Of a stretch of DNA of 64,000 nt, positions 1-64,000 are shown piece after piece; the first letter of the stretch is position 1; each line of letters begins with the position of its first letter. The DNA comes from Candidatus Bathyarchaeota archaeon (lineage in GTDB: Archaea; Thermoproteota; Bathyarchaeia; Bathyarchaeales; Bathycorpusculaceae). Where the stretch lies: positions 352,001 through 416,000 of the forward strand of contig CAVTBV010000012.1 in assembly GCA_963733095.1 (NCBI GenBank). The letters run 5' to 3'. Both the position numbers and the translations under genes were made by a program. The notes beneath the pieces were generated by a model. It ran no database searches. It had not been told where the DNA came from and saw only the letters and a program-made list of their open reading frames with translations.

Positions 1-737
1 AGAACGTTCTTGACGAAATGGAGTGGTTAAGAGATGAGTACGGTGCGGAAGGCATAGCTTTCCAAGATGACACATTAACTTTTAACAGGGCAAGGGCAAT
101 TGAAATCTGCGACGGCATGATAGAGAGAAAAATGAAGCTGCCATGGGGCTGCGGAACCAGAGCAGACGCAGTTACCAAAGAACTCGTTGCAAAGATGAGT
201 AAAGCGCATTGCGATGAAATGATGTTTGGTGTAGAGTCAGGTTGCCAGAGGATGCGCGATGTGCTGAAAAAGAAAGTTACAAACGCACAGTGCGAAAACG
301 CCATTAAATGGACCAAAGAAGCAGGAATCTTCGTAACGGTATCAGTCATTTTGGGATATCCAGGTGAAACCAAAGAGACTCTGCAGGAAAGCCTGGATTT
401 TGTCCGCCGAGTAGAGCCTGACGATGTATGGCTTTGCCACGCGACACCTTTCCCCGGAACTGAACTTCGCGAGTTAGTGAAGAGCTGCGGGTGGAAGATG
501 TCGGAGAACTGGGAACTCTACAACACAATGAACCCCATCTTTGAAGACCCATCATTCCCAGCTAAAGACATCGCAGAAATCAGAAAGAACTTCTACAACA
601 AATTCTACAGCTCAAAATATGTTATGCGGCAAGCTGTGAAAGGCTATTTGAAAGGCAACTTGTACAGCAAAATAATGACCAGAACAGGAGCTAACTACAT
701 GCTCTGGCGAGCAATGGCCCGCCTTAAACTAATGTAA
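1..737 (+). CDS. B12-binding-class radical SAM protein, C-terminal part (5' truncated by window edge)
   Basis: FQDDTLT, WGCGTRAD, FGVESG, LGYPGET and ATPFPGT motifs. Paralog of 38410..39792. Confidence 0.85.
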   Translation, partial: NVLDEMEWLRDEYGAEGIAFQDDTLTFNRARAIEICDGMIERKMKLPWGCGTRADAVTKELVAKMSKAHCDEMMFGVESGCQRMRDVLKKKVTNAQCENAIKWTKEAGIFVTVSVILGYPGETKETLQESLDFVRRVEPDDVWLCHATPFPGTELRELVKSCGWKMSENWELYNTMNPIFEDPSFPAKDIAEIRKNFYNKFYSSKYVMRQAVKGYLKGNLYSKIMTRTGANYMLWRAMARLKLM

Positions 738-855
738 ACGGTAAAAAATGAGTTTCACAGATTTTTAAAGCAAGATAACCCGGAATTTTCTGCTAACCTT
801 GCGTTTAGAAAACAAATAAAAAAAAGGAAAAGTTGGTTTTTTCCCTTACGTGGGT

Positions 856-3504
856 TTAAGGTCTTTTTCGTTGCATCAGTATTGAAACAGCGCCGACTAT
901 GATGATTACGACGATAATTGCGATTGCTGAGCCCAGAACGTATGAGTCAGTCATTGATGTAGAAGGAGGTGTAGGTGTAGTGGTTGCAGCTGGCGCGTTC
1001 ATTACATAGAAAGCGGTTTGTGAGGATGATCCCCAGTAACCATTGTTGCCGTTGAAAGAAGCGATAACTGTGTAATTCCCAGCGATGTCAGGTGTCCAGG
1101 CAAGACTGTATAGTCCGCTTGAAGTAGTTGTTGTTGTGCCTATGTTCCGGGAGTTTCCATTAGAGTCCACGACATCTATTGACACTGGAACGCCTGTGAA
1201 GTTGGTGGGCATTGGTTGCTGTTGATAGACATAGCTCATCCATTGGCTTGTGCTTGCGTCAGATGCAGCTGGAACGCCATTTGGGAAGTCAGCTGCTTGC
1301 TGGTTTTGTTTTGTTCCTGCCGAAATGTCAATCACTGTACCCTGTATGAACACGGTATTTCCTTGTGGGATAACGTTGTTTTGGACTGAAACAGTTGTGT
1401 CTGTCGGACCTCGTCCAACGCAGTATATTTGGTTGTCGTATTGATTATAGAATGTTGCATCTCCGTCAGCGATAGCTATGGGTTGCATTGAGGTGCCTAA
1501 TCCTGAGGCAGACCAAGATGAGAGTGTCCAGATTTCTTGTCCAGTGGTAGCGTTGAGCACGCGCATCTGGTTGCCGTAGTATAGTGGTGTGTTTGGTGAG
1601 TGTTCGCCTGCATAGGTGAATACCATTCCGTCGGCAAATGCTGTGAGGTGGATTGGATAAAGTCCCCATGGTGTGTCTGCGCCGCTGTTTGTGGTGTTTC
1701 CTTCTCCGCCGTTACCGTAAGTCCATAGAAGAGTGCCATTTAGCATCGAATAGGAATAGACTATACCGCCGTACCCTGCTACGTAGTAATTGCCGTAAGC
1801 TGGCAGTCCTTCTCTGGAACTGTAGTATTGGAATCCTGTTTGAGCAATTGTACTTGGACCCCAAACTAGGTCTCCGGTTGCAAGGCTGTAAGCAAGTCGC
1901 TGGCCAGTTTCTTGGTATGTCATGGCAAACTCGTTTGTAACTGGATCTATTGGTTGCGTTGGTAACATTTCGGTGAGGTTTCCTGGTGGTGCTGGGTAAT
2001 TCTTAATCCATAGTAGATTGCCTTCTGAGCCTGGTGCATCGCTTAGAGCCCACATTGTCCATGGGTTTGAGTTCGGGTTAGATTCTGCAATGAGCGCAAT
2101 GTTGCTGCTAGTGCCTAATATTGTCTGCCCAGGGATGATACCGACGATGTGTGGAGGTGCTAGGTTAAGTGTAGTAATTGCTGAGGGGTAACTTCCATCC
2201 AAGTTTGATGAGATTGTCACGTTGTATGAATATGCATAGCTTTTGCTTGCATCGATAGAGAACCCTGAACCAACTGGCACGAAGTCTATACCTGGAGCAG
2301 GCGCTCCGGGTGCACCATTGTCTGGAGCTGTGATTGCTGCAGTATCATTCCATAAAGCTAACCAGCCACTTTGAGCATTGACGTCATAGTTGAATACGTA
2401 TATCAATATGTCACCTGCGTTGTCATAAACTTGAGTGCCGCGAGGAACGTTCGTCAAATTAAATAGGAACTGCTGAGTGAATGCGTTATAAGCCATCCAT
2501 GTAGAGCCAGAAACCTGCCAAAGTATCGCTCCGGGGATTCCGTGCTGGTTGGGTATTTGTATGTCAGCGATTTGTGCCATGCTTGGATAGAGAGTTGTAC
2601 TTGACCACAATGTTTGGCCAGTCGTCAAATCTACCGCCATCTCTGGTCCACCTGATCCGGCCTCCCCATTGGGTTCTCGGTAGTAAAGTACACCTTGTAG
2701 AATTATTGGATTGTTAAACCTAACATTGTATGACATTCCCTGATAATAAGTAGCTAAGTCATCAGTTGCTTCAGCTGTATCGCCAGGTTGACTTACAGTT
2801 CCGCCTGCTAAGCCACCAAACTCGAGCGGTTTTGTCCATAGTATGTGTGCACTTGTGGGTGCCACACCGTTTGCTTGAATATAGTTAGATTCTGCAGCTC
2901 CGCCTAGCCAGTTTGATCCAACAGCATACATGCCTTGGTTTTGTCCGTATATTGGTCTAGTCCAGTATGCAGTGGGTAGTGCAGAGTTAACATTTGTCGG
3001 TATTGGCTGTTCCTGCACGGTAAAAGTCATGGATGCATTGCTGGGCAGATAGATGTCACCGTTAGTTGCGGGCAACCCTACCTGGAGTGCTACTGGACCT
3101 GGACCATTGTATACTTGTCCGCCGTAGCTGAAAGATACTGTATAGGTTCCAACTTGGTCAGGAGTGAAGGCAAAGTATTGTGATGATGTTGTATCACTAA
3201 CTGTTGGGAATGACTGCGTTACTTTCGTTCCGTCGGGTTGTGTTATAATAAAGGTGTAGTTTTCAGCTCTGATGTTATTTTCAAGAAGTGCTCCTGATAT
3301 TACTTGATTAATCCAGCCGAATATGAGCATTTGTTGACCAACACCAACTGGGTTGGGTGAAGCAGCGACAAACGCGTATGTGGTGATTTGCCAGGGTGGT
3401 GTATGTGCGGTGGCGTTGGGTAATAGTGTCATCGAAGCCGCCATTGATATTGTGAGAAGAATCGCAATAGTGATAGTTGCTGTTTTGTTTAAAGCAATTT
3501 TCAT
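856..3504 (-). CDS. Secreted PQQ-like beta-propeller surface protein with Ig-like ends and C-terminal TM anchor (paralog 1)
   Basis: Signal peptide ending AHTPPW, repeated TG-x-x-LW blades, C-terminal WTPDIAGNYTVIASF, Thr/Pro linker, TM helix and basic tail. GGAGA SD upstream. Confidence 0.85.
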   Translation of the reverse strand: MKIALNKTATITIAILLTISMAASMTLLPNATAHTPPWQITTYAFVAASPNPVGVGQQMLIFGWINQVISGALLENNIRAENYTFIITQPDGTKVTQSFPTVSDTTSSQYFAFTPDQVGTYTVSFSYGGQVYNGPGPVALQVGLPATNGDIYLPSNASMTFTVQEQPIPTNVNSALPTAYWTRPIYGQNQGMYAVGSNWLGGAAESNYIQANGVAPTSAHILWTKPLEFGGLAGGTVSQPGDTAEATDDLATYYQGMSYNVRFNNPIILQGVLYYREPNGEAGSGGPEMAVDLTTGQTLWSSTTLYPSMAQIADIQIPNQHGIPGAILWQVSGSTWMAYNAFTQQFLFNLTNVPRGTQVYDNAGDILIYVFNYDVNAQSGWLALWNDTAAITAPDNGAPGAPAPGIDFVPVGSGFSIDASKSYAYSYNVTISSNLDGSYPSAITTLNLAPPHIVGIIPGQTILGTSSNIALIAESNPNSNPWTMWALSDAPGSEGNLLWIKNYPAPPGNLTEMLPTQPIDPVTNEFAMTYQETGQRLAYSLATGDLVWGPSTIAQTGFQYYSSREGLPAYGNYYVAGYGGIVYSYSMLNGTLLWTYGNGGEGNTTNSGADTPWGLYPIHLTAFADGMVFTYAGEHSPNTPLYYGNQMRVLNATTGQEIWTLSSWSASGLGTSMQPIAIADGDATFYNQYDNQIYCVGRGPTDTTVSVQNNVIPQGNTVFIQGTVIDISAGTKQNQQAADFPNGVPAASDASTSQWMSYVYQQQPMPTNFTGVPVSIDVVDSNGNSRNIGTTTTTSSGLYSLAWTPDIAGNYTVIASFNGNNGYWGSSSQTAFYVMNAPAATTTPTPPSTSMTDSYVLGSAIAIIVVIIIVGAVSILMQRKRP

Positions 3505-3658
3505 AATTTTTTCTCCTTTTATTGATACTTGTGTTAAACTATAACGCTGTTATAGTGAATAATATAAACTTTACTTTGATTTTCTTTTTTCAGCACTATT
3601 AGAACTTAGAGCAGTAGTTTAGTGTGCGTTTGTGAGCGTTAGGCGTTGGTTTAAGTAT

Positions 3659-3674
3659 TTGTCACAAGTGGTAC
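3659..3674. promoter_or_regulatory. Candidate operator TTGTNACAA(GTGGTAC) next to a TATA-like box
   Basis: Palindrome TTGTCACAA. The same motif recurs at 6707 and 9629 upstream of paralogs 2 and 3. Confidence 0.55.
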
Positions 3675-3727
3675 CTCAGACAGATTTGCCAAAAATGAAA
3701 TTGGTTTTCAATTCAAGAAAGGTTAAA

Positions 3728-3832
3728 GGTTTGCTGAGGCTCTGGAACGAATTGGAGAAGAGCGAAATGCAAAACGCTCCTCACGAAACTATGGTCAAGT
3801 ATCGTGAATTTTAACCAGAGCCTACTCAGCCC
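3728..3832 (-). ncRNA. BHB-closed structured RNA, copy 1
   Basis: Minus strand GG-GCUG-AGU-AGGCUCUGG...CCAGAGCCU-CAGC-AAA-CC. Internal hairpins are UCACGA/UCGUGA and GAGCG-UUUUGCAUUU-CGCUC. Confidence 0.65.
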
Positions 3833-3855
3833 GCATTTTTTCCAGTACTTTAGAG

Positions 3856-3872
3856 ACTAAAAAAGGGGAAAG
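3856..3872 (-). terminator. Pyrimidine/oligo-U terminator of paralog 2
   Basis: Minus strand CTTTCCCCTTTTTTAGT, about 30 nt after the stop. Identical 17-mer at 6937-6953. Confidence 0.55.
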
Positions 3873-3902
3873 ATTGTTTTTGTTTGTTTTTTGTTCGATT
3901 AC

Positions 3903-6647
3903 TTATGGTCGCTTTCGCAGCATCATCATAATCAATGCGCCGATTATAACCAGCACAACGATAATCGCTGCAATACCGATCGCAAAGTCAGTAGTCGTAG
4001 CATAGTTGCCTGTCGATGATGCAGGAGCCGAAGTCGAAGCCACCACGTCACTAGCATAGAAATGAGTCTGAGCCGAAGAACCATAGTAGCCACCTGAACC
4101 AGCAAACGTCGCAATCAAAGTATAATCACCCGCAATATCAGGAGTCCAAGTAAAACCGTACGCACCCGAAGCATCAGTAGTAGTAGAACCAATAGATCGA
4201 TAGTTACCATTAGAGTCAACAACACTAAGAGTAACAGAAACACCGACCTCGTTGTGCGGATCCGGCTGCTGCATATACACCGTCTCCATAAACGCGCTCA
4301 TACTAGCATCAGAAACCACCGGCAACCCATTGGGATAGTTCGCTGCAACCGCTTCTTGCCTTGCACCCGCAGAAACATCCGTCACAGTACCCGTAATAGT
4401 AATCGGAGTAGCAGTAGAAACGCCTACCTGAGGAGCACTAACAGTAGTAGCACTCGGACCCTGCCCATAAGCGTAGATCTGGTTGTCATAAGCATTCAAA
4501 TTCGTCATAATACCATACGCAAGCTCCGGATTGCTGTTGACATTAAACGAATCAATCGCCCACACAAGATCACCAGTCGTACAGTTAATCGCCAATTGCT
4601 GAGAACCGATGAACAGAGGAGGCGAATACTCATGTCCCTCACCAAGGAACATCAATCCACCACCACCGCCGATGCCAGTCTGCACCCAAATAGGCCAAAC
4701 ACCATACGGTGTATTACCGCCAGCTTCACCAGTAATCTTTGTAGTGTTCGTGTACCAGTTAACAGAGCCATCCGCCATCGACAAAGACCAGATGTCGCCG
4801 CCAAAGCCAAAGATATAGAAGTTCCCACCGTAGATGTTGCCCTTAATGCCGCCCACAGTATCATAAGCATTTATATCCGCACCATTATCGCCCTTAAGAG
4901 TCGTTTGCCAAACTAGATTGCCTGTAGTGACACTGAAAGCAGAAACCTCACCAGTCTCTTTGATGATGGTTGTGAAAACTCCATCGGCAACGTTGCCATA
5001 GTTGTCTAAGTTAACTGCAGTGTAAGGCGTAAAAGCGATCTCCTTAACGAATAGCTGTTGTCCAGTGTTTATGTCAAAGCCAGTAAACCAGTCAGAGCCT
5101 GTTTGGAAGTAGTTTGTAAGCCCTGCGTTATTTAGCGAGTAAAGAATTGCGACACCGCTGTTAACGCCCATAATTGTCCAACTTGTCGGTTGACCCGTAG
5201 GTAGCTGATAAGCAGCCATTATTCCGTATTTGTAGTCGATAACGGCGTTTTGTGTAGGTCTCCAATTCCAGCCTGAACCCGATGTAGATGGCCAGCCCAC
5301 GCCAAGCATAATGGCCTGTGTCGAATTCCAAACCTCAAGCAAACCGTTGCCCGCAGTGTTGGTAACTTTTGTGGGTTCTGGTCCGATGACTGGTTGAATT
5401 TGTCCGTAGATCGTTTGTGTGCCGACAGTAGTGTTTGTGTAGTATTGAATAAGGTTGCCAGATGCATCCACAGTATTTCCATACGAAAAGCCCGTACCGT
5501 TAACAATGCTAAGAATATACTTACCAGTCATAGCATCAAACATGTTTAGGCTAGTTCCGCGCGAGTATATTCCGTCAAGGGTTCCTTGAGTCCATAGGTA
5601 TGCAACTCCGCCGTATTGGTTGGGTGACACATAATCAAGCACTTGGCCACATTCCAGAGGTGTAACTTGACCATTTGATGTGAGAGCAGTTTGCGCTGGT
5701 GAACCTCCACCATAGTTGGTTGAGTCGTCGACCCATATTGTTTGTCCAGTGTATAAGTCAACGCAGACGTTGGCAGTAGGGTTAGCTGAGCTGCCTGGGA
5801 TTTGAGTGTAGTAGAGGTAGCCGTTGATGACAATCGGATTATACTTCCGTTCGTACTGAGCAGTCGAATAATAGTTGCCGTAAGTCGTCGTTCCGCCTGC
5901 ATCACCGCCGATGACACCGCCAAAAGTAATGGGCCTTGTCCAAATGATGTGAGACGTAAGCGGCGCAGTAGAGTAGGGATTGAAGTTTGTGGTTGTGTTG
6001 TAGTTGGAGGCGCCTTTACCTGCGCTGTAGCCGATGTAGAGGCCAAGATAAGGACCGCCGATAGCGTACCAGTTGTAAACGTTCATCGCATTGATCGGAG
6101 TCTGCCAATAACTAGTTGGAAGCGGAGTACCCGGAATAGACGGCACAGGTTCTTGCTGAACAGTTAAAGTTGCAACATCGCTTATAGCTGGTAGAATAGT
6201 GTCGTTGATGTAGCTTGGGTTGCTAATGCCAGTCAAGCCGTATTGACCACCGTTTAATGTCTGTCCTGGATAAGTCATCTGGAATTGGTATTCACCCAAT
6301 TGGTCAGGTGTATAGTGTGTGCTTGTTCCACCAGTATCATCAGATGTGAATGGACCCAATGTCTCGTTTGTTCCATCAGGCTTAATGACATGAACCGTGA
6401 ATGGACCAAACCTGTCACCATAGATAGTGCCAGCAGTCATTGGCGGTGCATTTAGCCAAAAGCCAACAGTAACAGTCTGACCCAGCCCAGCAGGATTAGG
6501 TGCAACATTAACGAACGCAAACAGTTGAATGTCAAACGGTGGAGTATGTGCATTAGTGTTTGGCAGTAGAGCCATTGAAGCTCCCAAAGAAATTATCAAA
6601 AGTGCTGCAATCGAAATAGCTGTAGTTTTACTTTTTAGATTAAACAT
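3903..6647 (-). CDS. Secreted PQQ-like beta-propeller surface protein (paralog 2)
   Basis: Same architecture as paralog 1. Start moved to MFNLK (6647), which follows a GGAGA SD. Confidence 0.85.
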   Translation of the reverse strand: MFNLKSKTTAISIAALLIISLGASMALLPNTNAHTPPFDIQLFAFVNVAPNPAGLGQTVTVGFWLNAPPMTAGTIYGDRFGPFTVHVIKPDGTNETLGPFTSDDTGGTSTHYTPDQLGEYQFQMTYPGQTLNGGQYGLTGISNPSYINDTILPAISDVATLTVQQEPVPSIPGTPLPTSYWQTPINAMNVYNWYAIGGPYLGLYIGYSAGKGASNYNTTTNFNPYSTAPLTSHIIWTRPITFGGVIGGDAGGTTTYGNYYSTAQYERKYNPIVINGYLYYTQIPGSSANPTANVCVDLYTGQTIWVDDSTNYGGGSPAQTALTSNGQVTPLECGQVLDYVSPNQYGGVAYLWTQGTLDGIYSRGTSLNMFDAMTGKYILSIVNGTGFSYGNTVDASGNLIQYYTNTTVGTQTIYGQIQPVIGPEPTKVTNTAGNGLLEVWNSTQAIMLGVGWPSTSGSGWNWRPTQNAVIDYKYGIMAAYQLPTGQPTSWTIMGVNSGVAILYSLNNAGLTNYFQTGSDWFTGFDINTGQQLFVKEIAFTPYTAVNLDNYGNVADGVFTTIIKETGEVSAFSVTTGNLVWQTTLKGDNGADINAYDTVGGIKGNIYGGNFYIFGFGGDIWSLSMADGSVNWYTNTTKITGEAGGNTPYGVWPIWVQTGIGGGGGLMFLGEGHEYSPPLFIGSQQLAINCTTGDLVWAIDSFNVNSNPELAYGIMTNLNAYDNQIYAYGQGPSATTVSAPQVGVSTATPITITGTVTDVSAGARQEAVAANYPNGLPVVSDASMSAFMETVYMQQPDPHNEVGVSVTLSVVDSNGNYRSIGSTTTDASGAYGFTWTPDIAGDYTLIATFAGSGGYYGSSAQTHFYASDVVASTSAPASSTGNYATTTDFAIGIAAIIVVLVIIGALIMMMLRKRP

Positions 6648-6706
6648 TTTTTTCTTTTCTCCTTTATTCTGTAACTTACTCCATGGGTTCAAACTCTGTT
6701 AAGCGT

Positions 6707-6722
6707 TTGTAACAAGTGGTCC
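6707..6722. promoter_or_regulatory. Candidate operator TTGTAACAAGTGGTCC
   Basis: Conserved palindrome immediately upstream (minus sense) of a TTAA TATA-like box of paralog 2. Confidence 0.55.
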
Positions 6723-6789
6723 TTCTGAAAAATTTCTTGATAGATTTTACTCCAAAAATTAAAGCGAGAAAAGTTTGATAACAAAAGTA

Positions 6790-6909
6790 GGCGGCACGTT
6801 TGCTGAGGCTCTTGGTGGGTGATTAAGGAGAGAAAAAGAGAATGCAAACTCTTTCTTCACGACTATAGCTATTTCGTGAATTTAATCCGAGCGTTCTCAG
6901 CCCTCCGCC
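6790..6909 (-). ncRNA. BHB-closed structured RNA, copy 2
   Basis: Minus strand GGCGG-AGG-GCUG-AGA-ACGCUC...GAGCCU-CAGC-AAA-CGU-G-CCGCC. Stems are GAUUAA/UUAAUC, UUCACGA/UCGUGAA and AAAGAG-UUUGCAUU-CUCUUU. Confidence 0.65.
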
Positions 6910-6936
6910 AGATCTACAACTTTTTTGCCTATGCAA

Positions 6937-6953
6937 ACTAAAAAAGGGGAAAG
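6937..6953 (-). terminator. Pyrimidine/oligo-U terminator of paralog 3
   Basis: Identical to 3856-3872, about 25 nt after the stop. Confidence 0.55.
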
Positions 6954-6977
6954 TGGATTTTGAGTCATATCTTTACA

Positions 6978-9567
6978 CTATGGTTTTTTCCTAAGCAGTA
7001 GTACGCCAACGATGGCTATTGCAATGATTATAGCGGTTACTCCGGCAGCCATGTACATCATAAGATCATTAGTTGTCGCTAAACCCAACATCGTGTCTGC
7101 GGACGCAGCTGTTGATGATGATGCTACTGGATCAACTGCGAAAGCGGCTTCTGAATAAGACGAATAGTAAGACTCAGAGCCTGGGAATGTTGCGATAACT
7201 GTGTATTTGCCTTCAATATCGGGAGTCCACTGGAAGCTAAATGTGCCGGTGGCATCACTCGTGGCTGTACCGATGTTGCGATAGTTGCCGTTTGAATCAA
7301 TTACATCGATTGAAACTGGAACCCCAGTTGTGTTGCTGGGACGTGGCTGCTGCATGTAAACGTACTCCATAAAGGCTTGTTGGCTTGCTTCAGAAACACA
7401 TGGAAGACCGTTTGGGAAGCGCGCAGCTGATACTTCTTGTGATGCACCTGCAGAGATATCCATAACTGTGCCAGCGATAACTATCGAACTGCCTAAATTA
7501 ATTGCCGCTTGAGGCGCAGTGACTTTTGTAACGGTTGGTCCTTTGCCCCATGCGTATAGCTGGTTGTCGTAAGCATTCAGCGTTGTCATGATGCCGTCTG
7601 AGATGGCTGGTGCGCTTGTAACGTCAAAAGCAGTTATGCTCCAAACAACAGAGCCGTCGGTGAGATTTAGCGCCATCTGTTGTGCGTGGTGGAATAAGGG
7701 TGGGCTATACATGTGGCCTACAGGAACAAACAGCTTGCCGTCTGCAACTGTTCCTACACTGAAAGTCCAAAACGGCCACGTACCATAAGGAGACTCATAA
7801 CCACTTGATGGCGCGTGATATTCCCAGTTAAAAGTCCCAGTTGCCATGTCGATAGAATAAGCATCTCCTCCATAAGTCCATGTTAGCAATGTGCCGTTAG
7901 GACCTGGACAGTAACGTTGGCCAAGTGAAGTGAAAGGATTAACGTTCGGCATTGGTTTTGGTCCCCAGATCTTGTCTCCCGTGGTAAGGCTGTAGCCTGT
8001 TGCTGTTAATGCGGCAGAATCAAATTCGACCCAAACGCCGTACCCCATAGTTTCAGCGCCGAAAAGAACCCTGGAATTTTCAACTTCTGTATGGTTCTTT
8101 GGGCCCCAAAGTAGGTGTCCGTCGACTGCACTGTAGCCTGCTACAACATACCATCCGCCTTGGAAGTAGGCAGATTGACCACTTGCATACGATAGAAGTA
8201 CTACGCCGCCGTTGATTCCGTTAAGGCTCAAAGATATAGGATTGCCGTCGATCTGTGTTGCGATTGGTGCGGACCATTCTATTCCATTTTGGAATGCGAT
8301 CACACCGTCTTGGGGAGGCCTCCATTGCCACCCGTTCGGGTCACCGTTACCGTTTACGCCTCGCATGATTGCCCTAGGTAGAGTTCCACACAGTGAGCGA
8401 TCGCTGACCCCCACTTGAATTAACATAGTAGCCTATCAAACCGCCGTAGTCATCAAGTTGAATCGAGTTCAAGCCAGTACCGTTGACAATGCTAAGGATA
8501 TATTTACCCGTCATAGCGTCATACATGCTGTAGGTTGTTCCAGTAGAAACAACTCCAGTTACCGAGCCTGTAGCCCACAGGTATGCTCGTGCGCCGTATT
8601 CGTTAGGTGTTAAATAATCCATTATTTGACCGCATTTTAGAATCGTCGTGTAGTCTTGTGTCCATATTGTCTCTCCAGTGTGCAAGTTAACTGCTGCCCA
8701 GCCTGCTGGATTAGCAGTAGAACCAGGATACATAGTGTAGTAGAGCATACCGTTCATGATTATTGGTGCGAACTTTGGCTGATATTGCGATGTTGACCAG
8801 AAGTTGCTTTGTTGATCACTGCCGAATTCTCCTCCGACTGTGCCGCCGAAAGCTATAGGCTTTGTCCACATGATGTGGGGACTGTTAGGCGCAGTTGTAT
8901 AGGGTGCATAGCTTCCTTGTGCATTGTACTGTCCTGTGTTTGCAAATGTCGACACTCCAAGACCAAGCCAGTTGCCGCCTATGGCGTACCATAAATCGTT
9001 GTTCTGGGCGTAGATTGGGCGAGTCCAGTATTCGGATGGAAGCGGAATTACAGGTGCATAGCTTATTGGTTCTTGCTGAACGGGCAGGGTAAATAAGTTG
9101 CTCTTGCTAGGTTCATAATAGTCGCCTACGAACGGGTTAGTCGATGGTAGTCCATTAGCTGTATTTAACCCTAATAATGTGTTGCCGCCAAAGACCATCT
9201 GGAAAGTGTAATTGCCAACTGATGTAGGTGTGTAGGTGGTGTGTGATCCTCCCGTGTCATCGGATGAGAATGGACCTAGTGTTTCAGTGGTTCCGTCTGG
9301 ATGTGTCACTACAACAGTCATGTCTGTCCATCTGTCACCAGAGGCCATAGCTGCTGTTGGTGGCGGTACTTGAAGCCAGAAATTGACGTTAACCTGTTGA
9401 CCAACACCTATAGGAGAAGGCGCAATATTTATGAAACAGTAGGTTGGAAGTGACCATGATGGATCATGTGCACTAGCGCTTGGCAGTAATGTTATTGAAG
9501 CTCCCATTGAAACTGTCAGGATTGCTGCAATCAAAATAGCCACAGTTTTATTTTTTATTTTCAGCAT
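6978..9567 (-). pseudogene. PQQ-like beta-propeller surface protein (paralog 3), split by a 1-nt frameshift at about 8376
   Basis: ORF 8374..9567 ends WNST* and ORF 6978..8426 continues RAIMRG. Paralog 2 reads WNSTQAIMLG. Removing one base from ACC-T-AGG restores the frame. Confidence 0.8.
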
Positions 9568-9628
9568 TTTTTATTTTTCCTTTTTCTTCTGTAATTATAG
9601 TATTGGTCTTTAGTTTGTTTAAAAAACG

Positions 9629-9644
9629 TTGTAACAAGTTGTAC
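9629..9644. promoter_or_regulatory. Candidate operator TTGTAACAAGTTGTAC
   Basis: Third copy of the palindrome, adjacent to the TTTAAA box of paralog 3. Confidence 0.55.
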
Positions 9645-9715
9645 TTATGACAAACTTTCAATAAAATATTTTTTCATTAAATAAATAATTATGATAAAAA
9701 TAAATCATAAATAAT

Positions 9716-9824
9716 GCTTGTTGTTTGCTGGGGTTCCAGAATTGTGGAAGGAAAGAAAAATGCAAAAACGGGCTAAATCAATCAATTTATAGGAGAATCC
9801 CTTCTGGAACCCTTTCAGCCAAGC
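9716..9824 (-). ncRNA. BHB-closed structured RNA, copy 3
   Basis: Perfect BHB on the minus strand: UUG-GCUG-AAA-GGGUUCCAGAA...UUCUGGAACCC-CAGC-AAA-CAA. Contains UUUUUGCAUUUU. TATA-like TATATTAA at 9849-9842. Confidence 0.65.
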
Positions 9825-9949
9825 CCAAACTTCATTCCCCAATTAATATACCTCTCAAACTATTTTTAAAAATGTGTAATCAGTACGCCTTCAGACAAAA
9901 AATGCCTTGGTTTCAGGAAAAATTCTTAAATCATCTCGATAAAAGTTAA

Positions 9950-10741
9950 ATGAGAAAAATGACACAAACCGAAGAAGAATCGATTGAAATATTCACAAGT
10001 TTAGGACTTACATATGTGCAAGCAAAACTGTATTTAGCCATTGTCAGACTTGGGAGCATCGGCGGCGACGTTAAAAAAATTTCTCGCGAATCAAGTGTGG
10101 TTCGACAAGACATCTACAGAGTTTTACCCAGTCTACAAAAACTCGGATTAACCGAAAAAATAATCTCTAAACCAACAAGCTACAGGGCAATTCCCCTAGA
10201 AAAAGGATTTTCCACACTCCTAAACAAAAAAACCAGTGAATATTCTGATCTCAAGAAAAAGGCAAAGACAGTTTTTGACAAAGTTGCTTTATGCGCCACT
10301 AAAGGTGATGCTGATGAAGACCCGCAGTTTGTAATAACTTCAGAGAGAGAACTTTTCCTAAGAAAAGTCAAAGAAGACATTGAAGAAACAAAGTCCTGCA
10401 TCCGGGTGATATACTCAAAAGAAAGAATGAGCATAATTGCGTTTCACACAGGAGATCAACTTGAAAAAGCCATGGCAAGGGGTATTAAAATTCAGGCTCT
10501 CACAGACAAATCACAAGAGAATACACTGGACAGAAACATCCAAATGCTCAAGAAAAACCCAGCCTTTGAGCTCAGATTTGTCGAAGAGGTTACTGTCGGT
10601 TTAATAATTTTCGATTATAAAGAAGTTAACCTTCGTATGGCAAAAACCATAGTTCCGAGTCTATGGACAAATAACCGAAACGTTGCGAAACTAGCGGATA
10701 TGTATTTTGAGAATCTCTGGAAAAAAGCCCCAACAGAATAA
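9950..10741 (+). CDS. TrmB-family transcriptional regulator
   Basis: N-terminal LGLT..QAKLY wHTH with RQDIYRVL..LQKLGL..P..YRA. C-terminal effector domain ending LWTNN..YFENLW. Confidence 0.85.
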   Translation: MRKMTQTEEESIEIFTSLGLTYVQAKLYLAIVRLGSIGGDVKKISRESSVVRQDIYRVLPSLQKLGLTEKIISKPTSYRAIPLEKGFSTLLNKKTSEYSDLKKKAKTVFDKVALCATKGDADEDPQFVITSERELFLRKVKEDIEETKSCIRVIYSKERMSIIAFHTGDQLEKAMARGIKIQALTDKSQENTLDRNIQMLKKNPAFELRFVEEVTVGLIIFDYKEVNLRMAKTIVPSLWTNNRNVAKLADMYFENLWKKAPTE

Positions 10742-10883
10742 AACGCAAAAAAAATACTCCTCAATATTCCATGTGTTTAGTAAAGAAGTGCCTCTTTCGT
10801 GTTTTTTTGGTTTATGGGCGATTTTACGGAAACTTTATTATGTATTCGAACGGTTTTTAGAACACCTCAATGAGGAACCTTGG

Positions 10884-12164
10884 ATGACAGAAACCTCTGA
10901 AGCCTATGGAACAAGAGAAAATTGGCCACCTTACACTTACAGGGATTACCCCGGCATAAAACCAGAAGCCTACGAAGCCTTCATGAAATTCCTGAACACA
11001 GAGAACACTTCAGGCAGACTGATGGAACTGCAACCATGGGTTTCCGTTTGCGATTCGAAATGCGCATTCTGTTATTTCCCAACCACAGCATCAAGCAAAG
11101 TGCAGATTGAACCCTACCTTGACCTCCTCAAAAAAGAACTTGCCATGTACGCCAAAACCAAATATGTTAAAACCAGCGTGTTTGACGAAATTGTTTTGGG
11201 CGGCGGAACTCCCAGCGTGCTTAGCGCTGAACAAATTATTGATTTAATCGATTTCTGCAAAGCTAACTTTAACACTAGTAAAGAATACTTTATCAAAGTC
11301 ACTGGTTCCTCAAAGACGCTGGCGATTCCAAAAATCGACAAGTTGGCAGAGTACGGTGTCTACCAGATGGACATGGGCGCACAAACCTTCGACGACAAAC
11401 TACGCAAAGCGTTGTGCTTGCCCGATAGCGCCATTGATGTCGAGAGAGCAATAAAGCATGCTAGAAAACTTGGGTTAGTGGTCTGCGTTGACTTAATGTA
11501 TAATTTGCCCGGGCAAACAATGGAAAGCTGGGTTGACACGCTCAAGAAAACCATCGAGTTGGATGCAGAAGTTGACGCTTACTCGTTACATGTAGATCCA
11601 GGAACTATTTTAGAGAAAATGATTAAAAACGGCACCTCCCCACCACAAGGCGACGCCGAGAACGAGAAACAAATGTTCATAACCGCACACAAAATGCTCA
11701 CCGATGCAGGCTATAAAGCAGTGGGTCATGACCGCTATAGCCGCGTTGAATGGCATATGCGTGAAAACTGCCTTAACGGCTGGCCATGGGGAGGCATCTT
11801 AACCACTGGTGCAGGCTGCTTTATGGGTTACCTGCAGAAATTCTCATATTCCAACATCGAAAACATCAACGAGTACATGGATACAGTGAAGTTGGGTAAA
11901 CTGCCCATCTGCAGACTATCCGAATCAACAACTGAAGACATGATGCGCAGAACTATGACAAGACTCTACCTCCGACTGCCAGTCAGCAAAAAAGAGTTCA
12001 TGGAGAAATTCAACACCACTCCCGAGCAAGTGTTTCCAAAGCAACTGCAGAAACTTAAAGAGCAAGGGTTAATCGAGATTGATGACAAAGAAATTCGCCT
12101 AACAAAGAAGGGCGAACTTTGGAAAGGCAACATTGCTTGGGAATTCGCACCCAACCATGCTTAA
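10884..12164 (+). CDS. HemN/HemW-like radical SAM protein
   Basis: CDSKCAFC, GGGTPS, DLMYNLPGQT and a C-terminal IRLTKKG HemN_C-like domain. Start inferred at ATG 10884. Confidence 0.8.
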   Translation: MTETSEAYGTRENWPPYTYRDYPGIKPEAYEAFMKFLNTENTSGRLMELQPWVSVCDSKCAFCYFPTTASSKVQIEPYLDLLKKELAMYAKTKYVKTSVFDEIVLGGGTPSVLSAEQIIDLIDFCKANFNTSKEYFIKVTGSSKTLAIPKIDKLAEYGVYQMDMGAQTFDDKLRKALCLPDSAIDVERAIKHARKLGLVVCVDLMYNLPGQTMESWVDTLKKTIELDAEVDAYSLHVDPGTILEKMIKNGTSPPQGDAENEKQMFITAHKMLTDAGYKAVGHDRYSRVEWHMRENCLNGWPWGGILTTGAGCFMGYLQKFSYSNIENINEYMDTVKLGKLPICRLSESTTEDMMRRTMTRLYLRLPVSKKEFMEKFNTTPEQVFPKQLQKLKEQGLIEIDDKEIRLTKKGELWKGNIAWEFAPNHA

Positions 12165-12284
12165 TTTTTTCCATTAAGCTTTCAGTTGATTTTTTTTATC
12201 TGTCGAGAATGAGCCTGTTTTTAATTTTAGTCTAATTAATTAAAAGAAAAATAAAGGAAGGGAAAGGTTGTTTCCCTATTGGTT

Positions 12285-14903
12285 TTAGGCGTGTTTTTTA
12301 ACCGTTGACCAGACAACTATGGCTGCGAGGACGATGATTGCAACGATCATGACAACAGAGAGCGGTAGGAAGTATAGGTCTGCGTTCGATTGTGGTACTG
12401 CTGTGGTTGGCGCGGGAGTAATGTCTGGTGCTGCCATTACGTTGAATGCAGTTTCGGATGATGATTGCCAATAAGAGTTCGAGCCTGCGAATGTAGCGAT
12501 TACTGTGTAGGTTCCTGGGACGTCTGGAGTGTATGCTTTTGCGAACATTCCGTTTGCGTCGGTTGTGGTGGTTCCGATGACGAAAGAGTTACCGTTCGGG
12601 TCGATGGTTGTTAAGGTCACTGTTACGCCTGTTACGTTTGTTGGGCATGGTCCTTGTTGGTAGACGTATTGCATCCATCCAGTCTGACTTGCGTCTGAGA
12701 CTGCTGGAACGCCATTTGGAAAGTCTGCTGCTTGTTGTTTTTGTGTTGTGCCGGCTGAAATGTCCATTACTGAGCCCTGTATGAGTACGTTGTTTCCTTG
12801 TGGAATGACGTTGGTTTGGATGTTGACGTTGGTGTTGCTTGGTCCTTTGCCTACGACGTATACTTGTCCGTCATATGCGTTAGCGAATGCCATGTAGCCG
12901 TCAGCGATAGCGATGGGTGCCATGGATGTGCCAAGTCCTGAAGCTGACCAATCTGGAAGTGCCCAGAGTTCTTGTCCAGTGAAGGAGTCTATAGCGCGTG
13001 CCATGTATCCTCTGTATAATGGTGTGTTGGGGGAGTGCTCTCCTGACATTGTGTATACTATGCCGTCTGCAAATCCTGCAATGTGAGTTGGGTAATTGCC
13101 CCATGCAGTGTTGTCGCCGGTAGCTGTGCTGTTTGCACCTACACCGTTGCCGTAAGTCCACAGTAGGGTGCCGTTTGACATTGAGTAGCAGTAGACAACT
13201 CCGCCGTAGCCGCTAACGTAGAGGTTTCCGTATGCGGGCAAACCTTCGCGTGAGCTGTAGTATTGGAATCCGTTTTGAGCGCGGTCACTTGGACCCCAAA
13301 CTAGTTTTCCATCGGCGAGGCTGTAGGCGAGTCGTTGACCAGTTTCAAAGTATGTCATTGTCCATTCGCGTGTTACTGGATCGATTGGTTGTAAGGCTAA
13401 CATTTCGGTCTGGTTGTTTTCGGGTGCTGCGTATCTTTGAATCCATGAAAGTTGTCCTTGACTGCCGTCTTTGGCACTTAAAGCCCACATTGTCCATGGG
13501 TTGCTGTTTGGTCTAGGTGCTGAAGTTAAGCTAACACTACTGCTGCTGCCAAGTATTATATCGCCTGGGATGACGCCGACGATGCTTGGGTTTGCGGTGC
13601 CTGTTAAATCGTCTGTGATGGTGACGTTCCATGAGTAGGAAGCAGGTGTGCTTTCGTTAACGAATACACCTAAGTTGGAATTGATAGCAAATCCAGTGTT
13701 AGTTGGCCATGCGTATTGACCTGCAGCGACTGATCCAGAGTGTCCAGGATTGCTTGTTATAACTAGAGTTGAATTCCAAAGAGCTAACCAGCCTTGTTTT
13801 AGGTTAGTGTTGTAGCTGAATACGTATCGGTCGATTTCACCGTTGTTCAGGTAAACTTCAGTGCCTGAAGGAACGTTTGTAAGGTTGAATAGGAAAGTTC
13901 CGTCAAATGCGTTATAGCCCATCCATGTTGAGCCAGAAGTCTGCCATAGTATGCCTCCGACCATTCCGTGCTGGTTTGGTGACTGGAAATCAATCAGTTG
14001 TGCTTTTGAGGGGTTAAGTGTGCTGCTTGTCCAAAGTGTTTGTCCAGTTGTTAGGTCCACTGCATTAAGGACTCCGCCAGATCCAGCTTCGCTCAAAGGT
14101 GATTGGTAGTAGAGGATTCCGCTTAAGATCATTGGATTGTTGAATCGTGTGTTGTATGAGAAACCGGAGTAGAAAGTTGCCGCTGTATCGTTCACTTGAG
14201 CTGTGTTGCCAGCCTGAGTTACGACGCCACCGGTTAAACCGCCTAGTTCGAGGGGTTTGGTCCACAATACGTGTGCACTTCTTGGTGCTGCACCGTTTTG
14301 TTGCCAATAGTTAGCTGTAGCTGCTCCGCCAAGCCAGTTTGACCCGATAGAATCCCACAGAATGTTCATGCCGTTTATTGGTCGTGTCCAGAATGCGCTT
14401 GGAAGTGGATTTTCAGTGAATGTTGGCACTGGGTCTTGTTGCACTGTAAAGGTTGTTGTGAAATTGCTTGGTGTGTAGTAGTCACCTTGGTAGGCTCCGC
14501 CGAAGTCATATACTTGTCCTGGAAAGCTGAAAAACAGTGTGTATGTTCCAACTTGGTCGGGTGTGAAGGCATAATATTGTGATGATGTTGGGTCGCTAAC
14601 AACTGGAAAACTTTGGGTTACAACTGTTCCATCTGGTTTTGTGATAGTGAACTGGTAGTCGTGGAATCGAATGTTGTTGGTAAGATCTACACCGTTTATG
14701 GTGTTGTCAAGCCAACCGAAGATAAGCATCTGTTGACCTACACCAATTGGGTTAGGCGTAGCTGCAGCATATGCGTAGGTAGTGATTATCCATGCAGGCG
14801 TATGGGCACTAGCGTTTGGTATAAGTATCGTTGAAGCTCCTATAGAAATTGTTAAGAATACTGCAATCAAAATGGCCAAAGCTTTTGTTTTAAGATTTTG
14901 CAT
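12285..14903 (-). CDS. Secreted PQQ-like beta-propeller surface protein (paralog 4)
   Basis: Closest to paralog 1 (shared FQYYSSREGLPAYGN, GEHSPNTPLY, QQAADFPNGVPA). Signal peptide and TM anchor present. Confidence 0.85.
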   Translation of the reverse strand: MQNLKTKALAILIAVFLTISIGASTILIPNASAHTPAWIITTYAYAAATPNPIGVGQQMLIFGWLDNTINGVDLTNNIRFHDYQFTITKPDGTVVTQSFPVVSDPTSSQYYAFTPDQVGTYTLFFSFPGQVYDFGGAYQGDYYTPSNFTTTFTVQQDPVPTFTENPLPSAFWTRPINGMNILWDSIGSNWLGGAATANYWQQNGAAPRSAHVLWTKPLELGGLTGGVVTQAGNTAQVNDTAATFYSGFSYNTRFNNPMILSGILYYQSPLSEAGSGGVLNAVDLTTGQTLWTSSTLNPSKAQLIDFQSPNQHGMVGGILWQTSGSTWMGYNAFDGTFLFNLTNVPSGTEVYLNNGEIDRYVFSYNTNLKQGWLALWNSTLVITSNPGHSGSVAAGQYAWPTNTGFAINSNLGVFVNESTPASYSWNVTITDDLTGTANPSIVGVIPGDIILGSSSSVSLTSAPRPNSNPWTMWALSAKDGSQGQLSWIQRYAAPENNQTEMLALQPIDPVTREWTMTYFETGQRLAYSLADGKLVWGPSDRAQNGFQYYSSREGLPAYGNLYVSGYGGVVYCYSMSNGTLLWTYGNGVGANSTATGDNTAWGNYPTHIAGFADGIVYTMSGEHSPNTPLYRGYMARAIDSFTGQELWALPDWSASGLGTSMAPIAIADGYMAFANAYDGQVYVVGKGPSNTNVNIQTNVIPQGNNVLIQGSVMDISAGTTQKQQAADFPNGVPAVSDASQTGWMQYVYQQGPCPTNVTGVTVTLTTIDPNGNSFVIGTTTTDANGMFAKAYTPDVPGTYTVIATFAGSNSYWQSSSETAFNVMAAPDITPAPTTAVPQSNADLYFLPLSVVMIVAIIVLAAIVVWSTVKKHA

Positions 14904-15115
14904 TTAGTTCTCTCTCCTTAATTCGGTAGCAAGGCAAACAAGCAATAACCTTATAAGACTTATGGAAAACTTGTCTCTGATTACAAGTTAGAAGTTTAAA
15001 ATTAGAATTTTTGCATCGGTTTATTCCCAACTGGAATTTAAATGGGAACATAGGCACCCGGCTAATTTCTTCAACAAAATAATGCCCGACGCTAAAAAGA
15101 CAGCATAATTGAAAA

Positions 15116-15184
15116 AGTTCTCTATGACCTATGGATTAATTCTGAAATGCAAAGCAGACATAGTACAATTAAAGAACTGCAGCA
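15116..15184 (-). ncRNA. Degenerate copy 4 of the upstream structured element
   Basis: TCTG-AAATGCAAAG-CAGA hairpin nested in CTATG/CATAG and AGTTCT/AGAACT, ending CAGC. BHB partner strand absent. Confidence 0.35.
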
Positions 15185-15237
15185 TTTTTTTGCAAAAATT
15201 AAGGTTTATAAATAAAAAAAGAAAAGAGATTGGGAAT

Positions 15238-15891
15238 TTAATGGTGCTTCATCGGTTGAATGCCATACCACGTCATTACTTTGCCTAGTATTGGCACTAT
15301 CACACCTAAGGCAATGCCGGGCACAAAGTTAGTTACGACTGCCAACACTGGGTCCTGCGCCCAAGAGTCTTGAGCCATCTGTCTTGCGGGTGCAAGCGAG
15401 ATAGTGTAGTTCATGTAAGCTTTGAGTACTGCAACTATCACTGAAGCAGTGAATCCTGCACCAATCATTCGTTTGAAGTTGGTTGAGCCGTTGTTGAGTG
15501 CGCCAGCCATGTAGCCGATTATAACACCGTAGACAATCCAGTAGAGCATGCTGATGTCGCCAAAGAAGTTGTAAGAAGTTACACCTGCACTTGCATAAAT
15601 TCCGTTATATTGACCTGCTTGAGCTACATAATAGAGGCCGCCCATTATGAAGCCCGCTGCTCCGCCTGCCCACTTATTCCATAAAAGGCCCAAAACCAGC
15701 GGGATACCGAGAATAATCATTTCAGCAAAGCCGTTAACGAGTATGACAGCAATAGTGTTCGTTGCACCTATAACATGGTATGTTCCGCCAACGTTGACGT
15801 AGACTGCGAGGACATAGATGAGTAAAAACAGGATTAATGGTATAATTATGCCTGCGAAGATGTCTGCTAGTTTAAATTTGTTTTCTTCCAT
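15238..15891 (-). CDS. Integral membrane protein (ECF S-component-like, about 5-6 TM)
   Basis: Hydrophobic helices with a LGLLWNKWAGGAAGFIMG motif. Confidence 0.6.
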   Translation of the reverse strand: MEENKFKLADIFAGIIIPLILFLLIYVLAVYVNVGGTYHVIGATNTIAVILVNGFAEMIILGIPLVLGLLWNKWAGGAAGFIMGGLYYVAQAGQYNGIYASAGVTSYNFFGDISMLYWIVYGVIIGYMAGALNNGSTNFKRMIGAGFTASVIVAVLKAYMNYTISLAPARQMAQDSWAQDPVLAVVTNFVPGIALGVIVPILGKVMTWYGIQPMKHH

Positions 15892-16054
15892 TTTTTATCC
15901 CTTTTAAATTATTTACGGTGCGAGTTGTTAATAAATTTAATGCTTACAAGCTTGCCATACAAACTAAAATTCTACAAATAAATAACAATAAATTACTTAC
16001 CCTAACAAAGGGACAAAGAAAAAATAAAGAGAGAGGAGGTTTTTAGGCGCGTTT

Positions 16055-17350
16055 TTATCTTGCCATTTTTATGTTGCTGGCTAGCGGCAGTCTTGATGGA
16101 CAGACATAAGAGCATGTTCCACATGCGATGCAGTCCTTGGACCAAAGTTTCTCGGCCTTAGCAAAGTCGCCTTTTATGACAGCGTTGTAGATTGCCACTG
16201 GTTGTAGACGTGCTGGGCATGCGCTTACACATCTGCCACAGTGGATGCATGCGGTGGTTTTCTGATCTTTCTTAGCTTTGCTTTTCGCGAAGTAGATTAT
16301 GCTTGAGGTGCGTTTTGTTATTGGAGCGTCGATGGTTTGTAGTGCTACACCCATCATGACTCCACCGACCACGACTGAGCCTAAGTCAGATACGTTAACG
16401 TTGTTTGCGGTAAGGATACTGCTGATCGGGGTACCGATTTTAACCATGAGATTTTTGGGTTTTGCAACATCACCGTTGAGGGTTGTAACTCTGGATATGA
16501 GCGGTTCGCCTTCGAAGACTGCGTTTGCGATGGCGTTTATTGTTGAGACGTTTTGTACTATGGTGCCCATTTCGTAGCTGCGTTTGCCTGAGGGTGTTTC
16601 GTAGCCTAAGATTGCTTTTTGTAGCATACCTGCGTCTCCCTGCTGGTAGGTCAGGTGTTTTGCGACGACTTCGGTGTCGGGTTCTTTGGCGAATGCTGCT
16701 TGAAGTTTAGGTATAGCTTCAACTTTGCTGTCTTTGGTTACGACGACAACTTTGGGGTTTCCGAGAATTTTGCGTATGACTCTTACTCCGCGGACCAAGT
16801 TGTCAGTTTTCTCGATCATTAAGCGTTCGTCTGCTGTATCGTATGGTTCGCCTTCTGAACCGTTGACGATGAGGTACTTGATTTTTTTGTCTTTAGGAAT
16901 GGCTAGTTTGACACTGGTTGGGAAGCCTGCACCACCTAAACCGATGATGCCTGCTTCGCGGATTATTTTCAGAAGTTCCTCAGTTGATGTGTCTTTTAGT
17001 TCTGATTCAGAGATGGATGAGATGCTTTTGTCTTTGGTTTTTTTTCCGTCGTTTTCGATGAAGATAGCTTCGGTGGGTGCTTCAAAACAGCTGTTGTAGG
17101 CGTTTTCGATTTTGATGACTTTTCCACAGATTGAGCTGTGAACCGGTGCGCTTATGCGTTCTTTAGCGTCTGCAATTTTCTGGCCGATGATTACAGTGTC
17201 GCCAACAGAAACAAGGGGAGTGTTTGTTGCTCCGCTTTGTTGGTTGGTTAGCATAACTGCTATTTTGGGGTCTGGAAAGATTTCAATCGGTGTTTTTCTT
17301 GCGATGTCTTTTACTTCTTTTATAGCAACTAAATTTGCCATTTTGTTCAT
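16055..17350 (-). CDS. rnfC: Rnf complex subunit C (RnfC-like)
   Basis: APVHSSICG, GIIGLGGAGFPT, NGSEGEPY..AD, GGVMMG, and two CxxCxxCxxxCP ferredoxin motifs. Confidence 0.85.
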   Translation of the reverse strand: MNKMANLVAIKEVKDIARKTPIEIFPDPKIAVMLTNQQSGATNTPLVSVGDTVIIGQKIADAKERISAPVHSSICGKVIKIENAYNSCFEAPTEAIFIENDGKKTKDKSISSISESELKDTSTEELLKIIREAGIIGLGGAGFPTSVKLAIPKDKKIKYLIVNGSEGEPYDTADERLMIEKTDNLVRGVRVIRKILGNPKVVVVTKDSKVEAIPKLQAAFAKEPDTEVVAKHLTYQQGDAGMLQKAILGYETPSGKRSYEMGTIVQNVSTINAIANAVFEGEPLISRVTTLNGDVAKPKNLMVKIGTPISSILTANNVNVSDLGSVVVGGVMMGVALQTIDAPITKRTSSIIYFAKSKAKKDQKTTACIHCGRCVSACPARLQPVAIYNAVIKGDFAKAEKLWSKDCIACGTCSYVCPSRLPLASNIKMAR

Positions 17351-18462
17351 CTCCCAAAGGCTTTGTTGATACGTACACGATCAATAAGTGGTACTGTTAG
17401 GTTCATGATTAACAGTGCTAGCAATGAACCGCCGAAGAAGCCCATAAATGTTTGTATCAGAATGGTCAAAATTGCGAGGCCAACGCCGAAGATGATTTGT
17501 CCCACTCCGCTAAACGGCGTGGTTGCCGGATCAGTTGCCATGAAGAACGCCATGAATATTGAACTGCCGATGAATAGCTCGAAGAATAATCTTGTAGTCA
17601 AGTCTGCGTCCCCGAATATGAATGAGAAAATCAAAGATAACACTGCGATTGCGATGAGGTAGCTGGCGGTAATTCTCCATTTGAAGTATTTGCGTCCAAT
17701 TGCAAAGAGCGCGATGCCTGCGACGATAACTGCGATACTGCTTGCTCCGCCGACCCATCCGTGGTATTTTGCCAGAAACATTACTGATTCTATGCTAGCT
17801 GGAGATTGAGCGGTGGGCAAGCCATAGCAGGCTTGTAGGTAGCTGCCAAATGTGGCGCCACCGTTTCCATTCACGATGGAAGTTGCGCCGATTCCAGCTG
17901 TTAGTGCGGGAACTTGCAGAAGTCCGGTTTTTAGGTGGAATGCAGTTATGAGGGTTGTTGGTAGTGAAGGAAGCAGTACGAGGAATTTGGCTGCTGCTGC
18001 GGGGTTAACTAGTTTTCTGCCTGCGAGGCTCATGACTTTTTTGAAGACAACAAGGCCTAAGAGCGAGATAATGGCGATGTAATAGAATGCAAGAGGTGCT
18101 TCAACGGGTACTCCGGTTTCCAAACCCACTGCCATTGATGGGAAACCTAGAGTAAAACAGTTGATGACGATTAAACCGAAGACTGCTGCGGACCACGTGT
18201 TAACTTCACTGTCAGCGGTAAATTTGCCGATTCCAAAGTCCATTAAGACAGCTAAGCCGACAGCGATGAGTGCTCCTATGGCAACTGTCTCTCCAAGGTT
18301 CCATCCGGATGGAGTTGTGACTTGTGACCATAAAGCTGCTGAAACAATGGTTACTGCGAGGATAGCGAAGAATGTGTACTGCATCATACGATTCTTAGTC
18401 ATTGTACCGTGTATGTGTGGTGCTGATTTTACGACTAGTTCATTTGAGGATTCGTTACTCAT
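17347..18462 (-). CDS. rnfD: Rnf complex subunit D (RnfD-like)
   Basis: SAPHIH, NPAA and AFFMATDPATTP motifs, multi-TM. Overlaps the rnfC start (ATGA). Start set at MSNESS. Confidence 0.85.
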   Translation of the reverse strand: MSNESSNELVVKSAPHIHGTMTKNRMMQYTFFAILAVTIVSAALWSQVTTPSGWNLGETVAIGALIAVGLAVLMDFGIGKFTADSEVNTWSAAVFGLIVINCFTLGFPSMAVGLETGVPVEAPLAFYYIAIISLLGLVVFKKVMSLAGRKLVNPAAAAKFLVLLPSLPTTLITAFHLKTGLLQVPALTAGIGATSIVNGNGGATFGSYLQACYGLPTAQSPASIESVMFLAKYHGWVGGASSIAVIVAGIALFAIGRKYFKWRITASYLIAIAVLSLIFSFIFGDADLTTRLFFELFIGSSIFMAFFMATDPATTPFSGVGQIIFGVGLAILTILIQTFMGFFGGSLLALLIMNLTVPLIDRVRINKAFGR

Positions 18463-18673
18463 TTTTTTTACCTTCTCAAATAAAGAGGTATCTCTAAGCG
18501 CTGTCTTATTAAACTTTTTCAGTAACATGCAGTAGAAGTCAAAGAGGGATAGTCTAAACTTTAGAACACAAGATTTTCATCCCAATGTTGATTGTTAAAA
18601 TGGTAAAAAGCTGCTAGAGTTAAGCAAAGCTAATACACCTAAAAAAGCAAGTACCAATGGTCGAGGCAAAAAA

Positions 18674-19129
18674 TTGAGGGATGCGAACACTGATGAGCTT
18701 GAAGGCACCACATTAATAGTGTACTTGTACGCCGTAAAAAAGGGCAAGCCCGTTGGTCCCAGAGATGTCATGAAGAGTGTCAATCTCAGCAGCCCCAGCG
18801 TTGCCTACAGGCACTTGCAGAAACTCGACGACTCAGGCTACATACAGAAGAACGAGTACGGTGAATACACCGTCAAACGAAAAGCGCACATTGGAGGACA
18901 CGTTTGGCTTGGACACCGCCTTTACCCAAAGATGTGGCTCTACGCACTGCTCTTTTTAGTAATCTTAATCGTTGAACTTTTTGTTTTAATAATACATTTT
19001 CGTGTGGAAACAAATGAATTCAAAGTTTTTTTCCTGTTGTTAACACTCATTACTGGTTTGGCGCTTGCGGTTTTTGCGGTTGAAGGGTATCTGCAGAAAC
19101 GGCGAAAAATCGGCGGCTCAACCGAATAG
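18674..19129 (+). CDS. Membrane-anchored wHTH protein
   Basis: GPRDVMKSVNLSSPSVAYRHLQKL HTH followed by two TM helices. Confidence 0.7.
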   Translation: MRDANTDELEGTTLIVYLYAVKKGKPVGPRDVMKSVNLSSPSVAYRHLQKLDDSGYIQKNEYGEYTVKRKAHIGGHVWLGHRLYPKMWLYALLFLVILIVELFVLIIHFRVETNEFKVFFLLLTLITGLALAVFAVEGYLQKRRKIGGSTE

Positions 19130-19235
19130 ATCCGTTGACTTGGTTCGTTTCTGCGGGTTTTTCAAAATATTGGAAAAGCTGTTTCTTAGGGGAAGTTTTA
19201 TATCGATACACGGATTTTATCTTGACTTGATTTAA

Positions 19236-20342
19236 ATGAATCCAATCACAGCCCCGTTGTTTATGGTTGTTTGGCGATGCACCCGCAACTGTGTGGGCAG
19301 TTGCACATATTGTAGTTACATCAAAGAATACGCCAAAGACCAAGAGCTAAACACCGCACAAGCTAAACATATGGTCGATGAAATGGCGGAGTTCGGCTCA
19401 CAATGGTTTGGAATCAGCGGCGGAGAACCCTTGGTTCGACCTGACATATGGGAAATCATCGAGTATGCAGAGAAAAAGCATAACATGAAAGTCAGTTTAA
19501 TCACGAGCGGCTATGCGTGGGATGAGGAACGCTTTGATAAACTGCGTAAGTATGAAGTTCACACTGCCATCAGCATTGATGGCGAAAAAGAAACAAACGA
19601 CTTAATTAGGCGAAAGGGCGGCTATGACAAAGCCTTGAATGCCATGAAGAAACTCAGTGAAGTCGGGTTGCTTGACTGCCTCGTAACAACCATGACTAAA
19701 CACAACATCCACCAGATGGCTCATCCAGCGGCGCTGGCGGAAGAATACAAAGCCCGCATGCTCGTCTACCACAACCTCGTGCCCGTTGGAAGAGCAGGCG
19801 AACACATGGAGGATATAGCCCCAACACCCGACCAGTATGAGACAGCGTTCAACGAAATCTACGATATCCAACGCAAACTCTACGGCAAAGTCAAAATCAA
19901 CGTTTACTCACCCTTCTACGCACGCATTGTGCGCCAAAAGAACCCTGCGGACTTCTGGCAATGGTACAACGAAGGCTACCTCGGAAAATGCACCATCGGC
20001 GGCAACTACATCGGCATCACAGAAAACGGCGATTACCGAAGTTGTGGCTTCCACGAAGGCTACCGCGTCGGCAACGTTAAAGACAAGAAATTACGCACAG
20101 CATGGGAAGAACTACAGAAGAGCGAATTACACCTTAAACTTCGCGACAAAAACAACCTCAAAGGAAGATGCGGAGTCTGTGAGTACAGAGAAATATGCGG
20201 CGGATGCAGAACACGAGCAGAATTCTACACGGGCGACCTCTTCGAATCAGACCCAGCATGCAACTACATACCTAAAGTGCTAAGAGAAGACCCTAAATTG
20301 CTTGAAGAAATGCGCAAAAATCCATTCGGCAGAAAACAATAG
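19236..20342 (+). CDS. Radical SAM/SPASM protein (NirJ/AhbC-D-like)
   Basis: CVGSCTYC, SGGEPLVRPD, ISIDG, and SPASM CGVCEYREICGGCRTRA...DPAC. Confidence 0.85.
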   Translation: MNPITAPLFMVVWRCTRNCVGSCTYCSYIKEYAKDQELNTAQAKHMVDEMAEFGSQWFGISGGEPLVRPDIWEIIEYAEKKHNMKVSLITSGYAWDEERFDKLRKYEVHTAISIDGEKETNDLIRRKGGYDKALNAMKKLSEVGLLDCLVTTMTKHNIHQMAHPAALAEEYKARMLVYHNLVPVGRAGEHMEDIAPTPDQYETAFNEIYDIQRKLYGKVKINVYSPFYARIVRQKNPADFWQWYNEGYLGKCTIGGNYIGITENGDYRSCGFHEGYRVGNVKDKKLRTAWEELQKSELHLKLRDKNNLKGRCGVCEYREICGGCRTRAEFYTGDLFESDPACNYIPKVLREDPKLLEEMRKNPFGRKQ

Positions 20343-20549
20343 ACGCAAATTTTTTCTTTCTTTTCCCTTTAATTCAGCTTTTTCAATATTCATTTTATGA
20401 ACATATAGAGTCCTTCATTGCAGAAACGATAGAGGGTAGTCAAACGTTAAGGCAGGTAAGTCGGCGTTAGTTTCTTTTTCAAGACGAAAACATGCACCAA
20501 AACTTAGTAATTGACTACAAAATAGAAAAAATAAATAATAAAAAGAAGA

Positions 20550-21728
20550 CTATGCTTTTTTGGCTTTTTCCAGCTCTTTTTTGAGCAATTCAGCCTTGTC
20601 AGTCTTTTCCCAGGGTAAATCTATGTCTTCCCTTCCAAAGTGGCCGAAGCAAGCTGTTTGCTTGTAGATTGGTCTTAGCAGGTTTAGTTGGTCGATGATT
20701 ACTTTGGGTCGCATGTCAAAGTATTTTAGCACTAATTCCATGATTTTTTCGTCAGAAAGTTTGCCTGTTTCGTAAGTGTTTACCAACACCGATATGGGTT
20801 GGGCAACGCCGATAGCATAGGAAATTTGGATTTCACATTGATCGGCTAAGCCTGAGGCAACGACGTTTTTGGCGATGTATCTTGCCATGTAGCATCCTGA
20901 ACGGTCAACTTTTGAGGGATCTTTGCCGCTGAAGCATCCGCCGCCGTGGCTTCCAACTCCGCCGTAGGTGTCAACGATGATTTTTCTTCCTGTTAAGCCT
21001 GAGTCTGCTAAGGTTCCACCGATAACGAATCTGCCTGTGCCGTTGATGACGTATTTTATGTCTTCAGCTATCAGGTTTGCTGGAATAACGTTTTTAATAA
21101 CTTTTTCAACAATTTCTTTCTTTAAGGTTGCATCGTCACATGTTCCGTTGTTTTGCGCGGCGATAACCACAGTTTTTACGCATTTTGGCTTACCTTGCTC
21201 ATATTCGATTGTAACCTGAGATTTGCAGTCGGGGCGCAGATAGGGCATGAGTTTTGTTTTTCTGCATTCAGCTAAACGTTTAACCAACTTTTGGGCTAGC
21301 ATAATGGGCAGTGGCATGAGCTCTTTTGTCTCGTTGGTTGCGTAGCCAAAAACCATGCCTTGGTCTCCGGCACCCTGTTCATGACCTTTAGATTCAGTTA
21401 CCCCCATGGAAATGTCTGGGGATTGCTCAGTTAAGGAAACCAAAACACCGCATGTTTCCCAGTCTAAACCGTCTTTTGCGTTGTCAAAACCAATTTCTTT
21501 GAGTGTTTGGCGGACAATCTTGGGGATGTTTACGTATGAGCAGGTAGTGATTTGACCGGTAATCACAACTGTTCCCTGCATTACGAGGGTTTCGCAGTCA
21601 ACGCGTGCTTTCGGGTCGTGGGTAAATATTGCGTCTAAAACACTGTCAGATATTTGGTCTGCAACTTTGTCTGGGTGACCTTCTCCAACTGACTCGGATG
21701 TGAATAAATATTTTCCGTTTTTTTTCAT
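20550..21728 (-). CDS. metK: S-adenosylmethionine synthetase, bacterial/eukaryotic type
   Basis: [33 protein letters not shown] and [16 protein letters not shown]. Confidence 0.97.
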
Positions 21729-21882
21729 TGGAATCTCTCTTTTCCGTTCAATCGTATGATAGGCATAGTAACCTCCCGTTTTTCTTAAAAGGCTTTCGAC
21801 AAAGCAGGCATCTAATCAACAAACAATTGGTGGGGAATTTGGCTTGCAGAAGCCATTTTAACCCAAAACAACACAACAACAA

Positions 21883-22269
21883 ATGGAAAACATGAAAAAA
21901 ATAGTTTCAAGCCAGAATGCACCAAAACCCATCGGGTCCTACAGTCAAGCAGTTCAAGCAGGCAATTTTCTGTTTGTTTCAGGTCAACTGGCTATTGACC
22001 CCAAAGATGGCAAACTCTTCGCCGAAAACATCACGCTGCAAACACACCAAGTTATGGAGAACCTAAAAGCTATATTGGAATCAGCAGGTTACAGCCTAAA
22101 AGATGTTATGCAATCCACAGTATACCTCTCTACAATGGAGTTGTTTGAGGAGTTCAACCGAGAATACGGCAAATACTTTGAGAGCGACTTCCCAGCACGC
22201 GCAACAGTCGCCGCAAAACTCAAAGCAGGCGCACTCGTCGAGGTTTCTGTCGTCGCCTACAAAGACTAA
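21883..22269 (+). CDS. ridA: RidA/YjgF family enamine deaminase
   Basis: APKPIGSYSQAV, FVSGQL, PARATV and LVEV. Confidence 0.9.
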   Translation: MENMKKIVSSQNAPKPIGSYSQAVQAGNFLFVSGQLAIDPKDGKLFAENITLQTHQVMENLKAILESAGYSLKDVMQSTVYLSTMELFEEFNREYGKYFESDFPARATVAAKLKAGALVEVSVVAYKD

Positions 22270-22320
22270 GCCTACCGCTTTGATAAATTATAAAAACCCA
22301 GCCGTCGCTTAACATAGGTA

Positions 22321-22956
22321 GTGCAAAACATGGCGGCCTCCCTAAAAAAGTTCATGCAGCAAATCGCTGGAAAAAAAGCCCCTGGACCATCAACCACTTT
22401 CACCATATTTCATGTTTTTTTTGCGTTGGAGCTTTTGGCGCAGAAGCCGTTGGGCAGAAACAAGCTAGCGGAAAAACTCAACGTGGGGGATGGGGCAGTG
22501 CGCACAATAATTAGCAGGCTTAAAGATACAGAATTAATAGAAACTTCAAAAGAAGGCTGCAACTTAACAAAAAAAGGTGCGGAGGTTTGGGGAAAAATTG
22601 AAGAAATCTTCCCAAAGCGAGTCCAAATCCCCCGCTCTGACTTGGCGGAATCCGAGTTTAATTTTGCTTTCTTAGTCAAGAAGAGCGGGCAGAAGGTAAA
22701 GTCTGGGATTGACCAACGTGACGCAGCTATTATCGCGGGGGCACGTAAAGCGTTGGTTATTGTTTTTAGGGGTGGGCATTTATGTATCGAATCTGTAAGT
22801 GACTGCATTGAGCAGCAATATCCCAAGGCAGCAAGACAGATTCTTAAGGAACTTGCACCTCAGGAAGACGACGTGATTATCGTTGCCGGAGCCGACTCCG
22901 CTTTGAAGGCTAAGAGGGGAGCATTTGCTGCAAGTTGGTCATTGATTGCCGTTTAA
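22321..22956 (+). CDS. Archaeal wHTH protein (DUF4443-like)
   Basis: LGRNKLAEKLNVGDGAVRT HTH and GIDQRDAAI..GA motif. Confidence 0.7.
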   Translation: MQNMAASLKKFMQQIAGKKAPGPSTTFTIFHVFFALELLAQKPLGRNKLAEKLNVGDGAVRTIISRLKDTELIETSKEGCNLTKKGAEVWGKIEEIFPKRVQIPRSDLAESEFNFAFLVKKSGQKVKSGIDQRDAAIIAGARKALVIVFRGGHLCIESVSDCIEQQYPKAARQILKELAPQEDDVIIVAGADSALKAKRGAFAASWSLIAV

Positions 22957-23714
22957 GTGGTGTATTTTTCTCCTTCGTTGAGAATTCGTTCGAGCAAAGT
23001 GTTCACGTTTACCATGCCCTCGTTTGATTTTGAAGAAACAGGCATCAAGAGGAACTGTAAGCCCAGTTTGTTGATGGCTTGCATCATGTTTCGGCTGAAG
23101 AGGCGTTTTGTTCCCTCCAGTCTTTGCTCAATCGCATCTTCCAAAGCATTGGTATTTGCAGACCAATTTGCAATTGCCTGCACATCTTTTTTGGGGATTA
23201 AATCGCTTTTTGAAAGCAAATGTACCTGCGGCTGGAAAAATCTGTTGTAAACTGCCGCAGCCAAGAACATGTTTGAAACGTAGTTTAATGGGTTAACGGA
23301 GAAGACAGCATCGAAGAGGTAGATGAGCGCTTTTGGCTCTTTGGTCAATTCGTTAACGATGTATGGTCCGCTTGCGCGGAATGCGAAAAGCTCCATTTGA
23401 CCAGGCGTGTCCACAAGGACTATGTCAGCGTGGGCTTCTTCGATGTCTCGGGTCAAGTTTTCGATCTCATCCGCAATTAAATCCGCCGCCATAATTAGGG
23501 CGCCGTTGGGACCCAAACCATACTTCTCCATTATATCGCCCACATCCACGTAGTTACGTACGTCAACGTCGGGTTGATAGGGCAACTTTAACGCTCCAGG
23601 ATCCAAGTTTACGACTGCAACGTCTTGCTTGGACATTTTGAGCCATTCCGCAAACGCGGCTGTGAACAATGATTTGCCAGAACCGGCAGTTCCAATGATA
23701 AATGCTAAGGGCAT
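22953..23714 (-). CDS. GPN-loop GTPase
   Basis: GTAGSGKS, NLDPG, GLGPNGA and DTPGQMELF. Confidence 0.92.
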   Translation of the reverse strand: MPLAFIIGTAGSGKSLFTAAFAEWLKMSKQDVAVVNLDPGALKLPYQPDVDVRNYVDVGDIMEKYGLGPNGALIMAADLIADEIENLTRDIEEAHADIVLVDTPGQMELFAFRASGPYIVNELTKEPKALIYLFDAVFSVNPLNYVSNMFLAAAVYNRFFQPQVHLLSKSDLIPKKDVQAIANWSANTNALEDAIEQRLEGTKRLFSRNMMQAINKLGLQFLLMPVSSKSNEGMVNVNTLLERILNEGEKYTT

Positions 23715-23806
23715 GGTCTATCTCCAATGTACGTGTGACATCGTTAGAAATAATAACCTTTCTACTGATTGTAGAAGAGAAATAGTTTCTTAATTGAAAG
23801 AGAAGA

Positions 23807-24979
23807 TTAAGTTAGGTTTATGGGGGGAGGCGCCCTTTCTACTGGTTGAGCGGTTAGTTGGGTCAGGTCTGGTTTTTTACGACGTGCTTTGATTGCCACC
23901 AACACAAACACAACCACAACAAACACCAAAGTGACAATTAAGGCAATAATAAAAAGCGGCAAGACAATGACGTTTGCTTGAGTGCTCGTTGCACCATTAT
24001 ACTGCCTATTGCCCAACCAGCTGGCTTGGATGGGTACTGAACCATCCGTTGCAGGCGACCAAACATATTGGAACCGACCGTCCGCTTGGGTTAGTACGGT
24101 AGCTATTGTTGCCCAACTGTTACTGTTAATTTTGGCTTGCAGTGTAACGTTCTCGTTGGCTGTAGGTGGGAGGATTTGGCCGTTGATGGTTATGTTGCTG
24201 GACCCAAGCATAATGGATGGAGAAACTTGCAGTATTATTGTACTATGGTCGAGTTCCCGCAGACTTGCAGAAACTTGATCAATGGATGACTGCCCCATTT
24301 TCTCAAGTGTCACTACCTGGGATGAGACGTTTTGGTATTCAGAAGGGGTTTCGCCGACTCGCCAGCCATCTCTCCACTGGCTGCCCGTGCATTCTGCGAT
24401 GTAGTAGGAAACGTTTTGGACATTAACGCTAAAAACCTGAACTCTGGCCTCATTTGGAAAACTGCCAAGGTCTACTCCAATTTCCATATGCTGCTGGGCT
24501 TTATAAAATAGTAGAACAACTGGGATTCCGCCTGCTTCCAGAATCGAAGCTGCAATGTAAGCGAAAAGGTCGCAGTCGCCGTAGCCATCAACCAAGGTTT
24601 CAATGGGGTATCTGCCAGGTATAACTTCTTGGTAGGTTATTTGGTGTACAAGCATCAGAACGCCGTTGGTGAAGTCTTCGGTGTTGTTGTAAATCTGCCA
24701 AAGTTTGTCGGCTATAGGTTTGAGGGCGTAGGGAGTTACAAATTTCGTAAAATCTGAATCCGAATATGTAGCATGACTCTGCATCACATAGTACTGGTAG
24801 AGAACTTGGGGAATCGTGACGTTCAACTCGTAGGTTACATCGCGCTCAGGTCGATTCAAAAGCAAAAACGACGACGTGTAACCCTGAGTTTCATCCTGTG
24901 TGCCCCCAAAAGGCACTAAAGATAAGATGAAAACAACGGTAACTGCAAAGCAAACTGCCCTCAGGTAATTACTTTTCAT
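23807..24979 (-). CDS. Secreted transglutaminase-like protein with Ig-like domain and TM anchor
   Basis: YPIETLVDGYGDCD Cys motif, HM and ECT residues, signal peptide and C-terminal TM. Confidence 0.7.
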   Translation of the reverse strand: MKSNYLRAVCFAVTVVFILSLVPFGGTQDETQGYTSSFLLLNRPERDVTYELNVTIPQVLYQYYVMQSHATYSDSDFTKFVTPYALKPIADKLWQIYNNTEDFTNGVLMLVHQITYQEVIPGRYPIETLVDGYGDCDLFAYIAASILEAGGIPVVLLFYKAQQHMEIGVDLGSFPNEARVQVFSVNVQNVSYYIAECTGSQWRDGWRVGETPSEYQNVSSQVVTLEKMGQSSIDQVSASLRELDHSTIILQVSPSIMLGSSNITINGQILPPTANENVTLQAKINSNSWATIATVLTQADGRFQYVWSPATDGSVPIQASWLGNRQYNGATSTQANVIVLPLFIIALIVTLVFVVVVFVLVAIKARRKKPDLTQLTAQPVERAPPPINLT

Positions 24980-25043
24980 TGGAACCGATAACCAACTATG
25001 CTTTTTTGGAATGGTGAATTTTGCTTAAATGTTTATTCCCAAA

Positions 25044-25868
25044 TCAACCTTCAAGCCCAAAAATGACTACTCCACCATTTTCCTCAATCAAAACGGCAAG
25101 CTGCTTTGCTGCTTTAAGAAGCTGCTCAGAGGGGTTCTGTTCTTGGCTCGCAATTATTGTTAAATGAAGTTCAAGGTGAGGTTTATTTTCGGTTCGAATC
25201 GGATGCGACTTTACATAAACACCATCGTTATCAGTCATTGCTTTGTCTATTAAAGGGGCTAAACGCGACTCAAAGATGTTGTCTACAAAGATACTTCGCT
25301 CACAAAATACTTCTGTACCCACGGCTTGCCTAATCAGCGGCACTATTGTTTCAGTAAATATGGCTTCCATCTCAACAGGCACGCCGGGCAGGGCAAACAA
25401 CACCGTTTTCTCAACATCAACACGCACCCCCGGCGCTGTCCCAATAGGGTTGTTAACGACCCTGGTTTTCTTTGGCAATGTAGCCATTTTGACTGTTGGC
25501 GGCGTCAACTCGATTTCAGTAGTGAGACCCCGTTTCTTGGCATATTCTATGCATTTTTGCTTAACCGTGGCGAGGGCTTTGTGGTTTATTTCTAATTCGC
25601 GGTTTAATGCTTTGGCGATGCCTTGGAGGGTTTTGTCGTCAAAAGTCGGTCCTAACCCGCCGGTGGTTACTATGAACTGGGGTTTTCGGGCTATGGCTTC
25701 GTTGATTGTGTTGGCGATTTCTTGGACGGTATCTTGGATTACGGTTACGCGTTTGACGTTTGCGCCGATTTGGGTGGCTTGTTTGGCGAGATAGTGTGCG
25801 TTTGTGTCTTTTATTTTGCCGATGAGTAGCTCGTTGCCGATGCATACGATTTCGATGTCTACAGTCAT
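25044..25868 (-). CDS. CinA-like molybdopterin-binding-domain protein
   Basis: IGNELLIG..DTN, TTGGLGPTFDD, GTAPG and LPGVP.EM. Confidence 0.85.
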   Translation of the reverse strand: MTVDIEIVCIGNELLIGKIKDTNAHYLAKQATQIGANVKRVTVIQDTVQEIANTINEAIARKPQFIVTTGGLGPTFDDKTLQGIAKALNRELEINHKALATVKQKCIEYAKKRGLTTEIELTPPTVKMATLPKKTRVVNNPIGTAPGVRVDVEKTVLFALPGVPVEMEAIFTETIVPLIRQAVGTEVFCERSIFVDNIFESRLAPLIDKAMTDNDGVYVKSHPIRTENKPHLELHLTIIASQEQNPSEQLLKAAKQLAVLIEENGGVVIFGLEG

Positions 25869-26011
25869 GGTTGTTCCTTTTCGGTTGTTCGAGTTAATGT
25901 GTTTTCTTTTATACGGTTTGCTCGGTTACTTAGCTGTTTTGCTCGATAAATTAAACCCGAAATGTTTTTATTTGCATGTCGCTAACTGCAAGCCAAAAGG
26001 AGAAACAAAAC

Positions 26012-26872
26012 ATGAACAAACTCGTACAGAAGCGATTCCAAGCAATCCTAATAATAATATCACTAGCCATGCTCGCCACCTCGGCTTCCTTAAGCATTAT
26101 ACCACAGGTTAACGCTCAAGAAGCAACTGTTCTAAGTGTGAACGGAGCGACAGGAACCCAACAAAACTATACCCTGACCCAACTAGAAGCCCTCCCAAGC
26201 GTAAACAATTACGGTGGATTCTATCAGCCAAACCAAAATCAAATCAACAGCGGTCTTTGGACGGGTGTTTCTCTGCTTTATCTCGGCGATCAGGTTGGCG
26301 GCATAACCACAACCAGCACTATAACAGTCAGCGGCCAAGGCATAAACAACTTTACCTATGACCAAGTAAACAACGGCATAAACCTCAACCAACAATACAA
26401 AACATACAACAACCAAACAGGGACAGAGCAAAATCAAACTCAACCCGTAACCATCATACTCGCATATCAAGTTAACGGCACCAACTTGCCCAGCAGCTCA
26501 CTGCCTGCCCCAAGACTCGTAATAGTTGGTCCAGAAGGCTTGCTTATGATTGGTTCAGGCGGAAAAAGCATCACACAAGTCAACGTTACAACGCCTGCGC
26601 CAGTTCCAACTCCGACACCAACCCCCACTCCAACTCCAACCCCTTCGCCCGCTCCAACACAGGTTCCAACGATAGCGCCAACCACATCACCAAGCCTATC
26701 ACCTACCCCAACCGAACAACCGACCGTTTCACCCACAACTACAAACAGCCCATCACCAAAAACAACCAACCCAAGTTCAAGTGAATGGCCAATCACCTAC
26801 ACCATAATAATCGCCGCAGTCGTCATCTCAATAATAATCGTTGCCGCAGCAATCTTGCTCAAACGAAAATAA
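26012..26872 (+). CDS. Secreted surface protein, molybdopterin-oxidoreductase-like fold, PT linker, TM anchor
   Basis: YTLTQL..LP, WTGVSL, IILAYQVNG and PRLVI motifs, signal peptide, TM plus KRK tail. Confidence 0.65.
   Translation: MNKLVQKRFQAILIIISLAMLATSASLSIIPQVNAQEATVLSVNGATGTQQNYTLTQLEALPSVNNYGGFYQPNQNQINSGLWTGVSLLYLGDQVGGITTTSTITVSGQGINNFTYDQVNNGINLNQQYKTYNNQTGTEQNQTQPVTIILAYQVNGTNLPSSSLPAPRLVIVGPEGLLMIGSGGKSITQVNVTTPAPVPTPTPTPTPTPTPSPAPTQVPTIAPTTSPSLSPTPTEQPTVSPTTTNSPSPKTTNPSSSEWPITYTIIIAAVVISIIIVAAAILLKRK
26593..26770 (+). repeat. Pro/Thr low-complexity coding linker
   Basis: (PT)n run encoded by degenerate CCAACT/CCAACC repeats. Confidence 0.7.
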
Positions 26873-26905
26873 CCGGGTTATGCAAACTATTTTCCTTAAT
26901 TAAAA

Positions 26906-27481
26906 CTACTCACAATTTCTTTTTTTATCTTCATCTTTTCGACGCGGAAACTGAACATGACGTATCCTACCCAAAATAATGCCAGAAATTACTCCACCAG
27001 CACCCCCGAAAATCAAGTGAGAAGCACCAGCAACGCCTATACCTACCAGAATAATGTTTGCGTTTGCAACTATCGCGCCTGTTATCGAATAGTTAACCAC
27101 CATCTTGACAAAGCTGCCAAAGGCACCCAAAATAAAACCAACAAAAATGTTAGTCAAATGACCCCTAAACGCCAACGCCAAAATATCCATAGTCAAACCC
27201 ATAGCAGTGTACTCGAAAACTTTAAGAGGACCTGTATCAGCCATTCCAACAAAACCTATCAACAAACCCGAAAGCACGCCAATGTAGGTACCCGCACCGA
27301 ATTTGCGTGTTAACCCAATCCCTATGATAAAGGGAATAACCCAGAAAATTGCTGTATGCCCCGGCAGCTGGATTGGAGTTCTAAAATAGGCCTTGAATAC
27401 GTAAACAAGCGCCGCCATAAGCGAAAGGAAGGAGACCTCGTATACCAGAAAATACTTTTTCCGTTTAAAACCGCGCATCAA
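26906..27481 (-). CDS. ECF-type S-component-like membrane protein
   Basis: About 5 TM helices with an LPGHTAIFW motif. Confidence 0.6.
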   Translation of the reverse strand: MMRGFKRKKYFLVYEVSFLSLMAALVYVFKAYFRTPIQLPGHTAIFWVIPFIIGIGLTRKFGAGTYIGVLSGLLIGFVGMADTGPLKVFEYTAMGLTMDILALAFRGHLTNIFVGFILGAFGSFVKMVVNYSITGAIVANANIILVGIGVAGASHLIFGGAGGVISGIILGRIRHVQFPRRKDEDKKRNCE

Positions 27482-28254
27482 TCTAGCACGCTCGATTTGA
27501 GGTTTAACTGGAACCCGTCGCCTATTGCACCGTTCACCGCAACTAAGAGAATAAAGTCATCTTGCACTCGGTCGCCTGAAAAATCTACAAAGAACGTTCC
27601 TGTTGCATTACCAGTGCTGGTGACTTGTCCTGTGGGAACTTTGGGGTCGGTTGTTATGTGGATGGTGTTTAGACCGCCGCCTGCTTTCTCAAACTTCATA
27701 AAATACGTGTTGTTTCCAAAATCGTTGAAGGCTGCGCCAGCTTGATTTGCAACCTTAACGTAAACATGGCTATAGTCATTTAGGACTTCTGTTCCAGCCA
27801 AGGTGCTTGCGGTCTCAGGGTTAGCTGTTACATAATAACCGCTTGCCCCACTGCCTTCCACACGATTAGTCCAAGAGATACCACCGTTTGAACGAATGTA
27901 CCCATACACGTGAAACGCGGCAACTCCATTTAACCCCGTAAAAGAGTAATCCACCTGCACCCGTGGAAAAGTCGAGTTCAAATTCGAAGTTGCATTCAAA
28001 TCAACAAACATTAGGAAAAATCCATCGCCACCATTAACGTCCCCTCCTGGAACAATAGGCATCTTAAATGCGTAGGGTCCCCATGTTTGTGGACCATAAA
28101 CAAAGTTCTGTGCTGAGAAGGTTTCATCCAACTGGTAATTGCCATGCATTAAGCTTGCTTCCCTGTTCAGGTACACCCATTGGATGGCAAAGACAACTCC
28201 TACCAAAAGAGCAAAAACTGCAAATGCCGCTACCAACTTGTACTTGAACTGCAA
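27478..28254 (-). CDS. Secreted/membrane-anchored hypothetical protein
   Basis: N-terminal hydrophobic helix and beta-rich body. Translationally coupled to both neighbours. Confidence 0.6.
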   Translation of the reverse strand: MQFKYKLVAAFAVFALLVGVVFAIQWVYLNREASLMHGNYQLDETFSAQNFVYGPQTWGPYAFKMPIVPGGDVNGGDGFFLMFVDLNATSNLNSTFPRVQVDYSFTGLNGVAAFHVYGYIRSNGGISWTNRVEGSGASGYYVTANPETASTLAGTEVLNDYSHVYVKVANQAGAAFNDFGNNTYFMKFEKAGGGLNTIHITTDPKVPTGQVTSTGNATGTFFVDFSGDRVQDDFILLVAVNGAIGDGFQLNLKSSVLD

Positions 28255-28255
28255 A

Positions 28256-28948
28256 CTATGCCCTCTTCAACGCCAACATACAACCTTCACTTTTCTCTAC
28301 AAACAAGACGGCTTTTCCATGTATGAATGAGGGGGTTGCGTTTTTCGGAATTCTCACGTTTCCCTCGTTTACTTCGTCGCCTTGTAGGGTTAGGATTTGG
28401 TCGATGCCAGAATCAATAATCTCTGACACGGACCGGAGACCAGCCAGTTCCCTGTTTTTGCCTTTCAAGAGAAACCTGCCGTCGTTACCCAGAGACGCTA
28501 AGCCTATACCCGCTACTGCGCCGATAATACCCCCGTTGGTGCCGCCTAAACCTTCAACACGAATGCTGCAGTTACCTGCGACGCTGAGGGCTCTTTGTTG
28601 AGTAACAATCATGTTTTTTACGTCTTGACCAAAAGCTACTGCCGCCGATTTGACTTGCTCGGTTGATGAGATGGCTAATCCTGGGTCGCTTCCCTCGATG
28701 AAGTCTGCAAACATTAGCCGTTTGGAGGTCGAGAAAATATCTTCCATGGCTGATTGCGACGCTTTAGCATGAATAACTGCGCAGCTATTGTGGGAAGTGA
28801 AGGGTATATCGGGGTGAACGAAAAGTTGGTGACGCGTGACACCGAAAATTTCATACTTGAGTGCAAGTTCGGCAGCTATGGTTCTGGCGAGCCGTCCTGT
28901 TCCTCTTGAACCCAACATGTCTGTGTCGTCTATCCCAACGTAAATCAT
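28256..28948 (-). CDS. TiaS N-terminal-like (DUF1743-type) protein
   Basis: YVGIDDTD, RHQL..HPDIPFTSHNS, SDPG and GIIGA.A.IG. Lacks the OB and zinc-ribbon domains of full TiaS. Confidence 0.7.
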   Translation of the reverse strand: MIYVGIDDTDMLGSRGTGRLARTIAAELALKYEIFGVTRHQLFVHPDIPFTSHNSCAVIHAKASQSAMEDIFSTSKRLMFADFIEGSDPGLAISSTEQVKSAAVAFGQDVKNMIVTQQRALSVAGNCSIRVEGLGGTNGGIIGAVAGIGLASLGNDGRFLLKGKNRELAGLRSVSEIIDSGIDQILTLQGDEVNEGNVRIPKNATPSFIHGKAVLFVEKSEGCMLALKRA

Positions 28949-29291
28949 ATTTGGTCTCCGATGAAACGTTATGCGTAATAAAGCACATCGAACTAACTCT
29001 AATTAAAGTTTCTGAAACTTCTCATCAGAAATAATTTGCCATCAAATTTGGATCCCAATATCCAACCCTTGCACTGCACCGACAGATGGAGTGGACTTGT
29101 GAACCTATTTGGAGCCTAATTGAGGTTTTATGGAGAAACCTGAGAGGGGTAGGTCGTATTCGCGAAAAACAAAGGCAATAACATTGAAAATCGGTACTTT
29201 AGACAAGAAAACCAACTCTCTAAGAGAAGATCAGTCTATAACAAACAGCGTCAAAGCTAACGAAAAAGGCTCGTCAACCTTTTTAGTCAAC

Positions 29292-29498
29292 TTATTTTTT
29301 GCTTAGATACCACTTAAGGTATTCTTTTCTGCGGTTCTGTCTAACCTCGTCCTCAGTTTCATCAGCAGGCCTGTTCTTGTCATGCAAGTCATTGAGTTCT
29401 TGCCCCGTACAGGATAATCCGCAGCTTTTGCAGACATAGTGCTTGGTCAACGAGATATATTGTATTTCTCCACCGCACTCTGGACAGTAATTTACCAT
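29292..29498 (-). CDS. Small zinc-ribbon protein
   Basis: CPECGG...CKSCG. Confidence 0.75.
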   Translation of the reverse strand: MVNYCPECGGEIQYISLTKHYVCKSCGLSCTGQELNDLHDKNRPADETEDEVRQNRRKEYLKWYLSKK

Positions 29499-29596
29499 TT
29501 CTCAATTCTCTTTTACGGTTTATTAGTAATTCGTTTCTTGGAAGATATTAGTCTTCGCATGAATTTCCAAATTTTTTAGCCAAAAAAATAGTTATT

Positions 29597-30640
29597 TTAA
29601 ACGTGAGTGTACATTTTGTCGTTGCTGTATTTTCCTGTGGTCATTTCCTGTTCGATTTCTTTTAAGAGTAAAATGCGTTTGAAAGTGGGCGGGTGTGTCG
29701 CAAAGAGGCTGTTCATTTGAATCCAGGTGGATTTGGATTCTTTCTCCATAGCCAACTCCAACTCGCGTTCATCCAAAACGCCGTCATGGTCCAAGTCGTA
29801 CTCGTTTTTGTTTTCCATTATTCTTTGGACTTCCTGCTTTGCCATCGCAGGGTCTTCGATGTAGAATGCTCGCGCACCTTCGGGAGCTTTGGGTGAAATG
29901 GATAATCCGTAGGTGATTTTTGCTAACGCACTTTCTAGCTCATGGGGCGAGCCTGTAACGTAGGCTGAGTAGGCGTCAGCGTAGTGTTCTCGGAGCCTGC
30001 TAAGCCGCATAACAATCAGAAACGTAACTATGTAAACTATAAAAGCAATTACGCCGATGGCAATGATAACTGCGCCCGAGTTATCTTTGTTATTTCTTCT
30101 TCCGCCACTGAAAGCGCCTGCATACAAGGTTACTTGTGCAATGTAGTAAGCAATTAGCGGCAATGCTGAGAGCACCGTCATGACAATGTAGTCTTTGTGC
30201 TTAATGTGTCCTAGCTCATGGGCGATGACGCCTTTGATTTCAGCTTCATTCAACTGCTTTAGGAGCCCTTCGTGGACGGCTAATGTTGCGCTGCTGGATG
30301 TCCTACCAAAAGTGAATGCATTTGGTGTGTTGTTTGGAACTGTGGCAAGCCGGGGCATGGGAATGCCGCTTTTATCCGCTAACTCTTTAACAGTTGATTC
30401 AAGCCAAGGGTTCTCACCAAGCTTAAGATAATTCAAATGTGTTGTTGCAGCAACAATCGCTGGACCCACCGCATACTGGAACAGAATGAAGAGCGCAGAA
30501 CCGCCTAAAGCAATCAACACCCCTGTAAAAACATCTAACTGCAAAAAATAAACAATCACAAAAACAAGTAAGCCAAATATGAAGGCTGAGAGGAAGATGG
30601 AGGTTGCCATTGCGAACTTGAGTTGGGATAGACTAGCCAA
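29597..30640 (-). CDS. htpX: HtpX-family zinc metalloprotease (M48)
   Basis: PNAF, HELGH, SRLREHYAD and THPP, with TM segments. Confidence 0.9.
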   Translation of the reverse strand: MASLSQLKFAMATSIFLSAFIFGLLVFVIVYFLQLDVFTGVLIALGGSALFILFQYAVGPAIVAATTHLNYLKLGENPWLESTVKELADKSGIPMPRLATVPNNTPNAFTFGRTSSSATLAVHEGLLKQLNEAEIKGVIAHELGHIKHKDYIVMTVLSALPLIAYYIAQVTLYAGAFSGGRRNNKDNSGAVIIAIGVIAFIVYIVTFLIVMRLSRLREHYADAYSAYVTGSPHELESALAKITYGLSISPKAPEGARAFYIEDPAMAKQEVQRIMENKNEYDLDHDGVLDERELELAMEKESKSTWIQMNSLFATHPPTFKRILLLKEIEQEMTTGKYSNDKMYTHV

Positions 30641-30732
30641 GCACTTTGCCTCGGGTTGTTTTTCACAAGTATTACATTAGAGAATTAAGTCTTTCCCAAA
30701 ATTAAAGAAAAATTCAAAAAATAAAGGAAATT

Positions 30733-31716
30733 TTAGATGGGGTAAGCTCCGCAGGTCTTGCAGAACTGAATTTTGGTTTTGATGTAGCTGTGGCACTTGG
30801 GGCACTGCACGGCGCCTTCAACTTTTGGGAAAACGTCTTTTGGTTTGCCGAATTTCTCGCGGAAGACTTCGTAGTAGAGGAGCTGTTCTTTGTCTTGGAT
30901 TTCTACGTCGTCTGCAGCTTTTATGGCTGTTTTCTTCTCGTTGAATTCTTTGTCTGTTATCATGTCGTTGAAGTATGTACGCAGTGTTTCTGTTCCGGTA
31001 CCTGCTTCGAGCGGTGCTTTGGGTCTCCAGATGATGTCTTTTGGTATAACGTCTTCGTAGGCTTTTCGAAGAATCCATTTGCTGTATTTTACGCCGTTGT
31101 ACATGTTAATCTTGTATTTGATGGGTAGAGCCATGGCCCATTTCATGAATTCTGGGTCTCGGTAGGGCGCTTTGATTTGCATTCCAAGAGATACTGCCAT
31201 GGGGAACGATGAGAAACCCATTTCTGCCCACATTTCCTGTTGTTTCACAGCGAACTGTTCTTCTGTTAGGTGGAATTGCCATGGGTAACCGAATAGCTCG
31301 TCTAATGCGTCGCCTGTGAAAACGGTTTTAATTCCTTTGGGTTTTAGCAGGGTTAAGCCGATGTAGACGGGGAGGCTGTTTCTGATTTCCATTGGGTCGT
31401 ATTTTTTGAGTGCTTCGACGACTTTGGGGAAAAATTTCATTACGTCTTCTTTGCCGAATTGGTAGGTTTCGTGTTTTAGGTGGAGGAGTTCAACCATTTT
31501 TTTTACGTATTCGGTGTCTTTAGGCTGTCCATGTTTGAAGGCTAAGGTGAGGCATGGAATGTCGGGTTTGTATTTTACTGCTTCGTAGGCGATTATTTGG
31601 GTGTCAGTTCCAGCAGAGAAGAGGAACCCCTCTGCCATGTTTCTTTGGACACAGTCATTAACTAGTTTTTTGACATCGGGCAAGAGCTTGTTAACATCTG
31701 ATTCGTTAAGTGTCAT
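30733..31716 (-). CDS. Asparagine-synthetase-like ATP pyrophosphatase domain with C-terminal zinc ribbon
   Basis: FSAGTDT (SGGLDS variant), TGDALDELFG, KWILRKA..WRPK and CPKC..CKTC. No glutaminase domain. Confidence 0.75.
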   Translation of the reverse strand: MTLNESDVNKLLPDVKKLVNDCVQRNMAEGFLFSAGTDTQIIAYEAVKYKPDIPCLTLAFKHGQPKDTEYVKKMVELLHLKHETYQFGKEDVMKFFPKVVEALKKYDPMEIRNSLPVYIGLTLLKPKGIKTVFTGDALDELFGYPWQFHLTEEQFAVKQQEMWAEMGFSSFPMAVSLGMQIKAPYRDPEFMKWAMALPIKYKINMYNGVKYSKWILRKAYEDVIPKDIIWRPKAPLEAGTGTETLRTYFNDMITDKEFNEKKTAIKAADDVEIQDKEQLLYYEVFREKFGKPKDVFPKVEGAVQCPKCHSYIKTKIQFCKTCGAYPI

Positions 31717-31932
31717 TTCTATCCCTCGCATTACAGTGTTTGTCGTTCAGGCAGTATTTAAGTTTATCCGTATGCATATAAAAGCTGATAAAAAATAAAC
31801 ATCTGTGTTGAAAATAAAACCAACATTGAACAATCGACCACTGTACACCCTTTTTGATACATTTACATATCAACCAACTATGTTTAAATGCTCAAAAACA
31901 AAACTCAATACATCAAAAAGAGGCACACATCC

Positions 31933-32685
31933 ATGATAGTCAGCCTACTCCACATGGAAATACGCACCACACTACAAGACAACCTAAACGCAGCACAAAC
32001 CGCCATCCAAAAAGCTGCAAAACAAAAACCATCCCTAATCGCACTGCCAGAATACTTCACGGTTGAAAATTGCATGGCAGACTTCACCAACGCCAAAAAA
32101 ATAAGCCAAGAAACCTGCACAAAAACACTCCAGTTCCTACAAGAAATCTCAGAAGAAATCGGAGATATCTACCTCCTCGGCGGTTCAGTGCTCGAAGAAG
32201 ATAACGGAAAATACTATAACACCAGCACCCTTTGGAGAAACGGTCAACTCTTAGCAAAGTACAAAAAGATAAACCCGATAAAGGCTGAAATCGAGGCAGG
32301 CGTCTCTAAAGGAACTCAGCCGCTTGTAGTGGAAACGGATTTAGGTAAACTTGGAATGATCGTGTGCGCTGACACCTTTGACCCACCGCTTGTCAAAAAA
32401 ATCGCTGATTTAGGTGCAGAAATTGTTACCCTGCCAGTTGCAGCTATGGGAACTCACCCAACCGTTAAAGGTCACCCATTAACCGAAGGTATTGCAAGGG
32501 ATTACGGTTTGTTTATACTAAAAGTTGGGAACGTCTGCTCAAACATGAGGGGAGGAAGAAGCGCCATTATTGCGCCATGGGGGATACTGGGAGAGGTTTC
32601 GGATGCACCAGAAGATTCGGTTCTAACCGCAGACTTAGACATGAAACGATTAAGAGAGTACAGGCGAAAACTCAGTAAAGCTTAG
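31933..32685 (+). CDS. Carbon-nitrogen hydrolase (nitrilase superfamily)
   Basis: E-K-C triad: LPEY, YKKI and VCAD. Also GRSAIIAPWG. Confidence 0.85.
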   Translation: MIVSLLHMEIRTTLQDNLNAAQTAIQKAAKQKPSLIALPEYFTVENCMADFTNAKKISQETCTKTLQFLQEISEEIGDIYLLGGSVLEEDNGKYYNTSTLWRNGQLLAKYKKINPIKAEIEAGVSKGTQPLVVETDLGKLGMIVCADTFDPPLVKKIADLGAEIVTLPVAAMGTHPTVKGHPLTEGIARDYGLFILKVGNVCSNMRGGRSAIIAPWGILGEVSDAPEDSVLTADLDMKRLREYRRKLSKA

Positions 32686-33556
32686 CCCAGCAATCAACGA
32701 TTCGGCTCATTTCCTCAAACTCATACTTTGAGAGCCATTCTCTGAAGTCACTGTTCTGGATAGCAAACTTGGCGATTTGTCTTGCATTTTCAGAATCGTG
32801 CACAAGCAGCAGCACGGCATCGAGTTTGTGACGTGAAATGTAAGCCACCGTTTTTAGCAGCGCGTCGAGTTTTTCGTCTGTAGGCATTTCAGCGCTGAGC
32901 TCCACAACAACGGGCTTCTTTAGCGTAGCAACGAAGTCTCGAACTATCGTATCAACCCAATAATTAGTAAAATAATCCCTTGACGAGAGGGGCACATGGA
33001 AATAATCCACTAAATCAGCAATAGCGTTAAAATCTAAGCCAAACCGCTCCTTAGCTAATACGGGATCAGGATACATTTCAACCGCGAAAGTTCCTTTCGT
33101 GTGGGTTTTGGCTTCTTTCAGGAAAGCAGTTACGGTTTGAGCTCTCCATTCAGTCCAATCCAATCTACTCTTTTTCCGTTGCTCTGTACATCTGCGGCAG
33201 GTACAGTATTCTTGGTCGGCGAAGTGGTAGAGGTTGAGTGTTACGCCGATGATGTCTTGTTTTGATAGGCTGTCTAGGTAATCGAAGACTCTGGCGCGGT
33301 ATCCGGGGTGGGTTGGGCAGACAAAGTCAAAAGCTAAATTTGATTTCCTGTTGCGCCTCAACGCTGGACCAGAATTGGAAACGGAGACAATGCTTGGGTC
33401 TTCTCGGATTGCTTTGGCGTCGCAGAAGACGGTAACGTCGTTTTGCATTCCTTTTGCTGCTGGAAAAGCTTGGCCGTCAGCCCATTTTGAGTAGTAAACG
33501 TGGAGGTCATAGCCTTCGACGTGTTCGGGTTTGTATGTGACTAAGCCTATTTTCAT
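32672..33556 (-). CDS. Uncharacterised TIM-barrel-like protein with CxCxxC motif (paralog A)
   Basis: VCPT, YCTCRRC, WTEWRA.TVT.FL and RFGLDF. Similar to 36024..36926. Confidence 0.65.
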   Translation of the reverse strand: MKIGLVTYKPEHVEGYDLHVYYSKWADGQAFPAAKGMQNDVTVFCDAKAIREDPSIVSVSNSGPALRRNRKSNLAFDFVCPTHPGYRARVFDYLDSLSKQDIIGVTLNLYHFADQEYCTCRRCTEQRKKSRLDWTEWRAQTVTAFLKEAKTHTKGTFAVEMYPDPVLAKERFGLDFNAIADLVDYFHVPLSSRDYFTNYWVDTIVRDFVATLKKPVVVELSAEMPTDEKLDALLKTVAYISRHKLDAVLLLVHDSENARQIAKFAIQNSDFREWLSKYEFEEMSRIVDCWAKLY

Positions 33557-33615
33557 GCCCAATACCTTTGCTCGCAACAAATATATTGTTGGCGCTTAAT
33601 TAATTGTTGATTCAA

Positions 33616-33834
33616 ATGGACAAACATAAATCCCCAATCACAATCGACACAGCTAAGTGCCCACCCTGCACGGGTCAGGTTTGTATTGGTGTTTGTCCAC
33701 AGGGCGCCTTAGAAGAGGGCAAAAACCGCAAACCCCAAGTCATCGCACTTGTTCAATGCACTAAATGTGGAATATGCGTGAACCTATGTCCAACTAAAGC
33801 CATCACTATAAATGATAGTAAACCCCAAAAATAA
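33616..33834 (+). CDS. 4Fe-4S dicluster ferredoxin
   Basis: CPPCTGQVCIGVCP and CTKCGICVNLCP. Confidence 0.85.
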   Translation: MDKHKSPITIDTAKCPPCTGQVCIGVCPQGALEEGKNRKPQVIALVQCTKCGICVNLCPTKAITINDSKPQK

Positions 33835-34875
33835 TTGTCGCGGGGAACAGGTTTGGAACAGGTTGACCTTGCAAATGGCGTGAAATTTATCTTAAAAGAA
33901 AATGTAATAGCCGTTTTTTGTGATAGTACTTTAAAGACAGTTAGCTCAGCAATCTATAATGGCGGGAGCAATCAGGTAAAAGCTGTCCTCAATGTAGGGG
34001 TGCCGGAAGGATACAGTGACCTCTCCTTGCACCTTGACCCGCTCGAACTTATCAATTCATCTGCGGCAAAGCTTGGATTAACCAAGGATTACCTCGCCAT
34101 GGTTACAGCCGCGAAAGTTAAAAATTACAGTTTGGTCTCCAATAAAAGTGACAACTTCTCAGTCTTTGTTGCTGCTACCGCGGGTTGCTCACATGGGGAA
34201 TCCTCTGGCGAGGAAATGGATGTCCAGGAAATCGTCGGCACAATAAACATCATTGTCCTAATCGACGGAAACCCAACAGAAAGCTGCATGGTAGCCGCAT
34301 TAATCACTGCAACTGAAGCCAAGTCGGCGGTGCTCAGGGATTTTGACGTTAGAAGTCGCTATACCGGCGACTCAGCCACGGGCTCGATAACGGACAGTGT
34401 CGCCGTTGCTTCAACGGGCAGGGGCAAAACAGTAACTTTGGCTGGTCCAGCATCCAAGTTGGGCAAACTCGTAGGATACTGCGCAAGATACGCTGTCACT
34501 GAAGCTTTGCTAAAGCAGGAACCGATTTGGGCTTGCCGAACAGTGTTGGACAGGCTCAAGGAGAGGCATTTGCCGCTTGAAAAGTTGGCTACTGAAGTCT
34601 CCAAAGTTGAAGGCTTAACTGTTAGCGCCGAGGGTTTAGCTGAAATCCTCAAGAAGAAGCCGTTGGGCGGCGTATGGCTTTTAGCGGCTGCAAAGATGGA
34701 CGATGACTACAAAAAAAACCTGCTCCCGAAAGATTTACCCGACTGGGAAACAGCAAGCAAAGTCTTCTGCGAAGAGGAATGCCATTACCTAATAAACAAA
34801 AAGGAAGTTGACCTTCCACCATTCACAAAGGCCGCATTAACCAAGATTGTTAAAGATTCTCATATGAAAGCGTAG
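33835..34875 (+). CDS. cbiZ: Adenosylcobinamide amidohydrolase with C-terminal extension
   Basis: SSAIYNGG, MVTAA, ATAG, GTINII, TATEAK and ATGSITD. Confidence 0.8.
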   Translation: MSRGTGLEQVDLANGVKFILKENVIAVFCDSTLKTVSSAIYNGGSNQVKAVLNVGVPEGYSDLSLHLDPLELINSSAAKLGLTKDYLAMVTAAKVKNYSLVSNKSDNFSVFVAATAGCSHGESSGEEMDVQEIVGTINIIVLIDGNPTESCMVAALITATEAKSAVLRDFDVRSRYTGDSATGSITDSVAVASTGRGKTVTLAGPASKLGKLVGYCARYAVTEALLKQEPIWACRTVLDRLKERHLPLEKLATEVSKVEGLTVSAEGLAEILKKKPLGGVWLLAAAKMDDDYKKNLLPKDLPDWETASKVFCEEECHYLINKKEVDLPPFTKAALTKIVKDSHMKA

Positions 34876-35084
34876 ATGAGTTTACCTACCAAGATGAAGA
34901 CATAGTCGCAGACATTTACAAAATAATGCATGGTTCGAACCAAAAATGGTCAGATATTGCATTAAGCAAAATCTTCACTTAACCCTTCTTTTCTTTTTTG
35001 CGGATTTACCAAATTATCTTCCTAAAGGTGGGTGGATGCAAAACCTCATAAAGTTAGGCTTTCCTAGAGATTGATTGGTTATTT

Positions 35085-35658
35085 ATGATGAAAGCAGTTG
35101 GGGTAATTACAGCGCTGCTGATTCTCATCAGCTTATTGTGTAGTATGCAATCCATTCAAATTACTAAAGCTGAGTTCAGCTTGTCTCCCAAGTTTACATT
35201 GGAGTCGCCTCAGAATAATACTGTCGTTCGTGTGGGACAGACAGCACAAACATAAGTCTGACGTTAGCAACTGTTTTTGTGTATGACTACTGCAGCATTG
35301 ATCAGCCAATTATTATAGACAAACCCTATGGAAAGATTCCATTAGACTTAACAATAATTTCAGAAAAGCCCTAGCATACAATAACTCTGACAAGACGTAT
35401 CAGTGCAATATACAATTACATAACCTAACAAATGGTCAACACCACGTAAACCTATACTATGCCTCTTATGATTCCATTATTCCAAATTGGAGACATATTT
35501 CGCCAATAAAAACAATTGTTTTCTCCATTGACATCTTAGTTACTTCTAACCCCAAACCAACGCCTTCAATGCCAGAGTTTCCAGCCGTATTAACCGTAAC
35601 ATTTCTGATTATGGTTGGGTTGATTGTTTTACTGTCATTCAGAAGGCTGAAAGATTAG
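35085..35658 (+). pseudogene. Degraded secreted protein with PEF-CTERM-like tail
   Basis: Signal peptide MMKAVGVITALLILISLL, ESPQNNT, internal stops and frameshifts, NLTNGQHHVNLY, and terminal PTPSMPEFP-TM-RRLKD*. Confidence 0.65.
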
Positions 35659-36023
35659 CATAAGCAGAATAGGTAAAAGCTTTGCTTTCTAGCATTCGTT
35701 AAAATTTTTGTCCATTTCGACAATGCATGTTGCAAGGTGTAAATTGAGATCCTTTTCTTGTGTTTAAAGAAAAAAACAATGATGCGACCCCAAGAGATAT
35801 CTGCATTAAAAAATCGTTGATCCCACACTAAAACAGACGCAGAGAAACGTTGCTATAGCAAAATGCAGCTTCTTTCTCAACCAGCCTTGTGGAGCCTAAA
35901 AACCGCCACATCCACACCAAGACCAAAAAACCAGAAATCGCACAAACAACAACATTACTGCAAAGACTTATAACCCGCTATTCCAATTCCATACAAAAAG
36001 AATCAAATAATGGTGTATTAAAC

Positions 36024-36926
36024 TTGAAATTCGGCACGTTCCTTTATCAACCAGAGCCTGTTGAAGGCGTCGATTACAACTTTTACCGTCAAAAATCCGA
36101 ATCCGGAATCGTTGGAAAAGTCAACCCCAAAATGTACACCAACATCGCGGTATTCGGCGACAATAACATGGCTGCAAAACGGCCAGACTGGGTCTCTGTT
36201 AGCTCATTTGGTCCAGCGCTACGTACAAACAAACGCTTCAACCTTCGCTGGGACGTTGTATGCATGACTAATCCAGAAGCCAGAGAATACAACCTCAAAA
36301 TCATCGCTGAAAGCGCCAAACAAACCCCAGGAATCAGCATCAGCAGCCAACATTTTGCAGACCAAGGTTTCTGTACATGCCCAAGATGCATCGAACATCA
36401 ACGTAAAAGCGGTTTAAGCTGGGTAGAATGGCGGGCAAAAACAGTCACTGACTTCCTCGCAGAGGTAAAAGAAATTGTTAGCGGAAAACCGCTCTTCGTC
36501 AACCTCCTTCCAGATCCCCTATTGGGTAAAGTCCGCTTTGGCTATGACTTCGAAGCTCTGGCACAATATACCGACTACTTTGTCATACCTATGTTCAGCA
36601 AGTCTTATCCAACTCCATGGTACTGGGAAACAATCGCACGTGGATTCAAAAGCCAACTAAAGAAACCAATGTATGTAAACTTCTATGTACGAGGTCCAAA
36701 CGAAACTTGGGACACCGTTGCAACAACAAAGCAGATTATGACCGTAGCCACCCGTGTTGCAAGACAAGGAGTCGATGGCATCATTTTCTTAGCAGAGAAA
36801 GCAGAATACATACAAAAGTTCCAGAAAGAAGCCGCCGCAGACAAAGAAACACGAGAGTTCCTAAAGGACCACGGCGGTGACGATGTCTTAGAACTATTCA
36901 GCCGTTGGGAAACACTCTACAAATAG
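36024..36926 (+). CDS. Uncharacterised TIM-barrel-like protein with CxCxxC motif (paralog B)
   Basis: VCMT, FCTCPRC, WVEWRAKTVTDFL and RFGYDF. TTG start inferred by alignment to paralog A. Confidence 0.65.
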   Translation: MKFGTFLYQPEPVEGVDYNFYRQKSESGIVGKVNPKMYTNIAVFGDNNMAAKRPDWVSVSSFGPALRTNKRFNLRWDVVCMTNPEAREYNLKIIAESAKQTPGISISSQHFADQGFCTCPRCIEHQRKSGLSWVEWRAKTVTDFLAEVKEIVSGKPLFVNLLPDPLLGKVRFGYDFEALAQYTDYFVIPMFSKSYPTPWYWETIARGFKSQLKKPMYVNFYVRGPNETWDTVATTKQIMTVATRVARQGVDGIIFLAEKAEYIQKFQKEAAADKETREFLKDHGGDDVLELFSRWETLYK

Positions 36927-37051
36927 TTTTCCTTCTTCTAATTTTTTATTTTGTCTATACCTTTAAGTTAAAGTTGCTCGTTTTCTTTATTGATTTCGAA
37001 ACTATACAAATAATTTTTTAGAATGGATTGCCCTCAAGGCGTGAAGAATAA

Positions 37052-37294
37052 ATGAAGACAATTAAAGGTTGGAAGAAACTATGCCATGAATGCGGTTACT
37101 TTAACGATAGTTCAGGTCAAACTGTTCTTGTTTCACAGAAAGAATTCAGCAGAAACTACCATGTACGATTATTCGAGTCTGGGCAAGCGAAGAAAAATGA
37201 AGGCAAAACAATTTCACCTGAATATACCGCTAAGTCTAAAGCTGACGCGTTCGCTGAGGACTGGATGCAGAAACACCCAAACGGGTTGACTTAA
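37052..37294 (+). CDS. Small hypothetical protein
   Basis: ATG start, 80 aa, protein-like composition. Confidence 0.55.
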   Translation: MKTIKGWKKLCHECGYFNDSSGQTVLVSQKEFSRNYHVRLFESGQAKKNEGKTISPEYTAKSKADAFAEDWMQKHPNGLT

Positions 37295-37611
37295 TCATTC
37301 GTTTTCGCTGCGCCAAATGCTAAAGAAAAATTGATTCCAACAGTACGAGTTTAATTTGTACATGCAGTTTATACATTCGGTTCGCTCTAAACATTTTTGT
37401 CTTAGTCTACTCAAACCAGCAACCATCCCATAATGGAAATCAGCTGCATGTTTACTTGATTACATAGTTTTGCCCTTTGTCCATATTTGAAAAGGATTGG
37501 TTACTCAGGAGGATAATCCAAAGACAAAGGAAACTTGTCGCTAGATAAAATGCTACAACGCTAATAAAGGAAATAAAGAAAGATGAAAAATAAGTCTGAT
37601 TTTTGAGAAAA

Positions 37612-37800
37612 TTAGGCTGCTGCCTTGATCTGTGCGTCTATTTTTCTTTGGCGTTTCTGCAGCAGTTTTCGTTTGTTTGCCTTAGGGTTTGGTTTTACTC
37701 TGTAGACTTTGCCATGGGTATTCTGGTAGTACTTCTTTCCTTTGCCCTTTAGTTTGGTCTTTTTATTCAAGCGTCTAGTCCCTCCTTGGCTCTTCAACAA
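37612..37800 (-). CDS. Small, very basic hypothetical protein
   Basis: 62-aa Lys/Arg-rich ORF followed by a T-rich tract. Confidence 0.5.
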   Translation of the reverse strand: MLKSQGGTRRLNKKTKLKGKGKKYYQNTHGKVYRVKPNPKANKRKLLQKRQRKIDAQIKAAA

Positions 37801-37998
37801 GGTTTGTCCTATTACATTACATCGTTGCTATTTAGGGTGCCTATAAACAAGAAGCCTACTGAATACATATAGACAGTTTAACCCATGGTTTTGCTTAGAA
37901 AGCTTTATTGGTTTATAAGCATGGAGACATCTTATAATTAAAGAACTTGTGAAAGACCCGTTTTTGCAAGAGTATTAACTGAGAAGGCTAGAAATGTT

Positions 37999-38133
37999 AT
38001 GTATACTTATGAAAAACTTGTTCAAGAAAAATTTAAATGCCGAATATGCTCATCGAGTTTTCAGACTCCCGACGAATTACGTAACCATAGAATGGTTGCC
38101 CACAAAGGACACATGCTTGCGTTCAAACAATAG
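37999..38133 (+). CDS. Single C2H2 zinc-finger microprotein (44 aa, not in ORF track)
   Basis: MYTYEKLVQEKFKCRICSSSFQTPDELRNHRMVAHKGHMLAFKQ fits F-x-C-x2-C-x3-F-x5-L-x2-H-x4-H. Confidence 0.75.
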   Translation: MYTYEKLVQEKFKCRICSSSFQTPDELRNHRMVAHKGHMLAFKQ

Positions 38134-38409
38134 GTGAAAATGAATTTTGCTCGGGAAACCGACAGATTTCAAATGCCTTCGATTCCTCTAAAAAGGCAAA
38201 TACCAACAACAATCATTTCCCAATAGTTCTGCATAACTGACCGTGCGCAGTTTTCAGGAAAACTACTGTTGCGGGGGTTAAAACCGGTTGATTTTTTTGA
38301 TATTTCTGGATTTTCTCCTTAAACCATGATTTTTGATGTTTGGAGTTTTATTTAGAAAACTATATAATCCATCTTAACGTACAACCACTCACTCAAGGGC
38401 GACTCATAG

Positions 38410-39792
38410 TTGAAGGTTACTCTCGTCAATCCACCCTACCCACCCAACGTCCACTCCCACCCACCATTCATTCCATTAGGACTAGCATACTTGGGTGCAG
38501 TTGCAGAGAAAATTGGCCACCAAGTCGTAATTATCGATTGTCAAGCAGAAAAATTGACTTATGAATCATTCCGCGACCGCATCGCACAGACGCCCTCAGA
38601 TATAATCGGAGTAACCGCAACAACTTTGCTTTACAAGTCCGCTATGAATCTTATCAATGTTGCTAAGCAGACTCAACCCCAAGCAGTCACAATACTCGGG
38701 GGGTCCCATGGAACTTTCTGGGATGAAAACGCCCTCAACGAATACCCAAGCCTAGACATGGTAGTGCGAAGAGAAGGTGAACAAACATTCGTTGAACTTC
38801 TCGATAAACTCAGTAACCAAAGCAGCCTAAGCAATGTTTTAGGCATCACCTATAGAAACGGAGAAAAAATCGTCCGCAACGCAGACAGACCTTTCCTCGA
38901 AGACTTAGACGCACTGCCTTTTCCAGCTCATCACCTGCTCCCCCTTGATAACCTAAAGCATAACGGCAAAATCCTGTTCCCCATTATCAGCAGTCGGGGA
39001 TGCGTCTTTTGGTGTGACTTCTGCAGCACCGTACGCATGTTTGGCAGAGGCTATCGCATGCGTAGCCCGACAAACGTTGTAGACGAAATGCAACTTGTCC
39101 ACGACAAATACGGCATTGATCAAATCACGTTTTATGATGACGCATTTACAGTTGACCGCAACAGAGTGTTAAAGATCTGCGAGGAACTTCACAATAGAAA
39201 GATAGATATGACATGGGATTGCGGCACCCGCGTGGACATGGTTGACCGAGAACTGCTCAAGACCATGCATAATGCAGGCTGCATCGCTGTCTGGCTCGGA
39301 GTAGAATCAGGCTCAGAAGCCATCCTTGGTGCGATGAACAAAAAGATTAAGTTGGAGCAGACACGCTTAGCCTACAAAACCGCTCACGATGTTGGATTAA
39401 TGACGATTGCTAATGTGGTTTTAGGTTTTCCAGGCGAAACCGAGCAAACTGCTAAAGCAACTATCCGCTTCGTCAAGGAACTTAACCCCGACGATGTCGG
39501 CTTCTACATTGCCACACCCTATCCAGGCACACCCATGTACGAAGAAGTCAAAGCCAACGGTTGGCTTCGAGTTACAGACTTTGACAAGTACGATACTGCT
39601 GGACCAACATTTGAGACCCCACAGTTAAGTATGGAAAAACTTGCTGAAATCCGCTACAAAGCCTACCAGCAATTCTATCTTCGACCCGGGTACGTGATCA
39701 AGATGATGCGTAGAGGCGGAGTCTACGGAAGAGCTGCAGTGAAAACCTCAGGCGCTTATCTGTTGCGGGCTCTGCACCTGAAGTACTGGTAA
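38410..39792 (+). CDS. Cobalamin-dependent-class radical SAM protein
   Basis: PLGLAYL and GGSH B12-binding region, SSRGCVFWCDFC, GVESG, TPYPGT. Confidence 0.9.
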   Translation: MKVTLVNPPYPPNVHSHPPFIPLGLAYLGAVAEKIGHQVVIIDCQAEKLTYESFRDRIAQTPSDIIGVTATTLLYKSAMNLINVAKQTQPQAVTILGGSHGTFWDENALNEYPSLDMVVRREGEQTFVELLDKLSNQSSLSNVLGITYRNGEKIVRNADRPFLEDLDALPFPAHHLLPLDNLKHNGKILFPIISSRGCVFWCDFCSTVRMFGRGYRMRSPTNVVDEMQLVHDKYGIDQITFYDDAFTVDRNRVLKICEELHNRKIDMTWDCGTRVDMVDRELLKTMHNAGCIAVWLGVESGSEAILGAMNKKIKLEQTRLAYKTAHDVGLMTIANVVLGFPGETEQTAKATIRFVKELNPDDVGFYIATPYPGTPMYEEVKANGWLRVTDFDKYDTAGPTFETPQLSMEKLAEIRYKAYQQFYLRPGYVIKMMRRGGVYGRAAVKTSGAYLLRALHLKYW

Positions 39793-40170
39793 CTCTTTTC
39801 TTTTTCTTATAAACGCGCTTGCCGTGAAAACCAGCACTAGCACGCTAAGTGAAACAGTTATTGAAACGAAATTAATTCCGATGGGTGAGAGCCCCAAGAA
39901 TAAGCCGACCAGCCCGTCCAGTCCAAAGCTTAATGCCACTGATAAAGTGATTTTTTCAACTATGTCAAGCTTGTTTTTGCCCAAAAATAAGGTGTTAACT
40001 AAACAATAACCAGGCAGAAAAGCGATGAAAACAAAAGCAAAAACATAACGCGGAACCAAATAGAAGGTAAGTTCTGAATTATTTGGAACAAGATAAGTCA
40101 CTACTAATGTTAAAACTGTAAACGCGACAATTATTTCAAGCCATTTTAGAGGTTTCAGTTTTTTTAGCAC
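39748..40170 (-). CDS. DUF1616-like membrane protein
   Basis: FLPGY..LF...LDIVEKITLSVALS motif, 4 TM. Confidence 0.7.
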   Translation of the reverse strand: MLKKLKPLKWLEIIVAFTVLTLVVTYLVPNNSELTFYLVPRYVFAFVFIAFLPGYCLVNTLFLGKNKLDIVEKITLSVALSFGLDGLVGLFLGLSPIGINFVSITVSLSVLVLVFTASAFIRKRKELPVLQVQSPQQISA

Positions 40171-40213
40171 TCACTTCTAAATTTAAAAAAAATAAAAAAT
40201 AAGGGAAGAATGT

Positions 40214-41125
40214 TTACATGAACATCTTATAGATTGGATGTGACTCTTCAAGGGGTCTTGTTCCAAGGTCGCCTGCTGCTGATGCGATGTATGTGTCTGT
40301 GACTGCGACTGCTGGGAATACCCATTCAGCTTGTTCTGCTGGTCCAATCATAAGCCAGTTTGCGCCTGCCACTTGCATGATTGCGTTTGTTGCGGTTCTG
40401 CAGCCTGGACGGAATTCTTTAGCGACGTTTGCTTTGACCCAACCCATGGTTGTAACAACGTTGCCGCTGCCTAAGCCGACTGGATGACCATACTTCTCTT
40501 TCATGACAGGTATAGTTCTGACGGCTGTTCCCATGTCTGGTTCGAACGCTGGAATGGCTGTGTCGATTAGTGGTTTTGTGATACCGCCTTTATCTGCTAA
40601 TGCGAGGGCTTCAACGATAACGTTCATTTTACCTTCCATAGTTGTGTCTTTTGGATCGTCAGCAAGCACTATGGACATTTTGATGCCACTGTCTTTGAGG
40701 TTTGCTAGTTCAACATCGGTTACGCCTTTGTAAACGGAGTTGTAGAGGCATCTATCTGAAAGACCCATCTTTTTGGCTAATGTTGCTGCTGCCATACGGG
40801 TCTTTGGACTCATTGCGTCGAGCATGAGTGGTGCGTCAGTGTGTTGTGGTACGAAGTCAATGTATTTTTCGAATGCAGCTTCTGTTGTGCCGACAATGTC
40901 GAGAGCGAATTTGACACCGGTTATGTCGCTTTGGGTTTGGCATGTGTTGATGATTTGTTCTGCTACTTTAGCATCAAAAATTCCTTTGTTTGCATCGGTA
41001 ACCATTTTTTGACCTAGCCAAAAGATGGAACCGATCAGGAAGGTTGGATTTTCTCCTGGTTGACCACCGATTTTTGCCCCAGCGAGATCATATATTTTTT
41101 GTTCGGTATTGAACTTAAAGGACAA
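40214..41125 (-). CDS. mtrH: MtrH-family pterin:corrinoid methyltransferase
   Basis: FKFNTEQK, IGGQPGENPTFLIGSIF, YNS, PLIDTA and YGHPVGLG. Confidence 0.85.
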   Translation of the reverse strand: MSFKFNTEQKIYDLAGAKIGGQPGENPTFLIGSIFWLGQKMVTDANKGIFDAKVAEQIINTCQTQSDITGVKFALDIVGTTEAAFEKYIDFVPQHTDAPLMLDAMSPKTRMAAATLAKKMGLSDRCLYNSVYKGVTDVELANLKDSGIKMSIVLADDPKDTTMEGKMNVIVEALALADKGGITKPLIDTAIPAFEPDMGTAVRTIPVMKEKYGHPVGLGSGNVVTTMGWVKANVAKEFRPGCRTATNAIMQVAGANWLMIGPAEQAEWVFPAVAVTDTYIASAAGDLGTRPLEESHPIYKMFM

Positions 41126-41147
41126 GTTTTTTCCACTTCGAATGGAT

Positions 41148-41573
41148 TTATTTCTTCAGTGCTTTCTTTGCTAGCTCGGGAGCTTCTTCTTTGTTCTTGC
41201 CGAAGAGTGCGCCCATTGCATCAGCATCTTCTTTTTTGACTGCAGCGCCGCCCATGATTATTCCGACTTTGTCTTTGAGACCTGCAGCTTTGAGCAGTTC
41301 GTCGAGTTTTGCAAGGTTGTTTTTTGCTGGAACTGTGTTGACTGAAATTGCTATTAAGTTTGCATTGTTTTCTCTTGCTTTGTCAATGAAGACTTGTGGT
41401 GCAACGCTCTTTCCAACATCGATAGTTTTGAATCCTGCGCGTTTTAGAGACCGCCTAACTGCTTCTTTCGCAGTGTCATGCATGTCTGGTTCAATGTTTC
41501 CGATAACAACTATGCCGATTGGATTCGCTGGTTCTGGAGGCTCTTTTTCCATCATAGATTTAAGCCAAGACAT
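41148..41573 (-). CDS. Stand-alone corrinoid (B12-binding) protein
   Basis: DMHD axial His motif, GF..IDVG and IMGGA. Confidence 0.85.
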   Translation of the reverse strand: MSWLKSMMEKEPPEPANPIGIVVIGNIEPDMHDTAKEAVRRSLKRAGFKTIDVGKSVAPQVFIDKARENNANLIAISVNTVPAKNNLAKLDELLKAAGLKDKVGIIMGGAAVKKEDADAMGALFGKNKEEAPELAKKALKK

Positions 41574-41705
41574 TTAAACACCTTTTTTTCCTTTTTTAAT
41601 ACTCTGGGCTTTTTATACTCGAAATTCATATTTAACCTTTTACCAACAATTTCAGGGTAAGCTTATCAGGCGGGAAAGTAAATACTCAAAGCTAATCGAA
41701 CATAT

Positions 41706-44036
41706 TTGTTGCTTCTGTTAATCGTTACTTTCTCGTTCATCTACCGAATGCTTCTCATGTTTTGGAGCAGTTTTCCTTCCGGCGCTGACATTGGCTTGCA
41801 TAATAGTGTAATTTACTCCATTACTGGTTCAGGAAACACGAATTTTATGTATAACGCATATCAGATAGGCGGTGGCATATCACTTACTTTTCCAGGATAC
41901 CACATCTTCGCTTCCTGCATCGTCCTCATGACTGGACTTCCAGAGTACGTAGCTCAAGCAGCCATAGTGGCTTTGTTCTCATCATTAATCGTTCTATGCG
42001 CATTCTTGGTAACCAAGAGCATATGGTCAACGTCAGCCGCCTTCATCATAGCATTCTTGGTGGCTATTTCACGCTTTGATATAGAAATGCTCCTCTGGGG
42101 CGGATACCCAAACGTCATAACTTTAATGTTGATTCCATTAACCTTCTATTTGTTCTTACAAAAAGACCGCTTTTCCCTGACTCCTTTTCTTGTTTCAACT
42201 TCTATTTTGGCAGGCACAATATTTTTAACGCATTCCTTGAGCGCAGGCATTTTCGTTGGTGTAACATTTCTAACTGTTCTTTTCATACTCATTTCACCCC
42301 AAAAATTCGGTACCCAAAGAAAAACGGGTCTCTACTTGTTACTGCCTATAGTTGGTGGAGTTATCCTTGTTCTGCCTTTTCTGATTCAGGCTATACCTAC
42401 CTATTTGAGCGATAACTCTTCAGCTCCAGGTGTTCCAGGGGTACAAGACATCAACTCTGCAATACTTTCAACTAGAATACTTCCTTTAGAGTTTGTTTTA
42501 CCTCTCTTCGCCATAATTATCGCCTACGTGTTATTCTCCAAAACATACAAAGGACGATTTCTCAGTCTTCCGGTTCTTCTTCTTTCCGTTTGGCTTTTTG
42601 TTCCCCTATTTTTAACCCAAGGCTACCTGTTCGGGTTCATCATCGATTACAACCGATTCCTATACTTCATCATTCTACCAGTTTTGATTTTTATTGCGGT
42701 GTTAATTGACCACGGCGCAGGATTCTTCGCAGGAATAGCTGACTTTTACCGTTCACTGCCAGTCAAAATGAATAAAACAAAGCAAATCACTGACAAAAAA
42801 ATCGTATGGCTCTCCGCTCACTTAACGCACAAGACGGTATATGCAGGATTTATCCTGTTTTTCTTGTTGTTTTCATTTCTTTTTATCCCAATCTTTATGA
42901 CCCCCTCCCAAAATGTCGGTGAAACAATCCAAAACTTCTACCAAGTCATGAATAATCCCGGTTGGGAGGCAATCCAGTGGGCAAAACAGAATACGCCAAC
43001 CAACTCTGTGTTTGTTTCTGACGCACTCTACGGCTGGTGGTTTTCAGGTTTCGCACAACGGCCGACGTTGAGCGCTGTTGACCCACAATACTTGACCAGC
43101 GCCCGAGAAGTAGACCCTGCAATAAACGCCACTAATCTTCTTGACACAGATTATTTGTTGGATAATGGGTTGGTTCAGGTTCGAGAGGATGGAGGATACC
43201 TTGCCAGACACAACCCAGAAATCTTAGCAACACTCAACTGGACATACTTCCCCTACTCGTTCTTCACATTTGACAGTGACGATGTCCAAATCTTCTATAC
43301 AGTAAGTGGAAACATGACGTCGGTAATGTTGGATCAGCTTACCGTAAAACAGATGCAGATGCAAAAGGTAACTGAAGAAAATAACACCACGCTCCAAGCC
43401 GCTGTCACCATAGTAAGAGGCAACGATTACTTCAACTATACCCAAATAACCACAGTTTACAAGGGAGTACAGTTTGTTAACCTGACGACAACAATAGATA
43501 CCACAAGTCCAGGCGTTTCTTTAAACTTGCTTCTTATGAACGTAGAAAGTAAAGGTTACCAAATTTCCTACCCCGACATCCGCACAGTCTGCATGATCGA
43601 TGAAGGCGTAAAAGCTTTTGGCCAACTAATCTTTGCGGTTAATCAACCGGCAGTCAATGTGCAAACGGTCTCGCCGCGCCTAATTGACTTACAGTATAAC
43701 TTGGGGGGCAAGTCTCAAGTGCAACTGCAAATTTCGGCAAGTGCATACTCAGTCACCGATGACCTGCAATACTACAAGGACCCAACAACTGTAAGCAACC
43801 ACTTTGCCCCAATGATCGCGGATAACTTGAACGCAAATCAAAAACCATCCGACACTCTGTTCAAACAAACCTTTGATTACCTAGCAGAAATACGAAACCA
43901 CTCGGTATCCTACATTGCCTGTCGTGTTCCTGAAATGTATCCGAAATTTCTATGGGACCCAGCATTTAGCCTTGTATTTATTAACGCAGAAGTTGCAATC
44001 TTTATGGTAAATGGGAACCTCAATCAAAACGGGTGA
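41706..44036 (+). CDS. GT-C-like polytopic membrane protein with large extracellular domain (paralog 1)
   Basis: GADIGLH, PGYH, WGGYPN, LTH, more than 10 TM helices, AIQWAKQNTP. Confidence 0.7.
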   Translation: MLLLLIVTFSFIYRMLLMFWSSFPSGADIGLHNSVIYSITGSGNTNFMYNAYQIGGGISLTFPGYHIFASCIVLMTGLPEYVAQAAIVALFSSLIVLCAFLVTKSIWSTSAAFIIAFLVAISRFDIEMLLWGGYPNVITLMLIPLTFYLFLQKDRFSLTPFLVSTSILAGTIFLTHSLSAGIFVGVTFLTVLFILISPQKFGTQRKTGLYLLLPIVGGVILVLPFLIQAIPTYLSDNSSAPGVPGVQDINSAILSTRILPLEFVLPLFAIIIAYVLFSKTYKGRFLSLPVLLLSVWLFVPLFLTQGYLFGFIIDYNRFLYFIILPVLIFIAVLIDHGAGFFAGIADFYRSLPVKMNKTKQITDKKIVWLSAHLTHKTVYAGFILFFLLFSFLFIPIFMTPSQNVGETIQNFYQVMNNPGWEAIQWAKQNTPTNSVFVSDALYGWWFSGFAQRPTLSAVDPQYLTSAREVDPAINATNLLDTDYLLDNGLVQVREDGGYLARHNPEILATLNWTYFPYSFFTFDSDDVQIFYTVSGNMTSVMLDQLTVKQMQMQKVTEENNTTLQAAVTIVRGNDYFNYTQITTVYKGVQFVNLTTTIDTTSPGVSLNLLLMNVESKGYQISYPDIRTVCMIDEGVKAFGQLIFAVNQPAVNVQTVSPRLIDLQYNLGGKSQVQLQISASAYSVTDDLQYYKDPTTVSNHFAPMIADNLNANQKPSDTLFKQTFDYLAEIRNHSVSYIACRVPEMYPKFLWDPAFSLVFINAEVAIFMVNGNLNQNG

Positions 44037-46345
44037 GCATGATCTTCTCGATAAGCGCTATGTCTAAAGAGAAAAAAATTGAAATAGCCTTCATCACTAT
44101 TTTCTCAGTTCTTATCTTCGCCATCTTCTACACCGTTGTATCCATGAACGGTGTAGTCTTAGGAAATGACCCAGCGGTACACTTAGAAAAAGCTCAAATT
44201 TTCTTAAACACCGGAAAAATTCCGTTGGCGAACTTGGGTTGGACACCACCACTCTACGAGATTGTGCTCGCAATGTTCATTTCTCTAACAGGGGCAACCG
44301 ACATTGGACAACTGATATTCCTAGTTAAATTCTTAGCTGCAATAGTAGATTGGCTACTGTTCTTCTCGGTGTACTTGATTGCCAGCAAATTTTTTAGCAA
44401 AAGAGTGGGAATGGTTGCTTCCGTTCTGCTGCTGATGTGTTTTCCCATTTATGAAGCCAACCAATTTGGCGGATACACCACTGTTCTAGCTTTGGCGTTT
44501 ATACTCTTGGTGTTTCTTTATACACCGTTAGCAATAGAGCGGTTTGGTTATCTGGTAGTTACTTTTTTTGTTGCTTTCGGGGTTGTTTTGTCCCATCAGC
44601 TTGCCGCGTTCCTTGCAGTCTTTATTATGCCGCCTGTGCTGATTTTCATGTTAATCAAGGGAAAAGGGGCGTACCTTAAAGTCGTCATGGCACTGATTTT
44701 AGGCGGAGGAATAGCATTTTTCCTCTATTATTTCCAAGCCATGATTGGGTACCTTGACCTCGTTATCGAGTACGTATTTTTCGCTGTAAAAACCTACGCC
44801 TACCAGATTCCAGCGGCAAGTTTTAACGCTTTTATTAATAATTTTGGCTTCATCCTCTTCTTTGCCTTAGCTGGCATGTTCGTTTCATACTTCGTCTTAA
44901 AAAAACAAAAGAAAATGATTTTCTACTTAACATTGATGCTTAGTTTCTTTGTTCCGTTTTTCTTTGCTGAATCGTACCTTTTTGGTTTTTACATGCCCTT
45001 CGGCTGGTTTATCTACTATTTGACGCCTGTAATGGCAATTCTGGCAGCAGTCTCTACTGTTTTCTTAGCCGAAAAGTCCCACACATTCTATATTAAAAAT
45101 AGACAAATGTTCAGAAAAAATTGGTTAAAGATAACTACCGTCGCCATAATAATATTGGTATCTATCATGCTTGTTTACCGCTCCGACATAGTTTACGGAA
45201 AAATCATGGAAGCCAGTGTTTACTATTCAACCACAGATGTAAAAGCCTACGATGCAGGTGTGTGGCTCAACGCAAACTACCCTGGAAACAGCACCGTCAT
45301 CGCAACGGAGACACCGGGCTTTTGGTTCCAAGAGTTTTCAGGTAAAAACGTTATAGCACAAACTGACCCAACCGTGCAGAGAAACGAAATTGCCGAATCA
45401 GTACTGAGTTTATCCTATGAAATTGAACATCCACAAACCCTCATCAGGGCTTACGAAGCAGGAGGCGACATCTCCGAAGAAACCTACATCTCCATAGACC
45501 AGGTTTGGAACAGGGTTTCTTACTTCTCGGAAAGCGGCGCCTTCCTCTCATACACCGTAAACGGAACCAACTACAAACAAATCCCGCTCGCAAATCTAAC
45601 CAAGCAAATAGTTTTCGACGAACAAAGTTCTCCAAAAAAAATAGAGCTCACTTACTCTAACAATTACTTAGCATTAACAAAAACAACAGTAGTCGAAAAC
45701 ACCAGTTATCCCCTAGACGTTTCTTGGACGGTGACATCGCTAAAGAGCGAAGTCTTCAACGCAACACTATACTTGAGCACTTTCTTTGATCTCAAATACG
45801 ACTTCGAAAAAGCCCAAATCCCCGGGCTTCTAGATTGGGTTAACCCATGGGATGCGCCTCAACCCATAAAAACCGTCGATGGAAAAGAATGGGCAGTCGC
45901 AAGCTTTGTAAGCGCAAACTTGAAGGACAATTACATAGGAGTCTACGACGACAAAGACAGCATAGCTTTCGCGTTCAAGTTTAATGATTTGCCCGTATGG
46001 GGAAACATCGGTGCTTTGGGAAACAGGCAGATTGATGCAGTCAGGTTCCAGTACCAATTCAACGACCTAAATGTCAACCAATCCGATTCGCGCTCATACC
46101 AGGTTCTTACTTTGTCAAAAAACACTTTCCCAGCACTTCAGCCAGACGCATTAATAGGGTTGTTTAAATTAAAAACAGCTGAATTCACCGTGTCAGCAAG
46201 AGACTACACGGATTACATCAAAGAAAACAACATAGGCTTCATCGTCTACGACCGAAACCACTTAGACACCAAAATGAGCCACAGCAAACTCTTACAACTG
46301 ATCTACTCAAACGACCGATACGTCATCTTCAAAATCCTAAAGTAA
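44033..46345 (+). CDS. GT-C-like polytopic membrane protein (paralog 2)
   Basis: GNDPAVH, PPLY, FGGY, LSHQ, WLNANYP and LIYSNDRYVIF. Overlaps the upstream gene by GTGA. Confidence 0.7.
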   Translation: MSMIFSISAMSKEKKIEIAFITIFSVLIFAIFYTVVSMNGVVLGNDPAVHLEKAQIFLNTGKIPLANLGWTPPLYEIVLAMFISLTGATDIGQLIFLVKFLAAIVDWLLFFSVYLIASKFFSKRVGMVASVLLLMCFPIYEANQFGGYTTVLALAFILLVFLYTPLAIERFGYLVVTFFVAFGVVLSHQLAAFLAVFIMPPVLIFMLIKGKGAYLKVVMALILGGGIAFFLYYFQAMIGYLDLVIEYVFFAVKTYAYQIPAASFNAFINNFGFILFFALAGMFVSYFVLKKQKKMIFYLTLMLSFFVPFFFAESYLFGFYMPFGWFIYYLTPVMAILAAVSTVFLAEKSHTFYIKNRQMFRKNWLKITTVAIIILVSIMLVYRSDIVYGKIMEASVYYSTTDVKAYDAGVWLNANYPGNSTVIATETPGFWFQEFSGKNVIAQTDPTVQRNEIAESVLSLSYEIEHPQTLIRAYEAGGDISEETYISIDQVWNRVSYFSESGAFLSYTVNGTNYKQIPLANLTKQIVFDEQSSPKKIELTYSNNYLALTKTTVVENTSYPLDVSWTVTSLKSEVFNATLYLSTFFDLKYDFEKAQIPGLLDWVNPWDAPQPIKTVDGKEWAVASFVSANLKDNYIGVYDDKDSIAFAFKFNDLPVWGNIGALGNRQIDAVRFQYQFNDLNVNQSDSRSYQVLTLSKNTFPALQPDALIGLFKLKTAEFTVSARDYTDYIKENNIGFIVYDRNHLDTKMSHSKLLQLIYSNDRYVIFKILK

Positions 46346-46548
46346 TAGCCATAATGAAATTTCGAGTTGTCCTCCCTCTACTGGTTTCTGAAATGAGTTT
46401 CTCCCTATATAGGCAATAGCGCAATGATTGGATATTTAGTATCCAAATAAGCTTTAACACATCTGTAGAGCAGATGTTAGTTGAAAGCGTTTCTTCTCAA
46501 AACATTTAAAGGTATTAGCGCTAACAGGTTAATCGTGGAGCAGACAAT

Positions 46549-46785
46549 TTGAAGTTTACAAAACACAGTTTGGTAATCGTTTGCGTTTTTGCATTTTTGT
46601 TGAGTGCGAAGCCAGCTTTAGGCTGGAGCAACGGCGGCTACTCAGACAATCCAGCGCAGCAAGACTATGGAACGCACGACTGGATTGCACAGCACGCTTT
46701 GCAGATTTGGCTGTTTTTGGGCACGTTTGCTTCGTTATCAGGAACTGAGTTACCCAATAAATTCATCAAAACAACACTGACCTAA
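46549..46785 (+). pseudogene. Truncated zinc-dependent phospholipase C/S1-P1-like fragment
   Basis: Signal peptide then WSNGGYS...YGTHDWIAQHAL. Homology is lost after about 50 aa. Confidence 0.55.
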
Positions 46786-46929
46786 GGGCTAATAATGATA
46801 TGTTACTGTTGGAAATCAACTACAGACAAAAAGATTCCATGAAATAGTTAATCTGCAACAATGCTGAAACATTTTTTTGGATGTTAGATATGCAAAAAGA
46901 AAAGAGCATGTCTAAAGAATACTCTTTAG

Positions 46930-47196
46930 GTGTGCATTGTGCTTTCCGCGTTTATTATAGTCCCTGTTCCAGCGTATTCTCAGTATTTGATTTGCCCAAA
47001 ATGCAGATCCCAAGTAGCTTTCATGTCTAACTACTGTGATTTCTGCGGTGAACCCCTAAAAACAAAAATTTTTCTGAAAATTTGTCCAAAATGTAAAACC
47101 AGAATGCCAGTTGTAACAAATTTTTGCGCAGAATGTGGACAAAAACAAGATACGCCACCCTTGGACGAAACGGCAAAACTTTGCCAGCAAACATAG
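46930..47196 (+). CDS. Double zinc-ribbon protein
   Basis: Four CxxC pairs: CPKC, CDFCG, CPKC, CAECG. Confidence 0.7.
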   Translation: MCIVLSAFIIVPVPAYSQYLICPKCRSQVAFMSNYCDFCGEPLKTKIFLKICPKCKTRMPVVTNFCAECGQKQDTPPLDETAKLCQQT

Positions 47197-47265
47197 AAGA
47201 GTAAGCTGCATCCAAGAAAAGTCGCGATTTCTTTGAATTACAAGCAAGAAACTTAAATATTATAG

Positions 47266-48348
47266 ATGATAATCAAAACGCGGATGACTCTTACTCAAAC
47301 TATTCAGCAGATTCTAAACATTAACGCAGGTACAGCCGAAATCTTAGCCTCAATAATCTTATTGACGATTGTTGCCTGCGTCGGTTTGGGAATTTATCTT
47401 GTTTTCAACAGGTACTTTTGTAAGTGGACACAAAAAACTGCAACAACATTAGATGACGACGTTCTTGCTGCTGTTAAAATCATTATAATCGTAATGATCG
47501 TGGTAATTGGCATTGAATACGCACTTAACCCACTCTCTTTACTTCAGCCTTACAAAAGCACATTAAACGGAGTCTTTACTGTTCTTGAAATCTTCTTAGG
47601 CGCGTTTGCCGTTACGCGGGTCTCAAACATAGTGGCAGACTGGTACACAAGCAAAACTGCGCTCATAGCTGGAAAAAACAGCCGCCACCTACTGTTCATC
47701 TTAAAGAAAATCATACAAATAATAGTCTACATCAGCGCTTTCCTCATTATACTCTACGTATTTAAAGTTGACCTTACAGGTGCAGTGGTTGGCTTAGGAG
47801 TCGGAGGCATCGCCATAGCATTCGCCTTACAGAGCACTTTAAGCGATTTCTTTAGCGCTTTCTCAATCTACTTTGATAGGCCCTTCGAAATAGACGACTT
47901 CATCGTAGTGGGAGACTACAGCGGAACAGTAAAAAACATCGGCGTCAGATCCACAAGGATCAAGCTTCTCCAAGGCGAAGAACTCGTTATATCTAACAAG
48001 GAATTAACCGCGGGTACCGTGCGGAACTTTAGAAAACTGGAGAAGAGACGCGTAACATTCAATATTGGAGTAACCTACGACACATCCGTTGTAAAACTCA
48101 GAAAAATCCCCGGAATAATCACGTATATTATTAATAACATGGATTCAACAACGTTTGACCGAGTAAACTTTACTGAGTTCGGAGATTTCAGCTTAAAATT
48201 CCTCGTAATCTACTACGTAAACTCAGCGGATTGGGGAAAATATTTGGATTTGCAGGAGAAAATCAACTTTGCCATTAAAGAAGCGTTTGAACGTGAAGAC
48301 ATAGAGATGGCGTTCCCAACCAGCACAGTCTATGTAAAAAAAGATTAA
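47266..48348 (+). CDS. mscS: MscS mechanosensitive channel
   Basis: GIAIAFALQ, DRPF..DD.I, IGVRSTRI, IGVTYDT and IEMAFPT. Confidence 0.9.
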   Translation: MIIKTRMTLTQTIQQILNINAGTAEILASIILLTIVACVGLGIYLVFNRYFCKWTQKTATTLDDDVLAAVKIIIIVMIVVIGIEYALNPLSLLQPYKSTLNGVFTVLEIFLGAFAVTRVSNIVADWYTSKTALIAGKNSRHLLFILKKIIQIIVYISAFLIILYVFKVDLTGAVVGLGVGGIAIAFALQSTLSDFFSAFSIYFDRPFEIDDFIVVGDYSGTVKNIGVRSTRIKLLQGEELVISNKELTAGTVRNFRKLEKRRVTFNIGVTYDTSVVKLRKIPGIITYIINNMDSTTFDRVNFTEFGDFSLKFLVIYYVNSADWGKYLDLQEKINFAIKEAFEREDIEMAFPTSTVYVKKD

Positions 48349-48372
48349 TCCAAAAAAGGATTTAGTTTTTTT

Positions 48373-49536
48373 TTATTTGAAGGCGCTGGCGATTCTCTGA
48401 CAAGCCTCAGCGATGCGTTCTTTGGGCTGCGTGAAAGTTATTCTTGCGTATCCTTCGCCATATGTTCCAAAGCCGACTCCCGGTGTCACAGCCACACCAG
48501 CATCCAGCAGCTTACTTGTGAACTGCATTGAATCGCCTTTGCAGTTTACCCAAACATAGAATGTTGCTTTGGGCTTATCGCATTGATAACCAATTTTGCA
48601 GAGTGTGTCAACGAGTAGGTCACGGCGTTCTTGGAGGGTTTGGTTGTTTTTCTTTAGGAATTCAGGAGCTTCCGCACTCTTGTAGGCTTCTAAAGCTTTG
48701 ATAGCGACTTTCTGTGTGTAGACTGGGGGTCCCGAGTCGATCTGAGATTTAACTATAGCTAAGCCTGCCACGAGCTTCTTGTTTCCGACGGCGAAGCCGA
48801 TGCGGTCGCCCGTCATGTTGAAAGTCTTGGAAAGCGAATTAAACTCAACAGCTACATCCATAGCTCCATCAATCTCCAATATACTCGGAGCACGGTACCC
48901 GTCATAGGTAATTTCTGAGTACGCGTTGTCGTAGCAGAGCATAATGTTGTTGTCTTTTGCGAAGTCGACTGCTTCTTTTAGGAATTTCTTGTCGACCGTT
49001 GCGGCGGTGGGGTTGTTTGGGTAGTTGATAAACATCATCTTGGCTTTCTCTGTATCGATTGCTTCGAAGTTGGGTTGGAAATTGTTCTCTTCCAGAAGCG
49101 GAATAGGCAACGCTACGCCGTCACAAAGGATGGTACTTCCATTTGCATACACCGGGTAGGCAGGGTTAGGCACCAATACGCGGTCGCCTGGATTTATGAA
49201 TGCGCGGGCGATGTTTGCTATTCCTTCTTTTGAGCCTAATAGTGCAACCACTTGGTCCTGTTGTAAGTCAACGTTGAAGCGTTTTTTGTACCATCCGACC
49301 ACGCCTTCGCGGAAGTCAGGTTCGCCTTGGCTAAAGGAGTAGTTGTGGTTCTTTATGTTGGATGCTTCTTGTTTGAGGGATTCGATGACGAATGGAGGGG
49401 GAGGAAGGTCTGGATCTCCGATGCTAAGTGAAATAAGGTCGATGCCTTGTGCCTTCTTTTCCTTTATAATTTTTTCTATTTCAGCAAACAGGTAAGGAGG
49501 TAAGCGTTTTATTCGATTTGCATATTCAAACGTCAT
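48373..49536 (-). CDS. dapL: LL-diaminopimelate aminotransferase
   Basis: LPPYLFA, LLGSKEG, NYPNNPT, DNAYSE and SLSKTFNMTG.RIG, plus dap operon context. Confidence 0.85.
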   Translation of the reverse strand: MTFEYANRIKRLPPYLFAEIEKIIKEKKAQGIDLISLSIGDPDLPPPPFVIESLKQEASNIKNHNYSFSQGEPDFREGVVGWYKKRFNVDLQQDQVVALLGSKEGIANIARAFINPGDRVLVPNPAYPVYANGSTILCDGVALPIPLLEENNFQPNFEAIDTEKAKMMFINYPNNPTAATVDKKFLKEAVDFAKDNNIMLCYDNAYSEITYDGYRAPSILEIDGAMDVAVEFNSLSKTFNMTGDRIGFAVGNKKLVAGLAIVKSQIDSGPPVYTQKVAIKALEAYKSAEAPEFLKKNNQTLQERRDLLVDTLCKIGYQCDKPKATFYVWVNCKGDSMQFTSKLLDAGVAVTPGVGFGTYGEGYARITFTQPKERIAEACQRIASAFK

Positions 49537-49539
49537 ATC

Positions 49540-50370
49540 TCATGGCTCCTTGAATAGAGTTCCTTGGTAAACTTTTTCGGCGGCACCACTTAGAAAAAGG
49601 GATTTGCCGACTTCAACTTGGAGATCTCCACCAAGCACGTGAACTGTAACTTTGTTGCCGACTTTTCCAAGCTTGTTTGCCGCAGCCACAGCCGCACAGG
49701 TACCAGTTCCGCACGCAAGGGTTTCTCCGCATCCGCGTTCCCAAACCCGAACCTTCAATTCACTCCGGTTTAGAACCTGGACAAAGCCAACGTTGGCTCG
49801 TTTTGGGAAAGCCTGATTGTTTTCAACTATTGGTCCGACGAAGTCTAGTGGAAATTCATCGATATTTTCCACGAAGATAATGCAGTGCGGGTTGCCCATG
49901 GAGAGGCAGGTTATTTTGTAGAGTTCGCCGTCAACTTTTAAATCCTCGTTAATGCATGTGCCTTTGCCTAGCATTGGAAGTGAAGCTCTTTCCCAGTTCG
50001 GCGCACCCATATCGACCTTGACTGTTAAAATTTCATTATCTTTGATTGTTAACCAAACATTCTTAATTCCCGAGAGCGTCTCGACGGCAAACTCGGTTTT
50101 CTCGACGATGCCGTTTTCGTAACAGTACTTGGAAAAGCAACGTATGCCGTTTCCGCACATCTCTGCTTCACTGCCATCAGCGTTGAAAATCCGCATCTTC
50201 GAATCAGCAATTTTTGATGAGGAAACGATCAACAGCCCATCAGCCCCAACTGAGAAGCGCCTTTCACAAAGCTTTTTAGCCAAAGCTGAAGCATCGCTAA
50301 TTTTCTGCTCTCTGTTATCAACCACGATGTAGTCGTTGCCTAAACCGTGCATCTTCCAAAAGCGCATCAA
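49540..50370 (-). CDS. dapF: Diaminopimelate epimerase
   Basis: KMHGLGND, EMCGNG, GNPH and ERGCGETLACGTG. Confidence 0.95.
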   Translation of the reverse strand: MMRFWKMHGLGNDYIVVDNREQKISDASALAKKLCERRFSVGADGLLIVSSSKIADSKMRIFNADGSEAEMCGNGIRCFSKYCYENGIVEKTEFAVETLSGIKNVWLTIKDNEILTVKVDMGAPNWERASLPMLGKGTCINEDLKVDGELYKITCLSMGNPHCIIFVENIDEFPLDFVGPIVENNQAFPKRANVGFVQVLNRSELKVRVWERGCGETLACGTGTCAAVAAANKLGKVGNKVTVHVLGGDLQVEVGKSLFLSGAAEKVYQGTLFKEP

Positions 50371-51662
50371 GGTCCACCTTGTATCCGTTGACTAGCCATC
50401 AAATCGTTCAGCTCCTCACGCCTGCGAACCAAAACATCCTTGCCCTGTCTAATCATAACTTCCGCCGCTCGAGGTCGCGAGTTGTACTGAGAACTCATGC
50501 TAAAACCGTAGGCGCCAGCGTTGAGAACTGCCAGCAAATTGCCTTCCTCAACAAGCGGTAACTTCCGGTCTTTGGCTAAGGCATCGCCTGACTCGCAGAT
50601 CGGACCTACTACATCGTAGGTTTCCTTGTCGGCTTTTGCCAGCTTGTTGGTAACTAAGATTGGATGATAGGATCCATACATTGTTGGCCGCACCAGCGTG
50701 TTGAAGCCTGCGTCTACGCCGACAAATTTCTTGGATGGAGTCTGCTTTACAGTGTTAACGCCTGTTAGCAGTATGCTTGCGTCACAAACCAGGTACCTGC
50801 CCGGTTCCACACATAGAAACGGCTTACCTAAACCATACTCCTTGACCTTTGTTTTGAAGGGGGAAACGATTTTGCTGGAAAATTCGGCAAGGTCGAGGTC
50901 TTTGTCTTCTGGCTTGTATGGAATTCCCAGTCCTCCTCCAATGTCGATGAATTCGAATTCGACGCCTACCTCCTCATGTACTCGCTTAGCTATGCTTAAA
51001 AGTTTTTCAACGGCTAAAGCGTACGGCTCAACGCCTAGGATACCTGACCCAATGTGCATGTGGATGCCGAAACGTTCGACTCTGGCACGCTTGGCAATAG
51101 CATAAGCTTGAATTACTTCTTCTTCCCAAAGTCCAAATTTTGATTCGGGACCTGCTGTTATGCAGTGGTTGTGGTGTCCTGCACCAACTTCGGGGTTGAC
51201 TCGCACAGATACGACTGGTGGCACAGTAATCTTGAGTAATCTGTCTAGTTCTGATTGTGAATCCACGTTGATGGTAATATTTGCGCCGGCGAGGAACTTT
51301 AATTCGTCGTCTCGCACGCTGGTTCCAGTGAACAGTATGCGGTCGGGCGTGAATCCGCTGCTTAAGCCCATGAATACTTCTCCTGGACTAACAGTGTCTA
51401 GGTAGGCGCCTTCTGACTGCAGAATCCTAAGAATGGTCAGGTTGCTGTTGGCTTTGCAGGCATAGTAGACGCGGAGATGCTTGTAGCTGCTGATTAGGGC
51501 GTTGTGGAGACGGTTGTAGTTGTCTCTTATTCGTTTCTCGCTCAGCACATAAAGTGGGGTATCGTATTTTTTTGCTAAATCCTCAACGGAGAAACCGTCG
51601 AAGAAGAGGTTGCCTTTTCGGTCTTCTAAGGGTTCACGAAGCGTTCTCTTAACCATCCACAC
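50367..51662 (-). CDS. lysA: Diaminopimelate decarboxylase
   Basis: YACKAN, SKFG, HMHIGS, EPGR, GPICESGD and YNSRPR. Confidence 0.95.
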   Translation of the reverse strand: MWMVKRTLREPLEDRKGNLFFDGFSVEDLAKKYDTPLYVLSEKRIRDNYNRLHNALISSYKHLRVYYACKANSNLTILRILQSEGAYLDTVSPGEVFMGLSSGFTPDRILFTGTSVRDDELKFLAGANITINVDSQSELDRLLKITVPPVVSVRVNPEVGAGHHNHCITAGPESKFGLWEEEVIQAYAIAKRARVERFGIHMHIGSGILGVEPYALAVEKLLSIAKRVHEEVGVEFEFIDIGGGLGIPYKPEDKDLDLAEFSSKIVSPFKTKVKEYGLGKPFLCVEPGRYLVCDASILLTGVNTVKQTPSKKFVGVDAGFNTLVRPTMYGSYHPILVTNKLAKADKETYDVVGPICESGDALAKDRKLPLVEEGNLLAVLNAGAYGFSMSSQYNSRPRAAEVMIRQGKDVLVRRREELNDLMASQRIQGGP

Positions 51663-51697
51663 ACACCAAACTCTACCAGTTATCGTTTGAGCGGCAT

Positions 51698-52756
51698 TTA
51701 AGCTAAACCGTTAGCCACATACAACTCTGCGCTAAGTATACCACCGCCTGCAGCGCCCCGAACTGTATTGTGCCCAAGGCACATGTACTTGAAAGTCATG
51801 ATTGGGTCTTTGCGGATTCTGCCGACGACAACACTTTGTCCGTTGCCCGTGTCTCTGTCGTAGCGCGGTTGAGGGCGATTCTTTTCGTGGCGAACAACGA
51901 TTGGTTGGGCTGGCGCAGATGGCAACTTGAGAAGTTGCGGTGCACCCTTGAAATCTTCAAAGGCTGCCTCAATTTGCTCAATCGAGGGTTCTTGGTCTAG
52001 CTTTACGAATATGGATTCTAAGTGGCCATCTTTAACGTGTACGCGGTTGCAGCTGGCGCTAATCTGGAAATCGGCGTTCTGGATAACTCCACGGTTGTAT
52101 GTTCCAAGAATTTTCAGGGCCTCGGTCTCCATCTTGTCTTCTTCGCCTGAGATGAAGGGAACAACGTTGTCGATGATGTCAAGGGAGGCTACTCCCGGAT
52201 AACCTGCTCCGCTGAGGGCTTGCATCGTAGTAACCATTACTTGTCTTAAGCCGAACTGCATGAGAGGCTTTAGCGTAATTGCCATTTGGATGGTGCTGCA
52301 GTTTGGGTCAGTGGAAACAAAGCCCTTCCAACCTCGAAGGTTCTGCTGGACCTTGACTAACTCAGCATGGTCAGGGTTAATTTCGGGAATAATAAGTGGA
52401 ACATCTTTGTCCATTCTGTGAGCACTTGCCTTACTAAACACTGGATACAGTGCTGCGAATTCTGCTTCAATTGGACCAGCCAAATCTCCAGGCATAGAAG
52501 AGAACACCAGGTCCACATCTCCAGCCTTTTCGACTGATGCCACGTCAGCGTTAACAACGGGCATTTCAGCGATTTCTTTAGGCAGATTCGACTCCATCAG
52601 CCAGTTGCAGGCATCCCTGTATTTTTTGCCTGCTGACCGCTCTGAAGCGGCAAGCACCTCAATCTTGAACCATGGGTGACCGTGCAGGAGTTGAATGTAC
52701 CGTTGTCCAACGGCTCCAGTTGCGCCTAAGATGGCGACCTTACGTTTATTCGACAT
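51698..52756 (-). CDS. asd: Aspartate-semialdehyde dehydrogenase
   Basis: GATGAVGQ, PNCST, QALSGAGY and HNTVRGAAGG. Confidence 0.95.
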   Translation of the reverse strand: MSNKRKVAILGATGAVGQRYIQLLHGHPWFKIEVLAASERSAGKKYRDACNWLMESNLPKEIAEMPVVNADVASVEKAGDVDLVFSSMPGDLAGPIEAEFAALYPVFSKASAHRMDKDVPLIIPEINPDHAELVKVQQNLRGWKGFVSTDPNCSTIQMAITLKPLMQFGLRQVMVTTMQALSGAGYPGVASLDIIDNVVPFISGEEDKMETEALKILGTYNRGVIQNADFQISASCNRVHVKDGHLESIFVKLDQEPSIEQIEAAFEDFKGAPQLLKLPSAPAQPIVVRHEKNRPQPRYDRDTGNGQSVVVGRIRKDPIMTFKYMCLGHNTVRGAAGGGILSAELYVANGLA

Positions 52757-52823
52757 TGGTTGTTTCTTCCTTTGCTCTTTTCACTCTGTTCTTTCTCGAT
52801 AAAAAAGTTAATGGTTTTGCTGG

Positions 52824-53618
52824 TTAAGTTAAGCCTAAAACATCAGCCATACTGTAGACTTTAGGCTGGTTTTGCTTGCTTAACCATTCAGCAGCATAAA
52901 CGGCGCCCTGTGCTAACACGTTCCTTGAGAAGGCTGTATGCTCGATTCGCAGCATCTCGTTTGGTCCTGCAACGATCAAGTTGTGGATTCCAGCTACACC
53001 CCCCGCACGTAAAGCGGTAACTTCGAGTTCGTCAGATTGGCGTGGGCTTATACCTTCTCGGCCATACACTATTTTCGTGTAGCCCCGAATATTTGCAACG
53101 ATTTCTCCCAGTTTCTTGGCGGTTCCGCTTGGGGCATCCTTCTTTCCTGTGTGGTGTATTTCATTTATGCTGAAATCATAACCTTGTGGAAACGCTTTGA
53201 GCTCTTCGGTTAGTTTGAAGAGGATGTTTACGCCTACGCTGTAGTTTGGCGAGAACACTGCTGGAACTTTTCCCGACATTGCAGAGACTATTTGTCGATT
53301 TTGTACTGGAGTAAAGCCTGTGGTTCCTAAGATAATGCGTTTTCCAAGGTTTGCAACGATTGGAATGTTGATGACTTCCGCCACAGGCATTGTGAAGCTC
53401 AAATAGACGTCGGCGTCTTTGGCGGCTTCGTTTAACCTGTCGGAAGCGAGGATTTTTGTGTCGGAATTAGCGATGTTTAGTTCACGCAGGCTTTTTCCGA
53501 TGGCTGGTGCGTTTGGTGCCTCTATGGCGCCAACGATCTGGTGTCCCTTTGCGGTGGCTTCAGCTATGATGGCGTTGCCCATTCTGCCTGCGGCACCGGC
53601 TACGCAGAGCTTAAGCAT
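52824..53618 (-). CDS. dapB: 4-hydroxy-tetrahydrodipicolinate reductase
   Basis: GAAGRMG, GTTG and EIHHTGKKDAPSGTA. Confidence 0.95.
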   Translation of the reverse strand: MLKLCVAGAAGRMGNAIIAEATAKGHQIVGAIEAPNAPAIGKSLRELNIANSDTKILASDRLNEAAKDADVYLSFTMPVAEVINIPIVANLGKRIILGTTGFTPVQNRQIVSAMSGKVPAVFSPNYSVGVNILFKLTEELKAFPQGYDFSINEIHHTGKKDAPSGTAKKLGEIVANIRGYTKIVYGREGISPRQSDELEVTALRAGGVAGIHNLIVAGPNEMLRIEHTAFSRNVLAQGAVYAAEWLSKQNQPKVYSMADVLGLT

Positions 53619-54648
53619 ACGTTAATCCCTCAAGGTACTTCTCGCTGTAAAGACGATCTTTCAGGTCAACGTTAAAGTGCTTTGCAATTGGTTCTAGAAC
53701 CTGCGGGTTTGCCTCGTAGACCTTGCGTGCATTAGCTAAGACAATTTCTAAGCCGTTGTGTGTCATCTTGCCTAACGGTTGCCTGCAGGGTCCAGCTGGC
53801 AGGCCCAACACATTCATGAGGGTCTTGCATGCGAGCGGGTTTCGGGCTTTACACAAGACTTGACCGTATGGCGTTTGCTCTTGGGTCTTTACGGTGACTA
53901 TGTCGAAGAGCGGTTGGAGGGCTTGAGCGATTACGCTTGCAGCTTCCTCGTTGCCATCTAGGCAATAATGCACCATGTCAGACATGGCGCGGGGTGCAAT
54001 GTTGGACATGACAGATATGACGCCGTTTGCCTTAATGTCGGGTGAAACCATCATTGTGTACGTCTTTTCATCGTCACCGCTTAAAATAGCAAAGTCATCT
54101 CCGCAAAGGCTGCGAGTTAACTCTGCATTCTTGAGGTCGCCTGTGGCTTCCTTTACACAGCTGACGTTTGGATACTGGTGGTGCAGAACGGCGAGGTCAG
54201 GGGGAAACAGTTGTGTGCCTGTTCTGCCTGGGATTATGTATGGAATGACTTGGATTTCTGGGAACTGCTTTGCTATGGGTTCGATGTATTCGCGGCGGAT
54301 CTCCAGCGAGCTGGGTCCATTGTAGTAGGGGTCAACAAGCAATACGGCTTCGACACCTGCGTCGTGGGCGTGTGCGGTGCCTTCGATGGCTTCCTGTGTT
54401 GAATTGCTGCCTGTGCCCGCGATTGTTATACACCGTTTGCCTGAGTCTTCATTCACCATCTCGATAACTTTGCTGTGCTCCTCCCAAGACAGGGTTGGGC
54501 TTTCGCCGGTTGTACCGACGGCTAGCAGGCCTTTGACGCCGTTTTTTATTTGGAAATCTACTAATTGCTGTAATCCTTCGTAATCGACTTGGCGATTACG
54601 GTTCATGGGAGTTATTAAGGCTGTGTAGCAACCACTGAATGTCACCAT
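53611..54648 (-). CDS. dapA: 4-hydroxy-tetrahydrodipicolinate synthase
   Basis: TALITP, GTTGES, PYYN, KEATG and SGDD. Confidence 0.95.
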   Translation of the reverse strand: MVTFSGCYTALITPMNRNRQVDYEGLQQLVDFQIKNGVKGLLAVGTTGESPTLSWEEHSKVIEMVNEDSGKRCITIAGTGSNSTQEAIEGTAHAHDAGVEAVLLVDPYYNGPSSLEIRREYIEPIAKQFPEIQVIPYIIPGRTGTQLFPPDLAVLHHQYPNVSCVKEATGDLKNAELTRSLCGDDFAILSGDDEKTYTMMVSPDIKANGVISVMSNIAPRAMSDMVHYCLDGNEEAASVIAQALQPLFDIVTVKTQEQTPYGQVLCKARNPLACKTLMNVLGLPAGPCRQPLGKMTHNGLEIVLANARKVYEANPQVLEPIAKHFNVDLKDRLYSEKYLEGLTYA

Positions 54649-54768
54649 TTTTTATTCCTCTTGAAGTGGGGAATATTGGTGGACAGATTATTTAAGCGTT
54701 ACGTTTTACAGATAATTTTTACTAAAAACGTAAATACAATGAATTAAATAACGTAAACCACTCTCCAA

Positions 54769-55089
54769 TTAACATTTTTCAGAGACAACCAACGGCTCAA
54801 CATGATAAGCTGTGAAAAGCCCATCACAAACCCCATAAATCCTCCTAAAGTACTCAACCGCATCCTCAAGCTCTAACGCCGAGGGAATAATTGACTTAAA
54901 ATTATCCAAACGCAAAATATCCAAAAGCGATCCACACTCAATCTTCACAATTTTCATTCGCAATATACGTGGACCAGATTGAAAAACAGCTATTTCGCCA
55001 GGCTTAGGGGACCCTTTTCGGACATCGATTATTTTTTGACCGTTCATTAGCCAATCGAATACTTCTTTCTTTGCAAGGAACCATGGCAA
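54769..55089 (-). CDS. ASCH/PUA-like domain protein
   Basis: FDWLMNGQKIIDVR resembles the ASCH G-x-K-x-x-E-x-R motif. Confidence 0.6.
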   Translation of the reverse strand: MPWFLAKKEVFDWLMNGQKIIDVRKGSPKPGEIAVFQSGPRILRMKIVKIECGSLLDILRLDNFKSIIPSALELEDAVEYFRRIYGVCDGLFTAYHVEPLVVSEKC

Positions 55090-55210
55090 ATTGAATACCT
55101 ATGCCTCATTGCCTTGGATACAAGATAAGTTTTCGGTTGAAAAGCGAATACAGAATTTAATATAAAATAGGAAAAAATGGGTTGGAAAACGTAGAAGATT
55201 GTTTGCTGGT

Positions 55211-55408
55211 TTACCCTTTGCCTTTTTCTTCTTTACCGAAGTACTTAGTCCACTTTAGTTTGCGTGCGTCGCGTTTGAATGCTAAACTGCTTTTCTTGCA
55301 TTTGCTGGAATCGAACCAAAGGATTGAACCGTCGTTTTTAACGTACATCATGCCTGTGCCAGCTGGGAAATCAGCACCACAGAACGAACATTTTCTAGGT
55401 TTTGGCAT
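55211..55408 (-). CDS. rpl24e: 50S ribosomal protein L24e
   Basis: CSFCG...GTGMMYVKNDG..SSKC..KWT. Confidence 0.95.
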   Translation of the reverse strand: MPKPRKCSFCGADFPAGTGMMYVKNDGSILWFDSSKCKKSSLAFKRDARKLKWTKYFGKEEKGKG

Positions 55409-55429
55409 GATAATTTCTCCAGGTTATTT

Positions 55430-55648
55430 TTACCGAGTTATTTTCTTTGCTTCTCTTTCTGTTTCTCGCAGCATCAGAATATCTTGTGCTCTTACTGGTC
55501 CTTTAACGTTGCGTGTAATGATTCGACCTTTATCTTTGCCTTCCATGATGCGGACGCGGACTTGTGTGATTTCGCCTGTTACGCCTGTGCGACCTATGAC
55601 TTGTATGACTTCCGACGGAACTAGTTCTTCAGCTGCTTCTTTACTCAT
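55430..55648 (-). CDS. rps28e: 30S ribosomal protein S28e
   Basis: [14 protein letters not shown] and [18 protein letters not shown]. Confidence 0.97.
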
Positions 55649-56028
55649 TACTGAGTTCCTCGTTTAACCTGATCAATTCTGGTAACGATTTCTTTGAGTA
55701 ATCCTGCTGCCTCTCCTTCTCTTATGATGCATGCTGCTGCACATGGCACGTCGATACCGATAGATTTGCCGAGTTGTTCTTTGCTTGGTACGAATACGTA
55801 TGGAATTTTTCTTTCGTCACAAAGTAGTGGCAGGTGCGCTATTACTTCTGGCGGGTCAACATCTTCAGCTATAACGACAAGTTTTGCTTGTGAGCGCTCA
55901 ACTGCTTTTGTTGCCTCGTTTGTTCCTTTCCTAACAGATCCTGATTTTGAAGCAATCGTTAGGGCTTCATAGGCTGCATCTACGATTTCTTTTGGGACTT
56001 CATATTTTACATAGAATGGTTTTGACAT
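55648..56028 (-). CDS. rpl7ae: 50S ribosomal protein L7Ae
   Basis: [13 protein letters not shown] and [15 protein letters not shown]. Confidence 0.97.
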
Positions 56029-56183
56029 ATTAGCCTCACCCTTTTAAGGCACAGTCTTATCCACACTTCATGTTTAATAATCTTTCGACTGCAAAAGTGA
56101 ATACTTGTTCTTTTGGCTTATAAATCACTTAGAAAACTTTATATAAACTGTTACGGGTCAATACATGGTTTTCGAGAGGGGAA

Positions 56184-56438
56184 TTGCGTTTGCAAAGATT
56201 GGGCAAGGTTTCAAATGTAACTCCATCGCGAAACATGGTGGTAAAGGCAGAAAATCCCCCGAAAATGGGTTTTGAAGTTGTCGATGAAAATTTAAACGTT
56301 GTCGGTAAAGTTTTTGACATTATCGGTCCCGTCTCAGCACCTTATGCCGTAGTTAAAACAAGCATCAGGGAACCTGAGAAACTCGTGAATAAACCAGTGT
56401 ACTTGCTTCTCTCGAAAACAAAACGGAGCAAGAGATAA
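56184..56438 (+). CDS. gar1: H/ACA RNP protein Gar1
   Basis: [15 protein letters not shown], in the usual gar1-tfb context. Confidence 0.85.
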
Positions 56439-56439
56439 T

Positions 56440-57414
56440 ATGAGTAGAGCTAGCAAGTTAACTGAACCCGTAAATCAAGATCAAGCAGCACCAAAAGCAG
56501 AGCCAACCAAAGTTCAAGTGTGCCCCGAATGCGGTAGCACACGGCTCATGCGTGACTATGAATGCGCCGAAATAGTGTGCATGGACTGCGGTTTCGTCGT
56601 AGCAGCAAAGATTGCTGACAGAGGACCAGAATGGAGAGCTTTTGATGATGAGCAAAGATCAAAGAGAACCCGTGTTGGAGCACCCTTAACATACACCATA
56701 CATGATAAAGGGTTATCAACAACTATCGATTGGCATGACAGAGACATCTACGGCAAAAGTCTCTCACCAGGCCAGAAAGCCCAAGTTTACCGCCTTCGGA
56801 AATGGCAGCGGCGCATCAGGGTTTCAGATGCAACAGAACGCAACTTGGCTTTTGCACTCTCAGAAATCACAAAGATTTCAAACAACCTAAACCTTCCAAA
56901 GAACATCCTTGAAACAGCCTCAGTAATTTACCGCAAAGCAGTAAAAGAACGTTTAATCCGAGGCAGATCAATCCAAGGAGTTACCTCAGCGGCTCTATAT
57001 TTGGCGTGTAGACAATGTGGTTTACCCCGAACCCTCGACGAAATCGCACTATCATCAGGAGTTAACAAAAAAGAAGTTGGACGAAGCTACCGTTTCCTAA
57101 TCAGAGAACTAAACTACTCCATCCCGCCACTGAGACCAAGCCAATACATCACAAAGTTCTCCAACCAACTTACCATGCAGGGAAAAGTTGAGGAGATAGC
57201 ACACAAAATCTTAGCCGCAGCAAAAGAACTTAAACTCACCTCAGGCAGAGGACCAACAGGTATAGCAGCCGCAGCAAGCTACGTTGCATCCGTCTTAACT
57301 GGCGAGCGCAAGACACAAAGGGAAATCGCCGAGATTGCACAGGTAACGGAAGTTACAATACGCAACAGGTACAAAGAACTCGCCGAGCGCTTAATGTTCC
57401 AAATAAGCATCTAA
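56440..57414 (+). CDS. tfb: Transcription initiation factor IIB
   Basis: Zn ribbon CPECG, GPEWRAF, RLRKWQ and [10 protein letters not shown]. Confidence 0.97.
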
Positions 57415-57451
57415 ACACCCACATTTTCTTTTTCATTTCTAAGGTCTATCC

Positions 57452-57703
57452 ATGACTGATTGCGATGCAAAGAAGTCAAGCAGACCCAAAATGGAAAAGA
57501 CAATTGCTAAACTAAAAGAAATCCACATAGAGCTTAGACAAAACCGCGACAGATTACACCAGAAAATAGAAGTGCTCGACTCAAAGTCAGAGTTGTAAAG
57601 CACCATTGAAGATTTAAAGATAGATGCGGAGATGAGAGCCAGCGTTCTTGAAGTTGAGGTGAAAAGATTCCGGGAAGACCTTGAGTCAATCAGGGAGTTT
57701 TAG
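57452..57703 (+). pseudogene. Coiled-coil small protein with in-frame TAA (57596-57598)
   Basis: MTDCDAKK...KSEL*STIEDLKIDAEMRASVLEVEVKRFREDLESIREF*. Heptad pattern continues across the stop. Confidence 0.45.
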
Positions 57704-57789
57704 GTTTAAATTTGGACAAATGTAATTCAGGCAATTATTAATCTTGGATAAGCAATTTTTTTAAGTGTGCAAGTTGCTTATGCTAACCT

Positions 57790-58404
57790 ATGCCCTATAA
57801 ATTCACTTTCGACCTCTCAAAGGTCCCGCGGTTCTTCTTTACTGAAATTGCTTTGATTAGTTACCAGAAGGGCATGCATAAAAGCTTCCTAACCACACTC
57901 AACGATTTGATCCTAAAGTTTAGGATTCAAGAAGCAACTGGACTCAACCTTTCAGACGCGGTTGCTTTGCTCCAGGATCTGATTGATTTACAAGCCATAA
58001 ACAGCATGGAAAGAGGCAGGTTCTTACAGACCAAGAAGAGAGCGATTTTCCTACCGCACTGCTCTCGAAAATACATGGATAATCGCTGTAAAGCAACATT
58101 CAACCCAGATATTCCAAGCTACACCTGTGCGAATTGCTCGGATGATTGTATGGTGAACAAGGCGGACCAGTATGCCAGAAAGAAGGGCTACGATGTTTAC
58201 TTGTTGCCGGGCGGCTCCTGCATACCGAAGATACTTAAAAACAGCCATTACGAAGGCATCGTTGGCGTGGCATGTGGGGAAGAAATGAAAATTATGGGTC
58301 CACTTCTCAGCGGCATGAACGTTACCGGGCAAGGCATACCACTGATAAAGAATGGTTGTGCAAGCACCGTTTTCAACATGGAAACCCTAAAAAAAGTGCT
58401 CTAA
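57790..58404 (+). CDS. DUF116-family Cys-rich protein
   Basis: FLPHC, CANC..C, PGGS, GVAC and PL.KNGC. Confidence 0.8.
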   Translation: MPYKFTFDLSKVPRFFFTEIALISYQKGMHKSFLTTLNDLILKFRIQEATGLNLSDAVALLQDLIDLQAINSMERGRFLQTKKRAIFLPHCSRKYMDNRCKATFNPDIPSYTCANCSDDCMVNKADQYARKKGYDVYLLPGGSCIPKILKNSHYEGIVGVACGEEMKIMGPLLSGMNVTGQGIPLIKNGCASTVFNMETLKKVL

Positions 58405-58824
58405 CCGCTTTACCTTGCTAATTGCTAGTTTAAGCGTGTAGCAAAGCTTACCATACTAAACCTTACCAAGAGAGTACTTTTCTAATATTCATGCCAGAGA
58501 AAAAAGCAACTGCAAAAAAGATTGCTAAAAATCGTTTAAAACTGGCGAGTAATGCCCTCAATTCGGCTGCATGCCAGTTCTGCAAGGAAAAAGGTGAAAG
58601 AACCGCGCATACCATTGTCGAAAAAAGACGTTTCCACCCTGCAGAACGTACAACTCCGTTAAATGGGTATTAGTAATGGCTGCATAGCCGATGCTTACTG
58701 ATTTCATGCTTTAGTTGTGATATTAAGAGCTAAAAGTTCATTCAGCACATTTGATTCTTGGATAAAGGATAACACTAAGGAAAGGCTTGATTTTAAAAAA
58801 GCAAAGTAAAGAAAAGTAAACTGG

Positions 58825-58986
58825 TTACTTTACTATTTCTCGTTTCTTCCAGCGCAGGTTCTTGCCCTTGCACTTTCGGCATTTCAGCGCGGTTGAAGCA
58901 TTACGTGAGCCACAGTCTCGACAGATTTTCATGTACAGGCGATGTTCTTGCGCAATTGCCTTTTTAACTGGATCTAATATTGGCAT
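58825..58986 (-). CDS. rpl40e: 50S ribosomal protein L40e (not in ORF track)
   Basis: MPILDPVKKAIAQEHRLYMKICRDCGSRNASTALKCRKCKGKNLRWKKREIVK. Confidence 0.92.
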   Translation of the reverse strand: MPILDPVKKAIAQEHRLYMKICRDCGSRNASTALKCRKCKGKNLRWKKREIVK

Positions 58987-59086
58987 TTTATTGTTTACCT
59001 TCCATTTTGGCTAACTCTTTGATGGTTAAGTATCAAATATACCTTTTGTCTAAACTTACACATATTGCACAGAATACAAAAGTGGC

Positions 59087-59554
59087 CTACTTGATTACTT
59101 CAATAGTAACGTATGATCGAGTGTCTTCGATTCCGTCGATGCTGTAGAGTTTCTTTAATATTTCATCGAGGTTCTCACGCTCAACGATAATCAACGCGTC
59201 AACTTCGCCTGCGATGCGAAAAGCCCTCGAAACCGCGAGTTCTCGGATTTGCTCATATACTTGGATGCGTTTGATGGGTGAAACTTTGAGAAGTATGAAG
59301 GCGGGTGTTGTGGACACGCCCAGGGCTGTTAAGCCTTTTTCCGTGACGTCGATGAAGCCTCTTCCTGTCCGAATGTAGCCACGGTTTTTTAGTTTGCGTA
59401 GGTGTACGTTTAAGGCTTGTCTACTGACGCCTAATTGGCTGGATAGTTCGTCTTGTTTTGCTCTCAGGGTGTAGGTGTTTGTGGATTTGCCTTTTTCATA
59501 TAGGGTTTTTAAAAGTTGGATTGAACGTTTAGTTAATGGCTCCAAATTGGTCAC
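59087..59554 (-). CDS. Lrp/AsnC-like regulator
   Basis: HTH QDELSSQLGVSRQALNVHLRKL and a C-terminal RAM-like domain (IAGEVDA..GIEDTRS). Confidence 0.8.
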   Translation of the reverse strand: MTNLEPLTKRSIQLLKTLYEKGKSTNTYTLRAKQDELSSQLGVSRQALNVHLRKLKNRGYIRTGRGFIDVTEKGLTALGVSTTPAFILLKVSPIKRIQVYEQIRELAVSRAFRIAGEVDALIIVERENLDEILKKLYSIDGIEDTRSYVTIEVIK

Positions 59555-59777
59555 TTTAGTGGTGTTTTGTTAAGTTAAACCTTTACAATAGTTGCAATAC
59601 TTCCTTAAGAATCTGACTCTCAAAACTCTATTTCGAAGCTCATTAACCATCATAAAATTTTCTTTTAACCCAATTTCGTTTGTGCTTTTAGAAGGACCTA
59701 AAGGGTAAGGCCATATTGAGGGCTTCACTATCCATTAACATGCTAAAAAAGGTGTTAATAACTAAGGGCCTTTTAGC

Positions 59778-61109
59778 TTAGGGCGTTAATCTGACTCTAT
59801 CTCGTGGATAGAGAGTTACTTCACGGATGTTCTTGTTGCCAGTTAAAATCATTGTCAACCGCTCAAGTCCCAAACCCCATCCCGCATGTGGTGGCATACC
59901 GTAGTCATAGGCTTGCAAATGACTCTTGAACGATTCGGGGTTGAGCCCCTTCTCCTGAAGCCTCCGAATCAACTGGTCTTTTTGGGCTATTCGAGTTCCA
60001 CCCGACACTAATTCGATGTAGCGCCACATCAAATCAAACCCTTCGCAAAGTTCAGGCTTGTCTTCCCGCGGTTTAATGTAAAAGGCTTTTGCATGTGTTG
60101 GCCAATCTGTAATGAAGTAGAAGTATGGATAGAGTTTGCCTAGGACCCTAAAAGCCTCCGTCGGGATGTCTTCCCCCCATGGAATCATTACATCCTGCTT
60201 CTTCAAGTCCTCAAGGACTTGGTCGTAGGTTAAGCGCTTGAACGGGATGTCTGGAACCTCAAACTTGTACCCAAGCACCGACAACTTGCTGACACAGTTC
60301 TCTTTAACAACCATAAACGCATGGCGTATGACTTGTTCGAGGAGCGCCATAACATCAGTGGCGTTGGCAAAAGCTGCTTCGACGTCGACTGAAGTGAATT
60401 CGCTCAGGTGTCTTCGGGTGTGGGATTCTTCAGCACGGAAGAACGGCCCAACCTCGAACACTTTTTCAAAGCTCAATGTTAATTCTTCTTTGTAGAGTTG
60501 TGGGCTCTGTGCAAGGTAGGCTTTTTGCCCAAAATAGTCGACGCTGAAGAGTTCTGCCCCGCCTTCAGTTGCAGAAGCGATGATGCGTGGAGTATGAACT
60601 TCCAAAAAGCCCTTTTCAAACAGGAAGCTGCGCACTGCTTGAAGTGCTGTATGCTGGACCTTAAAGGTGGCTAGGCTTCGCTCTTGTGTGAGATCGAGTG
60701 GTCTTGCGTCTAAACGGGATTCGATGAGGGCCGGAGTCTTGCCGGTAATGTCTATTGGCAGTTGCTCTGTAGCTACGTTAAAAATTTTTATCGCATTGGG
60801 GATGACTTCTATGCCTCGGGGTGTCATTTTGGTTTTTTTGACGTTTCCCTTTACGCCGAGGCTGAACCTTTTCTGAAGAAGGTCAGACTTTGCTAAAACT
60901 TCAGGTTGGATTCGTTTTTTGGGGATGGTTAACTGGAGGGTTCCTTCGCGGTCCTGCATTATAATGAAGCGGATTCCGCCAAGATCACGAATGTCTTGAA
61001 CCCAACCAAAAAGAGTAACTTCCTGACCGTCAAGTTCAGATGTCACTTGGCATGTATAGTGAGTTCTAATCCAGTCGTCGATTGAGTCCAAATTCATGCT
61101 TTTTCGCAA
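59778..61109 (-). CDS. aspS: Aspartyl-tRNA synthetase, archaeal type (probably non-discriminating)
   Basis: ATEGGAELF, YLAQSPQLYK, FRAE..HT.RHL.EF, GMPPHAG.GLGLER and YPRD. Confidence 0.95.
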   Translation of the reverse strand: MRKSMNLDSIDDWIRTHYTCQVTSELDGQEVTLFGWVQDIRDLGGIRFIIMQDREGTLQLTIPKKRIQPEVLAKSDLLQKRFSLGVKGNVKKTKMTPRGIEVIPNAIKIFNVATEQLPIDITGKTPALIESRLDARPLDLTQERSLATFKVQHTALQAVRSFLFEKGFLEVHTPRIIASATEGGAELFSVDYFGQKAYLAQSPQLYKEELTLSFEKVFEVGPFFRAEESHTRRHLSEFTSVDVEAAFANATDVMALLEQVIRHAFMVVKENCVSKLSVLGYKFEVPDIPFKRLTYDQVLEDLKKQDVMIPWGEDIPTEAFRVLGKLYPYFYFITDWPTHAKAFYIKPREDKPELCEGFDLMWRYIELVSGGTRIAQKDQLIRRLQEKGLNPESFKSHLQAYDYGMPPHAGWGLGLERLTMILTGNKNIREVTLYPRDRVRLTP

Positions 61110-61111
61110 CC

Positions 61112-61642
61112 TTAATCTGCAATTTCAACGCGTAAAGACATTTTACGTACTTTACTGGCAATTTCCTTCAAAGCTTTAAGGTCAAAGGGTAGCTGCGCGC
61201 CACGTTTCCTCTTAAGAATTACCCGTGTTTCGGTGGTTCCATCCGGAAGCCAGATAGTGTTGATGGTTAAGATGCTGAAGGGTACGAAGAGGTCTTCGAG
61301 GAATTTGCGGTCGTCAACTCCATATTCGAGTACGCGGACGTTTTTGCCTGTTTCGTCTCCGAGGGTTTTGACGATTTTGCCGCCGTAACCTAAAAGTTTA
61401 GGGACATCTCCATGTCCGACGAGGATGGCCAAGGTTTTTTCAACCTCAACTGCCTTGTAGAAGCAGACGTTTTGCAGGGAAGGATATTTTTCTTCCATAG
61501 AGAGCAGTAGGCGAGCTACTTTCAGGTCTATGTCGCTGATTTCGCCAGCTTTGACTTTGGCCGAACATTTTTGGCATAGTATGCCGCTTTTTAGGCAGAA
61601 ACTGCATAGTTCTGTTTTCATTTGGTGTCGTTTTTCCTGCAA
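61112..61642 (-). CDS. NusA-like KH-domain protein with N-terminal Cys cluster
   Basis: CSFCLKSGILCQKC and LLGYGGKIVK GxxG loop, upstream of aspS. Confidence 0.75.
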   Translation of the reverse strand: MQEKRHQMKTELCSFCLKSGILCQKCSAKVKAGEISDIDLKVARLLLSMEEKYPSLQNVCFYKAVEVEKTLAILVGHGDVPKLLGYGGKIVKTLGDETGKNVRVLEYGVDDRKFLEDLFVPFSILTINTIWLPDGTTETRVILKRKRGAQLPFDLKALKEIASKVRKMSLRVEIAD

Positions 61643-61670
61643 AGAAGGAGTTTAGCTAAAGTTCCATGAT

Positions 61671-61958
61671 TTATCTCATCAGCGTTATTTCTATGGTGCT
61701 GACGTTGGTTGCGGTGTTGCCGTCTTCTTGGTCTTGCGGTAGGAATTGGTCAGTTCCGATGCTGATGCTTTTTATTTTGGCATCTGGCAGAAATCGGTGT
61801 CTAACTACTTCGGCGACGTCGATTGCCCGGCTGATTGATCGTCCGCGTGCTTTGATACTGACTTCTTTTGCTCCGCCGTGAAAAAATGTAATGCAGGCGA
61901 GGACATAGTTCATTATTGGCTTTTTGCCTATTAAGACTGCGCTGATGTCTTCTGTCAC
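61671..61958 (-). CDS. albA: DNA/RNA-binding protein Alba
   Basis: [27 protein letters not shown] and VSTIEI. Confidence 0.95.
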
Positions 61959-62298
61959 GGTTCCGCTACACTCCTAGTTTACTTTTAAGTGGCTTGACTT
62001 ATGCTTTTTTTCAAAATAAATACATTGTGGTGTTTAGTTTGTGTTATCGCTGAGGTGAAATTCGGCAGGTTTCCGAAATTAACGATGATTTTTTACATAT
62101 TAATAACTGATAAAAAAAATCAATACGACCGCCCCCTTAACCGTTCCAAACATCATTTTAACGATTGGAATGCCAATTACTGACCTGCCTCTCTATCGGT
62201 TCAGCATAGAGAATCTAATAGGATCCAAATATTCTAAACTACTTTGGGGAATCCAGCTAAACAAGGTAAAAAAATAAATTACAATGCTTTGCGAATTC

Positions 62299-63750
62299 TT
62301 AGACGTTATTTCTGGATTGTTTGAAGAGTTCTGCAATATATCCGTTGACGGTTTTTTCGTGGTTTTTCGCGATTCTTTTTACAGCGTCATTTATTCCTGT
62401 GGAGTATTGCACAGCTTTTTTTGGTTTCTCCGACATTAAACTGGACATTCCGACATTCAAAGCCATCTGTCTTAGCACAAGCTTCCGCCGTGTGTCGGTT
62501 TTATTCTCGATCTTCAAATCAACAGGCAAACTCATCGCAAACGCTGCCAAATCAAAGGAGCCAAAAGGCACTCGCAACTCGACATCGTGGAAACTGGTGA
62601 TTTTTAAGTCACGCTCAAGGTTTCTCTCATGAATCCTGACAACATCATCAAACATTGTTTTCCTTACTTTTTCGTTTCCATCCTTGCAGAATTCGTTAAC
62701 GTAGCGTTGGTAGCCGCCGAACAATTCATCCGCGCCCTGCCCAGCCAACATCACCTTAAAACCTGCCTCAGCCGCCTTCTCTGAAACCCAATAAAACGGC
62801 ACTCCAATACTTGCCTTAACTGGGTCAGGTTCCTCGATTAGCTCAACAACTTTAGGCAAAGTTTTTTCCACGTCAGAATCCTTAAACAAATCCACCTGCA
62901 AGGGCAAATTCAACGCCTCTGCAGCTTCGATGGCATCTTCGGTTTCCTCTTGATTCTCTAAACTCACATGAAACAGGTTAACTTTTATTCCGCATTTGTT
63001 TGCCAAAAAAGCCACTAAACTACTGTCCAACCCTCCTGAAAACGCGACCGCAACTTCCTTTAAGCCGAGCACTCGCCGCTTAATTGACCCTGTGAGTAGA
63101 ACTTGGAGCTGTTTGGCGGCTTCATCCATTGTTATGGGTTTGGGTTCTGTGGGAGATAGGGTTTTGATTAGTTTGAATTTGAAGCCTTCTTTGTTAACGA
63201 AAGCAAGGTTGCCGGGAGAAAAAGAGAGCGGGTTTTCTATTCCGAGTTTCCAGAGGGCTTTTCGGTTTGTGGCAAAAGCGGCCACGTCTCTGTTTTCGCC
63301 AAAGTAGAGAGGTTGAACTCCGATTGGGTCTCTTCCTGCGGCAACCCAGCCTTCTTTTAGCATAAGGAACATGTAGACTCCATCTGCTTGCTCCATCAAG
63401 GTTTGCAAAGTAGCTTCACAGTGAAGCGGTTCCTTGGCAATCTGTTCCGTAACAGCGTTTTTTGGGACTGACGAATACACTCTGCCTTCGAATAAAAGCG
63501 AGGTATCATCCAACTGCAAATGTTCATAGTCATTTGACGATTTGGGTTTTGAGGTAACGTAGCCTGCGACGGTTGATGATTTTAAGCCCTGTTTTCTTAT
63601 GATTTCAACGTTTTTCTCAAACAGGCTTTTCTTTGGTGTAATTAACCCAAAACGCGGTGGCGCGAAAACATCCAACGAGTTTAACAAGTTAAGTACCCTT
63701 TCAACTGCGCTATCGCCGTTTTTATCTAAAACTGCAAGTGTAACTTTCAT
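62299..63750 (-). CDS. Asparagine synthetase B-like protein (degenerate glutaminase domain)
   Basis: RDPIGVQPLY, FSGGLDSS, GQGADELFGGY and KKAVQYSTG. No N-terminal Cys. Confidence 0.8.
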   Translation of the reverse strand: MKVTLAVLDKNGDSAVERVLNLLNSLDVFAPPRFGLITPKKSLFEKNVEIIRKQGLKSSTVAGYVTSKPKSSNDYEHLQLDDTSLLFEGRVYSSVPKNAVTEQIAKEPLHCEATLQTLMEQADGVYMFLMLKEGWVAAGRDPIGVQPLYFGENRDVAAFATNRKALWKLGIENPLSFSPGNLAFVNKEGFKFKLIKTLSPTEPKPITMDEAAKQLQVLLTGSIKRRVLGLKEVAVAFSGGLDSSLVAFLANKCGIKVNLFHVSLENQEETEDAIEAAEALNLPLQVDLFKDSDVEKTLPKVVELIEEPDPVKASIGVPFYWVSEKAAEAGFKVMLAGQGADELFGGYQRYVNEFCKDGNEKVRKTMFDDVVRIHERNLERDLKITSFHDVELRVPFGSFDLAAFAMSLPVDLKIENKTDTRRKLVLRQMALNVGMSSLMSEKPKKAVQYSTGINDAVKRIAKNHEKTVNGYIAELFKQSRNNV

Positions 63751-63844
63751 GCCTCATCAACCCAACGCTACTTGCATTGTGTTAGTGCATTGGTAAAACA
63801 TTAATCTTTAATCTGCATAACCTTAGCTTTGAGGTTACAAATAC

Positions 63845-64000
63845 TTGCCTATCCTGCCAATCGATACTGGTCGTTATGGAACGCCAGACATTCTCAAGAT
63901 TTTTGAAGAAGAAACCCGCGTCCAGAAGCTGCTCGATGTTGAAGCTGCTTTAGCTTTAGCGCATGCTGAAGTAGGAAACATATCAAGGAAGGATGCTGAA
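63845..64000 (+). CDS. purB: Adenylosuccinate lyase, N-terminus (runs off window)
   Basis: TTG start; translates MPILPIDTGRYGTPDILKIFEEETRVQKLLDVEAALALAHAEVGNI. Confidence 0.8.
   Translation, partial: MPILPIDTGRYGTPDILKIFEEETRVQKLLDVEAALALAHAEVGNISRKDAE

Follow-up and report, generated by a model that had tools for sequence, protein, structure and literature searches.

Genomic locus and distribution of the element

The window analysed here is a stretch of 64,000 nucleotides from the genome of a Candidatus Bathyarchaeota archaeon. Its minus strand carries four paralogs of a very large surface-glycoprotein family of Bathyarchaeia: paralog 1 (856..3504), paralog 2 (3903..6692), paralog 3 (6978..9567), which is split into two overlapping ORFs, and paralog 4 (12285..14903), which encodes 872 aa with a signal peptide, a PQQ-like beta-propeller, an Ig-like domain and a C-terminal membrane anchor. 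Three copies of a conserved, structured element of about 110 nt are found on the same strand. Copy 1 (3719..3849; covariance model R1, 103.7 bits, E = 2.5e-22) folds into a closing stem and two inner hairpins, with a 5' flank and a single-stranded CUCC stretch, and begins 54 nt past the stop codon of paralog 2. Copy 2 (6788..6920; R1, 87.3 bits, E = 1.3e-18) begins 58 nt past the stop of the split paralog 3. Copy 3 (9713..9838; 60.4 bits, E = 1.6e-12) is a more degenerate orphan without a family gene upstream; the start of paralog 3 lies 146 nt downstream of it. Paralogs 1 and 4 have no element behind them.

The stop codons of paralogs 2 and 3 are separated from copies 1 and 2 by a conserved T-run, CTTTCCCCTTTTTTAGTC at 3855..3872 and the same motif at 6936..6953 (both minus strand). 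This T6-containing motif is present in the linkers of all 21 element-bearing family genes of the genome, and similar T-runs are located behind the element-free paralogs 1 and 4. Archaeal transcripts end at sequences of this kind.

The three copies, previously described as "BHB RNAs", are members of a repeat family that occurs 29 times in this genome. Of these, 21 copies lie on the gene strand behind a family gene and begin 38–58 nt past its stop codon (one at 184 nt), and the other eight are orphans. A family gene is next downstream in only 8 of the 29 cases. In 21 of 29 cases the element thus belongs to the 3' flank of the paralog upstream of it, and is not a unit placed in front of a paralog as had been proposed. 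They accompany only 21 of the 56 family ORFs or fragments of this genome. Within the genus (g1), copies occur in 28 of 36 congener genomes searched. In named relatives the gene strand carries all 29 hits, and a hit stands directly behind the gene at 23 of 78 gene loci. Genus g16 has copies in both genomes searched, directly behind the gene at 28 of 30 gene loci. A search of 22 genomes belonging to other genera in the order found no copies.

A degenerate copy had also been reported ahead of paralog 4. The best that the covariance model scores there with filters off is 12.8 bits (15097-15198, E = 0.11). Since the elements follow a family gene that lies upstream, and paralog 4 has a gene from outside the family upstream of it, no copy is expected at that place.

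Conserved fold of the element

In the alignment fitted to the model, 87.9% of cells are paired in the consensus structure and 19 of 25 pairs show double changes, values reached by none of 500 shuffles. The element core has a median identity of 73%, compared with 64% in the final 120 nt of the coding sequence next to it and a baseline of 60% for unrelated sequences; the proteins are only 32–55% identical. The most invariant parts are the closing-stem strands GGGCUGAG…CCUCAGCAAACCC with their two conserved 3-nt bulges (UAG/AAG and AAA), rather than the putative guide.

In its long terminal stem, where each strand has one conserved 3-nt bulge, the element resembles the BHB substrates of the archaeal splicing endonuclease. 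According to PMC7714728, the BHB motif has a 4-bp helix between its bulges, and TACK-type enzymes accept looser motifs. In the element this helix has 6 bp and each bulge is 3' of it on the gene strand, which is the wrong side. The closing stem is therefore not a canonical BHB.

The gene strand of the copies in the window contains stretches complementary to a translation start. In copy 1 these are UUUUGCAUUU (3765..3774), which is the complement of AAAUGCAAAA and an unpaired 10-nt hairpin loop of the minimum-energy fold, and the single-stranded UUCUCCAAUU (3750..3759), complementary to the SD-like AAUUGGAGAA. The anti-start-site stretch of copy 2 (6822..6848) is the complement of ATTAAGGAGAGA…AATGCAAA, and that of copy 3 (9747..9768) of GGAAGGAAAGAAAAATGCAAAA. 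In the minimum-energy fold of copy 2, UUUGCAUU is again in a hairpin loop, and the CUCC stretch is unpaired. The predicted g1 fold exposes the anti-AUG in a 10-12-nt loop and leaves the anti-SD unpaired. The anti-SD is predicted to be unpaired in g16 too, whereas the anti-AUG is not exposed there and pairs with an internal sense-like stretch.

Similarity to the start regions of the family

The translation-initiation region of paralog 4 (14896..14925, minus strand) is AAGGAGAGAGAACTAAATGCAAAA; read from 14925 to 14896 it gives CGAATTAAGGAGAGAGAACTAAATGCAAAA, and copy 2 matches it with exact runs of 12 nt and 8 nt. The strings quoted in the preliminary description at paralog 4, copy 1 (3748-3774), copy 2 and copy 3 read as given, the minus-strand sequence is, as described, the reverse complement of an SD followed by AUG-CAA, and the loop exposure in copies 1 and 2 was reproduced. 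Its observations thus stand in part, and its interpretation is supported in part. The choice of paralog 4 as the target is not: the opposite strand of the element mimics the stereotyped start region of the family, TTAAAGGAGAAAA…AAATGCAAAA, and paralog 4 is not singled out. The other initiation regions in the window, all on the minus strand, are AAAAGGAGAAAAAATTATGAAA for paralog 1 (3502..3525), the antisense of which is a weak partial R1 hit, ATAAAGGAGAAAAGAAAAAAATG for paralog 2 (6645..6672, SD-proximal ATG at 6647), and GAAAAAGGAAAAATAAAAAATG for paralog 3 (9565..9592). With filters off, the antisense strands of all four start regions are among the top ten hits of the covariance model; that of paralog 4 is the fourth best R1 hit in window positions 1-16000 (E = 0.0012).

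We searched for the pattern AAGGAGA-N6-14-AATGCAAA, using shuffles as the control in the window and the reversed pattern in the genome. The window has two matches, copy 2 on the plus strand and the paralog 4 start on the minus strand; shuffles yield 0.01 on average and none of 100 reaches two, so the match is not due to chance. The whole 2.8-Mb genome (G000) has 13 matches, which comprise five family gene starts, the opposite strands of seven elements and one element-like hairpin, and the reversed pattern has none. In genome G052, searched with the pattern of its own lineage, eight of nine hits are family starts or elements. The start ATGCAAA is found in 16 of 56 family ORFs, compared with 19 of 2393 other ORFs.

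A PWM built from 22 elements ranks family genes at positions 1-14 of 2449 ORFs, and they fill 17 of the first 20 places and 26 of the first 40; paralog 4 is at rank 5. The median score is 9.8 for family genes with GGAG and -16.0 for other GGAG genes (p = 5e-12). The mirror likeness is therefore specific to the paralog family. Complementarity no better than that to arbitrary GGAG genes, named beforehand as grounds for abandoning the idea, is accordingly not what the sequence level reveals.

Predicted energies give a less uniform picture. RNAduplex places paralog 4 at ranks 6, 2 and 6 of 2449 ORFs for copies 1, 2 and 3, and the comparison of family genes with other GGAG genes gives p = 0.87, 3e-3 and 6e-6, respectively. 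In the structure-aware cofold the corresponding values are 0.81, 1.0 and 1.3e-6, so that family genes are favoured for copy 3 only; the cofold of copy 1 with paralog 4 (-4.1 kcal/mol) is at rank 73 of 256. By these models binding is weakly specific, and the family has no consistent advantage in predicted energy over unrelated GGAG genes.

An element matches the start region of its own gene no better than those of siblings (p = 0.33 and 0.85), a result that speaks against simple within-gene conversion as the source of the likeness. Between element-bearing and element-free genes there is no significant difference in the start regions (p = 0.17). The eight best matches to the elements are all start regions of element-free genes (post hoc cut-off; hypergeometric p ~0.006, calculated by hand).

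The co-variation of guides and paralog start regions that the preliminary description proposed to look for is seen across the two genera. In g1, elements and start regions share GGAGAAAA…AAATGCAAAA, while in g16 both read GAAGGTGAAAAAATGAAAAA, and therefore the two co-vary between lineages. The start regions of the own lineage are the better match for 21 of 22 g1 elements and 20 of 23 g16 elements. The two lineages amount to essentially one evolutionary contrast.

Comparison with known regulatory systems

Bacterial intergenic repeats of the REP/BIME and ERIC types are imperfect palindromes that recur many times just behind genes; these genes are unrelated, and the repeats are not known to mirror a start region. 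The elements differ in that they go with one gene family and have a fixed linker.

A close likeness is with the icaR mRNA of Staphylococcus aureus, where a pyrimidine-rich anti-SD motif on the gene strand past the stop codon, within the 3' UTR, pairs with the SD of the same mRNA, and action in cis and in trans is discussed (PMC3868564). That system, as presented there, is a single bacterial gene whose 3' UTR has been mapped and holds the motif UCCCCUG 260 nt past the stop; the duplex is cut by RNase III. The element, a candidate RNA, is a structured repeat behind dozens of archaeal paralogs, lies beyond a T-run, covers the AUG and the second codon as well, and has no own-gene preference. Trans-acting sRNAs that mask ribosome-binding sites, such as sRNA162 of Methanosarcina mazei, carry the SD/start complementarity in a loop or unpaired stretch (PMC3510493), and the S. 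aureus sRNAs RNAIII and RsaE act similarly through UCCCC motifs (PMC3868564). All three are single-copy sRNA genes with mapped transcripts, whereas the element comes in 29 sibling copies that are each linked to a gene of the family presumed to be the target, and their "seed" mirrors the consensus start of that family.

For the hbs mRNA of Bacillus subtilis, which has a strong SD, contact between a sequence at the 3' end and the 5' end has been proposed (PMC5737220). This is a single gene in which stability is coupled to translation, not a repeated family module. The variant surface proteins of Giardia offer a conceptual likeness, in that small RNAs from or against a surface multigene family restrict the members made (PMC3937270). 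That system uses eukaryotic Argonaute machinery and coding-sequence targets, and no such machinery is implied for the elements.

Possible functions of the element

We tentatively favour, at somewhat below an even chance, a family-level "anti-start-site" riboregulator as the most likely function. An unlikely though serious alternative is a structural 3'-end device. It might serve as a terminator (back-up or bidirectional), protect against exonucleases, or be a site of processing or protein binding. It would not pair with start regions, and its start likeness would be the remnant of an inverted duplication of a family gene's 5' end, occasionally refreshed by gene conversion. The constant place just past the stop codon and T-run agrees with such a device, as do the greater invariance of the bulged closing stem, the inner pyrimidine-rich tracts, which are T-runs too, and the inconsistent binding preference. 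One old duplication followed by independent drift would not, however, yield an SD type and second codon matched to the lineage; conversion between the two ends of a gene predicts the own-gene likeness that is not seen; and richness in U does not by itself account for correctly spaced GCAU and CUCC/CACCUUC. A rather improbable reading assigns the function to an RNA from the opposite strand: a structured mimic of the start region (SD and AUG in a hairpin) that would act as bait for ribosomes or a repressor specific to the family, the start of a tiny ORF, or the head of an antisense transcript into the paralog 3' end. That strand does have a near-consensus family start region, and in about 8 of 21 copies its closing stem is followed by a T5-6 run. 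Of the 19 decided cases in g16, 15 have the more stable inner hairpin on the opposite strand and 4 on the gene strand, and in that genus the opposite strand lacks internal T-runs while the gene strand of the element holds two T6 runs. In g1, on the other hand, the inner hairpin is more stable on the gene strand in 47 of 55 decided cases and on the opposite strand in 8. A comparison of the flanks with tRNA promoters found no conserved promoter-like sequence on the distal side, and the short ORFs of the opposite strand vary in length and sequence between copies, with their codons inside the co-varying stem. Other indications of the transcribed strand are mixed: the closing stem has G-U versus A-C counts of 29:21 and 15:23, and when whole elements are folded the gene strand comes out ahead in only 56 of 86 cases, by a mean of 1.2 kcal/mol.

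We consider a role at the DNA level very unlikely; here the start region and its inverted copy would be recombination sites that invert or exchange paralog cassettes, or the element would be a MITE- or REP-like mobile repeat. An inverted pair does flank each element-bearing gene, the bulged closing stem forms an imperfect inverted repeat, and eight copies are orphans. The inverted pair is short (about 25-30 bp) and only about 75% alike, however, the place relative to one gene family is fixed and the linker conserved, the inner hairpins co-vary as RNA structure does, and no recombinase or transposase is present among the ten window ORFs scanned against Pfam (856-18528). Least probable of all is the original version, in which BHB-processed stable RNAs ahead of each paralog act on paralog 4 and on further siblings starting MQ- in a system of mutual exclusion. 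It is in accord with the high RNAduplex ranks of paralog 4 for all three copies and with the element-free origin of the eight best-matching starts, but the elements belong to the 3' flank of the upstream gene, the BHB is not canonical, and start regions with and without an element are alike overall.

For the anti-start-site riboregulator, we infer the following scheme. The gene strand of the module carries the reverse complement of the family's translation-initiation region. Its RNA would be made by read-through of the T-rich terminator of the paralog or from its own promoter; the T6 run between stop codon and element, or the internal T6 runs in g16, could end transcription early. The RNA would pair with the SD/AUG of family mRNAs, those of siblings in trans or its own in cis, and this pairing would limit their translation or stability. 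The sequence relationships suggest that the element may be a family-wide RNA brake on translation.

The surface-protein family and its 3′-flanking element

The products of paralogs 1–4 have about 870–930 amino acids and contain a signal peptide, a PQQ-like beta-propeller, an Ig-like domain and a C-terminal membrane anchor; their relatives are found almost only in Bathyarchaeota/Bathyarchaeia MAG records. The source genome (2.8 Mb, 16 contigs) has 56 family ORFs or fragments, mostly 32–55% identical to the queries in BLASTP, and three congeners have 20–37 family matches. The family probably accounts for much of the cell surface. Paralog 3 consists of two overlapping ORFs (window 6978–8426 and 8374–9567, minus strand; 482 and 397 amino acids) and probably represents a family member that is frameshifted or in decay; further split members occur elsewhere in the genome. 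The palindrome ACTTGT[T/G]ACAA, which is not part of the element, lies 58–155 nt upstream of four family genes (window 3655–3665, 6707–6717 and 9629–9639, minus strand, and C10:71261 in the genome). It has only 10 matches genome-wide, occurs at no family genes but these four, and may serve one sub-family as a regulator site. In the interval that separates paralog 3 from paralog 4, genes for a TrmB-family regulator and a HemN-like radical SAM protein run opposite to the paralogs (9950–12164, plus strand), and RnfC- and RnfD-like genes are found at 16055–18528 (minus strand).

The element is a dispersed repeat with 30 genomic copies at E < 1e-3 in nhmmer and 29 with its covariance model, R1. In 21 of the 29 copies the R1 match begins 38–58 nt past a family stop codon and on the strand of that ORF (one of the 21 at 184 nt); the other eight are orphans, including window copy 3 (9713–9838, minus strand). 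A family gene is the next downstream gene in only 8 of the 29. It follows that the element goes with the upstream paralog, as part of its 3′ flank; a resemblance to a 5′ element arises only from the tandem arrangement of some paralogs. It is present at only 21 of the 56 family ORFs or fragments. With R1 filters off, the supposed degenerate copy that the preliminary description placed before paralog 4 reaches 12.8 bits (E = 0.11), and it was not counted. No match to Rfam 15 was obtained in the 64-kb window at the gathering threshold, and no tRNA or tmRNA was found there.

The linker begins after the stop codon with about 25 A/C-rich nucleotides, followed by the conserved T6 run CTTTCCCCTTTTTTAGTC, about 25 nt (often AATGCATTGGAGAAAAAATG) and then GGGCTGAG. 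Because similar T-runs end paralogs 1 and 4, which lack the element, the T-run is probably the terminator of the paralog, with the element beyond it. An A/C-rich stretch followed by the terminator-like motif CTTTCC(C)CTTTTTT ends family genes with or without the element and is family-wide (window 812–833 and 12245–12262, minus strand, plus the linkers of 21 genes genome-wide).

Copies were found by R1 in 28 of the 36 genomes searched from the source genus (g1) and in both genomes of a second genus, g16, which belongs to a different family of the same order; the 22 genomes searched from other genera gave none. Among 78 named paralog-holding loci of relatives, all 29 element matches are on the gene strand, that is, the strand of the adjoining paralog, and 23 stand directly behind the gene. 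In g16 the element directly follows the gene in 28 of 30 gene loci.

Fold of the element

The closing stem is composed of GG/CC, GCUGAG/CUCAGC and GCUCUGG/CCAGAGC, with 3-nt bulges. It encloses a variable hairpin, a hairpin whose co-varying stem surrounds the conserved loop UUUUGCAUUU, and unpaired UUUUCUCCUUUAA. In an alignment of 57 sequences, which was fitted to R1 and leans towards the structure of the model, 87.9% of cells are paired and double changes occur in 19 of 25 pairs; these values are not reached in any of 500 shuffles, and pairing in slid controls is 31–51%. The element cores are a median 73% alike, versus 64% for the final 120 nt of the neighbouring genes and an unrelated baseline of 60% with the same aligner.

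In the minimum-energy folds of the minus strand of copies 1 and 2, UUUUGCAUUU and UUUGCAUU are placed in hairpin loops and the CUCC stretch is unpaired. The folds predicted for g1 generally have the anti-AUG in a 10–12-nt loop and the anti-SD unpaired. Those predicted for g16 also leave the anti-SD unpaired, with the U-rich anti-AUG paired to internal AAAAAUGAAAAA, so that the g16 anti-AUG would be masked rather than looped out. Three g16 elements (L182, L185 and L188) carry both the sense-like AAAAAUGAAAAA and its complement, in a predicted A-U stem of 14–15 bp.

The closing stem had been described as a BHB, which PMC7714728 defines as a helix of 4 bp with a 3-nt bulge on either side. Two conserved 3-nt bulges are indeed present on opposite strands (UAG or AAG on the 5′ strand and AAA on the 3′ strand), but the helix between them, GCUGAG/CUCAGC, has 6 bp, and each bulge is situated 3′ of this helix when the gene strand is read. 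The predicted motif is thus not a canonical BHB. Looser motifs are tolerated by the TACK-type enzyme according to the same source, so a putative element RNA may still be processed.

In many copies a sense-oriented GGAGAAAAAA(TG) stands 8–10 nt before the closing stem (for example at window 3838–3850, minus strand), and g16 elements have GGAAGAAATG at the same place in the 5′ flank. The sense-oriented stretch could pair with the inner UUUUCUCC, which is better conserved. A pseudoknot of the 5′ flank GGAGAAAA with inner UUUUCUCC was rejected, since the flank is less conserved than the inner motif, which is kept even where the flank has no GGAG. The consensus features of k-turns, box C/D RNAs and integron attC sites are absent from the element, and the cassettes are not diverse. 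A hairpin GGGG-AAAATGCAAAA-CCCC preceded by GAAGGAGAAGA (C14:81846–81869 in the source genome) is like the inner hairpin of the element and was missed by the covariance model.

The element mirrors the start region of the family

The opposite strand of the element mirrors the family start region, and this mirror is family-specific. The start region of paralog 4 reads CGAATTAAGGAGAGAGAACTAAATGCAAAA (14925 to 14896, minus strand), and the plus strands of copies 1, 2 and 3 read CGAATTGGAGAAGAGCGAAATGCAAAA (3748–3774), ATTAAGGAGAGAAAAAGAGAATGCAAA (6822–6848) and GGAAGGAAAGAAAAATGCAAAA (9747–9768), respectively; the strings quoted in the preliminary description are all present at these positions. 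The pattern AAGGAGA-N6-14-AATGCAAA has two matches in the window, in copy 2 and at the start of paralog 4, where shuffles expect 0.01. Genome-wide, in a check made without start calling, it has 13 matches and the reversed pattern none; the 13 comprise five family starts, seven opposite strands of elements and one element-like hairpin.

The family start region is stereotyped, roughly ATTAAAGGAGAAAAAGAAAAAATGCAAAATTTAAAA, and an ATGCAAA start is found in 16 of 56 family ORFs versus 19 of 2393 other ORFs. A weight matrix (PWM) was derived from 22 elements, read on the opposite strand, and scored without the start triplet. Family genes take ranks 1–14 among 2449 ORFs, 17 of the top 20 places and 26 of the first 40; when only GGAG-bearing genes are compared, the family median is 9.8 versus −16.0 for the others (p = 5e-12). 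Presence of the element is not significantly associated with the start-region score (p = 0.17). When R1 was run on 16 kb with filters off, the antisense of all four window start regions was among the top ten matches, paralog 4 being the best of these (E = 0.0012). The match reported for paralog 4 thus holds up, although what is matched is the consensus of the family and not this gene in particular.

Co-variation between lineages

The consensus of the opposite strand of g1 elements is GGAGAAAA..AAATGCAAAA and that of g1 family start regions is GGAGAAAAAAAAAAATGcAAAA; the corresponding g16 consensus sequences are GgtgAAAAAATGAAAAA and GgtgAAAAAATGAAAAAA. Individual g16 start regions contain TGAAGGTGAAAAAATGAAAAA or TGAAGGAATGAAAAAATGAAA, and so do the opposite strands of g16 elements. 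Start regions of their own lineage are matched better by 21 of 22 g1 and 20 of 23 g16 elements, so the proposed guides do co-vary with the family start regions between these two genera, in what is one deep contrast only. In the g16 genome G052, the g16 pattern has nine matches and the control none: two family starts, six opposite strands of elements and one unclassified match.

Three further congeners keep the anti-SD stretch and vary in the loops, some of which match, by eye, the start of another paralog of the same genome. In the congener G015, again by eye, the complement of ATGAGAGCAA is present in elements L217 and L227, and the coding sequence of paralog L233 opens with ATGAGAGCAA as its first 10 nt. 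These sequences contain hints that variant loops track variant sibling starts. The element is no closer to the start of its own gene than to those of siblings (permutation p = 0.33 in G052, n = 14, and 0.85 in G060, n = 13), and no own-gene pattern between element and start region is seen in the source genome either.

Pairing energies and strand

In RNAduplex, paralog 4 ranks 6, 2 and 6 of 2449 for copies 1, 2 and 3, and the comparison of family genes with other GGAG genes gives p = 0.87, 3e-3 and 6e-6. Cofolding, in which family genes were compared with 200 sampled GGAG genes, gives ΔΔG values with paralog 4 of −4.1, −14.8 and −10.9 kcal/mol (ranks 73, 4 and 22 of 256), with p = 0.81, 1.0 and 1.3e-6 for the family. 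The predicted pairing energies are much less specific than the sequence similarity. Complementarity no better than to arbitrary GGAG genes, named in the preliminary description as grounds against a guide function, is thus contradicted at the sequence level by the PWM, while the energies are mixed across copies.

The strand indicators conflict. G-U versus A-C counts in the closing stem are 29:21 and 15:23, and the gene strand is favoured in 56 of 86 whole-element folds; for the inner hairpin, g1 favours the gene strand (47 vs 8) and g16 the opposite strand (4 vs 15). The g16 element has two T6 runs on its gene strand. Regions upstream of tRNAs show a BRE/TATA-like pattern, roughly AAAGG-TTTAWAT, to which neither flank of the element gave a convincing match. 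We also considered and rejected a conserved small ORF read from the opposite strand, as the ORFs vary in length and content among copies.

Interpretation and alternative explanations

We tentatively propose, with somewhat less than even confidence, that the element is a family-level anti-start-site RNA, the reading that covers most of these observations. It would be shaped by selection for complementarity to the family start region and transcribed either from a promoter of its own or through read-through of the terminator. A conserved fold at a fixed place behind the gene might also be expected of a structural 3′-end device whose similarity to the start region is inherited. A mirror that is family-specific, linked to the fold and changed in step with the lineage is not predicted by drift after a single old duplication, and the absence of own-gene similarity speaks against conversion within a gene; we regard such a device as unlikely. 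The preference of the g16 inner hairpin for the opposite strand would suit a sense mimic made from that strand, which the gene-strand preference in g1 does not; this explanation seems quite unlikely.

A further alternative is that the elements are DNA-level recombination sites or a mobile repeat. A mobile intergenic repeat of the MITE or REP type is disfavoured, as scatter among unrelated genes is not observed and 21 of the 29 copies stand at a fixed distance behind one gene family, with a conserved linker. We hold this whole class of explanations to be very improbable. We hold equally improbable the model originally put forward, of BHB-processed RNAs aimed at paralog 4 and acting in mutual exclusion: the opposed bulges and the paralog 4 match are there, but the helix is not that of a canonical BHB and the match is to the family as a whole. 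The anti-start-site RNA could also be part of an RNA-guided cross-repression network within this one Bathyarchaeia family of about 50 surface glycoproteins, in which expressed paralogs bearing the module would co-produce an RNA that silences translation of their siblings, with only a subset displayed. We consider this extension unlikely; if true, these archaea would have their own equivalent of antigenic or phase variation, one that needs neither DNA rearrangement nor Argonaute.

Relation to known systems and significance

The nearest known case is the anti-SD motif in the icaR 3′ UTR (PMC3868564). The element shares with it an anti-SD placed past the stop codon on the gene strand (21/29 copies in the source genome; 29/29 on the gene strand in relatives; 28/30 in g16) and does not share the tuning to the 5′ end of its own gene (p = 0.33 and 0.85). 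Next nearest are sRNAs that mask ribosome-binding sites (PMC3510493). Unlike both, the element is a structured repeat on dozens of paralogs, covers the SD, AUG and second codon, and is archaeal and located behind a T-run. In the literature searched we found no account of an element of this kind, whether from Bathyarchaeia or from other archaea.

Bathyarchaeia are abundant, uncultured archaea of sediment and peat. To our knowledge, essentially nothing is known of their gene regulation. The mirror relation and its lineage co-variation are real and need explanation even if the RNA reading is wrong. If it is true, the element would be a recurring module dedicated to one family and mirroring the ribosome-binding site and start codon of that family, the first candidate post-transcriptional control system in Bathyarchaeia, and a rare prokaryotic case of a multigene family equipped with a family-specific antisense regulator of its own. 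It would also offer a clean system in which to test communication between the 3′ and 5′ ends of archaeal mRNAs.

Follow-up and report, generated by a model that had tools for sequence, protein, structure and literature searches.

Behind the surface-protein genes of a Bathyarchaeia genome lies a family of about 30 short elements closed by a bulge–helix–bulge (BHB), whose interiors are complementary to the Shine-Dalgarno (SD) sequence, start codon and signal-peptide codons of the same surface-protein family. Since two related copies occur in circle-joined form in public assemblies, the elements are likely excised as circular RNAs, and their loops, antisense to the family's translation-start regions, point to their likely function. 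We propose, with a probability of about two in three, that they are circular antisense RNAs made by EndA and RtcB that repress translation of the paralogs in trans. The starting point was a 64,000-nucleotide stretch of this genome (the window), for which a reading of the sequence alone had described three elements as stand-alone introns. That description holds as far as it goes, but it overlooked both the link to the preceding paralog, at its 3′ end, and the antisense loops.

Results

All three elements lie on the minus strand where they had been placed, with a GCTG/CAGC central helix and bulges AGT+AAA, AGA+AAA and AAA+AAA, and the canonical BHB geometry is found on this, the host, strand only. 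The coordinates of the predicted circles were reproduced: 3824-3731 (94 nt) in copy 1 (3726..3835; RNA model match with E 6e-19), 6895-6800 (96 nt) in copy 2 (6795..6906) and 9813-9725 (89 nt) in copy 3 (9720..9824). As described, the outer helix of copy 1 has 2 bp, each of the two flanking helices of copy 2 contains mismatches, and inner stems are swapped around the UUUGCAUU loop; copy 3, taken for a perfect BHB, can form a 3-bp outer helix, but with its flanks included the outer-pair probability is 0.01. Minus-strand folding z-scores for copies 1–3 are -3.7, -2.2 and -2.0. In the energy model the BHB inner-pair probability is 0.36 for copy 1 and 0.00 for copy 2, a slipped 6-bp central helix being slightly or strongly preferred; the BHB register rests on the whole family, not on the three window folds.

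The elements had been assigned one upstream of each of paralogs 1–3. The positions are right, but a better description places copy 1 68 nt downstream of paralog 2 and copy 2 73 nt downstream of paralog 3. Paralog 2 (3903..6647, minus strand, 914 aa) is the host of copy 1, from which it is separated by a terminator-like pyrimidine/T tract (3857..3871, minus) that transcription probably reads through, and paralog 3 (6978..9567, minus), split in the assembly by a one-base frameshift near 8377, is the host of copy 2, again with a pyrimidine/T tract in between (6938..6952, minus). Copy 3 is an orphan with no preceding host gene. Two paralogs have no element behind them: paralog 1 (856..3504, minus, 882 aa), a surface protein with a PQQ_2 match above cut-off, weak Ig-like matches and a C-terminal hydrophobic anchor, and paralog 4 (12285..14903, minus, 872 aa).

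Within copy 1, loop 1 (3788..3798, minus) is an imperfect complement of T-M-A signal-peptide codons in other paralogs, loop 2 (3765..3774, minus) is complementary to the start-codon region, and a single-stranded segment (3754..3760, minus) is anti-SD, on a basis that includes the 16S 3′ end. Copy 2 has guide segments at 6863-6874, 6841-6848 and 6825-6835 (minus), and copy 3 has anti-start (9756-9768, minus) and anti-SD (9746-9754, minus) segments with no clear codon guide. As targets, the codons of paralog 2 at positions 6612-6624 are perfectly matched over 13 nt by elements elsewhere in the genome, not by copy 1, and four elements match them over at least 11 nt; the element at C13:494873 is one with a guide matched to paralog 2. 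The codons of paralog 3 at positions 9537-9549 are matched by the element at C9:45275, and the start region of paralog 4 (~14896-14924) gives an opposite-strand match to the RNA model and is a top predicted target.

The three copies are all real, but the genome total is about 30. Most copies sit downstream of a PQQ/Ig surface-protein gene, ~50-75 nt from it and on its strand, 24 of 35 genome matches falling 34-73 nt behind such a gene on the same strand, and about half of the surface-family genes carry an element; in genomes G090 and G142 the elements likewise lie behind surface genes on the same strand. Tandem copies exist, and for 66 of 67 tract-bearing copies the distance from T tract to helix varies between 21 and 53 nt, a variability that favours read-through over a fixed promoter. 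A scan for a TATA promoter of the element's own, at a fixed spacing, gave hits that were scattered and clustered weakly at 25-29 nt, no positional signal standing out. Surface genes without an element carry a similar T tract. There are nine orphan copies, and one collapsed copy at C2:138450-138508 retains its outer arms.

Across the order, the linear element occurs in 138 of 401 genomes. Eleven of 12 model-positive genomes carry the protein family and a single weak, putative element match was found among 135 genomes without it, while 5 of 16 genomes that carry the family have no convincing element. No match reached the Rfam gathering threshold, in agreement with the sequence-only reading, which had recognised no known RNA family. 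The window contains no tRNA and no Rfam match, so that the elements are not introns or processing stems of tRNA or rRNA, and in the literature covered, with few subscription papers, we found no description of this element family.

Geometry was assessed over 91 curated copies, with shuffle and slide controls. A 5′ bulge of 3 nt gives the best inner helix in 87 copies and a 3′ bulge of 3 nt in 80, the latter bulge being AAA in 81; the central helix is fully paired in 81, and 59 form a strict BHB. The first inner pair is A-U in 61 copies, G-C in 20 and G-U in 5, the slipped register is broken in 42, and the host strand carries 55 G-U against 29 A-C. Compensatory change keeps the 3-4-3 BHB register across the 91 copies. 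Unlike covariation, the energy model puts the BHB ahead of the slipped register for just 35 of the 91 precursors (mean 0.42 vs 0.37). RNAalifold, run on a MAFFT alignment that is not structural, left the interior unpaired.

For circles, the scan word was the predicted ligation junction in its canonical register only. Metagenomes yielded 57 matches, of which two, on contigs L259 and L260 from the records Ga0257136_1003727 and Ga0257144_1002231, are full family members; viral contigs yielded eight hits and no family member, and the word occurs in none of the 401 genomes of the order, against 138 for the linear element. Both contigs run from the end of the host gene through the tract and the 5′ exon into a 106- or 105-nt unit and then into the start of the unit again, up to the contig end; the joint has no microhomology and falls two bases into each bulge, where EndA canonically cuts. 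Gene end and element are thereby joined in one contig, which does not imply a single transcript. L259 and L260 are related copies from other organisms, possibly from one study, in records that the search tool does not label as RNA; the window copies themselves are predicted circles, the junction being known from the contigs of these related organisms.

The genome encodes two EndA subunit genes (PF01974), at C3:94777 and C13:258056, and RtcB, at C1:172184, over cut-off. The catalytic triad of EndA is Tyr/His/Lys, and, read by eye, one subunit has the Tyr/His/Lys motifs and the other lacks the His. Taken together, the 3-4-3 geometry with its compensatory changes, the two EndA genes with RtcB, and the exact junction in two related contigs bear out the proposal of stand-alone EndA introns that yield circles. 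Three metatranscriptome contig sets from one study (6-9% of words), placed on window positions 700-10000, represent relatives mostly less than 95% identical and cover the surface genes; their depth is zero in bins 3499-3809 and 9719-10000, which hold most of copies 1 and 3, and, with this low coverage of copies 1 and 3, no backward joint is found among 15 listed of 18 joints.

Gene starts were picked by a custom script and targets ranked by a custom alignment score. Surface genes make up 39 of 2231 gene starts, yet 6-14 of them sit in the top 20 for 11 of 27 own-genome elements, and dinucleotide shuffles of eight elements average 0.0-0.5. In seven of the 27, surface-gene starts are not preferred; copies 1 and 3 of the window guide weakly, with 1 and 2 such starts in the top 20, the count for copy 3 lying inside the shuffle range. 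Nine of 15 elements in G090 are perfectly complementary over 12-20 nt to one paralog's codons. The start sets of three genomes are each paired best by the elements of their own genome, and for G000 elements the G142 starts score better than their own (-36.1 vs -33.2); compared as sequences, guides and targets shift in step from one lineage to the next. Variable codons lie between the start and the target, and the guides pass over them, one guide falling in codons ~7-18. At the codons of the main target, synonymous-site conservation between G090 and G098 orthologs is 7/9 vs 237/335, and the guide–target flanks hold 14 G-U vs 9 A-C. Loose patterns, counted without a shuffle control, find anti-SD-like words in 86 of 91 circles and anti-start words in 70; an exact box C is present in one circle and a box D word in 13. 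The excised unit contains every guide segment, and most of the circular folds shown leave these segments unpaired.

The host gene is the best target in none of 46 element–host pairs, with permutation P values of 0.021, 0.014, 0.20 and 0.33 in four genomes, and in a further set the host ranked first in 1 of 22 (P 0.054). G090 and G098 belong to one genus, and sparing of the host appears, at the sequence level, as a modest trend. Neither the host gene (best rank 6 of 43 over 19 pairs) nor the downstream neighbour (ranks 14-33 of 43 in eight pairs) was retained as a preferred cis target, nor was a conserved peptide, on either strand or in a rolling-circle frame, the lengths and frames of which scatter.

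Discussion

We suggest that each element is probably transcribed together with its host gene by read-through of the T tract, and that EndA likely excises, and RtcB likely closes, a circle of 70-115 nt, which is predicted to pair in vivo and in trans with paralog mRNAs and to block their translation. The codon-matching loop would confer gene specificity, and ribosomes would be kept off by the anti-AUG and anti-SD segments. More speculatively, and on balance doubtfully, the tRNA-splicing machinery may act here as an RNA-based surface selector, in which the stable circle of an expressed gene silences its rivals and spares its host, minor genes aiming at one or a few dominant paralogs. Such a selector would produce winner-take-all or mutually exclusive surface-protein expression, with long-lived circles as a memory, and would parallel antigenic variation in an archaeon, with no rearrangement of DNA.

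Other readings place the activity elsewhere. The BHB could help to process the 3′ end of the host mRNA or to stabilise that mRNA, or the active antisense species could be the linear 3′ UTR, with the circle a by-product. The fixed position behind the host gene would suit this, as would the 5′ UTR intron of Haloferax volcanii HVO_1309, whose splicing, in the cited passages, seems needed for gene expression (PMC7714728); we nevertheless judge it unlikely, as every guide segment lies within the excised unit, mostly unpaired in the circular folds shown, guides match other paralogs better than the host, both junction contigs continue over the circle joint and not into the 3′ exon, and orphan copies exist. 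A shade less likely again is that the circles do pair with paralog starts but to an effect other than repression, be it mRNA stabilisation, activation, targeting to the membrane or the guiding of an unknown protein, for which the central helix, conserved in sequence far beyond the needs of EndA, could mark a site. Codons ~7-18, where one guide lies, are past the footprint of the initiating ribosome. The anti-SD-like and anti-start words (loose patterns) point instead to masking of the ribosome-binding site, a documented mode of the archaeal sRNA162 in the passages cited (PMC3510493), and the near-absence of an exact box C word also speaks against this outcome.

We consider a DNA-level origin quite improbable, in which an inverted relic of a gene 5′ end, or a cassette for inversion or recombination, would have spread as gene 3′ ends were duplicated: none of the copies listed has a flipped interior, G-U is in excess on one strand, guides skip variable codons and match non-host genes, and an exact EndA-site junction is not expected from a relic. 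What it would explain is an interior whose order broadly follows that of the reverse-complemented start region, and N-termini that differ between orthologs 80% identical overall, suggesting 5′-end swaps; copies within a genome are, moreover, not independent. The multiple copies, the arms like terminal inverted repeats, the orphans and the collapsed copy could also recall a non-autonomous, MITE-like mobile element rendered harmless by BHB splicing, a very improbable account given a single constant location behind one gene family, seen in two genome families, the co-occurrence with the protein family described above, and a collapsed copy whose retained outer arms look deletion-like. Least credible is a product of the opposite strand, a short SD-AUG decoy or micro-peptide mRNA; that strand does read SD, AUG and short frames, and copy 1 folds nearly as well on it, but the peptides show no conservation of length (2-32 codons) or frame, and both the canonical BHB and the wobble asymmetry belong to the host strand.

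If repression by circular antisense RNAs is correct, multi-copy spliced circles of this kind would form a novel class of regulator in prokaryotes and extend the work of EndA and RtcB to a new task. They would also account for the way in which an archaeon abundant in soil and sediment handles ~47 paralogous surface genes. The exact predicted cut sites and guide–target pairs make the model testable in vitro without culture, and a fixed BHB frame with swappable guide loops could be turned into a programmable means of gene knock-down for laboratory archaea.

Among known circles, the omega-RNAs of IS200/IS605 elements guide TnpB. Those of archaea are small circular non-coding RNAs with guide potential, but in the cited passages they are transposon-linked and no BHB was found (PMC12558985). 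EndA products outside tRNA and rRNA amount, in the cited parts of the literature, to a few single cases, none of them an mRNA regulator. The HVO_1309 5′ UTR intron of H. volcanii and the cbf5 mRNA intron are BHB units excised by EndA and recovered as circles (PMC7714728), and thus resemble the BHB-bounded units predicted here within mRNA transcripts; as far as the cited passages go, however, they are single-copy, lie in a 5′ UTR or coding region and give a circle without a shown function, whereas the present elements occur in tens of copies, 3′ of genes, with interiors antisense to other mRNAs. Stable functional circles do arise from the tRNA-splicing machinery, as in the circular SRP RNA of Thermoproteus tenax (PMC4731332) and the box C/D guide of the tRNA-Trp intron (PMC7714728, PMC12558985), which these sources, in the parts cited, present as components of housekeeping RNPs and not as mRNA regulators; box C/D words are essentially absent from our family.

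In their targets, our elements come close to the FopS sRNAs of Bacteroides thetaiotaomicron, a paralogous, multi-copy family whose members bind surface-transporter paralogs close to the start codon and repress their translation (PMC11697453), repression being predicted in our case. The cited passages describe FopS as ordinary sRNAs, 1 of 14 derived from a 3′ UTR and not one per target-family gene, and mention neither splicing nor a circle (PMC11697453). Within the archaea, sRNA162 of Methanosarcina mazei is a trans-acting antisense RNA that masks a ribosome-binding site, but it is linear and from a single locus, BHB processing going unmentioned in the passages cited (PMC3510493). Release from an mRNA 3′ end is shared with the sRNAs s-SodF and OppZ, of which s-SodF aids the mutually exclusive expression of two enzymes (PMC9438474). 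By the cited parts of that account both are linear, OppZ being RNase E- and Hfq-dependent and autoregulatory, whereas the elements described here are predicted to be released by EndA-type cleavage, closed into circles and wired into a many-to-many network of paralogs.

Results

The bulge-helix-bulge (BHB) geometry of the elements is under selection across a curated set of 91 copies (27 from the source genome G000, 39 of 44 plus-strand model matches and 25 from loci of the class-genome search). The best inner helix has a 3-nt 5′ bulge in 87 copies and the 3′ bulge is AAA in 81, so that the 3-4-3 arrangement proposed from the sequence alone holds in homologs. The strict BHB test is passed by 59 copies, and the inner helix opens with A-U in 61, G-C in 20 and G-U in 5. 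A slipped register, in which a 6-bp central helix would compete, is disrupted in 42 of the 91; the BHB alone is allowed in 36 and the slip alone in five. Shuffle and slide controls on 23 G000 copies, which are mutually related, agree with this geometry, while an energy model favours the BHB in only 35 of the 91 precursors, which counts against that register.

Re-examination of the window upheld the positions, helices and bulges of its three minus-strand copies (3726..3835, 6795..6906 and 9720..9824) as well as the sizes of the circles they are predicted to give (94, 96 and 89 nt); neither a tRNA nor an Rfam match was found in the 64 kb, in line with the earlier statement that no known RNA family is matched. 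The adjoining genes encode large proteins with a PQQ_2 domain above cut-off, weak Ig-like matches and a C-terminal hydrophobic anchor. A near-palindromic, operator-like conserved word (repeat family D9) lies 5′ of paralogs 1–3 at 3659-3669, 6707-6717 and 9629-9639, and a plus-strand TrmB-family gene (9950-10741) diverges from copy 3. Paralog 3 is frameshifted at 8377, where RNA contigs of relatives have one base fewer in three of three runs; the shift could therefore reflect either a mistake in the assembly or the strain itself. Further paralogs, several in number, are split elsewhere in G000. In these three RNA runs, whose contigs come from relatives mostly below 95% identity, the bins 3499-3809 and 9719-10000, which take in most of copies 1 and 3, have no depth.

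A profile search of the G000 contigs (E < 0.3) returned 35 elements, including two truncated copies and one collapsed copy. Because 24 of these follow a surface gene, or what remains of one, at a distance of 34-73 nt and in the same orientation, the association is with the preceding gene, and the upstream link drawn in the sequence-only reading is not borne out. Two further elements follow broken surface-gene remnants, and nine, including window copy 3, are orphans with no host gene directly 5′. By our count of C-terminal ends, an element was detected behind 24 of the 47 surface genes. The covariance model that had been suggested as a check did recover the family, with 33 matches in G000, but three of these are opposite-strand surface-gene starts and not elements. 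The collapsed copy (G000:C2:138450-138508), behind a gene with the common target codons, has lost its interior and retained its outer arms, and resembles the outcome of deletion between short direct repeats rather than of splicing. Four divergent orphans with a 4-nt 5′ bulge (G000:C7:50829, 70574, 80020 and 98525) are embedded in a 280-330-nt repeat of 84-96% identity, distant from surface genes. Tandem pairs with unlike interiors occur at L144:3109-3361, G038:C3:48600-48815, G121:C15:7272-7534, G032:C8:5029-5279 and G148:C1:4354-4627.

Beyond G000, 71 of 77 related loci are titled Bathyarchaeota, Bathyarchaeia or Bathycorpusculum, the others being "uncultured archaeon" (four), "Crenarchaeota" (one) and a bacterial name (one). 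A contig titled Candidatus Acidoferrum (L067), with a surface-gene homolog and a strong element, is probably a mis-binned archaeal contig. Among 151 class genomes, 12 match the element model and 16 have the surface-protein family; 11 of the 12 are among those 16, the twelfth being a single weak, unverified match, and in five of the 16 no convincing element was found despite a deeper search. The strict linear pattern occurs in 138 of 401 order genomes, its reversed control in none.

The excised unit contains three segments complementary to surface-gene mRNAs, at the Shine-Dalgarno sequence (judged against G000's own 16S 3′ end), the start codon and signal-peptide codons ~7-18. Most of the 12 predicted circular folds inspected leave them largely free of pairing; in G090, a relative from another family, the anti-start segment lies in a stem beneath the codon-matching loop. 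The RNA model alone also finds gene starts on the opposite strand: eight of its 12 minus-strand matches coincide with the place where the matched gene begins. When 2231 script-called G000 starts, 39 of them surface genes, were scored, 11 of 27 elements ranked 6-14 surface starts within the top 20 and seven showed no preference for them; 25 dinucleotide shuffles of each of eight elements gave means of 0.0-0.5. On this measure window copy 2, with eight surface starts among its best 20, stands out clearly as a guide, and copies 1 and 3, with one and two, are weak. The four surface paralogs of a second cluster, G000:C12:320398-335501, lack intact elements, and one of them is a top predicted target of many elements.

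Judged by complementarity, guides track their targets between lineages. G000 loops complement T-M-A-I or T-A-I-S codons across 13-15 nt. In G090 both starts and guides are altered, and nine of 15 elements, scored on 15 retrieved starts, have a perfect match of 12-20 nt to A-T-I-T-L codons in a single paralog, L148. The pattern recurs in G098 with the ortholog, for three of 13 elements. Being related to one another, the copies of any one genome do not count as independent events. Guides in G142 complement A-A-A codons over 11-12 nt. In each of three genomes the start set pairs best with that genome's own elements; even so, the G000 elements reach higher scores with the starts of G142 than with those of G000. 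N-termini often differ between orthologous surface genes of ~80% identity (L148-L162 versus L185-L202; L021, L035), which suggests that 5′ ends, comprising start region and signal peptide, are exchanged between paralogs.

Hosts tend to be spared, a consistent but modest trend in predicted pairing. The host was the best target in 0/19, 0/13, 0/9 and 0/5 pairs from four genomes (permutation P = 0.021, 0.014, 0.20 and 0.33; combined P = 0.006, or 0.005-0.04 on dropping one of two congeneric genomes), and 22 further cross-genome pairs gave P = 0.054, with the host ranked first in one. L148 and L185 are heavily targeted, and the elements that follow them lack the common guide. Four elements sited elsewhere in G000 match window paralog 2, which its own copy 1 does not. 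The downstream neighbour was rejected as a favoured target, no preference being found.

The junction expected from canonical cutting and ligation was sought in metagenome contigs in that one register. Of 57 matches, 55 extend over no more than some of the 3′ arm and two are full family members: L259 (Ga0257136_1003727, 2955 nt), with a 106-nt unit followed by its first 42 nt, and L260 (Ga0257144_1002231, 3017 nt), with a 105-nt unit followed by its first 62 nt, each repeat running to the contig end. Over the 305 and 325 bases examined, both read surface-type gene end, T tract, 5′ exon, unit and repeated unit start. In both contigs the joint follows the second nucleotide of each bulge, and because different bases precede the two cut sites there is no microhomology. 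The junction word occurs in none of 401 order genomes or 219 loci retrieved by other routes.

Discussion

We infer that L259 and L260 have the structure expected from assembly through a circular RNA. The junction anticipated at the bulges is present in related organisms, in two records, perhaps of one study, that do not state an RNA origin and come from organisms other than G000. The alternative, that two different elements each underwent a DNA duplication ending precisely at the two predicted cut sites, seems unlikely.

We favour, at roughly two chances in three, a mechanism in which transcription would run through the T tract behind the host gene, EndA would cut the BHB and RtcB close the circle (the junction is present in relatives, and G000 encodes two EndA subunits and RtcB, the presumed enzymes), and the circle would pair with paralog mRNAs and block initiation. 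Processing could instead serve the host mRNA, beside which the element lies, or the linear form could be active; the guide segments, which lie within the excised unit, and the junction speak against this unlikely reading. A slightly less likely one keeps the pairing with paralog mRNAs and gives it another outcome. A DNA-level relic or cassette is improbable. On the tests applied, the family falls outside tRNA and rRNA introns, box C/D circles, MITEs and the families of Rfam; the reading as a MITE ranks as very improbable. Least probable of all is a product of the opposite strand: on the host strand the 91 copies show 55 G-U pairs against 29 A-C mismatches, an excess that points to RNA on that strand.

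No description of the family was found in the article texts searched. In the portions available, the Bathyarchaeia circles of PMC12918454 are rRNA circles only, and the omega-RNA circles of PMC12558985 are without a BHB. As far as the available parts of the respective papers describe them, the predicted production resembles that of the HVO_1309 intron (PMC7714728) and the Thermoproteus SRP circle (PMC4731332), and the predicted mode of action that of FopS sRNAs (PMC11697453), 3′-derived bacterial sRNAs (PMC9438474) and sRNA162 (PMC3510493).
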